Assembly: GCA_047639355.1 (NCBI GenBank)
Contig: JBLIOC010000003.1
Location: 1 to 49,536 of the forward strand
Direction of reading: 5' to 3'
DNA length: 49,536 nt
Origin: Minisyncoccia bacterium
GTDB taxonomy: Bacteria; Patescibacteriota; Minisyncoccia; Phycocordibacterales; UBA918
Shown one piece after another: positions 1 through 49,536 of the stretch. The first letter of the stretch is position 1. Each line of letters starts with the position of its first letter. The notes below the pieces were generated by a model. The model saw only the letters and a list, made by a program, of their open reading frames with translations. It was not told the origin of the DNA and did no database searches. A program made the position numbers and the translations under genes.

Positions 1-689
1 GTGGCGGTGGTTGAGGTGGCTGTGTATGAGTCGGCCACTACGTTGCCTGAGATAGAGAGTTTGGCGTAAGGGGATGTTGTTCCGATGCCGATGTTTCCGC
101 CATCTAAAATAGTGAAGACTTCGGTTCCTCCATCGTTAACGTTTAGGATGTCCCCTGTTCCACTTTGGGTGAAGGTGATAAGAGTCGACGCGCTAGTGGC
201 GGACATTTCATCGGATTGGTCGGAACGAAGGAAGGAAGAAGAAGCGACGCCACCGAGTTGAAAAGCTTCAAAGGCGGCAGGTACGGTACCGAGTTCTTTA
301 CGGGGTGACATTTCACCATCCCAACCAGGAGCACCAGTGCCACCGATTTCCACTCCGAGGTAAAGAGTCTGGTTGAAGTTCACGCTGGTGAGTGCTGTGG
401 TACTACCAAGCATCACACTAAAGAGACCGTTGGTGACCTGAATTTGGTCGATGCCAATTAATTCTTCGGTCCAGATGGCTGTGGTGGTTGCTCCACCAGT
501 TGCGTTATATAGGTAGAACCGCATGTTGTATGTGCCGTTTGTGACAGCTACACCAACGGTAGTGGTTAGCTTACCTTGGTAGTTGATAGTAGGAGCTGGT
601 TCGGCATGGGCTGACAATACGAACGCAAAGAGACCCGCCAAAAGTATGAAAGTGAGAGTGGTGTTAATTATTAGGCGGTTCGCAAACAT
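1..689 (-). CDS. Large secreted/surface protein, N-terminal part (runs off the left edge); tail-fibre-like CPR surface protein
   Basis: Not in the ORF track. Manual translation from ATG at 689 is open to the window edge: MFANRLIINTTLTFILLAGLFAFVLSAHA|EPAPTINYQGKL...NGLFSVMLGS...LYLGVEIGG...GEMSPRKELGTVPAA...GNIGIGTTSPYAKLSISG. It has a signal peptide ending A-H-A and a GNIGIGTTSP beta-strand motif. Confidence 0.85.
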   Translation of the reverse strand, partial: MFANRLIINTTLTFILLAGLFAFVLSAHAEPAPTINYQGKLTTTVGVAVTNGTYNMRFYLYNATGGATTTAIWTEELIGIDQIQVTNGLFSVMLGSTTALTSVNFNQTLYLGVEIGGTGAPGWDGEMSPRKELGTVPAAFEAFQLGGVASSSFLRSDQSDEMSATSASTLITFTQSGTGDILNVNDGGTEVFTILDGGNIGIGTTSPYAKLSISGNVVADSYTATSTTA

Positions 690-691
690 AT

Positions 692-1441
692 CTATATTTC
701 AATTTCCTCACGCTCGACCGGTACAACCACGAACGGAATTGTATTACCAATAGCATTACCAGCCTGATCGACTCGTACTACAACCTGGGTACCGTCCGGC
801 AAATTTTTTACCACCACCTTATCGGAAAACACCCCTGCAACAGAAACTGTCGAACTGGGAGTATTTGGGAGGAGGAGGATTCCATTTTGGATTTCTCCGA
901 GAGGTCGTAACTTTTGAGTTAACTTTGTAGTCACAATTTCGCTAGCACCAGAGGAAATGTAATCAGACTCACTAGCTGCAGCCAAGGAAACTTCTGCAGG
1001 GATCTTAGACACTTGGGCAACTTGAGTATTTTGTGTCTGAAGTCCGGATGATTTTGAAACTGAAAACAACTCATGAGTAGCGACCCCGCTCAACAAACCA
1101 AAACCTAAAACTAAAGAAGCGGTGGCAACAGCTCTCACGTGCAAAGACCGGGCCTTCTTTGTGGTAAATTTGTTTTTCTTCTTAGAAACTTCTCTTAAAA
1201 TATTTTCGCGTTTACGCTCGATACTTAATTTTTTCTTACGAATTTCTTTTTCTAGAACAACTGACTCTATATACTTGTTAAGAGAATCTATACTGACGTA
1301 CCATTGACGACCTACGTATGAAGCAACGATTTTATTTTCACGAGCGAGGCGGGTAATATAATCCCGCGAATAAGAAACAGCCGCAGCTGCTTCCTTAATC
1401 GGAGATAGCTTTATTCCATCAATTTCTAAAATACCAATCAT
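692..1441 (-). CDS. Membrane-anchored protein with N-terminal excisionase-like HTH (HTH_17-type) domain
   Basis: IKEAAAAVSYSRDYITRLARENKIVASYVGRQWYV is an Xis/MerR-like wHTH. It is followed by a basic linker and one hydrophobic helix (AVATASLVLGFGLLSGVA). The stop is 2 nt from the next ATG. Confidence 0.75.
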   Translation of the reverse strand: MIGILEIDGIKLSPIKEAAAAVSYSRDYITRLARENKIVASYVGRQWYVSIDSLNKYIESVVLEKEIRKKKLSIERKRENILREVSKKKNKFTTKKARSLHVRAVATASLVLGFGLLSGVATHELFSVSKSSGLQTQNTQVAQVSKIPAEVSLAAASESDYISSGASEIVTTKLTQKLRPLGEIQNGILLLPNTPSSTVSVAGVFSDKVVVKNLPDGTQVVVRVDQAGNAIGNTIPFVVVPVEREEIEI

Positions 1442-1512
1442 ACAAACTTAACTTTAATTATATAGTTAAACGCATATAATTATTGGTAGACATGTGTATA
1501 AAGTTAGTAAGA

Positions 1513-2559
1513 TTAATGACTAAAAAATTCCAGTAAATTTTCTACTTGAAAAATAAAATCGAATTCGGATACAGAGTCAAAAATGACCACACTGGCGTTG
1601 GCAGAAAAAATAAGCAAAACACAAACCAAGGCAAGAATTGTGGCAATCAGTGGAGAAATAAGCACTAAGGTGGGGACTTCTTTTTCAGCTTGTTGCAATG
1701 GTACAAAAGTAGAGACCGGTAAGGTTTGTGGAGCTTGAGTTTTAGGCCGAATACCCATCGGGTTAGACCGGAGTTTAGTACTAGTATGAATTTGTGGGCG
1801 ACGGGCGTCATTAGCGAGGTCCTTTTTAAGACTTGATGGTGAGACTAAGTCTGTTTCGACTATATCTAGTTTAACATTTTCTGACTCTAATTTAGACGTT
1901 TTCAGTATGTTTATATTGTTATTCTGAATATCTGAGTTAGGAGAATCAGTCTCAGGAAACACTTCTTCAGGATCTGAGTTCAACTGTGGTTCATGTATTG
2001 GTTCAATTTCAGGTTCTGGGGCAGCAAAAGGTACAATCTTCAGCTTTCCGGATAACGAAACTTGTGGCAGCTCTCCAGCTTCAAAAGAAGATATGACTTT
2101 TTCTCCAGTAACTCTCAATTTTTTAGCATTAGCTGGCTCTATTCGGATTGTTTTTGGTGGTCCAGTCTTCTTTCTTGTTAGTTGAGGAATTAATGTTTCA
2201 TCATCTAATTCATAAGCAACTGTCAGTTTCTTAATCCTGACACCTTCTACTTCAATAGGAATATTCGTAGCAGTTTTTGTTGTTTTATTCTGAATTACTG
2301 GTAGTACTTCTTTACGTGGCAGCTTTTTTTCTTTAGGTATATCTGGATTAGTTTTTTTTGCAGTGCGGGAAAGTTTATGTTTGTTGAGTTTATGTTCCTT
2401 GATGGATCCAGGATTTACAAACCAAGTTCTGCCAACAAGACGAGCATCGACTTTTTTAGCTCGACAAAGTTGACCAATGTAATCTTGAGTATATCTAAAT
2501 TTCTTCGCCAAGGCTGACGCTTTTACATACTCCACTCCGTCAAGAACTACCGTATCCAT
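1513..2559 (-). CDS. Membrane-anchored protein with N-terminal excisionase-like HTH (HTH_17-type), paralogous N-terminus to 692..1441
   Basis: ASALAKKFRYTQDYIGQLCRAKKVDARLVGRTWFV, then a long P/E/K-rich disordered linker and a C-terminal TM helix (LVLISPLIATILALVCVLLIFSA). Confidence 0.75.
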   Translation of the reverse strand: MDTVVLDGVEYVKASALAKKFRYTQDYIGQLCRAKKVDARLVGRTWFVNPGSIKEHKLNKHKLSRTAKKTNPDIPKEKKLPRKEVLPVIQNKTTKTATNIPIEVEGVRIKKLTVAYELDDETLIPQLTRKKTGPPKTIRIEPANAKKLRVTGEKVISSFEAGELPQVSLSGKLKIVPFAAPEPEIEPIHEPQLNSDPEEVFPETDSPNSDIQNNNINILKTSKLESENVKLDIVETDLVSPSSLKKDLANDARRPQIHTSTKLRSNPMGIRPKTQAPQTLPVSTFVPLQQAEKEVPTLVLISPLIATILALVCVLLIFSANASVVIFDSVSEFDFIFQVENLLEFFSH

Positions 2560-2588
2560 AGTCCATACATTATATCAGATGGAAATAA

Positions 2589-2613
2589 AATACACCTCAT
2601 CCTGAGGTGTATT
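2589..2613 (-). terminator. Intrinsic terminator after gatB
   Basis: AATACACCTCA-TCC-TGAGGTGTATT is a perfect 11-bp stem, followed by T-rich sequence on the minus strand. Confidence 0.7.
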
Positions 2614-2638
2614 ACTACTCGGCTAAACGAGATAGTGT

Positions 2639-4051
2639 TTATTTAATAGTGTCGATAAACATAGCCTTAAGAGTATTTGGGTTAGCTGCACCCTTTGTTG
2701 CTCTCATCCCTTGCCCGACCAGAAACTGCAAGGACGCTTCTTTGCCTGATTTATATTCACCAACAACAGACGATTGATCGGCTATAATTTCATCAATTAT
2801 AGGCTGTAGTGAGGACGTGTCAGAAACTTGTAGCAGCTTACGTTCTGTAGCTATCTCTAGCGGACCTACAGCAGCACTAAAAAGCTCAGTGAGGAGATCT
2901 TTAGCTACGCGCGAACCAACTCTCTTCTCGGCGAGCATAGTCATCAATTCAAGGAAATAATCTTTATTTAAGGAATCTAGAGTATAACTGTTGTCGGCCA
3001 ATAGAGCTGTGACGTCTGAAGTCAGATAATTTGCTGAGAGCTTAATAACATCAGGCTCTAGGGTAGGGTCAGTAGCAATGTCAGCAAAGAATTTATCGAT
3101 TTCTTGATTGGAAATAATGGTCTCGACAGCATTACTCGTTAATCCGAGATTTTCGTATTTTAGCCTTTTATTGTTGGGTAGATTTGGCATTTTCTCGGCT
3201 AGAATTGACGGTGAAAATGGAATATGCTTCGCTGTATCAATTTTAGGTATATCAGGATCAGGAAAGTACCGATAATCTTTAGCTGTTTCTTTTGACCGTT
3301 GGGAGAAAGTGCGTGCTTTATTTTCGTCCCACCCTCGAGTTTCTTGTGATACCACTTTCCCGCTATCTAACAATTCAGCTTGTCGCTGTATCTCATATGT
3401 AATAGCGGCTTCAACTGACTTGAATGAATTTAGGTTTTTTACCTCAACCTTAGTTCCTAACTGACCAGATGTTTTACTAATTGAAATATTAGCTTCTACT
3501 CTCATTTCTCCCTTTTCCATGTTTGCATGTGAGATTCCTAGGGTGCGCAAAAGTAACTGGAGTTCCCGAGCAAATGCACCGGCAGTTTCTGCGTTATGAA
3601 TCACTGGCTCAGTTACCAACTCCATTAATGGCACACCGGCTCGGTTAAAGTCTACGAGACTTTGACTTCCCTTGTCATGCTGACTTCGCGCGGTGTCCTC
3701 CTCTAGATGAACTCTAGTAAGTTTTATTCCTTTGAGTTCGCCGTCTGTTAGAAATGGAAATGCGTACTGACTAATCTGATACGCTTTTGGAATGTCAGGA
3801 TAGAAATAATTTTTCCTGTCAAATTCAGAGTACTGCGCGGGAGTGGCTCCAACAGCTTGTCCAAACATAAGAACCATCTCAATGGCTTTTTCATTTAGCA
3901 CAGGTAAAGTACCCGGGTGAGCTATACACACAGGACAAATAAATGTGTTCGCCTCACTTCCGTGTGGCTCATTTTTACAACCGCAAAACATTTTGCTTGC
4001 TGTATTAAGTTCAGCATGAACCTCTAATCCGATAGTTGGGGTATAGGACAT
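2639..4051 (-). CDS. gatB: Asp-tRNA(Asn)/Glu-tRNA(Gln) amidotransferase subunit B
   Basis: IGLEVHAEL, SKMFC, FDRKNYFYPDIPKAYQISQY, HLEEDTA, DFNRAGVPLMELVTEP, EVKNLNSF, DYRYFPDPD. Confidence 0.98.
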   Translation of the reverse strand: MSYTPTIGLEVHAELNTASKMFCGCKNEPHGSEANTFICPVCIAHPGTLPVLNEKAIEMVLMFGQAVGATPAQYSEFDRKNYFYPDIPKAYQISQYAFPFLTDGELKGIKLTRVHLEEDTARSQHDKGSQSLVDFNRAGVPLMELVTEPVIHNAETAGAFARELQLLLRTLGISHANMEKGEMRVEANISISKTSGQLGTKVEVKNLNSFKSVEAAITYEIQRQAELLDSGKVVSQETRGWDENKARTFSQRSKETAKDYRYFPDPDIPKIDTAKHIPFSPSILAEKMPNLPNNKRLKYENLGLTSNAVETIISNQEIDKFFADIATDPTLEPDVIKLSANYLTSDVTALLADNSYTLDSLNKDYFLELMTMLAEKRVGSRVAKDLLTELFSAAVGPLEIATERKLLQVSDTSSLQPIIDEIIADQSSVVGEYKSGKEASLQFLVGQGMRATKGAANPNTLKAMFIDTIK

Positions 4052-4205
4052 AGTCTACGAAAATTAATCACAATAAAGTATTTGTTATTGTACGTTTCTG
4101 CTCACTTAGTTACAAGCGTTTTCGGCCAAAGTTTAAAATCGTACAAACTTAACTTCCCTTATAAGTGAGGTGCACAAGTATTGTAAATAATCGGCAGAAA
4201 TAAAA

Positions 4206-5180
4206 CTAAGCTTGTCCTTTTCGTAAGTGAGCTACAAGCTCGTCACCCACCTTTTTGTATGATTCTGGGTCATCTTGACCAAGAACAAGCACACGTTTCT
4301 CAGTTTTTTCAAGTGTTTTAACTGCCTTTTCAATATACTCTTTACTTACAAGATCCTTTTTAGTTAAAATAATCCACTCTTCCTTCTCTACAAGTGCTTT
4401 GTCGTACTGAGATAGCTCTTCTCGAATGGTATAATACTCCGATAAAGGGTCTTCGTGCTCTAGGGAGACAAGATGAATGAGCATTTTTGTACGAGAAACA
4501 TGGCGTAAAAACTTGTGACCAAGCCCTTTCCCTGCTGCAGCACCGGCAATCAGACCGGGAATATCAGCAATCATAAATCCGTACATGTCTCCCAAGTGTG
4601 GCTCTAGTGTCGTGAACGGATAGGCACCGATTCGAGAGTGTGCGTTTGTTAAACTGTTGAGCAAGGTTGACTTACCGGCATTTGGTAACCCAATCAAACC
4701 GATATCTACCATCAAGGAAACTTCTATGAGAAAATCGCCGGCTTCACCAGGCTTGCCAGTGGTAAATTCTTCAGGAGCCTGATTGGTTGATGATTTAAAA
4801 TATTCATTACCAAGTCCACCCCTACCAGCTTTGAGGATACGTTCTGTTGCTCCAACAGTAGTGAGTTCAAAGGAACGATGGCGACTTATGTCTGTGACTC
4901 TAGAACCAACAGGAATATCGATATACGTATCTAAACCATTCTTCCCCGCCTGACTCTTGCTAGTGCCTGGGTCTCCAGCTTCGGCTATAAACGAATTGTT
5001 ACCAGTGTACTTAGAAAGACGATTTAAGTCTTTTACGGCACGAACATAGACATCACCGCCGTCCCCACCGTTTCCACCACAAGGACCCGCCATAGGTCGG
5101 TATTTTTCGTGGCTCCAACGAACAACGCCGTTTCCACCGTCGCCTGCCTTTGCATAAATTGTTAGCTCGTCAACAAACAT
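4206..5180 (-). CDS. obgE: Obg family GTPase (short form, no C-terminal domain)
   Basis: MFVDE start, Gly-rich Obg fold (AGDGGNG, GGNGGDGG), G1 GLPNAGKST, G2 YPFTTLEP, G3 ADIPGLI, GLGHKFLRH. Confidence 0.97.
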   Translation of the reverse strand: MFVDELTIYAKAGDGGNGVVRWSHEKYRPMAGPCGGNGGDGGDVYVRAVKDLNRLSKYTGNNSFIAEAGDPGTSKSQAGKNGLDTYIDIPVGSRVTDISRHRSFELTTVGATERILKAGRGGLGNEYFKSSTNQAPEEFTTGKPGEAGDFLIEVSLMVDIGLIGLPNAGKSTLLNSLTNAHSRIGAYPFTTLEPHLGDMYGFMIADIPGLIAGAAAGKGLGHKFLRHVSRTKMLIHLVSLEHEDPLSEYYTIREELSQYDKALVEKEEWIILTKKDLVSKEYIEKAVKTLEKTEKRVLVLGQDDPESYKKVGDELVAHLRKGQA

Positions 5181-5224
5181 AATGTTTTGACTGGAACAGT
5201 ACCGTACTCGGGCATAATATGCAA

Positions 5225-5605
5225 TTAGTCTCGAATCTCTCGGTAAGTTACAGGTTTTCTTGCTGAACCTTGTTTTATGAAACGGCTACCTATAGTGCTT
5301 ATAATACTCATTAGAAGAGACCCTAGAAGGGCGTACCAGATATTCTCTACAGCAAAACCTTCGATGAAGGATGCGGCAAATAGAAACAGTGCGGCGTTAA
5401 TAACAAATGAAAATAGGCCGAGAGTGAGGATTGTTATAGGTAGAGTAAGTATAAATAGAATCGGTCGGATAATAGTGTTAAAAAAACCTAGCACGATGGC
5501 AGCAATCGTAGCCGGATATAATCCTTCTACAGTAATACCCGAAACAAGGTTTGCGATTAAAATCAGTCCGAGGGCGTTAAATAGTAATCTAAGAATTAGT
5601 GTCAT
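5225..5605 (-). CDS. Phage holin family 4 / YvlD-like small membrane protein
   Basis: Four TM segments with NTIIRPILFILTLPITILTLGLFSFVINA. The start was moved to ATG 5605, which has TACAAT 6 nt upstream. Confidence 0.88.
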   Translation of the reverse strand: MTLILRLLFNALGLILIANLVSGITVEGLYPATIAAIVLGFFNTIIRPILFILTLPITILTLGLFSFVINAALFLFAASFIEGFAVENIWYALLGSLLMSIISTIGSRFIKQGSARKPVTYREIRD

Positions 5606-5642
5606 TTCTATATTGTAAACTTGATACTCCACAAAGACAACA

Positions 5643-5666
5643 AAAAACCGCCCTTAGGCGGTTTTT
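5643..5666. terminator. Intrinsic terminator after secA (symmetrical)
   Basis: AAAAACCGCC-CTTA-GGCGGTTTTT immediately after the secA stop. Confidence 0.8.
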
Positions 5667-5669
5667 ATG

Positions 5670-8192
5670 TTATTTGGAAGCAATGGACCAGCCTGAATTT
5701 AGCAACGGTTCGGCTTTTTTATATTTCAATTCTTTTGTCTCTTTACCATTTGAAATAATAACAATGTCATTTCTTGAATAAGCCTGCTCTTTTACAACCG
5801 GGTTTCGTTTTGTCTGTCCCATGCCAGCACTACTACCAGCGGCTGCTTGTGCTGCCTCAGCTTCTTGCTTACGTTCAGCCTCCTCCCTTGCAACAGCTTG
5901 TGGCTGTACTCGTGGCAACACATCAGCGATACGTACATACAGCTCTTCCTGCAATTCTTTAATAAGTCTGTTACCTTCTTTACGGTACTCAATTAGAGGA
6001 TCTCGCTGACCATAGGCTCGCAGGTTTACGCTGGAGCGGGTGTAGCTCATAACCTCCAGATGCTCTACCCAGAGCATATCCATCATCTGAAGAGTTAACC
6101 GACGGAAAATATCCATAAACTCTACTTCAGCATACTCTGCTTTTTTAGCCTCAATGATGTCCTTAGTTTCTGGAAAGGCTTCGTGCAGCTCTGACAAAAC
6201 ACCTTGTACTTCTGACTCATCCGCCAACAATAGATTTCTACGACGAACGTAAATTAGTTGACGTTGTTGATTGAGCACATCGTCATAGGCCAGAACTTGC
6301 TTTCGTGAATCAAAGTGGAAACCTTCAATCTTTGTTTGAGCACTTTCTAGTGTCCGTGAAATCATCCCCATCTCAATCGGTTGGTCTTCGGGAATCTTAA
6401 AGGTTCCCATCAGGCTCTGAACTCGCTCACCACCAAACACACGCATGAGTGAGTCATCCATGGATACAAAGAATTGAGTCTCTCCTGGGTCACCTTGGCG
6501 ACCTGACCGACCACGTAACTGATTATCGATACGTCGTGCTTCATGACGCTCTGTACCGAGTACAAATAGCCCACCAAGCTGTTTAACCTCTTCAGCCTGC
6601 TCTTTGGTAGCCTCTGGACCACCTAACTTGATGTCTACACCTCGACCAGCCAAGTTGGTTGCAACAGTCACAGAACCCTTGCGTCCGGCAGCCGCAATAA
6701 TTTCTCCTTCCCGTTCGTGGTTCTTAGCGTTAAGAATCTCGTATTTCACCCCAGCTTTAGCGAGAGCTGCTGCCAGCCTTTCGTTTGAGTCAATTGAGGC
6801 TGTACCTATAAGAACTGGCTGGCCAGTTAAATGAACCTCCTTCACCTTCTCTATAATAGCTTTGAACTTTCCTGATTCATTTTGGTAAATTAGATCGTTT
6901 CTGTCGAGTCGTTTTACATCGCGATTTGTTGGTACCGGAATTACTTCGAGATTATAAACAGTGAAAAACTCTTCTTGTGAAGTAAGCGCAGTACCAGTCA
7001 TACCTGACAACTTGTCGTACATACGGAAGTAGTTCTGGTAAGTAATTGAAGCAAAGGTCTTTGATTCTTTTTGAATCGTAATTCTTTCTTTAGCTTCAAC
7101 GGCCTGATGTAGACCTTCTGACCAACGACGACCAGGTTGTAGACGTCCTGTAAACTCATCAACAATCACCGCCTCGCCGTCACGGACAACGTACTCTTTG
7201 TCTTTTGTGAACAGTGCTTTTGCTCGGACTGCGGTCTCCAAGTGGTGTACGTATTTAATTCCTTTGTCTGTATAAATATTATCTATACCAAGCATCTTTT
7301 CAGCCGCCTCGACACCAGCATCAGTTAGGGTGGCACTCTTAAGTTTTTCATCAACTATGAAGTGCTCCTCTAGATTTAACTTAGAGGCAATCTCAGCAAA
7401 CTTAGGGTAGAGATTCTCTGTGTCAGCTGCTGGAGCAGAGATAATAAGCGGGGTGCGAGCTTCATCAATTAAGATTGAGTCGATCTCATCGACTATTGCA
7501 TAGGAGTGATTTAGTTGTCGTAACCGACCTGCTTCATATTCGATATTATCGCGAAGGTAATCAAACCCATATTCGCTGTTAGTACCATATGTTATATCAG
7601 CCGAATAAGCCTCTTGTCGCTTACACGGACGAAGAAAATCATGAACAACTTTAAATGAACCAATCGCATCACGCTCTTCGTCTTTGTCCTGATGATCAGG
7701 GTCATATAAGTATGACGCTTCATGATTCACTACACCTACAGATAGCCCTAGCTTGTTGTAGACCTGGCCCATCCAGACAGCGTCACGCTGGGCCAGATAA
7801 TCATTAACGGTAATTACATGTACCCCTTTGCCAGTAAGGGCGTTTAGTGATGCTGGTAAGGTCGCAACCAGTGTCTTTCCTTCACCGGTGCGCATCTCAG
7901 TTATTTTACCGCGGTGCAAAATTACTCCACCAATGAGCTGAACATCGTAGTGTCGCAACTCAAGGGTTCGTATAGATGCTTCGCGCACCATAGCGAAGAC
8001 TTCGGTAAGCTGTGAATCAAGCGTCTCACCGGCTGCTACCTTAGCTTTACAGGCAGACATTCTTTCTACTAAAGCTTCGTCTGACAATGCGCTAATCTCA
8101 GCTTCTTTATCGTTAATAATAGTAACGAGTGGCTGAATTTCTTTCAGCTCCTTCTCGTAGGTTGGTCCAAAGAATCTATCCAAGAATGACAT
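5670..8192 (-). CDS. secA: Preprotein translocase subunit SecA
   Basis: EMRTGEGKT, VTVNDYLA, IVDEIDSILIDEARTPLIIS, GRRWSEGLHQAVEAKE, ATNLAGRGVDI, DNQLRGRSGRQGDPG, QRDPLIEY. Confidence 0.99.
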   Translation of the reverse strand: MSFLDRFFGPTYEKELKEIQPLVTIINDKEAEISALSDEALVERMSACKAKVAAGETLDSQLTEVFAMVREASIRTLELRHYDVQLIGGVILHRGKITEMRTGEGKTLVATLPASLNALTGKGVHVITVNDYLAQRDAVWMGQVYNKLGLSVGVVNHEASYLYDPDHQDKDEERDAIGSFKVVHDFLRPCKRQEAYSADITYGTNSEYGFDYLRDNIEYEAGRLRQLNHSYAIVDEIDSILIDEARTPLIISAPAADTENLYPKFAEIASKLNLEEHFIVDEKLKSATLTDAGVEAAEKMLGIDNIYTDKGIKYVHHLETAVRAKALFTKDKEYVVRDGEAVIVDEFTGRLQPGRRWSEGLHQAVEAKERITIQKESKTFASITYQNYFRMYDKLSGMTGTALTSQEEFFTVYNLEVIPVPTNRDVKRLDRNDLIYQNESGKFKAIIEKVKEVHLTGQPVLIGTASIDSNERLAAALAKAGVKYEILNAKNHEREGEIIAAAGRKGSVTVATNLAGRGVDIKLGGPEATKEQAEEVKQLGGLFVLGTERHEARRIDNQLRGRSGRQGDPGETQFFVSMDDSLMRVFGGERVQSLMGTFKIPEDQPIEMGMISRTLESAQTKIEGFHFDSRKQVLAYDDVLNQQRQLIYVRRRNLLLADESEVQGVLSELHEAFPETKDIIEAKKAEYAEVEFMDIFRRLTLQMMDMLWVEHLEVMSYTRSSVNLRAYGQRDPLIEYRKEGNRLIKELQEELYVRIADVLPRVQPQAVAREEAERKQEAEAAQAAAGSSAGMGQTKRNPVVKEQAYSRNDIVIISNGKETKELKYKKAEPLLNSGWSIASK

Positions 8193-8213
8193 AATAAAGT
8201 GTTTGAAATTAAA

Positions 8214-8315
8214 GAATGCTGGTGACGACTAACAAGACCACTTGGCAGACCGTTGCCGCCAGATTCAGGACTAGGAATAAAGCCCTGAATAATAGCGAAG
8301 CGGCTGCATACATTC
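8214..8315 (-). ncRNA. Candidate structured RNA / secA 5' leader (unclassified)
   Basis: Nested stems GAATGT/GCATTC, GCAG/CTGC, CCG/CGG, TCGCTA/TGGCGG and ATTCAGGGCT/AGTCCTGAAT on the minus strand. Four pairs are G-U on the minus strand but A-C on the plus strand. Confidence 0.4.
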
Positions 8316-8464
8316 ACAATAGTTGCAAAAATTAAGGAGTGTAATGACTATAATTTTTGTATGTCGGAATTTGTTCTACCCTTGGGCAAATTCCGACCGC
8401 CTTACGCTTCTTTTTTCATGCAACATAATGGGGGTAGTATAGCCGATTTAGAGCTAAATATAAA

Positions 8465-8492
8465 GCAAAATCGCCCGTTTGGGCGATTATGC
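8465..8492 (-). terminator. Probable terminator after the histone-like gene
   Basis: GCAAAATCGCCC-GTTT-GGGCGATTATGC hairpin with one mismatch. Confidence 0.6.
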
Positions 8493-8533
8493 TATAAGTC
8501 TAACGCGAAGGTGTCGGATCGTCTCCGCGCTTG

Positions 8534-8815
8534 TTACTTTTTTTTGGTCTTGCGGGTCGCTTTTTTTACTGGCTTCTTAGCTGTCTTTTTTACGGTCTTT
8601 TTTACTACTTTCTTAGCAACCTTCTTCTTGGCTGGCTTTTTCTTGGTAGTTTTCTTTACCGCCTTTTTAGCAACCTTCTTGACTGTCTTCTTTACCACTT
8701 TTTTTGCAGTTGTCTTTACTGCTTTTTTTATGGTCTTCTTTACAGGCTTCTTAGCTACTTTCTTAACAACTCTCTTCGCCGGCTTCTTTGCAACTTTCTT
8801 TTTTGTTGTTGGCAT
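8534..8815 (-). CDS. Lys/Ala/Val/Thr-rich histone H1/HC2-like nucleoid protein
   Basis: From ATG 8815: MPTTKKKVAKKPAKRVVKKVAKKPVKKTIKKAVKTTAKK..., 93 aa of short xxKK-type repeats with no acidic residues. Confidence 0.75.
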   Translation of the reverse strand: MPTTKKKVAKKPAKRVVKKVAKKPVKKTIKKAVKTTAKKVVKKTVKKVAKKAVKKTTKKKPAKKKVAKKVVKKTVKKTAKKPVKKATRKTKKK

Positions 8816-8965
8816 ATTGTGATGAGAAATGGGGTGAATAAAATTTCGACCGCAACACCTTCTCGATTTCAAAGAACAGACAGGGAGAAGATTTTTGCTT
8901 ACACTTATTATGACTTGTTATGAACATAAGTACAATTCCTTTTTGAAAAAAAATTTGGGGATAAA

Positions 8966-9007
8966 AAAAGTGTGTGAAAAGTTTTAAAAAACTTTTCACA
9001 CACTTTT
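8966..9007. repeat. Perfect 20-bp inverted repeat (2-nt spacer)
   Basis: AAAAGTGTGTGAAAAGTTTT-AA-AAAACTTTTCACACACTTTT, between the murB 3' end and the histone-like gene. Confidence 0.9.
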
Positions 9008-9030
9008 AAATTTAATTAAATTAGGAATTT

Positions 9031-10125
9031 TTATGCAGTAATGAAATTTACTTCAGACTCAATCGTGATTCCAAAATTTTCTTCGACCTCTCTAACAATA
9101 AGTGAGGCAAAATCTTGCACATCAACGGTGGTGGCACCTTCTTCAGTAACAATTGAAAGTGAGTGTAGTGGCGACAGTCCAACTACACCCTGACAACGTT
9201 TCTTTCCATAAGTACGCTTATTATACGCGGTACATTCCATTAAAAAAGCAGTTGATACTTTTATAGTTCCATCTGGTAACGACCAGTGCCAAGGAGATAA
9301 TTTTTCACTGACTTTAGAAAAGTTTCTAGCTACTACACCTTCGAGATGAGAAAATTCTTTAGCGTTTAAAATTGTATTTTTAAAAAAGGAACCCGCTGAA
9401 CAAAAACAACCATCAACCATGCCAATATTTTTTCGCACACTGAGTACTACTTGTCGAACATCAGCAAGAGTTGGGTCACTAATATTTTTCTCAAGCAAAA
9501 ACTTTTTGATACTTTGCGACGAACTACGATAAGATAAATTAATTCCTGCGGCAGCGGACGTGAGACGAAAAGTAACTTCTGTAACGATAAGATTTGCGCC
9601 GGCCGACTGCTTGAAAAGACTGTCGCGATATCCAAACTCACATTCCTCTGCAGTTAGCGTTCGTGATTGCTTAGCAGCCACATCGAACACTCTCACTGAT
9701 TCAACTATCTCAGCGACTGACGTACCATAAGCGTTGATGTTTTGAATTGGTGCCGCACCAATCGTGCCTGGTATACCAGAAAGATTCTCGAGTCCGGCCA
9801 GACCACGTTCGATCACCATCGACACAAACGAATCCCACCCTTCGCCGGCGGCTGCAGTAACTAATGTCTCACCGTTTTCGGCCGTCTTAAAAGACATTCC
9901 CATCAACTCGTTCTTTATAACCAACAGCGACAACTCACCATCTGCGATAAGTACATTGGAACCACAACCCAACACTAAAATTGGAACGCCTTTAGATTCG
10001 GCAAACTCAACCATTAGTGGTAAATCAGTGGCGTCCGTTAGCTTGGCAAAATAACGAGCAACACCACCTACTTTTAAGGTGGTGTACTCGGCTAGAGAAA
10101 TTTTCTCCTCTATGCGCAACTTCAT
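9031..10125 (-). CDS. murB: UDP-N-acetylenolpyruvoylglucosamine reductase
   Basis: YTTLKVGG, LGCGSNVL, GLENLSGIPGTIGAAPIQNINAYG, FGYRDSLFK, SAGSFFKN, C-terminal FGITIESEV. Confidence 0.95.
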   Translation of the reverse strand: MKLRIEEKISLAEYTTLKVGGVARYFAKLTDATDLPLMVEFAESKGVPILVLGCGSNVLIADGELSLLVIKNELMGMSFKTAENGETLVTAAAGEGWDSFVSMVIERGLAGLENLSGIPGTIGAAPIQNINAYGTSVAEIVESVRVFDVAAKQSRTLTAEECEFGYRDSLFKQSAGANLIVTEVTFRLTSAAAGINLSYRSSSQSIKKFLLEKNISDPTLADVRQVVLSVRKNIGMVDGCFCSAGSFFKNTILNAKEFSHLEGVVARNFSKVSEKLSPWHWSLPDGTIKVSTAFLMECTAYNKRTYGKKRCQGVVGLSPLHSLSIVTEEGATTVDVQDFASLIVREVEENFGITIESEVNFITA

Positions 10126-10131
10126 ACAATA

Positions 10132-12360
10132 TTATTGCTGACAGCCTTCTTCTGGTTTACGACCATTCTCGATATTCTCAACTATACAAGTAGCTGTTAG
10201 TGCAAAATCTGGTACTTTAACTTTAGCTTCCTCAAGGGTGGTAATGGCTTTTTCATTTTCACCTTGTTTGTAATAAAGAAACGCTAAAGTTGCCCATGTT
10301 TGTGGGTTAGTAGCCCAACTTTGACCTCTTTCGGGCTTAGTGTTTACTCGATACTCAAATAATTCCGTTACAAAAGCAAACTGACCAGCATTATTAGCAG
10401 CACCGACAAGGAAGTCACTTGCTGCAAATCTCTTTAAGAGAGTCTCATCACTTATTTCAGGATTATCACTGTGCATCAAAGCGATAGCAGCTTCTGGTTC
10501 TTTTACGTAGAAAAGTGAACCGGCATAATATTCACGCGCTTCAAGATTACGTTCGTCTAATTCAAAGCCAACTTGCAATAACTGTCGAGCCTTTTCGTTT
10601 TCACTTCTTGAAAGTTCAACAAAGCCTTGTTGAATAATAATTGCCTGTTTGTTAGGTGAAAATTGACGAGCTAGTGCAAACTGTTCTTCTGCTTTGTCTA
10701 ACTGGCTGGTAGAACGGTAGTAACTACCTATAAAAACGTGAATTCTTGCATCACCAGGCTTTTCTTCTGCCAAGCGCTTAAGTTCTCTTTCAGCGGCTGT
10801 GATGTAAGCCTGACGAACTTCATCAGATACTTTTTTGTTACCAGCAAAACTAATTGCCTGTTGAGCGAGCTGTTCGGTAATTTCTTGATGAGCGAATGAA
10901 TCGCGTTCTAAAGCTAAATCAAACGCGGCCAACCTCTCAGTTGGGTTTTGTGATCGAAAACCTTCGATCATATCTCCAGCAGCCTGCATTCCCGGCATAT
11001 GATAGAAATAAATACCGGCCACCAAGAGCGCTGCTGTTATTGGAGCTGCAAATTGTGTGACTATGATTTTATCAACCTTAAAGTTCGCCAGTTTGTTTGG
11101 GACTATCCCCACTCGTGAATTAATCAAACCAAGAATGACTGCAAAGAAGATGTAACTCACTATATTATCAAACACAACAAGATTGTGGGTGAAATAACCA
11201 GCGAGTATTCCCAGGAGAACTCCTCGTTCAACAACGGTGAAGGCGTTATCGTCTTTATCTCTAAAAGGTCGGACCAGTAGGTAGTATAAGCACCAGCCAA
11301 ATATACTTAGGTAGACGATTAGTCCTAGGAAACCGCCTGTAACCAACCAGTCCATAAAGATATTGTGCGAACGATCAAACCATTGTTCCTGAGCATAAAG
11401 TCGAGGATCGTAGTTCTGATTGAAGACATAGTTGAAGTTACTCTGCCCGTAACCAAGAACGGGTCGTTCCTTAACCCCTTCCCAAGCCGCGCTCCAAATA
11501 ATGCCTCGAATTTTTAGGTCATCTAGTGAGATGTTGGCGATACGCGCCATATTGGGATTATTTTGAATGAAAGTTGAATCACGCGCTCCAACGAATGCTC
11601 CGACGGCCAACAAGAGGAATACGAATCCCCCAATGGCGTACTTTCGATACTCATTCAATTGGGTAGAAAAAAGTCCAATGTACGCCGACATCACCATGAC
11701 TCCAACAGCTAGACCAATGGCTGTACCACGAGTACCGGTTTCAATAAGAACAAAGGTAAACATGGTAGCAAGAACCCCATATAAAACTTTATGCATAACG
11801 TTTTTAGTCTCCACAAATAACCAAAAGGCGATGAAGACGTGGAAGAGCATGTAAATCGCCATGTAGGCTGCGTTACCGAGCCTACTGTCGATACGGTTAT
11901 TACCTTCAATAAGGCCACCGTACTGCGCCAGACCATAAAACGCCACGATGAAGGCAACAACTAACGAAGTATTGAGTAGATACTGCCAATGCTTTTTAGT
12001 TGAGAGCACCGAACCTAGAACCAACATATATAAGAATGTATGTACAAGTGATACATAGCCATCCATACGCTCAAAATTACTCCAAAAGCTTGAACGTGGA
12101 TGCTCACCATAGAGATTAGCAAAGAACATTACGATAAGTAGTGCCCCAAAACTCCAGACTATTCCTGAGATTCTTGGTCGATACTTCACTTCATACATAG
12201 CCAAGATAATCCAGGCTGCAAACACGACATCAATAATTATTCTAAACCCGAAGTTTTTACCAGTAATATAAGGGAAGAAATAATCATTCTCTACATAGAG
12301 GGTAAGGAACGGGACCGCAAAAAGTCCTGCAAATACTACCGCTTTCAAAACATCTTTCAT
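10132..12360 (-). CDS. O-antigen ligase-like (Wzy_C) membrane protein with C-terminal TPR repeats; possible O-oligosaccharyltransferase
   Basis: About 12 TM segments; SRLGNAAY, TGTRGT, GYGQSNF, DRSHNIFMDWLVTGGFLGL; TPR-like tail. The start was moved to MKDVLK (ATG 12360, TGGTATAGT 9 nt upstream). Confidence 0.85.
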   Translation of the reverse strand: MKDVLKAVVFAGLFAVPFLTLYVENDYFFPYITGKNFGFRIIIDVVFAAWIILAMYEVKYRPRISGIVWSFGALLIVMFFANLYGEHPRSSFWSNFERMDGYVSLVHTFLYMLVLGSVLSTKKHWQYLLNTSLVVAFIVAFYGLAQYGGLIEGNNRIDSRLGNAAYMAIYMLFHVFIAFWLFVETKNVMHKVLYGVLATMFTFVLIETGTRGTAIGLAVGVMVMSAYIGLFSTQLNEYRKYAIGGFVFLLLAVGAFVGARDSTFIQNNPNMARIANISLDDLKIRGIIWSAAWEGVKERPVLGYGQSNFNYVFNQNYDPRLYAQEQWFDRSHNIFMDWLVTGGFLGLIVYLSIFGWCLYYLLVRPFRDKDDNAFTVVERGVLLGILAGYFTHNLVVFDNIVSYIFFAVILGLINSRVGIVPNKLANFKVDKIIVTQFAAPITAALLVAGIYFYHMPGMQAAGDMIEGFRSQNPTERLAAFDLALERDSFAHQEITEQLAQQAISFAGNKKVSDEVRQAYITAAERELKRLAEEKPGDARIHVFIGSYYRSTSQLDKAEEQFALARQFSPNKQAIIIQQGFVELSRSENEKARQLLQVGFELDERNLEAREYYAGSLFYVKEPEAAIALMHSDNPEISDETLLKRFAASDFLVGAANNAGQFAFVTELFEYRVNTKPERGQSWATNPQTWATLAFLYYKQGENEKAITTLEEAKVKVPDFALTATCIVENIENGRKPEEGCQQ

Positions 12361-12442
12361 ATGGGTGACACTATACCACGCCAAAACCCGCAAGAATCCC
12401 TAGACGAAAGGAAAAATGGAGGTATAGATGGCAATAGAAACT

Positions 12443-12459
12443 CCGGCGCTACGCGCCGG
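12443..12459 (-). terminator. Hairpin/terminator after the toxin gene
   Basis: CCGGCGC-TAC-GCGCCGG, then AGTTTC on the minus strand. Confidence 0.55.
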
Positions 12460-12464
12460 CCTTT

Positions 12465-12722
12465 CTACTCATACAGCTCGCTATGGGTGCCAATTTCGTA
12501 GAAAGTGACAACTGTTTCCGAAATAATAAATATTGCGAGATAATCACCAGTTATATTCATGCTCTGCATAGGATACTTAGCACCTCGTAATAAATGCACT
12601 TTAAGAAGAGGGTGATTCTTTTCATTTAGCAATAATTTTAACCGCGCACTAAACTGAGCTTGTACCTTGGGAGATAGTTTTTTAAACTGCTTTTTAAATG
12701 TCCTACGAAAAACAATTTCCAT
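12465..12722 (-). CDS. Type II TA toxin, RelE/YafQ family
   Basis: 85 aa; FKKQFKKL, HPLLKVHLLRG, C-terminal EIGTHSELY. Confidence 0.85.
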   Translation of the reverse strand: MEIVFRRTFKKQFKKLSPKVQAQFSARLKLLLNEKNHPLLKVHLLRGAKYPMQSMNITGDYLAIFIISETVVTFYEIGTHSELYE

Positions 12723-12725
12723 AGC

Positions 12726-12998
12726 TTACTTATTCAGCCAGGACATTGCATCTTTTGCACTATTGAATGTTGGGGATACATTCTTTCTAGCCTCTGCCTC
12801 AACAACAGCCTTTTCCAGTCGTTTGGCAACTTCTGGGCGAAGTCGTGGCTCACCACGTAAAGTAAACTCTCCAGAACGAACAAATTCTTTGAGGTAAGAA
12901 TTTACCACCACCGAAAGAGGTACTCCAAGATACTTCGCCAAGGCCTGTGCCTGTTCCTTTACCTCAACATCAGTTTTCACATTTAAGACTGTTTTCAT
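12726..12998 (-). CDS. Type II TA antitoxin, RelB/DinJ family
   Basis: MKTVLNVKTDVEVKEQAQALAKYLGVPLSVVVNSYLKEFVR is an RHH-like N-terminus; C-terminal SPTFNSAKDAMSWL; directly upstream of the toxin. Confidence 0.85.
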   Translation of the reverse strand: MKTVLNVKTDVEVKEQAQALAKYLGVPLSVVVNSYLKEFVRSGEFTLRGEPRLRPEVAKRLEKAVVEAEARKNVSPTFNSAKDAMSWLNK

Positions 12999-13006
12999 AT
13001 ATAACC

Positions 13007-13034
13007 ATTGTATATACAACAGTTATATTGTCAA
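13007..13034 (-). promoter_or_regulatory. Sigma70-type promoter of the TA operon with an overlapping palindromic operator
   Basis: TTGACA (13034-13029)-N16-TACAAT (13012-13007). The perfect palindrome TTGTATATACAA (13008-13019) overlaps the -10. The ATG is 8 nt downstream. Confidence 0.75.
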
Positions 13035-13063
13035 TATTTATCTTGGGAATATAAAATCAGCAT

Positions 13064-13086
13064 CTGCGGAGGGTGGCCCTCCGCAG
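13064..13086. repeat. GC-rich hairpin (terminator or REP-like)
   Basis: CTGCGGAGGG-TGG-CCCTCCGCAG, a perfect 10-bp stem. Confidence 0.6.
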
Positions 13087-13117
13087 GGATGAGCCGGTTT
13101 AAAATTGGTTAAACTTA

Positions 13118-13433
13118 TTAAATTCGTTTTTTAGCAGAATTTGTCCTATATCCTACGGCCAAGATAATATCGAGTGAGTATAGCGAAACAGGTTTATCTG
13201 AGTCAGCAATGTGCATTTTTTGCACATTGCTTTTCTGATTCACCTCCCCACTCTTAAAAACATTACCAATGTGTTTAGTCACAACAGAGCGCTCTATTTC
13301 GTACACCTCAGCAATCTGTGCCTGAGTTGCCCAGACAGTGTCATTGGAAAAATATCCACGCAACTTCAAGGCGCCAGACTTAGTCTGGTAAATTACCAAA
13401 CTTTTTTAGGCTTTCTGTTTGATTCTTCTTCAT
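13118..13433 (-). pseudogene. RhuM-like (virulence RhuM / Fic-associated) N-terminal fragment, frameshifted and truncated
   Basis: VIYQTKSGA...TVWATQAQIAEVY...HIGNVFKSGEV...KPVSLYSLDIILAVGYRTNS is the RhuM N-terminal signature. ATG 13433 (TGATATAAT 7 nt upstream) is out of frame across an A6 run, and the ORF stops just after RTNSAK. Confidence 0.75.
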
Positions 13434-13461
13434 GCCGTAAATTATATCACTTTACCAACCG

Positions 13462-13498
13462 CTTTCCCCGCAATATAGCAGCTATTTTGCGGGGAAAG
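13462..13498. terminator. 18-bp inverted repeat after the wHTH gene
   Basis: CTTTCCCCGCAATATAGC-A-GCTATTTTGCGGGGAAAG with one mismatch. Confidence 0.65.
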
Positions 13499-13499
13499 A

Positions 13500-13850
13500 C
13501 TATTCTACTGGAGTATAGAAAGTACCTCTTCCGATACCTTGTCGCTTGAGCTTTCCAGCCTTGGTAAGTGTTCGTAGATAGGTGCTGGCCGTACGGTCAC
13601 TAATACAAAACAAATCCTCAACGCCATCGTTGGTGATTCGTTCGTCTATCTTGGCGGCTTGCAAGATTCGGTCTAAGCGGCGCTCAGTCCGCTTGGCCAC
13701 GGCAATGTGGGCAGATTGTCGCACAGCGCCACTTTCCTCATCATCAGAAAATAACGGCGAGGCTTGTCGAGTAGACACCTCTCTCACGTACCACCCAACG
13801 AGTGAACCAACCAAGAGGCCACTCGCGATTCCCATAAAAAATAGTTCCAT
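13500..13850 (-). CDS. Small membrane-anchored protein with C-terminal winged HTH
   Basis: N-terminal TM (MELFFMGIASGLLVGSLVGWYV); C-terminal ITNDGVEDLFCISDRTASTYLRTLTKAGKLKRQGIGRGTFY. The start was moved to ATG 13850 (TGGTATACT 6 nt upstream), which removes the overlap with the nuclease gene. Confidence 0.75.
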   Translation of the reverse strand: MELFFMGIASGLLVGSLVGWYVREVSTRQASPLFSDDEESGAVRQSAHIAVAKRTERRLDRILQAAKIDERITNDGVEDLFCISDRTASTYLRTLTKAGKLKRQGIGRGTFYTPVE

Positions 13851-13875
13851 ATCAAAAGTATACCAACTCTCTCCC

Positions 13876-14607
13876 TTAAAAGGTATTGCTGCAAGAAACT
13901 GAGCGAGTGAAGCCGGCAGCTTCAGCTTCGGCCTCGGTGCAGAAGTACGCTTCACCCTTGCTCGTATCGACTTTTATCCGATTGTAATTCGGACAACCTT
14001 CATAAAAATAATTTCTGCCGTATGATTTATCAGAAATATTACCCTTAATAAGGCAATTAGGGTCGGCCGGATGACTATCTGATTGCATCTCACTTTTCTT
14101 ATCTACCTGTTCACAAGCACCCCACAGACCTAGTCCTGCTCGCCTAGCTTCATCTTGAGCTGTTGCAAGTAGGTCACGATAACGATTGTCAGGGGCGACG
14201 GCCAGTGTTTTGGCGTGTCCGGCGCGCACCATCGCATCATTTACTAATTCATCATCTTCATCCACCTCATCGGCTACCAAATAAACGTACCTTAGGAGTC
14301 GGTCAAAGAAGTCGGCTCCACTAATATCTTTTTCTACCCGCACATGCTTCCCTGCAACCAAACTCTCTAGAAAAGCCGAAGCTTCATCATAACCACAAGC
14401 GCCTCGCTCTGGAGAATCAATTCCAATTAACCTTATTCGAACATCATTTTCTAAATCGAGAGTATCACCGTCTACCACCTGCACCACCTGATGAACACTT
14501 GATTCAAAAATATCCGCATCATTATTGCGAATCACTGTATAGCCGTACCCGGCGGCTCCACCGGCCAACAAGAAAGCAATAACTGAACCTAGAACTGTCT
14601 TTTGCAT
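13876..14607 (-). CDS. Membrane-anchored thermonuclease (SNase) with Cys-containing C-terminal domain
   Basis: VVDGDTL, IRLIGIDSPE, DFFDRLLRYVY, QDEARRAGLGLWG; tail CLIKGNIS...GCPNY...YFCTEAEAEAAGF. Confidence 0.9.
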   Translation of the reverse strand: MQKTVLGSVIAFLLAGGAAGYGYTVIRNNDADIFESSVHQVVQVVDGDTLDLENDVRIRLIGIDSPERGACGYDEASAFLESLVAGKHVRVEKDISGADFFDRLLRYVYLVADEVDEDDELVNDAMVRAGHAKTLAVAPDNRYRDLLATAQDEARRAGLGLWGACEQVDKKSEMQSDSHPADPNCLIKGNISDKSYGRNYFYEGCPNYNRIKVDTSKGEAYFCTEAEAEAAGFTRSVSCSNTF

Positions 14608-14724
14608 TACCTAAAGTATACCAACAGAATCGTATGCAAAACTTGCCCCCAGTAAATATCCTCCGACTATAAGAAAGAGAGCGAGCACAACCATTAAGTA
14701 CCGACGGAGTTTCATACTTTTATA

Positions 14725-16383
14725 TTACCGCAAAACTATTTTACTTTCACTACGTAAATAATCTAATACCTGCTCTACACCATCCTCGGCACTGGTCGTT
14801 GTAGTATCAATAACCAAATCAGGATTCACTGGCTCCTCGTACGGGTCGTCAATGCCGGTAAATCCTTTGATGATTCCCTTTCTTGCCTTCTCATACAAAC
14901 CCTTCACGTCACGTTTTTCACATACCTCAAGAGGTGTTGAGACATGTATTTCAATAAAAGATCCGTGGTTTTCTACTAATTCTCTCGCTTGGGCCCGAGC
15001 TTGGGCATATGGAGCAATCAAAGCGCAAACTGCTACACCGCTGTGTTTGGTAATTTCGCTGGCCACATAGCCTACACGCTGCACATTCAAGTTTCTATGC
15101 TCTTTGGAAAAACCCAACTCACTGGTGAGATGATTACGAATCACATCACCATCAAGTAGCGTCACTTCTTTATCTTGTACCTCTAAAAGTTTACTGGTAA
15201 GAATATTGGCAATTGTCGACTTCCCCGAGCCCGATAAGCCGGTGAGAAAAATTGTTACTCCGCGGCGTTGTTGTTTTTTAACACCAACTCGCAATTCGGC
15301 GATACTTTCAGGAAACGAAAACCACTCGGGAATTTCCTCGCCGGCAAATAACTTCCGACGAAACTCGGTACCAGAAATACTCTCCATACTTTCGCCCTCT
15401 ACCATTTCATCAACGCTTGCGTACCCACCTCGGGTCGGCACGTAAGCTAACTCAGCACTAGGTACTACTTCAATTCCGATTTCTTTTGCGTACTGCAAAG
15501 CCCAATCTCGAGCTTCATATGGTCCATAAAATGGCTCACCCTGGCTATCCTGGCCAGGCCCGGCATGATCTCTCCCCACAATAAAATGTGTAATGCCGTA
15601 ATTCTTTCGAATAATCATGTGCCACAGAGCCTCACGAGGCCCAGCCATCCGCATCGCTAGTGGCAAAAGAGCCAGAGAGGTGAATTCTTTACCATATGTA
15701 TCACACACCACCTGGTAGGTACGAACGCGGGTTATGTAATCAATATCACCTTCACGAGTCATACCGACCACTGGATGAACCAAGACTGGCGCACCAGTCG
15801 CTTCGTGAGCTCGCTTCACCAATTCAAAGTGAACTCGGTGCATTGGGTTACGGGTCTGGAACGCTACCACCTTGTCCCAACCCTTATCTTTAAATACTTG
15901 CTTCAGCTCGGCCGGTGTATAACGATAGTCTTTAAAATCGTGTCTAGCCTCAAGTTGGAGTTGGTGAATAGTTCCACCTATATACGTATCGTGCATCTGG
16001 TTCAATACATACCTCACACCTGGATGCACCATGTCTTTTGTTCCATACACTCCAATTACTTCAGCTTGTTTATCTGGCTGATAGCGACTTTCTATATCCA
16101 TCACAGCAAGAGGGTTCCCGTAGGGGTCACAAAGTACAATCGACTCCCCTACCTTAAAATCAGCACTGTCAGGAATATCGAGAACCACCGGCACCGGCCA
16201 GAGCGAACCATCATCCAACCGCATCTCCTTCACAACAGAGCGATAATCCTCCTCATTCAAAAACCCAGTTAACGGCGCAAACCCACCCACCATCAACATC
16301 TCCAAATCAAACAGCTGCCTATCCTTAAGATTAAAGCGCTTTAGGTTGAGGGTTGATTGTGTAGTAAGTTGTTGTTTTGACAT
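14725..16383 (-). CDS. sat: Bifunctional sulfate adenylyltransferase / adenylylsulfate kinase (Sat-CysC, PAPS synthase)
   Basis: GGFAPLTGF, AFQTRNPMHRVH, MRMAGPREA, HFIVGRDHAG; kinase domain FLTGLSGSGKST, LLDGD, RDVKGLY, FTGIDDPYEEP. Confidence 0.96.
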   Translation of the reverse strand: MSKQQLTTQSTLNLKRFNLKDRQLFDLEMLMVGGFAPLTGFLNEEDYRSVVKEMRLDDGSLWPVPVVLDIPDSADFKVGESIVLCDPYGNPLAVMDIESRYQPDKQAEVIGVYGTKDMVHPGVRYVLNQMHDTYIGGTIHQLQLEARHDFKDYRYTPAELKQVFKDKGWDKVVAFQTRNPMHRVHFELVKRAHEATGAPVLVHPVVGMTREGDIDYITRVRTYQVVCDTYGKEFTSLALLPLAMRMAGPREALWHMIIRKNYGITHFIVGRDHAGPGQDSQGEPFYGPYEARDWALQYAKEIGIEVVPSAELAYVPTRGGYASVDEMVEGESMESISGTEFRRKLFAGEEIPEWFSFPESIAELRVGVKKQQRRGVTIFLTGLSGSGKSTIANILTSKLLEVQDKEVTLLDGDVIRNHLTSELGFSKEHRNLNVQRVGYVASEITKHSGVAVCALIAPYAQARAQARELVENHGSFIEIHVSTPLEVCEKRDVKGLYEKARKGIIKGFTGIDDPYEEPVNPDLVIDTTTTSAEDGVEQVLDYLRSESKIVLR

Positions 16384-16487
16384 AAAGCTTATAACTAAAC
16401 AGAAATGATTTGGTTACTATTTTACCAAAGTATATAGTAAACAAATCACTATTCCCATCTTATGGATTTTTGTGCGAGAATACACTC

Positions 16488-17213
16488 ATGCCTTCTCTTA
16501 AAAAATACTTGAAAAAAGTAATCCCTTCTCGACTTCATTTCAAAGCAGTGAGCCTGAAACACAAGTTTACAAAATTTAAAAATACTTACTATTCACAAAA
16601 TGGCGAAGACATAATACTTAGTTCTTTGTTTCCAAAAAACTATAGGGGTTTTTATGTAGATGTCGGTGCACATCACCCATACAGGATTTCCAACACTTAC
16701 CTTCTCCATAAACTGGGCTGGAAAGGTATTAACATTGACGCCAACCCTGAAACTATCCAACTTTTTGAAAAAGCTCGACCACACGACATCAACCTTAATG
16801 TGGGAGTTGGAAGAATAGACACAATGTCCACTTATTACACATTCAGCGATCCGGCTGTAAATACCTTTAGTCAAACCGACGCTGAACACTGGAAGAAAAA
16901 AACCTTCCTTGAATTTCTAGGTACGACTACTGTACAAATTAGACCACTGGATAAAATTTTAGAAGAATATCTTCCAAGGGAATCTCAATCAATTGACATC
17001 CTTAGCGTGGACGTCGAAGGACTTGATTTAGAGGTTCTTCAATCAAACAATTGGGAGAAGTATTCTCCTCGAGTCATAGTGGCTGAAGACCATGATTTTA
17101 ATCTAGAACAGATGTCTAAAAATCCTATATATAATTTATTACGTGAAAAAGGATATCTTCTATCTGACAAAGTTAAGTTTTCCCTTATATTTGTCAAAGA
17201 TGATAAAAAATAA
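16488..17213 (+). CDS. FkbM family methyltransferase
   Basis: YSQNGED, FYVDVGAHHP, SNTY, GWKGINIDAN, IDILSVDVEGLDLEVLQS. The start was moved to MPSLKK. Confidence 0.9.
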   Translation: MPSLKKYLKKVIPSRLHFKAVSLKHKFTKFKNTYYSQNGEDIILSSLFPKNYRGFYVDVGAHHPYRISNTYLLHKLGWKGINIDANPETIQLFEKARPHDINLNVGVGRIDTMSTYYTFSDPAVNTFSQTDAEHWKKKTFLEFLGTTTVQIRPLDKILEEYLPRESQSIDILSVDVEGLDLEVLQSNNWEKYSPRVIVAEDHDFNLEQMSKNPIYNLLREKGYLLSDKVKFSLIFVKDDKK

Positions 17214-17227
17214 ACAAGTTAAGCTAA

Positions 17228-17261
17228 TTTTAAAAGCCTGCAAAAATGCAGGCCTTTAAAA
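17228..17261. terminator. Bidirectional terminator between convergent genes
   Basis: TTTTAAAAGCCTGCA-AAAA-TGCAGGCCTTTAAAA with one mismatch. Confidence 0.7.
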
Positions 17262-17275
17262 TGTCTTCAAGTTTA

Positions 17276-18004
17276 TTAAACTTTTCTTGTACTACCGATT
17301 GGATACTGCCATTCCGGTATTGCCTTTCCTACATATAAACAACCATCAAAAAAATTCTGGATGCCAGGAATATAATTTAACCAAGTTAGCCAACCATAAA
17401 AGCCAGGTGAGTAGCTAACTGTTTCGAACCCTGCTCTCTCACACATAAACTTTAAACTCTTACCAGAAAAAGCGTTCACATGGTCTCCATGCAGGTGACC
17501 ATTCCAATACTTACGGAAACGCATTGGTAGAAACTTCGGAATAAAAACTGGGACCGTCGGCACATACAAAAAAATGTTTCCACCAGGATTAAGTACCGCA
17601 TGAATATTTCGTAAAAATCGGTGAGGGTTTTCTACATGCTCCATAATTGCCCAAGCGATAGCATTATCAACCTTTGGTAAATTACTGACATCATCCGAAA
17701 TCATATCTACTTCCTTTGCATCAAGTCCGATGTTGGTACAAAATTTTACCGACCCAGGATTAATCTCCACCCCATAAGAACCAGTGCCCATATACACCAA
17801 GTTATTTCCCACCCCGCTACCGATATCAATTACAGTTTTAGAATTGAGTCCATACTTTTTAATAACTTCCATTGTGCGTCGCCGCGGACCTGGCTTGAAC
17901 CATTTATCAAACACTGCTTGATTTTCGACCTGAGATTTACCACCACGGGCACCCACGTGAGCCTCTAAAGCCTGCTTGTCCTTAATACCATCAAGTATAT
18001 ACAT
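17276..18004 (-). CDS. Class I SAM-dependent methyltransferase
   Basis: VIDIGSGVG, GVEIN, IMEHVENP, LNPGG. Confidence 0.88.
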   Translation of the reverse strand: MYILDGIKDKQALEAHVGARGGKSQVENQAVFDKWFKPGPRRRTMEVIKKYGLNSKTVIDIGSGVGNNLVYMGTGSYGVEINPGSVKFCTNIGLDAKEVDMISDDVSNLPKVDNAIAWAIMEHVENPHRFLRNIHAVLNPGGNIFLYVPTVPVFIPKFLPMRFRKYWNGHLHGDHVNAFSGKSLKFMCERAGFETVSYSPGFYGWLTWLNYIPGIQNFFDGCLYVGKAIPEWQYPIGSTRKV

Positions 18005-18084
18005 GCGACGATTTTACCATAAACCAAAAACAATGTTCGACCTCTGTAATTACATGCGTTAGAATAAGCTCACACATATTCTAT

Positions 18085-18849
18085 ATGGACTTCATACAAA
18101 AAATCAAAAAAGTGGTTGGTGCCTATTTTGGACTATTCGTACAAAAACGTGAGCTCTTAATAGTCTTAGCCCCCGGTCGAGTTGGTTCAATTGCCCTCAA
18201 TGCCAGTCTACGAGCTGTCGGGGTGTTTTCATTCAAGCTAGAGTTTCTAGAAAAAGACCTAACTGGAGCAGCTTTTTTTTTGAAAAATCATATTTTTAAA
18301 AAAAATAAACCAGCCAAGCTTATAACCATCATACGTGACCCTGTCGCGATGATGCTAACCTACTACATGGGTAAGGCGTATTACGGCTGGCTAACCGAAG
18401 CTCAAAAGGCCCTTGCAGATGGCGACCTAGAAAAGCTGAAGAAGCACTTTATTTCAGATGTTCTCACTACAGACAGGTTAACTAGCCACCTTGATTGGTT
18501 TACGACTGACTTTCAAAAGCTCACTAACATAGACGTCTACTCTTATCCTTTTAATACTAACAAACGATGGTCAATAGTAGAGAATGGTTTGTATCCAACA
18601 CTTATTTTCCGCACCGAACTAGATGACGAAATTAAAGTAAACATAATCAAAAACTTTTTAAATATAGACACCTTCACTCTTTCAAGAGCAAACACGGCTG
18701 ATGTAAAAGCATATAAAGATACCTATGAAAAATTCAAGGACTACCTAACTCTTCCTGCCGAATTACTGAACAATATATATAGCTCCACCTATTGCACACA
18801 TTTCTTTTCAGCTGAAGAAATTAGTATCTTGAAATCAAGGTGGTCTTAA
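18085..18849 (+). CDS. Sulfotransferase-like / capsular polysaccharide synthesis family protein
   Basis: APGRVGS resembles the 5'-phosphosulfate-binding loop and LITIIRDPVAMMLTY resembles the 3'-phosphate-binding motif. Also WF...IDVYSYPFN and IYSSTYCTHFFSAEEI. Confidence 0.6.
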   Translation: MDFIQKIKKVVGAYFGLFVQKRELLIVLAPGRVGSIALNASLRAVGVFSFKLEFLEKDLTGAAFFLKNHIFKKNKPAKLITIIRDPVAMMLTYYMGKAYYGWLTEAQKALADGDLEKLKKHFISDVLTTDRLTSHLDWFTTDFQKLTNIDVYSYPFNTNKRWSIVENGLYPTLIFRTELDDEIKVNIIKNFLNIDTFTLSRANTADVKAYKDTYEKFKDYLTLPAELLNNIYSSTYCTHFFSAEEISILKSRWS

Positions 18850-18927
18850 AAAGCTTATTTTAACTTCATCTACTTTCAAGAATAAGCGGTAACTAATATT
18901 GGTTATTACACGTTATAATTCCTAATA

Positions 18928-20181
18928 ATGCGTGCACTTTTTCAAACAATCTCTGACAAATTAGAGAAACGATTTAATACAGACGCCCGCTACTTTTTAA
19001 ACGGCGGATTTTGGTTGACCTTAGGGCAAGTATTTATCACAACTTTCGGCCTTGCCACAACGGTTTTATTTGCCCATTTCCTTAGTGAGACAGACTACGG
19101 AATCTACCGATACCTTATCGGACTAGCTGTTATTTTTTCACTATTTTCTTTAACAGGACTAGATCAAGCTATTCTGCAAACCGCAGCCAAAAAGTACTAT
19201 GGTTTTTATCAAAAAACGCTAAAGATAAACCTTATCTACAGCTTACCTATCACTGGAATAGCGATGATAGGCGCTGGATATTATTGGTTTAATGAAAATA
19301 CCATTCTTGCTGTTGGATGCCTTCTAATCGCAATACTACAACCAATCATAAGCACCTTTAGGTTTGTCCCTGTATTCCTACACGGTTCTCGCCGGTTTAA
19401 GGAATCAACGATAGTGCATACCGTGCGAATGCTAGTTATCTCTGTGTTTAGTATAATCGCGCTTTTTCTTACCCAAAATATTCTTATATTATTTGCTGTC
19501 TATCTATCTGGTTTACTAATTACCAACTTTGTCAGTCATTTGATTTTTAAACCAAAAACAGAGGGTGTGGCCGAAGATATAGTTACCAAATATCTTAACT
19601 ACGCAAAACACACAAGTATTCGTAACATAATAGGAAACGCCGCCTACAGGCTGGATAGTGTGATTATTTTTACCCAGCTCGGAGCCGTTGAGCTAGCAAT
19701 TTACACGATTGCCAATATAGTTCCTGAACAAATTAAAGCTACCTTTAAGGGATTAGCCTCTCTTATACTTCCTAAATATGCACAACAAGATGACGTTGAG
19801 CTAACTAAAAAAAATATTCCCAAGAGAGGTCTCCAGCTTTTCATAATTTTTTCAATCATTACTTTTTTGTACATAGCTTTATCACCATTTCTCTACACCT
19901 TATTGTTTCCAAAATATGACACCGCCATATTCTTTAGCCAGTTAGCAGCTCTTTCTCTACCCGCTATGGTAGCTATACTGCCATGCAGCTTGCTACAAGC
20001 CCACCGCAAGGAACGTGAACTACATTCATTAAATATCCAAAGTTCTGTCGTAACTATACTTTTAACATTAGTACTTATTCCCAGTTATGGACTAATTGGT
20101 GCGATTGTCGCGAAAATCTTGTCCAGATATTTCAACCTGGCACTATCTTTCTTTCTTGTTTACAAACTTAAAAGTCGTTAA
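18928..20181 (+). CDS. Wzx-type oligosaccharide flippase
   Basis: About 12 TM segments; LSETDYGIY, LDSVII...LGAVELAIY, LIPSYGLIGA. Confidence 0.88.
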   Translation: MRALFQTISDKLEKRFNTDARYFLNGGFWLTLGQVFITTFGLATTVLFAHFLSETDYGIYRYLIGLAVIFSLFSLTGLDQAILQTAAKKYYGFYQKTLKINLIYSLPITGIAMIGAGYYWFNENTILAVGCLLIAILQPIISTFRFVPVFLHGSRRFKESTIVHTVRMLVISVFSIIALFLTQNILILFAVYLSGLLITNFVSHLIFKPKTEGVAEDIVTKYLNYAKHTSIRNIIGNAAYRLDSVIIFTQLGAVELAIYTIANIVPEQIKATFKGLASLILPKYAQQDDVELTKKNIPKRGLQLFIIFSIITFLYIALSPFLYTLLFPKYDTAIFFSQLAALSLPAMVAILPCSLLQAHRKERELHSLNIQSSVVTILLTLVLIPSYGLIGAIVAKILSRYFNLALSFFLVYKLKSR

Positions 20182-20206
20182 GAGACAAGCTGATTAAAAC
20201 TTAAGA

Positions 20207-21097
20207 TTACTCAATAGTTTTCTGAGCAACAATTGAGCATCCTAGACCGAAACCAAAATTAGTACTTAAGAATCTTTGAACTGATTTAGGCACTAACCAT
20301 CCCAGATTAAGTGAACGCATTGGCCAGGCATCCCACTCTCCGGCCGTGTGATTAACTGTAATTTTTGGATTATAAAAACCAGCCTGCTCAAAAAGCTTTT
20401 TAAAACCAGTATGAGAATAAAATTTAGTATGAGCATTACCTCCATCAATCAAACCGTCTGAATATCGACTAGTCATTGCCAATAAACTAAATTTGTATGT
20501 AATTAGTTTACCTAGAAGAAATCCACGTAAAAACATAATTCCAAACCAGTAGTACCAACCTCTGTTATACATCCAAGCGTATACTTTTCCGCCCGGCTTC
20601 AAAACTCGATAAATTTCTCTCACTGCTTTATTTGTATCTGGCATGTGCATAAGGCAACCGTGCGCACAAACAAAATCAAAAGAATTATCAGGAAACTCTA
20701 GTGTTTGAGCATCCATTTTTAACACCGTCCCCTTAAGACCGTGTAATTCAAAGTTCCGCTTGGTTTGTTCCACTGCATAATTAGTCAGGTCAATCCCTGT
20801 CAAATCGGCTCCAAACCGAGCAAAAGTTACAGCAGAAAATCCCGTGCCAGTAGCAATGTCTAACACCTTCTTCCCTCGTAAACTTTCGTAGTCAATATAT
20901 TTTGAAAAAACAGGACTGCCCGCAGTTTGAGTTCCACCGTCAGTCTGCTTACAGTAACGTCGGTCGATATCATCAAAATAAGCCAAATCTAAATCTGCAA
21001 TTTGATCAGCTTGTTTGCCCACTCCAAGATTACTTTTATAAGTAAATGGATTCGAATCCCACCACTCTTCTGTCTTTTTAGTTTCAGTCTGAATCAT
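20207..21097 (-). CDS. Class I SAM-dependent methyltransferase (Methyltransf_11-type)
   Basis: VLDIATGTG, GIDLT, MDAQTLEFPDNSFDFV, EIYRVLKPGG. Start taken at MIQTET. Confidence 0.9.
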   Translation of the reverse strand: MIQTETKKTEEWWDSNPFTYKSNLGVGKQADQIADLDLAYFDDIDRRYCKQTDGGTQTAGSPVFSKYIDYESLRGKKVLDIATGTGFSAVTFARFGADLTGIDLTNYAVEQTKRNFELHGLKGTVLKMDAQTLEFPDNSFDFVCAHGCLMHMPDTNKAVREIYRVLKPGGKVYAWMYNRGWYYWFGIMFLRGFLLGKLITYKFSLLAMTSRYSDGLIDGGNAHTKFYSHTGFKKLFEQAGFYNPKITVNHTAGEWDAWPMRSLNLGWLVPKSVQRFLSTNFGFGLGCSIVAQKTIE

Positions 21098-21247
21098 ACA
21101 AATTAAAATTGCCGGCAATTTTAAACATTAATTTGCCTCTGTTGCTTATATAATATTGACACTATACCATAGCAAATCATTCAACTATATTAACCACGAG
21201 TCACATTTTATTTGTGCTATATTTAATAATCTTGATTTAAGTCAAAT

Positions 21248-21982
21248 ATGAAAAACAAGAACAGACTCCACAAAAAAATATTAAAATCATTTTTCAAACT
21301 TTTTAATAAAAGACTTGTAGACATCAATGCCCCTGCTAAACCATACAAAGAAGGGGTCGCCTTTTTAAAAAAAATTATTGATGCTCCTAATTATATTATT
21401 GACATAGGATACGCAGACGGTACTCCTGACTTAACCGCATCTTTCCCTATGAGTACTTTCAAATATTTACTCATCGATGCAAATCCAAATTTCTACGCAG
21501 CACTCAACAAGGCAAAACAAAACTACCCAAACGTAAGCACTGAGAAGTGTTTTTGTGGAGAAGGTGAAGCGACAGTTTCACTTAATCTGAGTAAGCAGGG
21601 ATACGAATCTTCCATGTATAGAGATTTTGAAGCTGGCGAAACAGTCCAAGTGAAGACACGAACGCTCGACAATATTGTTGAGCAACACAACATTTCAGGC
21701 CCGCTATTAATAAAGATAGACGTTGAAGGTTCTGAAATTGATGTACTTAAAGGAGCTAGTGATACTTTGAAGATGGCTGATGTTGTAATTCTAGAGACCT
21801 GGATAAACGTACCTGATTCAGACAGCCCTGGTGACTTTGCTAAAATAGTAGAAATTATGGACGACAACAATTTTGTAGTATTTGATTTCTTTGGCGGCTA
21901 TTCACACAAAAGCGGTGTTTTGGCGCATATAGATACTGTCTTTGTTAAGAGAGATTCTAAATACCGTAAAATTATAATATGA
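21248..21982 (+). CDS. FkbM family methyltransferase
   Basis: IIDIGYADG, TRTLDNI, LLIKIDVEGSEIDVLKGA, HIDTVFVK. Confidence 0.88.
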   Translation: MKNKNRLHKKILKSFFKLFNKRLVDINAPAKPYKEGVAFLKKIIDAPNYIIDIGYADGTPDLTASFPMSTFKYLLIDANPNFYAALNKAKQNYPNVSTEKCFCGEGEATVSLNLSKQGYESSMYRDFEAGETVQVKTRTLDNIVEQHNISGPLLIKIDVEGSEIDVLKGASDTLKMADVVILETWINVPDSDSPGDFAKIVEIMDDNNFVVFDFFGGYSHKSGVLAHIDTVFVKRDSKYRKIII

Positions 21983-22243
21983 TATCTATAATTCAAGTCC
22001 CCGAAGCAAAACGTCAAATTATTTGATTGAACTGAAATCAAATTTAGACCTTTATTGATTAATGATTTAGTGCAATCTTTTTACTGACTTCTTTATCAAA
22101 TTCATATGCAGATTCCGAGATTCGTCCTATATCTTCTTCTTCAGATATTCCAATCTGGACTTCAGGAATAATGAGCTCTTTATCTACTGGAGCATGCGGA
22201 GCAATTCCAAACTCTGGATAAATTAATCCTAACCTCCCCATTT
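21801..22243. repeat. Direct repeat A, copy 1 (partner 24098-24539)
   Basis: Colinear with 24098-24539 at offset 2297/2296. Diverged overall, but 22014-22071 is identical to 24311-24368 over 58 bp. Confidence 0.95.
22059..22243 (-). pseudogene. Degenerate copy of the 3' end of the cytidylyltransferase-cupin gene
   Basis: APHAPVDKELIIPEVQIGISEEEDIGRISESAYEFDKEVSKKIALNH versus the parent APQAPADKELIILEVQIGISEEEDIERISESASEFDKEVSKKIELNH; there is a 1-bp insertion near 22205. Confidence 0.9.
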
Positions 22244-22249
22244 CTGATC

Positions 22250-22370
22250 ATATTAATCCTAATAACACTCCCTTTCTTTTGCTTGACGGGTATTACATTC
22301 ACAAGGATTGCACACATAGGAGTTGCATCTTTATATTCCTATTATCATTACCGTAAAAAGTATAGACAAG
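22250..22370 (+). pseudogene. Probable remnant 3' end of a second Wzx-type flippase
   Basis: A start-less frame ILILITLPFFCLTGITFTRIAHIGVASLYSYYHYRKKY resembles the flippase C-terminus ILLTLVLIPSYGLIGAIVAKILSRYFNLALSFFLVYK. Confidence 0.4.
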
Positions 22371-22399
22371 GTAGATTGGCCATTTACATATTAATCCAA

Positions 22400-23335
22400 T
22401 TATTTACTACGCAATAATTTTTCTATTGGATAGATTGAATTTCTTAGAGTATCTATCGGGCGATAGTTAAGCTCAATCGTTTTCCTTGGAATGAGAGACT
22501 TAAACTCTCCACGTAAATGAAAGCCACTTATATCAACCATTACTAAAGTATTTGCTTTTACTTGCAAACTTTCTGGTTTCAGATCCAGCTTTTTCTCTTC
22601 ACTTTTTGACATTTCTACCCACGGTTCTCCAATTTGATACTCACCATTGGGATTTATCTTCCATTTATTTAATGAAAACCTAATACTCATTTTATATTCT
22701 ATCCATAATCTAGATAAAGTCATTTTATTAGAACCTAGGCAATATTTTAATGCAGCGTTACTTTCATCTGTATTAGTAACATAGTAAAATATTTTCAAGG
22801 TTCTCATTGGCGTATCAGCATGGAGATTATTTGTGCCTCCATTATGAGGAAGATTAGCCTCTGCAGTATCTTTCAAATATATTTTTGCCAACCTAACACT
22901 CAGTGGCAAGTTAAGCCTCCTGTTTAAAAAACTAAGAGATACATTGTTTATGATTTGATCGTTTAGAAAAAAATTTCTAAACTCATCTGATACAGACTCA
23001 TTATAAAAGTTCATATAGTCAATATATGGCAAAGCAAGGTTTTTTTCTTCACGTTTGAACTTATTTTCAAGCTGTTCATACTCACCGGAAAGTTTAGAAA
23101 AACTTTGGTTTGGTAGAAAGTTTGGAATTACACAGACCCCATTCTTCTCTAACTCTTTAACGTAAACTTTATGTTCTTTGGGAATACTTTTTGGTATTCT
23201 GGCAATTCTATAAATATTATAAAAAATAATTCTAAAGATTTGATAACCAAGTATATTAAGTACGATGGAGGATGAGAAGGTATTAGGTTTTTTGTCTAAG
23301 ACTTTTAAAACGAAATTACGTGCACTGGTCTTCAT
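22400..23335 (-). CDS. Fe(II)/2-oxoglutarate dioxygenase, PhyH-like
   Basis: LEKNGVCVIPNFL, the HxD motif NLHADT, LKIFYYVT, ALKYCLGS, distal His in DISGFHLRG, then RKTI. Confidence 0.8.
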   Translation of the reverse strand: MKTSARNFVLKVLDKKPNTFSSSIVLNILGYQIFRIIFYNIYRIARIPKSIPKEHKVYVKELEKNGVCVIPNFLPNQSFSKLSGEYEQLENKFKREEKNLALPYIDYMNFYNESVSDEFRNFFLNDQIINNVSLSFLNRRLNLPLSVRLAKIYLKDTAEANLPHNGGTNNLHADTPMRTLKIFYYVTNTDESNAALKYCLGSNKMTLSRLWIEYKMSIRFSLNKWKINPNGEYQIGEPWVEMSKSEEKKLDLKPESLQVKANTLVMVDISGFHLRGEFKSLIPRKTIELNYRPIDTLRNSIYPIEKLLRSK

Positions 23336-23375
23336 AAAATGGTTTAATGATACAAATTAAGTTAAATTATAGCAT

Positions 23376-24029
23376 ATGGTATCAGTTGAAAATAATGAAT
23401 ATAAGTACAAAATAATAATAAAGAACATTATAGAGAGAAACAGATTTCTGCAGAGATTTGTTAAACCTTTAATGAAAAAAATAGCTCATCAGATACCTCA
23501 ACCTAGAGACTTTCTACTTAATAACTTACCACCTAACCCTATTTGTTGTGAAGTGGGAGTCTGGAAAGGTGAATTTTCAAAAAGAATAATACAAGTAGCT
23601 AAGCCAAAAAAGCTGTATTTAATTGACCCTTGGAAATATTTTGGAGAAGATTATTTCTACAACAGAGAACAGCCAGAACAAAAGTTTATGCAAGAGGCAC
23701 AAGATATGCGTTATGAAATGGTCAAAGAATCATTTGCCAATGAGCTGTCATCCAATACAGTAGAGATAATAAGAGGAACTTCGGATGAGGCTGCATCAAA
23801 GTTTGAGGATGAGATATTTGATTTTGTTTATATTGACGGAAACCATAGTTATGATTTTGTTAAACAAGACATAACTACATATTATAAGAAAACTAAGCCT
23901 AATGGAATCGTAGCCGGAGATGACTACAGAATGAAAGATGTCCAGAGAGCTGTACAAGATTTTGTTAAAGAAAACTCTATCAAAAACTTTAGTGTAAAGA
24001 ATGATCAATTCATAATCAAAAAAAGCTGA
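23376..24029 (+). CDS. Class I SAM-dependent methyltransferase (Methyltransf_24-type)
   Basis: CEVGVWKGEFS, LYLIDPW, FDFVYIDGNHSY, GIVAGDDY. Confidence 0.9.
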   Translation: MVSVENNEYKYKIIIKNIIERNRFLQRFVKPLMKKIAHQIPQPRDFLLNNLPPNPICCEVGVWKGEFSKRIIQVAKPKKLYLIDPWKYFGEDYFYNREQPEQKFMQEAQDMRYEMVKESFANELSSNTVEIIRGTSDEAASKFEDEIFDFVYIDGNHSYDFVKQDITTYYKKTKPNGIVAGDDYRMKDVQRAVQDFVKENSIKNFSVKNDQFIIKKS

Positions 24030-24097
24030 TTAATTTCAAAATCAAATTTTATTATTTATTTAAATAATCCCAAATAAAAGGGGTTATGATATTATCG

Positions 24098-24539
24098 GAA
24101 TGAACGGACCCGATACAGGCAGCTCTGGTGACTTTGCAAAAATAATTGAAATTATGAACGCTAATAATCTGGTAGTATTTGATTTCTTCAGTGGCTATTC
24201 CCACAAAAGTGGTATGTTAGCACATATTGATACCGTCTTTGTTAAGATAGTGTCTAGATATCGTAAAATTATAAAATGATATCTATAATTCAGGCCCTTA
24301 AAGCAAAACTTCAAATTATTTGATTGAACTGAAATCAAATTTAGACCTTTATTGATTAATGATTTAGTTCTATCTTTTTACTAACTTCTTTATCAAATTC
24401 AGACGCTGATTCCGAGATTCTCTCTATATCTTCTTCTTCAGATATTCCTATCTGAACTTCAAGAATAATCAGTTCTTTATCTGCTGGAGCTTGTGGAGCA
24501 TGCCAAACTCCAGGTAAATTCATTCGAACCTCACCATTT
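24098..24539. repeat. Direct repeat A, copy 2 (partner 21801-22243)
   Basis: See copy 1. This copy contains a fragment of the FkbM 3' end and the intact 3' end of the cytidylyltransferase gene. Confidence 0.95.
24100..24279 (+). pseudogene. Duplicated 3' end of the FkbM gene (59-codon open fragment)
   Basis: MNGPDTGSSGDFAKIIEIMNANNLVVFDFFSGYSHKSGMLAHIDTVFVKIVSRYRKIIK* versus the parent INVPDSDSPGDFAKIVEIMDDNNFVVFDFFGGYSHKSGVLAHIDTVFVKRDSKYRKIII*. Confidence 0.85.
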
Positions 24540-25066
24540 GGCATAAAAAAGAATTCACTCCTTCTTTCGTGTCGTTGTAACGAAAGTTTTTGCCCGGCGG
24601 CTATATGAAGCATTTTTACTTTTAATTGAGGCATATCAATTATCACATCGTACGAACCCCACCTTGTTATAACTTTCTTACGCGCGTTAATTTCGGAACT
24701 AGAACTATACTTTCCACCACCTAACTCAAATATTGGATTTATGCCAATTTCTTCACATGTATTTAACTCTGGTGTATTCTTAACCCCTCTGTCACCGCCG
24801 TTACCAAAATAATCAGGCTTGATTCTCCGCAGCGCCTCACAAACTGTACCGTCAGCGTCATCAACTGTGTGGATATGTGGTGTATATATTTCAAGAATTT
24901 TTTTTCTATCAGTCCACGACTGAAAAAAGAAACCTTTTTTTCGAGAAAGCCAATCATCACTATTTAAAACTATATGTACTTCACCATATTCAGCAGCAGA
25001 TTCTATCATTGCAATGTGGCCAGGGTGAATAGGGTCAAAACCACCAGAAATTATAATTTTTTTCAC
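24356..25066 (-). CDS. Cytidylyl/adenylyltransferase (HxGH; RfaE domain II/TagD-like) fused to a mannose-6-phosphate-isomerase-type cupin
   Basis: SGGFDPIHPGH, LNSDDWLSRKKG, FGNGGDR, KYSSS; then RWGSY, KLSLQRHERRSE, GVWH, IILEVQIG, EEDIERI. GTG start. Confidence 0.85.
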   Translation of the reverse strand: MKKIIISGGFDPIHPGHIAMIESAAEYGEVHIVLNSDDWLSRKKGFFFQSWTDRKKILEIYTPHIHTVDDADGTVCEALRRIKPDYFGNGGDRGVKNTPELNTCEEIGINPIFELGGGKYSSSSEINARKKVITRWGSYDVIIDMPQLKVKMLHIAAGQKLSLQRHERRSEFFFMPNGEVRMNLPGVWHAPQAPADKELIILEVQIGISEEEDIERISESASEFDKEVSKKIELNH

Positions 25067-25075
25067 AAGTGTTAT

Positions 25076-25738
25076 TTATGTAATTAATTTTTTAACTCTA
25101 GCAAAGCTAATTTCCAGTCTGCCAAAATCAGAATTATCAAACTTGTCTATCTCTGGTAAGATTTCGACATTATAAATATCAGTATCAATTGTATCCACTG
25201 TCGGTCCCGCTGACTCTGTCTTACGATTTCTCCAATAATCATCAAAAATAACAACAGTTTCATCATGCATGAGTTTGTTTACACAATCCCAATCACTTTG
25301 AATCGTAGCGACATCATGTCCCCCATCAATAAAAATAAAATCAACTTTTGGTGCGTTTTTTATATATTCAGGTAAGGTCTCTAAAGTGTTACCTTTTATA
25401 AGGGTTATATTTGCACCAGTCTTAAGAAGCTTCTGCTCTACATCATTTTGTGATGGTGGTTTTTTAGACAACTCACGCAGGAATATTTCATTAGTAAGAT
25501 CTTCGAACAAATCAAATCCTATATAATTAATAGTTTCACTTGTGTTTTTTTGAGCTGTTTCAATCATCTGCAAAGCACGAACTCCATTCCAAGTTCCAAC
25601 CTCTAATATTGTAGCTGCTTTATTTTTTACAACTTCATCAAAAAGATGATGGTACCTTTTTGGTGCTTTGAATTTTCCATGGTACCAATTTGCAATATAT
25701 AAATAAAACTGTCGAAAGTATGCCTTAGTTTGCTCCAT
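25076..25738 (-). CDS. Class I SAM-dependent methyltransferase (Methyltransf_24-type)
   Basis: ILEVGTWNG, YIGFDLF, DFIFIDGGH, VIFDDY. Confidence 0.88.
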   Translation of the reverse strand: MEQTKAYFRQFYLYIANWYHGKFKAPKRYHHLFDEVVKNKAATILEVGTWNGVRALQMIETAQKNTSETINYIGFDLFEDLTNEIFLRELSKKPPSQNDVEQKLLKTGANITLIKGNTLETLPEYIKNAPKVDFIFIDGGHDVATIQSDWDCVNKLMHDETVVIFDDYWRNRKTESAGPTVDTIDTDIYNVEILPEIDKFDNSDFGRLEISFARVKKLIT

Positions 25739-25786
25739 AGAATTAGTATTAAGTTTGTTTTATATTAACATACAAAACTTTAAAAA

Positions 25787-26917
25787 TTATGATGTAATCT
25801 CTTTATACATAGACGTATACTGTTCGGTAATTTTTTCCCATGTATGTTTTTCCGCATACTCTCTGCCAGCTTTGCCAAAGTCATTCCTCATTTTTTCATC
25901 ATCGAGTAGTTTAATTATATTTTCGGCAATTTTTTCAACATCATCTTCTGGAGCAATTAAACCAGTTACTCCATCTAGAAGAGCGTCTGAAATCCCTCCC
26001 GCGTCTGCCCCTACTGACGGCTTACGGCATGCGGCTGCTTCCAAATAAACGATACCAAAGCCCTCAAATTGAAAACCGCCACTAACTCGCGGAGTATGTA
26101 CATATACATCACAAATATGAAAGTAATCTAATATGTCTATATCTGACACTTGACCAACAATCTCAATATTATTTAATACTCCTAACTTTTTAGCAAGCTC
26201 GCTTATAGATATTTTATCTGTTGGGGTTCCTACCATAACGTAGGTTACATCCGGGTGTTTCTGAACAATTTTTGGCAATGCTTTAACCACTAAAGCCTGA
26301 CCCTTTCTGTTCTTTAATGCACCAACTGTGAGTAACACTTTTTTAGTTTTATAAGATTTAAATTTATCTATACTTTTTACTTCATGATTTAAAAAACGTT
26401 CATAATTTACTCCATTATGAATTACCTTAATATAATAATTTTCTCCAGCTTCTTTCAGAATAGCATTTTTAGTATACTGACTTGGAACATGAATCATGCG
26501 AGCATTTCTATAAGCAAATTTCATAAATACTCTTTCAGGAAATGTTGTAAGTGGCTGCACTCCATATGTTCCTTGGGCTCCAACTATACAAGGAATGCCA
26601 AATCTTTTTGCCTCCCTTACCAATAACGGTGCGTACGGGAATGCAAATAAGCTATGAACAATATCAAAATTTTTATCTGTTTTATACCTCCAAAATAAAT
26701 ACTTTAAAAAATGTCTACTTTTACATGCAAATATATATGGAGGTAATACCCTTTCAATATTTACACCTTCAATATCATATTCCGAAAACTCATCATCATG
26801 CGGTAAAAGTAATGTCACATTATGTCCGTCATTTTTTAACTCTTTAACTAATTCATAAGTTATGTTACCGTAGCCATTTTTTACGTCCAGGGTTGAGGAT
26901 GAAATTAATATTTTCAT
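25787..26917 (-). CDS. Glycosyltransferase family 4
   Basis: VIHNGV, LLTVGALKNRKG, EGFGIVYLEAAACRKP, DGVTG. Start taken at MKILISS. Confidence 0.92.
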   Translation of the reverse strand: MKILISSSTLDVKNGYGNITYELVKELKNDGHNVTLLLPHDDEFSEYDIEGVNIERVLPPYIFACKSRHFLKYLFWRYKTDKNFDIVHSLFAFPYAPLLVREAKRFGIPCIVGAQGTYGVQPLTTFPERVFMKFAYRNARMIHVPSQYTKNAILKEAGENYYIKVIHNGVNYERFLNHEVKSIDKFKSYKTKKVLLTVGALKNRKGQALVVKALPKIVQKHPDVTYVMVGTPTDKISISELAKKLGVLNNIEIVGQVSDIDILDYFHICDVYVHTPRVSGGFQFEGFGIVYLEAAACRKPSVGADAGGISDALLDGVTGLIAPEDDVEKIAENIIKLLDDEKMRNDFGKAGREYAEKHTWEKITEQYTSMYKEITS

Positions 26918-26976
26918 AATTGTTGATATGGATTCTACCATAAAAAACACGGCTCTGGTAAGCCGTGTTACATACA

Positions 26977-27522
26977 CTAAACAGTTGATAGAAAGGAACG
27001 ATACATGTCTACTATGACCGCCCGAACTTCTTGAGTACCATTGTACCTAAGTAAGCCATAAGCACTGTCGTATTCAGACGAGTCAAGTAGGATATGGTTT
27101 ATTTCAGCCTCACTAACTTTACAAAAGTGTAATAATATAAAATCCAACCTAGCTTCTCCTGGACGCTCCCTTGTATCAGACCATTGATGAAAAAACGAAT
27201 CTAAAAACATAACCTGTTGCGGTATAAGATTAATTTCTCTCTCTAAAATGCGGCTAATATTTTGTGCCGGTGTTAAATTAGCGTTAAGAGTTCCCCCATT
27301 CCACCACCAACCTGCCGCACAAGAATGCTTTCGATAAGCAAGAACAAAGCAATTATTCTCATCGACCAAAACCACATCTGTACATACAACTGTAAATTTT
27401 TTAGTCGCAGATGACAACTCTTGTTCGGTTAGCCAAGGATTACCGAACACAGGAAGTTGGTTTTCAACATAAAACTTAGGATACTCCTTCCCTTCGGGTA
27501 TGACTATCTCAACATCGGACAT
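26977..27522 (-). CDS. NUDIX-fold protein, GDP-mannose mannosyl hydrolase-like
   Basis: VCTDVVLVD...VLAYRK...GWWWNGG...ISRILEREINL, a degenerate Nudix box. Confidence 0.65.
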   Translation of the reverse strand: MSDVEIVIPEGKEYPKFYVENQLPVFGNPWLTEQELSSATKKFTVVCTDVVLVDENNCFVLAYRKHSCAAGWWWNGGTLNANLTPAQNISRILEREINLIPQQVMFLDSFFHQWSDTRERPGEARLDFILLHFCKVSEAEINHILLDSSEYDSAYGLLRYNGTQEVRAVIVDMYRSFLSTV

Positions 27523-27621
27523 ATTAACCTCCTTAAAAGAACTTAATTTTAACTAATGAAAGCACGATTATAACTATTCGTCAACCATACTTTATAAAAC
27601 AGTATTTTATATCCCGTAACT

Positions 27622-28614
27622 TTACCGACCCTTAATCCACTCAGCCACAATAGGTAGACCCTCCTCTAGAGTCACTCTTGGTTCCCACCCAATTTTATCT
27701 CTAATCTTTGAAATATCTACTTCCCTTCTGAGAGCAGTATTTGCTCTTGTTGGTACTTCAACAAAAGCAAATGTTCGCTCGTCACCGTACATACTCCAAA
27801 TTTTTTCTGCTAAATTTAGAATTGTGTAATGAGTATCATTTCCAATGTTAAAATCTTCCTGCATAACCTCTTTTGATCCGAGACAAGCTCTATCTATTAG
27901 TTCGGCTGTTGCCGTAACAGCATCATCTACATATGTAAATGGACGAGTCGACTCAGGGTCACCAATCAATTCAAGCGGATATTGTTTTTTTACTAAAACT
28001 TTTTCTAGTAATGCAGGGATCACGTGAATATCACCCGGCGTAGCTCCCTTCGAATCTTCACCTGGACCATATATGTTGTGGTAGCGCAGGATGGTGAATG
28101 GTAAGCCATACTGTTCATAAAAAGACCTACAAAAATACTCACCAGACAATTTTGAATATCCGTAGACATTTTTTGGCGGATTTATTTTTTCTACATCATC
28201 TTCAGTATAAGGAAACTTTGGCGGATACTGAAACACCATTGAGCTCGAAGAGTATATAACGTGCTGCACTCCACTTTTTACCATTGCTGGATATATCGCA
28301 GCATCAATCTGACTATTATTTACTAAAATCTCAGCCTGATGATCATGCATGTAAGTTAAAGAGCCGATATCGGCAGCTAAATGCATTACAACATCAACCC
28401 CCGCCAATGCCTTTTCTGCCTCAGCCGGAATACGTAAATCATGTTCACGAAATTCTACTCCAGCCGGCAAAACTAAATTTCGTTCCTTTGGAGTAACTAT
28501 GTCAATACATATAAGAGAATGGCCACGTCTTTTTAATTCAGAAATTAACCTCGAGCCTACATATCCAGTACCACCAGTAACTCCAATTATTTTTGGGATT
28601 GTATTTTCATTCAT
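27622..28614 (-). CDS. NAD-dependent nucleotide-sugar epimerase/dehydratase (extended SDR)
   Basis: VTGGTGYVGS, HLAA, YSSSS, YGYSK, RYHNIYGP, TRPFTYVDD. Confidence 0.93.
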   Translation of the reverse strand: MNENTIPKIIGVTGGTGYVGSRLISELKRRGHSLICIDIVTPKERNLVLPAGVEFREHDLRIPAEAEKALAGVDVVMHLAADIGSLTYMHDHQAEILVNNSQIDAAIYPAMVKSGVQHVIYSSSSMVFQYPPKFPYTEDDVEKINPPKNVYGYSKLSGEYFCRSFYEQYGLPFTILRYHNIYGPGEDSKGATPGDIHVIPALLEKVLVKKQYPLELIGDPESTRPFTYVDDAVTATAELIDRACLGSKEVMQEDFNIGNDTHYTILNLAEKIWSMYGDERTFAFVEVPTRANTALRREVDISKIRDKIGWEPRVTLEEGLPIVAEWIKGR

Positions 28615-28616
28615 AT

Positions 28617-29948
28617 CTAAAATGTCTTATAGCTTAGGTTAGCATAATCTACTCCATGAACACTGCTTTTTATTTTTCCTGCAAACAATCCCCAAGTATC
28701 AATTAGTAGTTGTTCTCCTTTTCGTTTTCTTAATACATCTAACACATTTTTATCTGCATACATTTGGTCTCCATGCATAAACACTATAATGTCGCCACAC
28801 GTAATCGCATCTTCAAATTGTTCGATTTCTTTTATACCATGTTCAGTATATACATTAGATAAAACATGAGGGTCATATGCGTAAATATCATCTATCCCTG
28901 CGTTTTGTAATTCTTTAACCAGTTCAATTGACGGAGAAAAGCGTACATCAGAAGTAGGTGGGGAACTTTTAAAAGCTAAACCGACAACCACAACAGTTAC
29001 GTCACTTATGCCTAAATGACGAATAAATGAATCTGCAATATCCGCAACGTGCTTAGGCATAGCCGAATTAATTATTCTACCAGCATGCATAAGATTCATG
29101 ATATCTTTATTTTCACTACAGCCCTGAGCATACAAATACGGATCTTTAGTTAGACAATATCCGCCAACTCCCGGACTAGGTAAAGGTATATGGTTTCGTT
29201 CATAATTTTGATTAGCTGCCGTGATTAATTCATACACATCTACATTATGCTTAGATGCAGCTAATGCAATACTATTTGAAAATGCAAAAGTAAGATCACG
29301 ATACGAATTACTTATCAATTTCACCATTTCAGCACTTTCCAATGTATCAACAGTAATCACTTCTTGTGAAACCTTACTGAAAAAATCAGAAATTATTCTT
29401 GTTCCAGCACTACTACTTGCTGCCACTACTTGGGGTAGTGTACGCAGCTCCTCAATCGCCTTACCTTCTATAGTACGTTCCGGTGCAAAACCGACAAATA
29501 TTTCATTCCCCACGGTAAAACCAGTCAATTTTTCTAGCATAGGAATTACACGCTGATTTGTGGTTCCAGCTATCACTGTTGATCTGAGCACAACAACATC
29601 TCCAGACTTAATAACTTTTGCAATATCCTCTATAGCCGAATCCAATTGACAATAATCTGCATCACCGTTAGTAGTAAGTGAAGTGCCCACCGCAATCACA
29701 AAAATACTATTCTCATTTGATTTTGTAGCGGGAATTTCAGTTACAAATTCTAAAGAGTCCTCAACCTCCTTTAGTAGTTCGACAAGACCATTCTCATGAA
29801 AATGTGGATTATGTTTCTTTAATTGGGAAATTATCACTTCGTTAGGATCTACTCCGACTACAGAAAATCCTACTTTAGCATTAACTGCTGCTAAAGTTAG
29901 TCCTACATATCCCATGCCAAGTACTACTAATCTATATTCATCAATCAT
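28617..29948 (-). CDS. Nucleotide-sugar dehydrogenase (UDP-ManNAc/UDP-GlcNAc 6-dehydrogenase family)
   Basis: GMGYVG, LRSTV, FAPERTIEG, AEMVKLISNSYRD, PSPGVGGYCLTKDP, GLAFK, DVRFSPS. Confidence 0.93.
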   Translation of the reverse strand: MIDEYRLVVLGMGYVGLTLAAVNAKVGFSVVGVDPNEVIISQLKKHNPHFHENGLVELLKEVEDSLEFVTEIPATKSNENSIFVIAVGTSLTTNGDADYCQLDSAIEDIAKVIKSGDVVVLRSTVIAGTTNQRVIPMLEKLTGFTVGNEIFVGFAPERTIEGKAIEELRTLPQVVAASSSAGTRIISDFFSKVSQEVITVDTLESAEMVKLISNSYRDLTFAFSNSIALAASKHNVDVYELITAANQNYERNHIPLPSPGVGGYCLTKDPYLYAQGCSENKDIMNLMHAGRIINSAMPKHVADIADSFIRHLGISDVTVVVVGLAFKSSPPTSDVRFSPSIELVKELQNAGIDDIYAYDPHVLSNVYTEHGIKEIEQFEDAITCGDIIVFMHGDQMYADKNVLDVLRKRKGEQLLIDTWGLFAGKIKSSVHGVDYANLSYKTF

Positions 29949-30013
29949 AAACTGGTTCCTATTATTTAAGTTTGAGTAATTTTATTGCACATTTTTCCAC
30001 TAAAACTTAGCCA

Positions 30014-30297
30014 CTAATTGCTTTCTTCAGAATTTACTGCCACTAAATAATAACCGTTAGTAATAAGGGTATTTACTTTCTTTTTCTTTTCTATATTACC
30101 ATACTGGTTTTCATTACAAAATTTAACTTACCAAAAGCAAAAGCTAATCCGTATATAATAACATTCATAAACTTACCTCTAACGACCTCTGTTTGGAATC
30201 CGACTCGTTGGATTAATGCTCCAATAGCTGACATCGTTTGTGTTTCTGGAATAAGTTCTACAGTGTCCCTGTATTTAAATAAATGTTTGAGACCGTA
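30014..30297 (-). pseudogene. Decayed 3' half of a class I methyltransferase (in repeat B copy 1)
   Basis: YGLKHLFKYRDTVELIPETQTMSAIGALIQRVGFQT...GYYLVA; homologous to 35726-36025. Confidence 0.7.
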
Positions 30298-30539
30298 GAG
30301 CCCAAAACTTGGAACCACTACACGGTTGGGCTATAGAGGCCTCACGGAGAATAAATAAGCTTAATATTGGAAAATCGGCTCTAATTTAGCATGTTTATCT
30401 ATCACACGGATGTAGCTGAACAGTAAATATACTCCACTGGGTAAAGGACGCTCAAACCTGAGTGAGGGTAATGGTGTGATTTAGTATTCTACGCCGTGCT
30501 TCCCTGTAATGAGCTCTGGATCTATGATTGCACTATTAT
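30039..30539. repeat. Direct repeat B, copy 1 (partner 35736-36269)
   Basis: Colinear with 35736-36269 apart from a ~30-bp indel near 30297. 30480-30539 is identical to 36210-36269 over 60 bp, which is the 3' end of the DUF4956 gene. Confidence 0.95.
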
Positions 30540-31149
30540 CCTTAAGCAATCCAATCAGCTCACTAGAGCGATTGGAGTCATCAAGTGCAACAGAATAAAC
30601 AAAATGGAACATATCGTTAAAGTTTTTTGCCTGTAATAATTCGTAATCTGATACAGATCCTGAAAAAATCTTATCAAGAGTTTCCTTGGTTATATTTGAT
30701 GTTGAGTTAAAAGTCAAAATAAAGCCAAATGATTCTGCCCTGTCACCAAACTCCCTGGTATGTAAGAAAAAAATAATTCCAATAATTAGTAAGCAGCCAA
30801 CAAGTGCGACGTCGTAGCTACCGGTACCAACAGAAACACCTACTGTCAGCGACAGGAATACAAAGGCTATGTCGCGAGTTTCTTTTACGATTGTTCTGAA
30901 ACGAATTAAAGAAAATGCTCCAAGCAAAGCAAATGCTCCAACTATATTCTGCTGAACGACCATCATAATCATCGTACCAACCACCCCAATGATGACCAGA
31001 GTAAAAAGAAAAGAGGGTGAATATGAAAGCCCTTTGTGTGTTTTACGGTAAACCCAGACTATGGCAAGCTGCAAAACAAAAGAAAAAAGAAGATTGAAAA
31101 TAACTATTGGCAATGAAGCCTCTGCTACTTGTAGACTTAATAGATCCAT
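30481..31149 (-). CDS. DUF4956 family membrane protein (MgtC/SapB-like TM region plus ACT-like soluble tail)
   Basis: YRKTHKGLSYSPSF, NIVGAFALLGAFSLIRFRTIVKETRDIAFVF, GVSVGTG; directly downstream of a VTC gene. Confidence 0.9.
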   Translation of the reverse strand: MDLLSLQVAEASLPIVIFNLLFSFVLQLAIVWVYRKTHKGLSYSPSFLFTLVIIGVVGTMIMMVVQQNIVGAFALLGAFSLIRFRTIVKETRDIAFVFLSLTVGVSVGTGSYDVALVGCLLIIGIIFFLHTREFGDRAESFGFILTFNSTSNITKETLDKIFSGSVSDYELLQAKNFNDMFHFVYSVALDDSNRSSELIGLLKDNSAIIDPELITGKHGVEY

Positions 31150-31156
31150 AAATTAA

Positions 31157-31861
31157 TTACCGGTGAATATGATTAGGCTTTTTTAACGTGTCGACTGACT
31201 CTGAATATTTTGAAAATGGTTGTCTAGAGAGTTCAAACTGTAGTGTAATGTATTTGAACCACCATGGTAGAGAATCAGCGAATTTTATCTCCATTATTAC
31301 ACTATCGCTAACTGAAGTCAGTGACGAGTATGTCATATTCCTGTCTGCCTGGCAAGTTTCAATGTTTCGATCAAAAGTGAGTCTGACTTTTGATTTAAAA
31401 GTCTGTTCATAAGCGCTTCTGTCGTATCTAACGATGATATGAGGACGGTAACCTTGTGAATAGTATAAATGTTTAAACTCCCTCAATTCTTTATTTTGCT
31501 CAGTATTGACAAGCAAAGCATCCATATGTTGTGAAGTAAGGAGCATACTGGAATGAGTAATACGCGATTTTATCTTCACAATATTCATGTCATATTTCTC
31601 TTTGATCTCAAAATTCATTAGTTGCGGCTCCGTGGTGAACCATTGTCCGTATGTCCGAACGCGTAATTTTTTTCTTTTTTTGTATCCGCCCAACTTATCA
31701 TGAAAATCAGTAAACTGTGGAGTATCAAAATATAGTGAAGTTACAGAATAACTCCCATTTTGCGAGACATCCTTAGCCATTCCAATCTTTTGAACAAAAT
31801 GTTCAATTGTTGCCGCCTGATGCCTAGTTAATATGTATTTAAATTCGTGACGACTGGACAT
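31157..31861 (-). CDS. VTC-domain (polyphosphate polymerase / CYTH-TTM superfamily) protein
   Basis: RHEFKY, YSVTSLYFDT, RKKLRVRTY, FEIKEK, VRYDRSAY, RLTFDRNI, IMEIKF, FSKY. Confidence 0.92.
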   Translation of the reverse strand: MSSRHEFKYILTRHQAATIEHFVQKIGMAKDVSQNGSYSVTSLYFDTPQFTDFHDKLGGYKKRKKLRVRTYGQWFTTEPQLMNFEIKEKYDMNIVKIKSRITHSSMLLTSQHMDALLVNTEQNKELREFKHLYYSQGYRPHIIVRYDRSAYEQTFKSKVRLTFDRNIETCQADRNMTYSSLTSVSDSVIMEIKFADSLPWWFKYITLQFELSRQPFSKYSESVDTLKKPNHIHR

Positions 31862-33617
31862 GGATTATTGGTTCAATTAGTACTCCTGTTACAGAGTTAT
31901 AAGTTTGGATATTAACTGTTTCTATGTCGAAGGTAGCTAAACTAGAGGTTGTAAATAAGAATTTTGTTTTTGTAACATTTACCTTCACTGGCCCGGTGGA
32001 CCCGCTTACTTCTCGGTCTGAATTCAGCACAATGCCAACATCGCTGTTATAGTACGTATCACCGTTCTGTTTTAATTTAGCAATGAATTGGTCTCCACTG
32101 TCAAGCAGGCCATCTTCATTCACATCTGCGTACATACTGAGTTCTAAGGACGGATTCGATAATTGGCCTGTAAGTGTAACTCCATGAACCATTATCCCAC
32201 TAGCGCTTTGGTGTGATAATTCCATCACTACGGGAACTAGAGACAGGTCAAGTTCTTGAGTTACTGTCAAACCAAGAGTTGCTCTGCTTAGTTGTTGTTT
32301 CAGGAAATAAAAATTTTGTTTAATGATAGAACGCGTACGCATGATGTCATTTTCAGCCACTTCATTTCTCCATAATTTTAATGAATCATTAAATAGTGAT
32401 GACTTTACCTCATCATACGTCTTATCATAGAAAGAAAGATCTTCGGTCAAGTTATAGTCGTCTGATACGTACTCCCAAAGTCTCTTGTTTCTTTCATCCC
32501 TATACTCTGAAATATTCAGAACCCTAGTAACCAAAGGATTATAGTCGTAGTCTATATCGTAAAATTCAGGATTATTTGTGAATTCGGGAAGCTGAAATAA
32601 AGAACTGTACAAAGTTAAGCTGACATCCCAAGGTATCATAAAAAACTTTTTTAGTTCGTTATTGAAGAATAATCTAGCATTATGAATATCGCCCTGATGA
32701 GTGCTGCCAGACAATATTGAGTGCAGCATCCAATTAATGAAAGTGTCTATATCAAGAACATCATCAATATTTTCCTTGAATTCTGCGTCGCTGGAGTTAT
32801 TTATCAAATTTAGTAAATAATCAAGGTCTGAGAAATCATCTTCTTCTCCCTGTATGCTTATATATTTTTTCCAGAAAAAGCTTGAGGTAAAAATCTTATC
32901 CTCAAGATTTTTTTCACCGTACAAATTTCCATTAGAAGTCCCGAATGATTTTTCCAAATAATCCGTAGTCCAACCTTCCTGCTGATAGTATAGTGCATTT
33001 GGACCATTGTTTATTGAAAGAAGAACCATCTCATCTTTTGGAACAGGTAGACCAAGTTTGCTCGCACGGTACCCATTAAAAAATTCACCAATATATAGTC
33101 GATCAAAAGGAACTATTAATTTTATTTCAGACTGGTCATTGAGTAAATCGTCTGACTTGAACCTGATAGTCCATGATTTCTTGTCATTGAACCAATGGCG
33201 CCATTTATCTCCTCTATACCCAACCCTTACTTGTCTTGGCAATGAGTCAGCAATAAATATAGCGTCGACCTTTTCTCTGTTAGCGCTTGTCAGGAACTCC
33301 GATGGATTTGTAGGAAGAGCTAAAGACAGTTTTGCTAAATCCTTATCTGAAATTTGCAAATCATATTTCGTAAGGTCAGAAGACCTAAATATATAAAGGG
33401 AAAAAGGTAAATCCCGAACATCATCAACTATTGACCTAATGGGAGCGGGGATTTCCGTTACGAGCTTAGCGCGAGGGATACCTAGAAAATATGCATACGC
33501 AAGTACAACGCTAACAATAGCGGTAACCACAACTCCAGCAAACAATATTCCAAAAATCCACGCGTGGTATCTACGTACGGAGATCTCTGTGTTTAGTTTT
33601 TTTAATAGACTCTGCAT
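31839..33617 (-). CDS. CotH kinase family protein, N-terminally membrane-anchored
   Basis: One TM, then VGYRG, KKSWTIRF, IGEFF, LSINN...LYYQQE, GNLY, LDIDTFINW, HNARLFF...FFMIPWD. C-terminal DVNEDGLLDSGD is a Ca-binding-like loop. Confidence 0.85.
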   Translation of the reverse strand: MQSLLKKLNTEISVRRYHAWIFGILFAGVVVTAIVSVVLAYAYFLGIPRAKLVTEIPAPIRSIVDDVRDLPFSLYIFRSSDLTKYDLQISDKDLAKLSLALPTNPSEFLTSANREKVDAIFIADSLPRQVRVGYRGDKWRHWFNDKKSWTIRFKSDDLLNDQSEIKLIVPFDRLYIGEFFNGYRASKLGLPVPKDEMVLLSINNGPNALYYQQEGWTTDYLEKSFGTSNGNLYGEKNLEDKIFTSSFFWKKYISIQGEEDDFSDLDYLLNLINNSSDAEFKENIDDVLDIDTFINWMLHSILSGSTHQGDIHNARLFFNNELKKFFMIPWDVSLTLYSSLFQLPEFTNNPEFYDIDYDYNPLVTRVLNISEYRDERNKRLWEYVSDDYNLTEDLSFYDKTYDEVKSSLFNDSLKLWRNEVAENDIMRTRSIIKQNFYFLKQQLSRATLGLTVTQELDLSLVPVVMELSHQSASGIMVHGVTLTGQLSNPSLELSMYADVNEDGLLDSGDQFIAKLKQNGDTYYNSDVGIVLNSDREVSGSTGPVKVNVTKTKFLFTTSSLATFDIETVNIQTYNSVTGVLIEPIIHVQSSRI

Positions 33618-35668
33618 TATTCATTAATTAACATAACCGACTTGCCGTCATTTTCGTATTCTATAAGCACGTCTGAGAACTCCGAACGAAAGACTCTAGC
33701 TACTGAAGGTCCGAATACAGGTTTTTTTACGTACACGGAAATTCCGACCCTGTCGTCAATGAAGACGTTATCCTCGATGACTGAGTCTGATCGGTCCTTT
33801 ACTGCAATGCCGATGTCACATCCTTGAATTGTATTGCTGGTAATCCTTGGATTTGATGATTCTCCTACGCTTATACCCTTATCGGTGCAGCCAAGTATAT
33901 TATTATCGGATATTTCTATACTACTCCAACTAAGGTCTATACCGTCACCACCTCCTCCATAACCATTCTCCAGCAAATCATTATTTTTTATTACGGTGTT
34001 ATCTTTTGCAAAATCAATATCAATCGCATCAGAAAAGTTATCACTAAACACAGATGTGGTTACGCTTGCTCTACCGAACTTTATGTTTAAAGCATCGTCA
34101 TCGCCAGCATTTGAAAAAGTAGAGCTTGCAACATCTACATTAGCATTATGGAACGCAACCATACCTGTATATGTCACACCATTTACCACATCTCCTGAAC
34201 CTCCACTAAATCTTGCATACTGGAGCAAGCTATCTTCTGGGGTATTTATAACTGCAACAGTCCCCCAAGTAGCACTACGAAGTCCTGCAAAATTTACTGG
34301 AAAATCTTCTGTGCCCAGAATTGTTATAGGACTATAGGAGATTATCGAGACACCACTGTCGAGTAACGCATTTGCGCCCGCTTGTACAACTAACTTGAGT
34401 CCAAGTGGAATGATGGCTGTTTCTCTAAAAACAGATCTCCCGGGTTGGAGAATAATAGTATTATTTTTCCCTGAAGCAAATTGTAAGTTAGTCGATAAGA
34501 AAGCCTCTTTATCATAAAATATTTCATCGATTCTATCGAACAATATAGGCAGATCATATAAAGATACATCACTCGATGACTCATATGAATTATCGGAAAA
34601 AACTAAATCTTGTGAAATTGAATCCAGCACAGATTCTTTTGTTCTAAGAATGGCACCGCCAGTAGTATTTTTACTAAAGTCCTTCAGTATACTTCTTGTG
34701 CTGAGACCTTGTATCTCACTAAAGGTAGACCTTTCATCATCTATGCGCTTTTGATTGTCAGTAAAACCTTTTGCTAACTTATCACGAGAATCTCTAAATT
34801 TATCGATTGAAAATACTCTCTGTGATAATGTATCTGTACTACAGTTACTATCAATTGATACATACTGAAACCTTCCGGTCGCGGTGTTATAAAGCATTGT
34901 CGTTTGACTTGAAGTTAACCTTTCTGAGCTAGCCTGTATAATGACGCAGCGATAGAGACTATCGATATCAAGAATGGAACCAATCGTGCGTACAAAATCT
35001 TCGTCCGATGTTTTGTACAAAATATTTTCTAGGGTCTGTAGCATTCCATCTTGTGCCTCACCAAACAATACTTCACTCTCAATTAATCCGTCTGGCACAA
35101 AGCTCATTGAAAAAACGCTACTGTCATCAGGCAAACGTAGGCCATCAAGCTTACTTTTATCCCATACCTGAATTGCCACAAACACACGGGATGCTGATCC
35201 GTTTAGTTTTAGATTTACTAACCGTGCCCCTGGAGAGAGGTAGTTTAGATTATCTGCTCGATAGGTATCAAATACGAGTCTGTAGTTCTCATTAGTCAGA
35301 GGGCTAAAAATAAAAGATCCGGCACCGTTGAAGGGCTGATCACTGGGCAAAGAAACAACAATAGTGTCGTCTATAGAGTGCTTTAATTTTGAAGTGGACT
35401 GATATTCGCCCCACTTAACGAGAACTTCTCCTTTTCCGTTAGTTTCCTGAATCACAACGAATGGAAGGTATTCGCCTCCGAGCAGACCAAAAGGAAGAAA
35501 CACCAAATCTGTAACTTTTATCAGGCTGTTATATACTCGAGCAAATTGTCTTTCAATGGCAGAGTTCTGGCCTGACGGATCTATGTATCCCGGAAGCGAA
35601 AAAGAGGCCACTAGCAAAGCAATGGCCAATATAATAATAATAAAAGTGTAACGCCACCGAAGCCTCAT
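33617..35668 (-). CDS. Membrane-anchored protein: degenerate CotH-like domain plus right-handed parallel beta-helix
   Basis: The N-half aligns with the neighbouring CotH (SDEDFVRTIGSILDIDSL versus SDAEFKENIDDVLDIDTF). The C-half has PbH1-type repeats GDDALNIK, SDAIDIDF, GDGIDLSWS, DKGISVGE, IGIAVKD. Confidence 0.8.
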   Translation of the reverse strand: MRLRWRYTFIIIILAIALLVASFSLPGYIDPSGQNSAIERQFARVYNSLIKVTDLVFLPFGLLGGEYLPFVVIQETNGKGEVLVKWGEYQSTSKLKHSIDDTIVVSLPSDQPFNGAGSFIFSPLTNENYRLVFDTYRADNLNYLSPGARLVNLKLNGSASRVFVAIQVWDKSKLDGLRLPDDSSVFSMSFVPDGLIESEVLFGEAQDGMLQTLENILYKTSDEDFVRTIGSILDIDSLYRCVIIQASSERLTSSQTTMLYNTATGRFQYVSIDSNCSTDTLSQRVFSIDKFRDSRDKLAKGFTDNQKRIDDERSTFSEIQGLSTRSILKDFSKNTTGGAILRTKESVLDSISQDLVFSDNSYESSSDVSLYDLPILFDRIDEIFYDKEAFLSTNLQFASGKNNTIILQPGRSVFRETAIIPLGLKLVVQAGANALLDSGVSIISYSPITILGTEDFPVNFAGLRSATWGTVAVINTPEDSLLQYARFSGGSGDVVNGVTYTGMVAFHNANVDVASSTFSNAGDDDALNIKFGRASVTTSVFSDNFSDAIDIDFAKDNTVIKNNDLLENGYGGGGDGIDLSWSSIEISDNNILGCTDKGISVGESSNPRITSNTIQGCDIGIAVKDRSDSVIEDNVFIDDRVGISVYVKKPVFGPSVARVFRSEFSDVLIEYENDGKSVMLINE

Positions 35669-35725
35669 GGCTTCGACTATACAGTAAATTTAAGTTTTAT
35701 CAAAACAAATTAAAAAAAATATGGT

Positions 35726-36025
35726 TTATTTTTTAGCTACCAAATAATAACCGGTGGTGATAAGAGTATCTACTTTCGCTTGTTTTGTAATATCACCATA
35801 TTGATTTTTATTACGAAATTTAACTTTTCGAAAATGAATGCTAATCCGTATATAATAGCTTTTGTAAATTTACTTCCATAAAGATCTGTTTGGAATCCAA
35901 CTCGTTAGATTAGTGCTCCTATGGTTGACATCGTTTGTGTTTCTAGAATAAGCTATACAATGTTCCAGTCTTTAAACAGGTGTCTAGACCGTACTCAGTG
36001 TATCTATAATAATCGTGTGGGGCAT
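35726..36025 (-). pseudogene. Decayed 3' half of a class I methyltransferase (in repeat B copy 2)
   Basis: APHDYYRYTEYGL-[frameshift]-RHLFKDWNIV*LILETQTMSTIGALI*RVGFQT...TGYYLVAKK*. Compare PYDYQRWTAAGLEHLFKDF in 38320..39024. Confidence 0.75.
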
Positions 36026-36269
36026 AGAGCCCAAAACTTGGAACCGCTACAGAGTTGGGTTATAGAGGCCTCACGGAGCATAAATAGGCTTAATATTGGA
36101 AAACCGGCTCTAATTTAGTGTGTTTATCTATCACACGGATGTAGCTGAACAGTAAATATGCTCCGCTGGGTGAAAAATGTTCGAACCTGAGTGAAGGGGA
36201 ATGGTATGCTTTAGTATTCTACGCCGTGCTTCCCTGTAATGAGCTCTGGATCTATGATTGCACTATTAT
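35736..36269. repeat. Direct repeat B, copy 2 (partner 30039-30539)
   Basis: See copy 1. It ends in an orphan 60-bp exact copy of the DUF4956 3' end. Confidence 0.95.
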
Positions 36270-36452
36270 AACTTTAATATAAAAAATTACTATGTCTGAT
36301 AAAAAGAGACCCGTCAGGGATAGAGAGTGAACTAAAATTTACCTATAAGTTTTGATTGGAGATAATTCTTGCATACTGTTAGTAATCTACAAAATGAGCC
36401 ACCCCGCGGGCGGGGTAAAGTATTAAACAAACATAGTTGCGTATGAGGGTTT

Positions 36453-38318
36453 TTAATCAAAATTGGTGATCTTTAGCACCTTTACATCATTGTTTTCATA
36501 TATGATATCGCCGGATAAATCAGCTACTCCTGGAGAATTTGCTGAATCAGTGTATATGACGTAGTCCAGCCTATACTTACTCAACCATTCTTGTATCAGA
36601 GTATCTTGAGACTGCCGGAATGCAGACTGGATTTTGATTGGAGTCTCACGCAAGAACCGTTCAACCTGCCCTGGTTTTTCCATCGCTTGTAGAAATGCTA
36701 TCTTACGGTGAGCAAATTTCTCTACCCAGTCGCTAAAAAACAGATCTCGCCACTCACTATCATTTTTAACTAGATACTCATCAATAGTATCAACTGTCAC
36801 CCCTTGTAGTCGTAAATACGCTATGTAGTTGTGCATTATACGCTCCTCAGGTATTGCCATGAAGACATAGTGAGAATGATAGCTGTCACACGGTGTATAG
36901 GCGGTTAGGTTGTCGCTAATTTCAAAACCATGTGAACCTCTTAACTCAGATTGCGAAGGTAGCATGATAGCTACACAATCTCCTGTGGAATGTTGAGTAG
37001 ATAATAACTCAAACACGGGGCTATACTTCTGTATATCAGTGTAGTCGGATTCCCATGTATGTGTGCTTTGTAAACTCGAGAGTTGCACACTAACTAAGAT
37101 GCCGATCACGAATGGTACACCAAGCCACACCGCGCGATTGAAGAGCGACTGGAGTAACATGGAGTTTTGAAACCTATTTAAAAGCCCAACTACAATTACA
37201 CACACGGAAAGTAAGATCACAATCAATGAAAGTGGATCAGTGTATTGCACAAAATGACTTGGCCAGACAGCAACACCTGTTATCGCTTGCTGATTATAAG
37301 CCAAGAATGAACCCAGCAAAGCGGCAACGCCAAAACGGAGCCAGTTCCGTTGCAGCAACTCTCGTACTGGTGTTTTTTGCCACGCTACAAACGCAGCCAC
37401 AAGCAACACTACTCCGGCTACTACTATTCCATTATTAGAAACTGATTCATGAGTATAAAATAAACCATTCTTTTCTAAACTTGAACCGCCGCCACTTCCA
37501 AGCAAAATACTTAAAAAATACCCAGCATTTATTGCTAGCGCAATAACGGCAGCAAAAACTAATTCATACACTCGCTCCCACTCACGATTTATAAGAACAA
37601 AGGCACCCCAGATTAGCAACATAAACACCAGGAGTACAAAAGAAAACACATAGGCACTAGAGATTCCCACTAGCACACCAATAACCGCCGCACGCAACCA
37701 AGAAAACGGCCGGTCTTTTGCGCTCGCTAGTAGGTACAGTACTGAAAAAAGAATGAGTCCTCCAAAAATAGGATTCACTGAGCGAGTCCAAATAGATAAA
37801 ACTGGAGCAGCATAATCAGAGGCGAGAAGATTTAGTGTATTTCCAAGGCGATGAATACCAATACCCTGCGCAATAATAAAAGATCCAAACAGAGCAATGA
37901 ACTGTCTGGTTCGTAGTGAAGAAAAACCAGTATCAGTAAGCAGTCTATATATTAGTAAATATACTAGTACGAATAGAATGGCTGGAAATAAAAATTTTGT
38001 GGACAAGACCACAAATGGTAGTAACTCTGCTTGCCCCAAAGCAGACGCTGCATACACCCCCTCGCCAAATGGCTGCTGTGCTTGGGGAGAATCTTTATAT
38101 TCATAAAATACAGGCGAGGTAACCGGCCAGTTACCTTCAGTTATTTCACGCATCCGACTGATATAGCGCAATTCGCTATCTTGGTAAAAATATTGCAGTT
38201 TAGACCCCTCTAGGTCTGCCGGCGGCGGACCGACAAACAAATAAGCATAGATATACGGCGCTATACTCAAAACACCCACTAAAATGGTAAGTGCATAAAT
38301 AATATATTGTTTCAACAT
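36453..38318 (-). CDS. Polytopic membrane protein, probable GT-C-fold glycosyltransferase
   Basis: First TM, then a loop with QDSELRYISRMREITEG, about 11 further TM segments, and a soluble tail ending KYRLDYVIY...IYENNDVKVLKI. Confidence 0.55.
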   Translation of the reverse strand: MLKQYIIYALTILVGVLSIAPYIYAYLFVGPPPADLEGSKLQYFYQDSELRYISRMREITEGNWPVTSPVFYEYKDSPQAQQPFGEGVYAASALGQAELLPFVVLSTKFLFPAILFVLVYLLIYRLLTDTGFSSLRTRQFIALFGSFIIAQGIGIHRLGNTLNLLASDYAAPVLSIWTRSVNPIFGGLILFSVLYLLASAKDRPFSWLRAAVIGVLVGISSAYVFSFVLLVFMLLIWGAFVLINREWERVYELVFAAVIALAINAGYFLSILLGSGGGSSLEKNGLFYTHESVSNNGIVVAGVVLLVAAFVAWQKTPVRELLQRNWLRFGVAALLGSFLAYNQQAITGVAVWPSHFVQYTDPLSLIVILLSVCVIVVGLLNRFQNSMLLQSLFNRAVWLGVPFVIGILVSVQLSSLQSTHTWESDYTDIQKYSPVFELLSTQHSTGDCVAIMLPSQSELRGSHGFEISDNLTAYTPCDSYHSHYVFMAIPEERIMHNYIAYLRLQGVTVDTIDEYLVKNDSEWRDLFFSDWVEKFAHRKIAFLQAMEKPGQVERFLRETPIKIQSAFRQSQDTLIQEWLSKYRLDYVIYTDSANSPGVADLSGDIIYENNDVKVLKITNFD

Positions 38319-38319
38319 A

Positions 38320-39024
38320 CTATTTTTTGATTATGCAATAGAACACTGCTGCTGTATGTTTTGCAAATGGAAAATTGTTGGTAAGGATATCAAGAAATTT
38401 AATTGGAAAGAATAAAAAAATTGAAAGATTAACTAAAAACCAATAAAGACGGCTTGAACCGAAAGAAAACAAGGATGGTAAAAAATAACAAAGCCAAACA
38501 TTGAGGGCGGAAAAAATACCAGAACGCACACCAACTTCTACTTCACTAAAGTCTTTAAACAAATGTTCTAAACCAGCAGCTGTCCAGCGCTGATAATCGT
38601 ACGGAGAAGCGTGGAAGGGATATAAAAAAGGAGTACTGATATAACCAACTGCGCCTGGTTTCATTACACGAAACATTTCATTCACCGCGAGCTCTGGTTC
38701 GTCAACATGCTCCAGCACGTTGTCACAAACAATCCCGTCAACAGTGGCAGTGTCGAGAGGCAGGTCAGTAGCCGAGGCGACGATTTGCACCTCGTCATAC
38801 GGCGTGATGTCGATATTAGTGACGTCTTGCCGAAGGGTTCTCGCACCCGAACCAATGTTTAGAATCAGACTAGTATCAGGTTCAGAGAAAAAACGTTTCA
38901 AAAAATTTTCTGGTCCGGTACGATAGAGATACGTTGGTCCAAAAAATTTTACTATAAATCGATACGTTCTGGACCAGCGCTTTAAATACTCCCGAATTCC
39001 ATCTACTTCATCTATTTTTTGCAT
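38320..39024 (-). CDS. Class I SAM-dependent methyltransferase
   Basis: ILNIGSG, VLEHVDEP, EMFRVMKPG, PFLYPFHASPYDYQRWT. Confidence 0.9.
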   Translation of the reverse strand: MQKIDEVDGIREYLKRWSRTYRFIVKFFGPTYLYRTGPENFLKRFFSEPDTSLILNIGSGARTLRQDVTNIDITPYDEVQIVASATDLPLDTATVDGIVCDNVLEHVDEPELAVNEMFRVMKPGAVGYISTPFLYPFHASPYDYQRWTAAGLEHLFKDFSEVEVGVRSGIFSALNVWLCYFLPSLFSFGSSRLYWFLVNLSIFLFFPIKFLDILTNNFPFAKHTAAVFYCIIKK

Positions 39025-39590
39025 ACTAATTCAAACCTGATTTCTTCAAATCCCCCGACCCAAAAACACCAAACTCTACTACAAAAAAATGGACTAAGTT
39101 TGGCTAAAGAATTGAAAACTGAGTTACATACCGAAACAATTGATCGGGATATCACACCAACGCCCATTTCTTTAGCAATGTGAGGAAAAGCATGCCACTG
39201 CAAGAGTGTTGATACGTGTTCAAACTCAACTCCATAAAAACCAATTTTTTCAAAGCGTCTATCAAAATAATTTGGAAATGTCACATCGAAACCATGACTA
39301 TGTTCTGGATGCGTCATACCTCGAGAAAAATGTGGTACTCGAATCAGTAACTTGCCACCGGGCTTCAGTATCCGATGTAGTTCTGTCATAACAGAAAAAG
39401 GTCGATCAAGATGTTCTAATATGTGCGAAGCCTCAATCAGTTCAAATTGATTATCTTCAAAAGGGTATGGAAATGAGTTAAGATCATGATTAACATCTGG
39501 CACCACGATGCTCTGCCAATCGAGATTTATGTAACCCTCTTTTTTGTAGCCAGCGCAACCAATATTTAGTTTTGTGTTTTCTTTGCTCAT
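39012..39590 (-). CDS. Class I SAM-dependent methyltransferase
   Basis: KLNIGCA, GYINLD, HDLNSFPYPF, SHILEHL, ELHRILKPGG. Confidence 0.9.
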   Translation of the reverse strand: MSKENTKLNIGCAGYKKEGYINLDWQSIVVPDVNHDLNSFPYPFEDNQFELIEASHILEHLDRPFSVMTELHRILKPGGKLLIRVPHFSRGMTHPEHSHGFDVTFPNYFDRRFEKIGFYGVEFEHVSTLLQWHAFPHIAKEMGVGVISRSIVSVCNSVFNSLAKLSPFFCSRVWCFWVGGFEEIRFELVCKK

Positions 39591-39603
39591 GTATATTAAA
39601 ATC

Positions 39604-41454
39604 TTAACCCCATTTATCTGCCCATTTTCCTAACACATACAGAGACCATAGTGCTTTTCTGTGGTCTATGTCGCCGTTCACATGTTCTGTTAAAAGCTGT
39701 TCTATTCTATCACGTCTAAAAATTCCTAACTTTTGCAAACCACCATCCAACAAAGATTCCCGAAACTCCTGTTTTAATTCATTTCTAATCATGTCACCAA
39801 CGGGAAAATTAAACCCTTGTTTCTTTCGATAAATAATCTCGTGTGGCAATCTTGTTTCAGCAAGCTTCTTCAAAATATACTTTTGAGTACGGCCGCGCAA
39901 CTTCCAATGGTCATTAAGTTGTGCTGCAAAATTGACAAGTCGTTCATCAAGAAACGGTGATCTGACCTCAAGCCCATAGTGCATCGAAGCTCGATCTGCT
40001 TTTACTAAAATATCATCAAGCAAGTACCCTTGAAGATACTCTTGCTTAACCCCTTGCCAGAGCGAATCCGTGCCCTGGTGCCACTTTTCAATTGGTGCAA
40101 ATAGCTCTTCTTGATTAATCACTTCGGAAGATAAGGATTGTATCTGCTCTGGATCAAGAGCAGACAGCCAAAGTGTATTTCGCAATCGTGGCTCTCCTAC
40201 ACAACCACGAAGAAATCGCTTCAACTTGAAATCAAAGCTCATATAACTGTGCGACACAGGTAATTTGATTGCTGCAGTGTAGGCGGCATTACGTAGCCAT
40301 AGTGGTAAGTGATGAAATGCACCGGCTACACGATGTGCATAAAAGGTGCCGTACCCAAGAAACAATTCATCGGCGCCGTCACCACTAAGACATACTGTTA
40401 CCTCACGTCGCGCATGCTCCGATACTAAAAGTGTCGGAATGATCGACGAGTCTCCAATCGGCTCATCGAGTACTGTTGGCAGATTTGGCAAAAGTCTCGT
40501 GATGTCTGATGTACTAAGTGTAGCTTCGTGATGCTCGGTCCCTAAGTGTTCCGCGACTTGCTGAGCTGAAGCTTGTTCATTGAAACTTTTTGACTCAAAA
40601 CCTACGGAAAATGTCTTTACCGGACGTGAGGAGTGCTCTTGCGCAAAGGCGGCCACCAGACTCGAATCTAATCCGCCACTAAGGAAAATACCGACCGGAA
40701 CATCTGCAACTAACCGTTTCTGAACTGCCCCAGAAAATAGACTTTCTAACTGGAGTATAGGATCTACACCTGTATCGGTGTCATATAAAACTGGAGAGAC
40801 TTGAGAGACTTGAGAAGACTGTACAATGCCTTTTTTAACAGTAAGAATCTGACCGGGTTCTAGTTTATGGACATCTTTATATATTGTTCGTGGGGTTGGA
40901 ATGTATTCAAACAATAAGTATTGATAGATAGACAGACTGTCTGTCTCTGACTTAAAGCTTGGATGCTTATGTAGTGCTTTCAGTTCAGATCCGAAAATAA
41001 ATGCGCCATCTGGAGCAGTCGTGTAATACAGTGGTTTTTTCCCTAGTCTGTCTCGATGGAGATGTAACGTACCCTTAACGGAGTCATAAATCGCCAACGC
41101 GTACATGCCTTCCAAATAATCAAAGGCAGAAACACCCAATTGAGCGAACAGTTCAAGTATCACCTCCGTATCTGTATCACTTTGCAGCCTAACTGAACCA
41201 AGGTACTTTTCGCGTAGACTACGAAAATTATACACTTCACCGTTATAGACAATGGTGTAGCGGCCATCACGACTGGTCATAGGCTGCACTCCTTCATCAC
41301 TGAGATCTATCACTGCCAATCGTCTATGGGCCAACCCAACCTGTCCGAACATTTTAAACTGGCCAGCATCTGGCCCTCGATGAAGCAGAGTGTTTCCCAT
41401 TGCCTCTGCAACGTGACAGTCTCCTCCACCGATAAATCCAGCGATACCGCACAT
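39604..41454 (-). CDS. asnB: Asparagine synthase (glutamine-hydrolysing)-type amidotransferase
   Basis: MCGIAG, HRGPD, HRRLAVIDL, YNGEVYN, RDRLGKKPLYY, FLSGGLDSS, SGDGADELF, LEVRSPFLD, KQGF. Confidence 0.95.
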   Translation of the reverse strand: MCGIAGFIGGGDCHVAEAMGNTLLHRGPDAGQFKMFGQVGLAHRRLAVIDLSDEGVQPMTSRDGRYTIVYNGEVYNFRSLREKYLGSVRLQSDTDTEVILELFAQLGVSAFDYLEGMYALAIYDSVKGTLHLHRDRLGKKPLYYTTAPDGAFIFGSELKALHKHPSFKSETDSLSIYQYLLFEYIPTPRTIYKDVHKLEPGQILTVKKGIVQSSQVSQVSPVLYDTDTGVDPILQLESLFSGAVQKRLVADVPVGIFLSGGLDSSLVAAFAQEHSSRPVKTFSVGFESKSFNEQASAQQVAEHLGTEHHEATLSTSDITRLLPNLPTVLDEPIGDSSIIPTLLVSEHARREVTVCLSGDGADELFLGYGTFYAHRVAGAFHHLPLWLRNAAYTAAIKLPVSHSYMSFDFKLKRFLRGCVGEPRLRNTLWLSALDPEQIQSLSSEVINQEELFAPIEKWHQGTDSLWQGVKQEYLQGYLLDDILVKADRASMHYGLEVRSPFLDERLVNFAAQLNDHWKLRGRTQKYILKKLAETRLPHEIIYRKKQGFNFPVGDMIRNELKQEFRESLLDGGLQKLGIFRRDRIEQLLTEHVNGDIDHRKALWSLYVLGKWADKWG

Positions 41455-41458
41455 ACTA

Positions 41459-42403
41459 TTAAAAATTAACTGTATCTTTAATTAAATACGTGCGTTTGTC
41501 TTGTGACTCATAATAAGTTCGCATCACCATCTCAGCAACAACACCCATTGTAACGAGCTGCACACTCACCACCAAACACATAGCCGCAAACGTAGGAAGT
41601 GGCGTCACAATAATAGAAATGTCGTGGAATAATTTTAGATATATAGATGCGAATCCTGAAGCAAATCCAAACAGCAACACAATCAACCCTATTTTGCCAA
41701 AAAATTGAATTGGTCGATCCATGTACCGGTGCATGAAGCGTAAAATCAGTAAATCAAGTAATACTCGGGATGTACGAGAAAACCCATACTTACTAGTACC
41801 ATACTTCCTTGGCTGATAATTAACTTCCATTTCGGTTACTTTCGCACCGAGATTAGCTGCATAAGCAGGGATGAAGCGATGCATCTCACCATAGAGGCGA
41901 ATATCTTTAATAACCTCATGTCGATATGCTTTCAAAGTACATCCGTAATCGTGCAACTTCAGTCCAGCAATGCTTGAGATTAGACGATTTGCCATGATTG
42001 ATGGCAGTTTTCGTAATACTCTTTGATTTCCCCAGCGGTTTTTACGCCAACCTGATACAACGTCGAACCCTTCTTCTAGCTTCTGTATCAACTTCCCAAT
42101 ATCTTTAGGGTCATTTTCTAAATCAGCGTCCATGGGAATGATTATTTCTCCTGAGGCATTTTCAATACCGGCATGGAGGGCTGATGTTTGCCCTTGATTT
42201 GTCCGAAAATTAATCACCTTGAGCCTCTTCTGCATCTCTGCTGTTTTTACCAAAACTTGAGCAGTCGCGTCCGTTGAACTATCATTTACCGCAATGATTT
42301 CATACTCCTCGGTCACTTCACGAAGTGCATCCTCAATACTCTTCATTAACTCCGGGATACTTTCGGCTTCATTATATATAGGGAGTACGATTGAAATTTT
42401 CAT
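41459..42403 (-). CDS. GT2 polyprenol-phosphate glycosyltransferase (GtrB/ArnC-like)
   Basis: SIVLPIYNE, VNDSSTD, NQGQTSA, MDADLENDP, DVVSGWR, DYGCTLKAYR; two C-terminal TM segments. Confidence 0.92.
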   Translation of the reverse strand: MKISIVLPIYNEAESIPELMKSIEDALREVTEEYEIIAVNDSSTDATAQVLVKTAEMQKRLKVINFRTNQGQTSALHAGIENASGEIIIPMDADLENDPKDIGKLIQKLEEGFDVVSGWRKNRWGNQRVLRKLPSIMANRLISSIAGLKLHDYGCTLKAYRHEVIKDIRLYGEMHRFIPAYAANLGAKVTEMEVNYQPRKYGTSKYGFSRTSRVLLDLLILRFMHRYMDRPIQFFGKIGLIVLLFGFASGFASIYLKLFHDISIIVTPLPTFAAMCLVVSVQLVTMGVVAEMVMRTYYESQDKRTYLIKDTVNF

Positions 42404-42404
42404 G

Positions 42405-42806
42405 TCACCTGAATAATACATGAAAAACTACAAAATTATAGAGTGCCAAAAATCCTAAAGAAATAAACTGTGACACATACACATTAAGCAATAATAAATC
42501 AACACCAATATACATAAACACACCTACCAAGAATAGGCCTGCTCCAGTATTTAACATAAAAAGTACAACTGAAATGGGCTGCTTATTTTTTCTTAAGCCT
42601 CCAGTGGTGGCGAAGGTGATATTTTTTTGTGACAGATAGCTCACTAGTACAGTAAGAATAAAAGCACTTACAGTACTCAGCTGATAGTGTAGATGCAACA
42701 ATTCAAAAAATATAGCAAAGGAAAGAAATTGGAAAGCAGCAACGCCCAGACCCACTAAGATATACAGCACTGTTCTTTCAAAAAAATTATGTCTCAGGTG
42801 TGTCAT
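42405..42806 (-). CDS. GtrA family flippase-like protein
   Basis: 133 aa with 4 TM segments; YILVG, VSYLSQKNITF, YNF; adjacent to the GT2 gene. Confidence 0.8.
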   Translation of the reverse strand: MTHLRHNFFERTVLYILVGLGVAAFQFLSFAIFFELLHLHYQLSTVSAFILTVLVSYLSQKNITFATTGGLRKNKQPISVVLFMLNTGAGLFLVGVFMYIGVDLLLLNVYVSQFISLGFLALYNFVVFHVLFR

Positions 42807-42825
42807 CGATAAATTATTTTAGGAA

Positions 42826-43199
42826 TTTAGTACATGAACAAGGACTGGATGTGTTTTGCTATATTCTTCTAAGTATATAACAAAGAAACTTCTTTCAGGT
42901 GTTCAGATTGCGTTGTTTTATTAAACATTTCTGTCAGAACTTTTATGATCACGCTTCTTAAGCTTTTTACATCATCAGTGTGTAAAAAAGTTACCCTGTC
43001 CGGACCAGTCACTTCAGAAAGGCTTGGGATATCTGAAACCAGCAACGACGCACCTAATGTTATGTGCACACGGATTTAAAGGCGACATGTACCGTGCCAA
43101 TAAATAATTTTTGACGGTGTTGGTTATCACCAAACATCTACTGGTTACTGATTGTCTTTGAGTTTAAAATACGGCCGAAGAGCGAGAAATAACACTTTT
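42826..43199 (-). pseudogene. Decayed C-terminal third of a GT4 glycosyltransferase related to 43835..44944
   Basis: Across frameshifts and stops: KVLFLALRPYFKLKDNQ*PVDV / VITNTVKNYLLARYMSPLNPCAH / LLVSDIPSLSEVTGPDRVT...LKEVSLLYT*KNIAKHI. The intact gene reads KVQFLGARSYRELVQNQQAADILVVPNT...YTSPLKLFAH...LVVSDVVSITSVTGDDLVT...LKLVSKKYTWTERAKSI. Confidence 0.8.
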
Positions 43200-43204
43200 G
43201 CATA

Positions 43205-43819
43205 CTATTTTTCCATGTATAGATTATACCCCGCAACTTGTCGGCTACCATTTTTATAAAAAACGTTATCGAGTTTTCTCGCTAACCAGATTGGCAATGA
43301 GTACCTACCAAAAGGCGTAAGTCTGATAAGTGTTTCAAGTGGCAACCTCACAGCCTCGATCTCATGGTGTGAAAACGGTTTAGCAAACATTTCAAGCGTG
43401 TCATGCGTAAATCGCCAGTAGTCTCCGTAATACCCTTTCTCTGCATGGTAATAGTATAAAAACGGTACGTAAATTAGTAATTTGCCTCCAGGCTTAAGGA
43501 CACGGTGCATTTCTTGCATGGCTAGAATAGGATTTTCTACATGCTCCAAAACGGCCAAACAAATAATTGCCTCTTTCGACGAATCCGCAAATGGCAAAGC
43601 ATGGATATCGCCAACTATATCTGGATTATAGTCTGGAACAGGATCCATTACCCTGTAGTCTACTTTTTCAACATATGGTAACAGCCACTCACGATCTGAT
43701 TGGACTCTATTATTCTTACTTCCATCTACTCTCAACCCTCCCCCAATATCAATCACCTCTTTTGAAGAGGTGAAAATTTCTATACATTTTTCTTTAAAGA
43801 ATTTTTCCCAGGCCGACAT
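43205..43819 (-). CDS. Class I SAM-dependent methyltransferase
   Basis: VIDIGGG, GDIHALPF, AVLEHVENP, EMHRVLKPGG, DYWRFT. Confidence 0.9.
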   Translation of the reverse strand: MSAWEKFFKEKCIEIFTSSKEVIDIGGGLRVDGSKNNRVQSDREWLLPYVEKVDYRVMDPVPDYNPDIVGDIHALPFADSSKEAIICLAVLEHVENPILAMQEMHRVLKPGGKLLIYVPFLYYYHAEKGYYGDYWRFTHDTLEMFAKPFSHHEIEAVRLPLETLIRLTPFGRYSLPIWLARKLDNVFYKNGSRQVAGYNLYMEK

Positions 43820-43834
43820 AAATCACAGTATACA

Positions 43835-44944
43835 CTATTTGTTTTTAATGAATTCAACTATAGATTTTGCCCTCTCGGTCCAAGTATATTTCTTTGAAAC
43901 CAATTTGAGTTCACCAGCTTTTTGCAATTTTTCGTCATAATTTTGAAAAACTTCCATAATACCAGCAGCTAATGTATCGAGATTGTCAGGTTCAACGACC
44001 GTAACCAAATCGTCTCCAGTGACGGAGGTGATGCTGACCACGTCTGACACCACCAAAGGTAAACCACTAGCCATATGGGCAAAAAGCTTAAGCGGTGATG
44101 TGTATGAACTTGAAAGCATAGTTTGGGCAGTGTTGGGAACAACGAGTATGTCAGCTGCTTGTTGGTTCTGAACTAACTCGCGATACGACCGTGCGCCTAA
44201 AAATTGCACTTTGGGGTATTTTTCTCTCATCTTGCCTACCTGAGCTGATGTGCCACCAATAGCCACAAAAGTGGCAGTTGGTACCAGTGCTGATGCGGCA
44301 AAAAATGTTTCGACTCCTTTCCATGTATCAAAACCGCCGACATACATTGCGATAAAAGCTTTTTGAGGCAGACCAAGCGCTCTGCGCGCATCTGATTTTG
44401 CCACAGTGCCCTCAAAAAAACTTTCATCGACACCGTCGTCGGCTACTTGAAGTTGTTCAGTATCAATACCTTGCCTGATATAAAAATCACGAATTCCAGA
44501 AGATATCACTATTGTTTTTATATCTTTTTTTAGTATCCGACGCGCCGCAAAATTATATTTTGCCTCATGTGATTCCCACGATAATTTATGCGCACCAACA
44601 AAAAAAGATAATAGGTACAATATCCACTCACTGCGCGAATATATCACATCATACTTCGACGTCTTTCGAGTAAGTAAAAAATTAAGCGCAAACAATAATT
44701 CTCCAGTATAAAAAGTAAACTTTAATTTGATGTAAATTCTATACGGCGCCAACGTGTATAAGGAAAATAAGGGCTCGAAACCAAAACACTGGTAAACTTT
44801 TTCAAAAGTTGGATCTTCCCTCTTGCTAACATATAAATCTACTTTATCTCCAGCCTGCGCAAAAGCTTGGCACATATGCGCAATCTGAACCGCATGGGCT
44901 CGTTCACTCGGAAATCGGATGTTGGCAAGATAGGCAATGTTCAT
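43835..44944 (-). CDS. Glycosyltransferase family 4
   Basis: RFPSERAHAVQI, DGVD, YVGG...WKGV, YTSPLKLFAHMASGLP, YTW. Confidence 0.92.
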   Translation of the reverse strand: MNIAYLANIRFPSERAHAVQIAHMCQAFAQAGDKVDLYVSKREDPTFEKVYQCFGFEPLFSLYTLAPYRIYIKLKFTFYTGELLFALNFLLTRKTSKYDVIYSRSEWILYLLSFFVGAHKLSWESHEAKYNFAARRILKKDIKTIVISSGIRDFYIRQGIDTEQLQVADDGVDESFFEGTVAKSDARRALGLPQKAFIAMYVGGFDTWKGVETFFAASALVPTATFVAIGGTSAQVGKMREKYPKVQFLGARSYRELVQNQQAADILVVPNTAQTMLSSSYTSPLKLFAHMASGLPLVVSDVVSITSVTGDDLVTVVEPDNLDTLAAGIMEVFQNYDEKLQKAGELKLVSKKYTWTERAKSIVEFIKNK

Positions 44945-44998
44945 GTTTATAATATTACACCTTAGAGATGGAGGAAGTTACGCTAATGGAGTCAAAAC

Positions 44999-46828
44999 CT
45001 ACTCTACCTGTATCTTATTTTTATGTGCCCAAACTTGCAAGGTAAGCAAGTTCCACAATGGATTGAGATGATAACCCTTTACTTCAATATGATCTGAGAG
45101 CATATTCTGTACCTCTGGCCAATTTATTAATGAAGATAAACCATCATAGTATGAATCAGAAAATACCAAACGGACCTGCTGTTCAATAATTGGATCTCGA
45201 AGCCATTTTGCACCTGGAGACAACCAACCTCGCTTAGGTTGGCTAAATAGGTAGTCTGGTAAGTGACCCCGATAAGCATTTCTAAGAATTTTTTTGGTCG
45301 TCAGCGGAGTGAGTTTATTTTGATCATGGACTCCGTCTGCCAGGTTCACTACCGACAACCCAAGGAGAGGCACTCGAACTTCGACCCCTACTGCCATTGA
45401 GGACCTGTCGGTTCGGTGGAGAGCGTCATCGGCCAACCATGACTCTCTATCTACTCTCATAAATTTTTCAAAGGGCTTCAGTTGTGACACTTCGGACTCA
45501 GCGTAACGCTCACTAAATAGGTCAGAGGAAGATTTGTTGGATATTTTCTTTCTTAAAACTTTATTAACCGAATCAGAGGGAAACATCATCAGTAAAGAAT
45601 GCATGTCTGGACCGAGCAGTGTTTGAAGTTTGCCAGCTCGCGAGTGTAACTGGGCTACTCCAGACTGAATTAAGTTTGGTAATTTCTGAAAATAAAGAGC
45701 AGCCAAAGTTATAGCGTGTCTTTCGTACCCTCCCCACAATTCATCTCCACCATCTCCACCAAGTGCCACTACCACTCCATCTTTTCGGACAAAACGACTT
45801 AAAAAGAATTGGGTTACTGTTGTGGGGTTAGATACCGGCTCATCCAACTGGCCCAAAATTGATAGTAGTTCTGACCGAACATCATGAAGACTGATAGAAA
45901 AGGTGCTGTGCTCGCTGCCATATATCGATGCTGTCTGTGCTGCCAAGGTAGCATCAGCATTAAATTTCTCTGTCTCTGACTCCGAACCAGCGACCATTTC
46001 AAAACCGCTAGAAAAAGTCTTAATTTTTCCAATCTCAGAAGCGTGATGCAGAACAATACTCGAATCTAAACCACCAGAAAGAAAAACACCCAAAGGCCTG
46101 TCGGACACCATTTGTGCAGTGACCTCAGAACCAATAGTTTTAACTAACTCCTTTTTAGAGACTGAAGTTTTGCTTGGTTTTATGGGATGAAAATATCTAT
46201 CGATTTCTAACTTACCTTTAGAAAATCTTGCTAAGTGTCCAGGTCTTAATTTTTTAATCCCTAATACCAGAGTATCGGGACTCGGAACATAGTTCAATGT
46301 CAGAAATTGTGACACAGCTTCTGTGTCAAGAATTCGTTGATCAGAGCCTGCTATAAGGCCTGTTAGTTCAGAAGAAAAAAACAGAGAAGAATCTAACTGA
46401 GAATAATATAGCGGTTTTACCCCTAAATGATCTCTTACGAGAACCAACTCATCTGTGTCAGCGTCATACCAGGCAAAAGCAAAAATACCCTCAATTCTAT
46501 CCACGGCAGATTCACCCCAAGTGGCGAGAGCGGCCAGTAACACCTCACTGTCACCCTGACTTTTGAATTCCCAATCAGGCAGTTGACTGCGTAAGGCTTT
46601 GAAATTATATATTTCACCATTGAATACCAAAAGATGTCGTCCGTCAGGGCTTAGCATTGGTTGATTTGCCACTGCTGAAGTATCAATAATGGACAAACGA
46701 TTATGACCAAAGGTTACCGAGCCAACTGACTGCACGCCGGTAGCGTCAGGCCCTCTATGCATCGTAGAAGAAACCATCTTATCAACTGCTGCTTTAGTAA
46801 TTTTGTATCCCCCATTAATTCCGCACAT
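44999..46828 (-). CDS. asnB: Asparagine synthase (glutamine-hydrolysing)-type amidotransferase, second paralogue
   Basis: MCGING, HRGPD, HNRLSIID, FNGEIYN, RDHLGVKPLYY, FLSGGLDSS, GGDGGDELW, VEVRVP. Confidence 0.94.
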   Translation of the reverse strand: MCGINGGYKITKAAVDKMVSSTMHRGPDATGVQSVGSVTFGHNRLSIIDTSAVANQPMLSPDGRHLLVFNGEIYNFKALRSQLPDWEFKSQGDSEVLLAALATWGESAVDRIEGIFAFAWYDADTDELVLVRDHLGVKPLYYSQLDSSLFFSSELTGLIAGSDQRILDTEAVSQFLTLNYVPSPDTLVLGIKKLRPGHLARFSKGKLEIDRYFHPIKPSKTSVSKKELVKTIGSEVTAQMVSDRPLGVFLSGGLDSSIVLHHASEIGKIKTFSSGFEMVAGSESETEKFNADATLAAQTASIYGSEHSTFSISLHDVRSELLSILGQLDEPVSNPTTVTQFFLSRFVRKDGVVVALGGDGGDELWGGYERHAITLAALYFQKLPNLIQSGVAQLHSRAGKLQTLLGPDMHSLLMMFPSDSVNKVLRKKISNKSSSDLFSERYAESEVSQLKPFEKFMRVDRESWLADDALHRTDRSSMAVGVEVRVPLLGLSVVNLADGVHDQNKLTPLTTKKILRNAYRGHLPDYLFSQPKRGWLSPGAKWLRDPIIEQQVRLVFSDSYYDGLSSLINWPEVQNMLSDHIEVKGYHLNPLWNLLTLQVWAHKNKIQVE

Positions 46829-46840
46829 GGTAAAAATTCA

Positions 46841-47899
46841 TTATTGAGTTATTTCAACTTTGACTTTTCGCTCTAGCGTATCAAACAAGTTTTTATAAAA
46901 AACATCAGTACGAAGTTTTGTTTCAAATACAGTACGGGCTTTTTTCTGCATTTCAATAAATTGTTCGTCAGACAAATCATTCCAAAATTTTTCAATTATG
47001 GCTGGTAGCCTTCTCAGATCTGAGTGGTCTACTCGAAGCATAAAACTATCGTAATCAATTTCGTCTTCAAGAGGTAACGGAGTGTCGGTATTAATGAACA
47101 GTGGGATTCTACCCATAGACAACACTTCAAAAAAGCGTAATGAAAAATTTCCATCACCTCTAATTACTAAACCTAAGTCAGAATTTTGTAAAACATCAAT
47201 ATATTCTTTTCTCAGAACATCAGGAGCTTTACTTAGAGTTTTTTCGAGAGCCGAGAAGGAATTTCTAATGACGAAATTTGTTTTGCACTTATCTGTTTTA
47301 TCCAATGCTTTTGTAATACTACGCCGAAAATATAAACCCTGTGCTTCTTCCCTGCGTTTTGTGCCTAGTAGTACTTTGAATCTAAATATTAGCTTCTTTA
47401 TTTGGTACTTAATCTCCTTAACACGTGTCGGCAACGCTACCATACCAGCAAATCCAACCACTGGCGGGGTACCGTCTTTATGTCTGGATGTAGTGCCGTA
47501 ATCTGAACCAATATCTTCAATAAAAGGAGGAATGATGATTTCATTAGAAGAAAGAGTCCTTTTATAGGATGCGGTACGGAGAACAATGACGCTTTTCAAT
47601 TGGACTTTATCAACCAAATCACCGTAATTCAAAACTATTATTTTCTTTTTATGAAGCTCCGCAAATGAATCTAGTTCATTCAAATAATTCTCTTGCTGTC
47701 CTAAATATGAATAATCATTAGGCATGAGAATATAATGAGATTCTTCTACAGTCGAAACAATCTCCACCATTTTCTTGAACGGGGCTGATGCAATTTTCTG
47801 AAAAATATTTCCCTCGTATTCATTTTCAGTTAAAAACAATTTTAGTAACTTGGAGTCAGCCTGATTAGGAAGTCTGTCGTATACAAATAATTTCAACAT
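46841..47899 (-). CDS. Exostosin family (GT47-like) protein
   Basis: VGFAG, YIDVLQNSDLGLVIRGDGNFSLRFFEVLSMGRIPLFI...LPLEDEIDY. Confidence 0.8.
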   Translation of the reverse strand: MLKLFVYDRLPNQADSKLLKLFLTENEYEGNIFQKIASAPFKKMVEIVSTVEESHYILMPNDYSYLGQQENYLNELDSFAELHKKKIIVLNYGDLVDKVQLKSVIVLRTASYKRTLSSNEIIIPPFIEDIGSDYGTTSRHKDGTPPVVGFAGMVALPTRVKEIKYQIKKLIFRFKVLLGTKRREEAQGLYFRRSITKALDKTDKCKTNFVIRNSFSALEKTLSKAPDVLRKEYIDVLQNSDLGLVIRGDGNFSLRFFEVLSMGRIPLFINTDTPLPLEDEIDYDSFMLRVDHSDLRRLPAIIEKFWNDLSDEQFIEMQKKARTVFETKLRTDVFYKNLFDTLERKVKVEITQ

Positions 47900-48546
47900 A
47901 CATCTTTATTGATTATAAAGTAGTACCCCAAGGCATATGGTCGAGATTTTTTGCCTTTAATCTTTTGATACATCTTATCTAAAGTGTAGTTAATCGTGAA
48001 TATTATCGACCTAAGTAACCTTGGCAAGCTCAAGATAAACATGTGAGAAGCCGCAATAAACGGACCAGCCCCTATGACTTGGGTTGAAATATTTTTTGCT
48101 CCGGCACTATGGAAGATATTTTCTAACGCTTCATGGGTGTAGCGGAAGAAATCTCGATGGTCAGCGTGGTACCACATTAGAAAAGGTACGAAACCGATAA
48201 GTTGCCCTCCCGGTTTAGTGATACGAAATACTTCATTTGCGATGTGTTGATAGTTGAAAATATGCTCCATTACATTTAGGAGAAGTACCGTGTCATAGGC
48301 ACCATTTTCAGCAGGTAGCTTATCCTTCTCAAAATCTACTGTTGCACCACTCTTAATATCAAAACTTAAAAAATCAACATCATCTGTTTTTTTCATGAAC
48401 GAAATATAGTCAGCATTTCTTCCACCACCAATGTCTATTGTATTTCCTTTCAGAGTTTCTTCTGAAAGCCGCAGGTTTAAATAAGCTCTTAAGACACTTT
48501 TTCCTTTATTTATTTCTGAGCAGAGAAATCTATAATCTTTAAACAT
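47893..48546 (-). CDS. Class I SAM-dependent methyltransferase
   Basis: IDIGGG, NVMEHI, RITKPGG, VPFLMWYHADHRDFFRYT. Confidence 0.9.
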   Translation of the reverse strand: MFKDYRFLCSEINKGKSVLRAYLNLRLSEETLKGNTIDIGGGRNADYISFMKKTDDVDFLSFDIKSGATVDFEKDKLPAENGAYDTVLLLNVMEHIFNYQHIANEVFRITKPGGQLIGFVPFLMWYHADHRDFFRYTHEALENIFHSAGAKNISTQVIGAGPFIAASHMFILSLPRLLRSIIFTINYTLDKMYQKIKGKKSRPYALGYYFIINKDVC

Positions 48547-49536
48547 AGGTTTGTAAAATTTTGGGAATTAATGACTTGATACTGTGGTTTTGGATGACGT
48601 ACTCTGTGTATTGTTCATTCTTGAATACGTTTGATTCTAGCACGTCGTTCACTTGTTGTATGAAAGTTTCCTGATCGGAGACCTGAGCGACGTCGATCGG
48701 GAGCGAGGCGCTGCCGGGGGCCATTGAGACAACTGGCAAGCCACATGCCATTGGTTCTAGTATTGCCTTGTCTAAGCTACCGTTTTGGGCCACTGTCACA
48801 AATATCTTGGCGCGGTTGAGGTATTGAGGTAACTCGGTTTGAGGTATTCTACCTACAAAATGCACCGCCCCTACCAATCCTAACTCTTGCACATAATCAC
48901 GAAGCTTTTGTTCATACTGTTTTTCTTCTTCAGTGACTCCGGCCCCGACAATTGTCAATGAGACATCGTGTGTATCTCGTACTTTTTTGAGAATATCTAC
49001 AAGAACGATGAGGTTCTTGGACGGTGTAATACGCCCGACAGTTATGAGGTCGATGTCTTTTGGTCCAGTTTGCGGAGCAAACTGGACTGTATCAATTCCG
49101 TGGCCAGTCACTAACACCTTGTTACTTTTTAGTCGAAAACTTTCCGGTGAACCAGTGAATATTTTGTGCACAAATTTTTCGGCCACCCTAAGTGATGCCG
49201 GGACTGTACCGTGCATGTACCACAACCCCACCCTCTTTCGGAAAAGATGCCAGATGGAATCGCCGAGGATTACGTAGACCTGATTCATGTGGACAAAGAC
49301 ATTATCGTACTCGTGGCGAAGTTTCCAGATTAGGGAATAGAAACGAATTAAATATGTGAACTTCCCCTTCCCTTCATCTTTACCAAGAGAATGAACGGTG
49401 ACATTGGCTGGCAATGAGTGTTTACCTTCTTGTAAGCAAATGACATGTACATGTTCGCAATGCTTCGCAAACTCTTCTACCCAACGGTGGAAGAAGCCCA
49501 ATATAGGATGTTCAGTATCTACTACTTGAGTAACAA
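48539..49536 (-). CDS. Glycosyltransferase family 4 (start lies just beyond the right edge)
   Basis: The frame stays open upstream of the tracked TTG (...VTQVVDTEHPILGFFHRW). Motifs GHGID, VGRITPSKN, GSLDKAILEPMACGLP. Confidence 0.9.
   Translation of the reverse strand, partial: VTQVVDTEHPILGFFHRWVEEFAKHCEHVHVICLQEGKHSLPANVTVHSLGKDEGKGKFTYLIRFYSLIWKLRHEYDNVFVHMNQVYVILGDSIWHLFRKRVGLWYMHGTVPASLRVAEKFVHKIFTGSPESFRLKSNKVLVTGHGIDTVQFAPQTGPKDIDLITVGRITPSKNLIVLVDILKKVRDTHDVSLTIVGAGVTEEEKQYEQKLRDYVQELGLVGAVHFVGRIPQTELPQYLNRAKIFVTVAQNGSLDKAILEPMACGLPVVSMAPGSASLPIDVAQVSDQETFIQQVNDVLESNVFKNEQYTEYVIQNHSIKSLIPKILQTYV

What the first reader, a model, noticed from the sequence alone, without database searches (positions are those of the whole stretch)
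30481..35681. Candidate polyphosphate-fuelled extracytoplasmic kinase system: beta-helix/pseudokinase - CotH - VTC - DUF4956
Seen: four tightly coupled genes (1-nt overlap, 23-nt overlap, 7-nt gap) behind one -10 box, embedded in a glycan locus and bounded as a unit by direct repeats. The VTC protein has no TM or signal, DUF4956 is polytopic, and both CotH-like proteins have a single N-terminal anchor. Established: yeast Vtc4 polymerises polyP from ATP and threads it through a TM channel; CotH is related to the secretory kinases Fam20C and Fam20B, the latter a glycan kinase; ATP is scarce outside the cytoplasm. Inference: VTC + DUF4956 form a split bacterial VTC synthase-translocase that exports polyP as phosphoryl donor or substrate for the outward-facing CotH, which phosphorylates or polyphosphorylates the surface glycan held by the beta-helix. 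The VTC-DUF4956-CotH neighbourhood occurs in other bacteria, but I know of no functional description.
Basis: partly seen in the sequence, partly recalled or inferred. Interest (0 to 1): 0.85.

Follow-up and report, generated by a model that had tools for sequence, protein, structure and literature searches.

The report
Bacterial VTC–DUF4956–CotH surface cassette
A tiny-genome bacterium carries, inside its surface-sugar gene cluster, a conserved four-gene set that pairs a yeast-type polyphosphate-making enzyme and a membrane protein with two outward-facing kinase-like proteins, which may be a way to bring phosphate chemistry to the outside of the cell, though no step has been tested.

Summary
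Four co-oriented genes (30481-35668, minus strand) have the stated overlaps, domains and topology. They sit in a Wzx/Wzy-type glycan locus and are bounded by a ~530-nt direct repeat.

The VTC protein keeps all nine Vtc4 residues named as critical for polyphosphate synthesis. These include the lysine that separates active Vtc4 from inactive Vtc2/3.

DUF4956 is modelled as five TM helices plus an ACT-like cytoplasmic domain, with an invariant R-F-R motif.

Linkage in two phyla (585 genomes):
- DUF4956 occurs in 33 of 34 cases with VTC.
- CotH over its cut-off occurs in 25 of 26 cases with VTC.
- VTC+DUF4956 also occurs without CotH, then often beside a Cthe_2159 beta-helix protein.

The genome shows no PPK1, PPK2 or PPX.

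- The CotH lacks the canonical catalytic Asp. It has Gln there, with a conserved His beside it.
- Gene 1 is a degenerate CotH fused to a beta-helix.
- In S. intermedius, deleting the VTC homologue gave no reported phenotype, while deleting its two neighbours did.

The gene trio is already in print (Gram-positive pel loci, 2020 and 2025), without a mechanism. This scan has also noted it before on other DNA (229 notes). My verdict is a real module. Polyphosphate export feeding surface chemistry is the best reading, but it is unproven.

The parts
33617..35668 (-). Gene 1 (P0001, 683 aa): N-terminal membrane anchor (7-25), degenerate CotH-like domain, C-terminal right-handed beta-helix (about 500-650)
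   Evidence: hhalign against the profile of fused CotH+beta-helix proteins gives probability 100%, E 4e-61, over residues 103-678. The conserved His and Asn of the clade are lost.
31839..33617 (-). Gene 2 (P0002, 592 aa): N-terminal anchor (21-39), CotH kinase-fold domain (about 110-445), C-terminal beta-sandwich (446-589)
   Evidence: Pfam CotH 78 bits. AF2 pLDDT 91.2. Foldseek best hit is B. cereus CotH 5jda, E 7.5e-19, TM 0.81 on the target. Motif G-S-T-H307-Q308 ... N313 ... D331.
31157..31861 (-). Gene 3 (P0003, 234 aa): soluble VTC / Vtc4-type triphosphate-tunnel domain
   Evidence: Pfam VTC 124 bits. No hydrophobic helix. The profile matches Vtc4 structures at E 4e-22. All nine listed catalytic residues are conserved.
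30481..31149 (-). Gene 4 (P0004, 222 aa): DUF4956, five TM helices plus a cytoplasmic beta-alpha-beta-beta-alpha-beta (ACT/ferredoxin-like) domain
   Evidence: Pfam DUF4956 54 bits, and a weak MgtC match below its cut-off. AF2 pLDDT 83 with five helices between residues 13 and 131. Invariant G77, R83, F84, R85, G104, G108 in 87 sequences.
30039..30539 (.). Direct repeat, copy A: last 59 nt of the DUF4956 gene plus about 440 nt of spacer before the UDP-glucose dehydrogenase gene
   Evidence: No Rfam match. Folding no better than shuffles, z 0.06.
35736..36269 (.). Direct repeat, copy B, upstream of gene 1
   Evidence: Folding z -0.38.
36211..36267 (-). Relic of a DUF4956 gene tail inside copy B: 18 codons plus stop, with no start and a stop codon just upstream
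   Evidence: tblastn 18 of 18 residues identical to P0004 205-222. This C-terminus is conserved in the family consensus.
35676..35703 (-). Promoter-like site (TTGATA-16-TATAGT) 8 nt upstream of the gene 1 start
   Evidence: Such sites are not more frequent than in shuffles, so this is a lead only.
36399..36418 (-). Terminator-like hairpin after the upstream 621-aa membrane-protein gene, marking the cassette as a separate unit
   Evidence: 11 terminator-like sites against 4.3 +/- 2.6 in shuffles.

Best explanation
The four genes form one envelope module with two halves.

Core (inferred). The soluble VTC protein is a Vtc4-type enzyme that builds a phosphate polymer from ATP at the cytoplasmic face. 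DUF4956 is its obligate membrane partner, with five TM helices, a conserved basic R-F-R motif at the inner membrane face and an ACT-like cytoplasmic domain. Probably as an oligomer, DUF4956 passes the polymer or its phosphoryl groups to the outer face. The inside-negative membrane potential would favour this direction.

Output (inferred, weaker). Two membrane-anchored, outward-facing proteins use the exported phosphate on the Wzx/Wzy-made surface glycan:
- P0002 is a CotH-fold enzyme. It has its metal-binding Asp and its Asn, but a His/Gln where the canonical catalytic Asp should be.
- P0001 is a degenerate CotH fused to a polysaccharide-binding-type beta-helix, which would hold the glycan.

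What is shown: domain identity, conserved catalytic residues, topology, gene linkage, glycan context, and the absence of other polyphosphate enzymes.

What is not shown: polyphosphate synthesis, export, contact between the proteins, the donor used by CotH, and the acceptor.
For: 1. VTC looks catalytically competent. P0003 keeps K200, R264, R266, K281, Y359, R361, E426, S457 and K458 of Vtc4, as K8, R67, R69, K87, Y146, R148, E191, S217 and K218.
   - The mapping comes from the profile alignment to 8i6v_E.
   - The residue list and mutant data come from passages of bioRxiv 10.1101/2023.01.27.525886 and PMC9911596.
   - Eight of these columns are 125-126 of 126 identical in homologues; S217 is 123 of 126.
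   - K458 is Ile/Leu in the inactive Vtc2/Vtc3.

2. VTC and DUF4956 are obligately linked.
   - In 401 genomes of this phylum, VTC is in 22, DUF4956 in 19 and both in 18.
   - In 184 genomes of a second phylum, VTC is in 16, DUF4956 in 15 and both in 15.
   - In 17 loci holding both genes, they are directly adjacent in 11, separated only by the CotH gene in 5, and 5 kb apart in 1.

3. CotH depends on the pair, but the pair does not depend on CotH.
   - CotH over its cut-off lies in a VTC genome in 14 of 15 and in 11 of 11 cases.
   - The one exception, G374, has CotH at a contig end.
   - 4 and 5 genomes have VTC+DUF4956 without Pfam CotH.
   - Three VTC+DUF4956 loci have a Cthe_2159 beta-helix gene as the adjacent third gene in place of CotH: G020 and G219, which lack Pfam CotH, and G331, whose CotH lies about 40 kb away.
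   - Among the 14 control genomes, B. subtilis has CotH without VTC. Its CotH works in spore-coat assembly, whose proteins are made in the mother cell (passages of PMC7821199).

4. All 19 third partners examined (16 CotH-like, 3 Cthe_2159) have a single N-terminal helix after a net-positive N-terminus.

5. No PPK1, PPK2 or Ppx-GppA was found in this 92.8%-complete genome.

6. Link to glycan synthesis.
   - The window is a glycan locus.
   - The 70 ORFs flanking nine loci with this CotH/beta-helix type include 14 GT1-type, 11 epimerase/dehydratase, 5 GT2, 4 DegT and 3 Wzx. The 63 ORFs flanking eight other loci include only 2 GT2.
   - One relative is a GT2 synthase fused to VTC.
   - Relatives of that GT2 have VTC-DUF4956-CotH-like genes 2-3 kb downstream.

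7. One locus has a phosphate-selective porin (Porin_O_P) gene next to VTC.

8. In yeast the polymerase sits on a channel lined with basic residues, and needs the membrane gradient (passages of PMC9911596).
Against: 1. At the position of the catalytic Asp, P0002 has Gln308 in both HMMER alignments to B. cereus CotH.
   - The equivalence of B. subtilis D228 to B. cereus D224 is my own inference, from the 23-residue spacing to the metal-binding Asp.
   - D228Q is the engineered dead mutant of B. subtilis CotH.
   - The enzyme may therefore not be a kinase of the known kind.

2. In S. intermedius, deleting the DUF4956-like and CotH genes cut aggregation by more than 50% in one medium and changed Pel levels in opposite directions. 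The VTC-homologue deletion still aggregated, and no defect was reported for it (passages of PMC12345266). A strictly linear VTC -> DUF4956 -> CotH path predicts that all three deletions should look alike.

3. DUF4956 has no detectable sequence or fold likeness to the Vtc1/3/4 channel.
   - No VTC subunit appears among PDB sequence hits up to E 10.
   - Foldseek matched only the C-terminal domain, weakly, with best E 5.6e-3.
   - Its nearest named relative, MgtC (below the Pfam cut-off), is not known to be a channel.

4. TTM enzymes share much of this active site. Conserved residues therefore do not exclude triphosphatase or other chemistry.

5. No enzyme of the kinase fold is known to me to use polyphosphate as donor (recalled knowledge, not searched).

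6. All linkage counts are from related genomes, which are not independent.
Confidence: 0.4

Rival explanations
1. Polyphosphate itself is the exported end product, a surface or matrix polyanion. The outward-facing beta-helix and CotH-fold proteins bind, anchor, trim or pattern it, and no phosphate is transferred to a glycan.
For: - VTC+DUF4956 occurs without CotH in 4 of 18 and 5 of 15 genomes.
- Three VTC+DUF4956 loci have a Cthe_2159 beta-helix binding protein as the adjacent third gene in place of CotH.
- P0001 is catalytically degenerate yet retained.
- P0002 lacks the canonical catalytic Asp.
- A phosphate-selective porin gene lies next to VTC in one locus.
Against: - The CotH clade keeps its Asn (21 of 22), its metal-binding Asp (19 of 22) and a conserved His (19 of 22). 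That pattern argues for catalysis.
- This clade sits inside glycan loci far more often than the other types do.
Confidence: 0.22
2. The module is regulatory. VTC makes or breaks a cytoplasmic phosphate signal. The MgtC-like/ACT protein senses it and tunes the glycan synthesis or export machinery. CotH phosphorylates surface or secreted proteins independently, with another donor.
For: - The C-terminal domain of DUF4956 has the ACT-like fold typical of ligand sensors.
- In S. intermedius the DUF4956-like and CotH deletions changed Pel levels in opposite directions, while the VTC deletion showed no defect.
- A GT2 synthase fused to VTC exists.
- Whitfield et al. proposed regulation by protein phosphorylation (passage of PMC7112168).
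Against: - It does not explain why CotH is found with VTC in 25 of 26 genomes.
- It does not explain why the third partner is always extracytoplasmic.
- No donor is offered for an outward-facing kinase.
Confidence: 0.15
3. The VTC protein is not a polymerase but another triphosphate-tunnel enzyme, for example a triphosphatase or nucleotide-modifying enzyme. The module handles something other than polyphosphate.
For: - The TTM superfamily carries out diverse reactions with one active-site plan (abstract of PMC4641920 in the listing).
- Bacterial sequences have an Arg-x-Glu-x-Lys start and two extra invariant basic residues (R63, K65) that Vtc4 lacks.
Against: - All nine Vtc4 residues tested in yeast are kept, including the Lys that marks the active subunit.
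- Pfam VTC scores 124 bits.
- The best PDB matches are Vtc4 rather than other TTMs.
Confidence: 0.1
4. The four genes are neighbours without a common function.
For: The promoter-like site is not above chance.
Against: - The overlaps of 1 and 23 nt.
- The co-occurrence and adjacency in two phyla.
Confidence: 0.03

Closest known systems
Eukaryotic VTC complex (yeast Vtc4/Vtc3/Vtc1; PDB 3g3q, 7ytj, 8i6v)
   Same: Both have a Vtc4-type tunnel domain with the same nine catalytic residues. Both show an obligate pairing with a membrane component. The proposed logic is also the same: synthesis coupled to passage through a membrane along basic residues.
   Different: - There is no SPX domain and no fused three-helix TM domain. 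The protein is a 234-aa single domain.
- The membrane partner is a separate five-helix MgtC-like/ACT protein with no detectable likeness to Vtc1.
- The direction would be out of the cell rather than into a vacuole.
- There is an extracytoplasmic CotH or beta-helix partner.
cotH / polyphosphate-polymerase / DUF4956 (/DUF4832) accessory genes of Gram-positive pel loci (Whitfield et al. 2020, PMC7112168; S. intermedius SIR_1592-1594, PMC12345266)
   Same: The same three families lie next to each other and next to exopolysaccharide genes (passages).
   Different: - No Pel family and no DUF4832 appear among the 39 window ORFs scanned. The locus is Wzx/Wzy-type.
- The CotH here belongs to a clade with His/Gln at the catalytic-Asp position, and the clade is typically fused to a beta-helix.
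- The host is a CPR-type bacterium.
- The 2025 paper reports not finding the trio outside pel loci. This window and the loci are such cases.
Bacillus CotH spore-coat kinase (PDB 5jd9/5jda)
   Same: The fold matches (Foldseek E 7.5e-19, TM 0.81 on the target). So do the Pfam family, the metal-binding Asp and the catalytic-loop Asn.
   Different: - The catalytic Asp is not kept.
- It has a membrane anchor and a predicted outward orientation.
- It has an extra beta-sandwich.
- It is always found with VTC and DUF4956, which B. subtilis lacks.
Secretory-pathway kinases Fam20C/Fam20B (and POMK) of animals
   Same: [quoted passage not shown] Both are kinase-fold enzymes acting outside the cytosol. 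That Fam20B and POMK phosphorylate glycans is recalled knowledge.
   Different: Those enzymes use ATP imported into the secretory pathway (recalled). Here no ATP source is evident, and a polyphosphate enzyme is linked instead. No Fam20 structure appeared among the Foldseek hits listed.
MgtC family (five TM helices plus an ACT-like domain)
   Same: The predicted architecture is the same. There is a weak Pfam MgtC match. The 2025 paper describes SIR_1592 in these terms.
   Different: The match is below the Pfam cut-off (21.1 against 31.4 bits). MgtC is known as a regulator of other membrane proteins, not as a partner of a TTM enzyme (paper passage).

Membership tests
VTC domain / Vtc4-type polyphosphate polymerase (PF09359) | Match to the family model above the curated cut-off | tested here: met
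   124.4 bits against a cut-off of 23, covering 2-234 of 235 profile positions.
VTC domain / Vtc4-type polyphosphate polymerase (PF09359) | Triphosphate- and metal-binding residues shown by mutation to be needed for synthesis (K200, R264, R266, K281, Y359, R361, E426, S457) | tested here: met
   They map to K8, R67, R69, K87, Y146, R148, E191 and S217. They are 123-126 of 126 conserved.
VTC domain / Vtc4-type polyphosphate polymerase (PF09359) | Lys458, which distinguishes active Vtc4 from inactive Vtc2/Vtc3 | tested here: met
   K218, conserved in 126 of 126 sequences.
VTC domain / Vtc4-type polyphosphate polymerase (PF09359) | Makes polyphosphate from ATP | not testable with these tools
   Needs an enzyme assay.
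Eukaryotic VTC complex | SPX sensor domain and a fused three-helix TM domain that forms a pentameric channel | tested here: not met
   Only the VTC domain was found and there is no hydrophobic helix. The DUF4956 profile finds no VTC subunit in the PDB up to E 10.
CotH kinase (PF08757) | Family model above the cut-off, and the CotH fold | tested here: met
   P0002 scores 78 bits against 23.8, and its best Foldseek hit is 5jda at E 7.5e-19. P0001 scores only 17 bits, below the cut-off, but hhalign to the fused CotH+beta-helix profile gives E 4e-61.
CotH kinase (PF08757) | Catalytic Asp (B. subtilis D228) | tested here: not met
   Gln308 is at the aligned position in P0002. In the 22-sequence clade alignment that column is Q 10, A 4, E 2 and others. 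A His one residue earlier is present in 19 of 22. P0001 has neither.
CotH kinase (PF08757) | Metal-binding Asp (B. subtilis D251) and catalytic-loop Asn | tested here: met
   In P0002 these are D331 (19 of 22 in the clade) and N313 (21 of 22). In P0001 the Asn is Gln and the Asp is kept.
CotH kinase (PF08757) | ATP-dependent Ser phosphorylation of protein substrates | not testable with these tools
   Needs an assay.
DUF4956 (PF16316) | Family model above the cut-off | tested here: met
   54.3 bits against 30.6.
MgtC family (PF02308) | Family model above the cut-off | tested here: not met
   21.1 bits against 31.4. The architecture is similar.
cotH-PPP-DUF4956 accessory set of pel loci | The three families are adjacent | tested here: met
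cotH-PPP-DUF4956 accessory set of pel loci | Contiguous with pelDEADAFG; DUF4832 present | tested here: not met
   No Pel or DUF4832 family was found among the 39 window ORFs scanned against Pfam. Short and nested ORFs were not scanned.

The most novel reading that the evidence does not exclude
Bacteria have a split, VTC-type polyphosphate synthase-exporter: a soluble Vtc4-like enzyme plus a DUF4956 oligomer. It supplies phosphoanhydride energy to the outside of the membrane. A clade of CotH-fold enzymes, with a conserved His beside the lost catalytic Asp, uses that polyphosphate instead of ATP to phosphorylate surface glycans held by a fused or partner beta-helix, possibly through a phospho-His step. 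This would be the first extracytoplasmic phosphoryl-donor system and the first polyphosphate-using member of the kinase fold.
Probability: 0.2. Interest if true: 0.9.

Novelty: new variant of a known kind. Interest (0 to 1): 0.66.

Why it matters
Polyphosphate synthesis in bacteria is credited to PPK1 and PPK2, and this genome shows neither. If the VTC-DUF4956 pair makes and exports polyphosphate, three things would follow:
- It would be a third bacterial route to polyphosphate.
- It would explain how a phosphate polymer reaches the cell surface.
- It would offer an answer to how an outward-facing kinase-fold enzyme is fuelled where there is no ATP.

The module is widespread. There are 4620 VTC representatives at E <= 0.001. 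It is present in B. thetaiotaomicron, C. glutamicum and M. acetivorans among the control genomes. It is also tied to exopolysaccharide and biofilm loci of streptococci. A test in one tractable carrier would therefore speak for many organisms. In a CPR bacterium of 0.88 Mb that lives attached to other cells, spending 5 kb on surface phosphate chemistry suggests a role in the cell-cell interface.

Tried and rejected
1. Complex prediction on VTC (alignment of 126 rows) with DUF4956 (87 rows) gave no answer: score 0.00 against a mark of 0.32, and the controls were not run. This says nothing either way about binding.

2. Structured RNA or small gene in the repeat.
   - No Rfam match at the gathering score or at E <= 1.
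   - Folding energies were no better than shuffles, with z 0.06 and -0.38.
   - No ORF is shared by both copies.
   - Rejected.

3. Excision or cassette polymorphism through the repeats.
   - Contigs of two DNA runs show no joint across the cassette. They simply break at the repeats.
   - No RNA holder was listed, so there is no evidence on expression.

4. Likeness of DUF4956 to solved channels. The PDB sequence search and Foldseek gave only weak hits, and only to the C-terminal ferredoxin/ACT-like domain. Nothing matched the TM part.

5. Word-based protein searches for VTC and CotH returned only 12 hits each.

6. The PNAS 2016 CotH paper is not held. The catalytic residues were taken from PMC7821199 instead.

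7. Rosetta-stone search for a VTC::DUF4956 fusion. Of the seven longer proteins among the top 150 VTC representatives that I scanned, none is fused to DUF4956. One is fused to a GT2 synthase.

8. Supplementary figures of the pel papers (operon maps S4-S7) could not be seen. They may show more about which genomes carry the trio.

Full report
**Observation**

Four ORFs lie head to tail on the minus strand:
- 33617-35668 (683 aa)
- 31839-33617 (592 aa)
- 31157-31861 (234 aa)
- 30481-31149 (222 aa)

They have a 1-nt overlap, a 23-nt overlap and a 7-nt gap.

Pfam gives the following:
- Gene 1: Beta_helix/NosD, plus a CotH match below the cut-off.
- Gene 2: CotH, 78 bits.
- Gene 3: VTC, 124 bits.
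- Gene 4: DUF4956, 54 bits, with a weak MgtC match below its cut-off.

A hydropathy scan finds one N-terminal helix in genes 1 and 2. Each follows a net-positive N-terminus, so the bulk of each protein should lie outside. VTC has no such helix, and DUF4956 has several.

The rest of the window, from about 10 kb to its end, is a Wzx/Wzy-type glycan locus. It holds Wzy_C, Wzx, GT1/GT2/GT47, sugar-nucleotide enzymes, many methyltransferases, two AsnB-like amidotransferases and a PAPS synthase.

The genome has 880 kb in 42 contigs and is 92.8% complete. The closest DUF4956 homologues carry Parcubacteria/Paceibacterota names. Earlier notes of this scan call the genome Paceibacteria-like CPR; I did not check that myself.

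**The repeats**

A direct repeat of about 530 nt bounds the cassette: 30039-30539 and 35736-36269, at 78-96% identity. These are the only two copies in the genome.

The repeat starts 59 nt inside the DUF4956 gene. The upstream copy therefore carries 18 codons plus the stop of a DUF4956 tail (18 of 18 residues identical). That tail has no start, and a stop codon lies just before it. The C-terminus (…ITGKxxVEY) is conserved in the family, so this is a gene relic and not chance.

The 60 nt of the relic are identical to the live gene, while the rest of the repeat has diverged by 15-22%. I cannot explain that.

The repeat matches no Rfam family, folds no better than shuffles and holds no shared ORF. 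Contigs of two DNA runs show no cassette-less form.

The simplest reading is an old duplication or replacement of a cassette of the same kind.

The promoter-like site in front of gene 1 exists, but such sites are as frequent in shuffled sequence.

**VTC**

An exhaustive search finds 4620 representatives at E <= 0.001, nearly all about 240 aa.

A profile of 126 of them matches the Vtc4 central domain at E 4e-22. Through that alignment, every residue reported as critical in yeast is present:

| Vtc4 | P0003 |
|---|---|
| K200 | K8 |
| R264 | R67 |
| R266 | R69 |
| K281 | K87 |
| Y359 | Y146 |
| R361 | R148 |
| E426 (Mn ligand) | E191 |
| S457 | S217 |
| K458 | K218 |

The residue list comes from passages of bioRxiv 10.1101/2023.01.27.525886. 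The R264A/R266A/E426N dead mutant is described in PMC9911596. These columns are 123-126 of 126 conserved.

K458 is Ile or Leu in the inactive Vtc2/Vtc3. The bacterial proteins therefore resemble the active subunit.

They lack SPX and TM domains. They also carry two further invariant basic residues, R63 and K65.

**DUF4956**

An AF2 model (pLDDT 83) has five TM helices (13-37, 45-65, 69-87, 91-108, 112-131) and a C-terminal beta-alpha-beta-beta-alpha-beta domain. Foldseek matches only that domain, and weakly, to S6 and ACT-type folds (best E 5.6e-3). The PDB sequence search finds no VTC subunit.

G77, R83, F84, R85, G104 and G108 are invariant in 87 sequences. By the positive-inside rule, the R-F-R motif lies at the cytoplasmic end of helix 3. 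That placement is my inference.

So the partner is MgtC-like in build, not Vtc1-like. Any channel function is a hypothesis.

**CotH proteins**

The P0002 model (pLDDT 91.2) superposes best on B. cereus CotH (5jda, E 7.5e-19, TM 0.81 on the target). It also has an extra C-terminal beta-sandwich.

Both HMMER alignments to 5jd9 place Gln308 at the position of the Asp that lies 23 residues before the metal-binding Asp. I equate that Asp with B. subtilis D228, whose D228Q mutant is inactive (passages of PMC7821199). The numbering bridge between the two species is my inference.

In 22 clade members:
- That column is variable.
- A His one residue earlier is present in 19.
- The Asn is present in 21.
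- The metal-binding Asp is present in 19.

Three CPR loci instead have the canonical N-x-D-S-F form.

Relatives of this clade are usually single proteins of 760-1200 aa with CotH fused to a beta-helix. P0001 aligns over residues 103-678 with that fused family (hhalign E 4e-61), but it has lost the His and the Asn. Gene 2 is an unusual enzyme rather than a textbook kinase.

**Linkage**

In 401 genomes of this phylum (intersections counted by me from the listed handles):
- VTC is in 22. Three of these are short or weak matches.
- DUF4956 is in 19.
- CotH is in 16, of which 15 are over the cut-off.
- VTC and DUF4956 are both present in 18.
- All three are present in 14.
- The only DUF4956 or CotH genome without VTC, G374, has the pair at a contig end.

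In 184 genomes of a second phylum:
- VTC is in 16, DUF4956 in 15 and CotH in 11.
- Every DUF4956 genome and every CotH genome has VTC.
- Five genomes have VTC+DUF4956 without CotH.

In 17 loci with both genes, the two are adjacent in 11, separated only by CotH in 5, and 5 kb apart in 1.

Three VTC+DUF4956 loci carry a Cthe_2159 beta-helix protein as the adjacent third gene in place of CotH (G020, G219, G331). G020 and G219 lack Pfam CotH altogether, while G331 has a CotH about 40 kb away on the same contig.

All 19 third partners have the same N-terminal anchor.

Among the 14 control genomes, the three families ring together in B. thetaiotaomicron, C. glutamicum and M. acetivorans. Only B. subtilis has CotH alone.

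These genomes are related to one another, so the counts overstate independence. Even so, the pattern is the same in two phyla.

**Glycan link**

The 70 ORFs flanking nine loci of the His-type/beta-helix kind are dominated by glycan families: 14 GT1-type, 11 epimerase/dehydratase, 5 GT2, 4 DegT and 3 Wzx. The 63 ORFs flanking eight other loci are mixed, with 2 GT2.

One VTC relative is fused to the C-terminus of a membrane GT2 synthase. Relatives of that synthase have VTC, DUF4956 and a CotH-like gene 2-3 kb downstream in two loci (L050 and L057). In two more loci (L048 and L049) only a truncated VTC fragment is seen at the end of the fetched stretch. That makes 4 of 11 loci with a VTC match.

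One locus has a phosphate-selective porin gene beside VTC.

**Other polyphosphate enzymes**

No PPK1 (two models), PPK2 or Ppx-GppA match was found in this genome. The genome is 92.8% complete, so absence is likely but not proven.

**Literature**

The trio is in print.
- Whitfield et al. 2020 list cotH, a polyphosphate polymerase, DUF4956 and DUF4832 as accessory genes of Gram-positive pel loci, and suggest regulation by phosphorylation (passages).
- The 2025 S. intermedius paper found reduced aggregation for the DUF4956-like and CotH deletions. It reported no defect for the VTC deletion. It also states that the trio was not found outside pel loci (passages).
- C. perfringens NELoc-2 lists VTC genes, 222-226-aa membrane proteins and CotH side by side (table passage).

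Only five papers in the library contain 'DUF4956'. Searches for VTC with CotH, with DUF4956 or with bacterial TTMs found no mechanistic study.

This scan has noted the same module before on other DNA: 229 notes in at least 214 genomes. These include a SAR11 case with His at the catalytic Asp, and cases with TolC-type ducts.

**Reading**

The data best fit a two-part module.
- The core is a Vtc4-like polymerase plus its membrane partner, which delivers phosphate polymer to the outer face.
- The output end is variable and outward-facing: CotH, CotH+beta-helix or Cthe_2159. Here it acts on the locus glycan.

The asymmetry argues that the core supplies something the outside proteins need. CotH needs the core, but the core does not need CotH.

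Three things keep my confidence at about 0.4:
- the missing catalytic Asp,
- the silent VTC deletion in S. intermedius,
- the lack of any evidence of contact or export.

The main rivals are polyphosphate as the end product (0.22) and a regulatory module (0.15).

**Verdict**

I class it as a new variant of a known kind: a bacterial, split, SPX-less relative of the VTC system, joined to an atypical CotH clade in a CPR glycan locus.

Noticed in passing
window 14725-16383 (-): A fused ATP-sulfurylase/APS-kinase (PAPS synthase) gene sits inside the glycan locus of an 0.88-Mb genome. It hints that the surface glycan is sulfated. No sulfotransferase was identified among the ORFs scanned.
   Followed up: no
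window 36210-36269 vs 30480-30539: The 60-nt relic of a DUF4956 gene tail is identical to the live gene tail, while the rest of the same repeat is 78-85% identical. This could be gene conversion or a site for cassette exchange. It remains unexplained.
   Followed up: partly
window 36453-38318 (-): A 621-aa protein with about ten hydrophobic helices and no Pfam match even at E 0.1 lies directly upstream of the cassette. It may be an undescribed glycan polymerase or GT-C-type enzyme.
   Followed up: partly
window 39604-41454 and 44999-46828 (-): Two asparagine-synthase-like glutamine amidotransferases lie in the glycan locus, together with a UDP-glucose dehydrogenase at 28617-29948. This suggests amidated uronic acids in the glycan.
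   Followed up: no
protein P0257; loci L050, L057: P0257 is a 718-aa fusion of a membrane GT2 synthase (Glyco_tranf_2_3) with a C-terminal VTC domain. In Bipolaricaulota-type MAGs the unfused GT2 has VTC, DUF4956 and a roughly 900-aa CotH-like gene 2-3 kb downstream.
   Followed up: partly
L034 8339-9565 (-), genome G314: A phosphate-selective porin (Porin_O_P, E 2e-55) gene lies directly after VTC. The genome is filed in the same small-genome phylum but has 2.0 Mb in 250 contigs. It is either a double-membraned member or a mis-binned contig.
   Followed up: no
L039 4104-6149, L037 7281-8717, L035 3-944: In three CPR genomes the third gene after VTC-DUF4956 is a membrane-anchored Cthe_2159-family beta-helix carbohydrate-binding protein instead of CotH.
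   Followed up: partly
L031 7949-8902 (+): A reverse-transcriptase (RVT_1) gene lies just upstream of the VTC-DUF4956-CotH set in genome G139.
   Followed up: no
window 10132-12393 (-): A 753-aa Wzy_C (O-antigen ligase/polymerase-type) protein has C-terminal TPR repeats.
   Followed up: no
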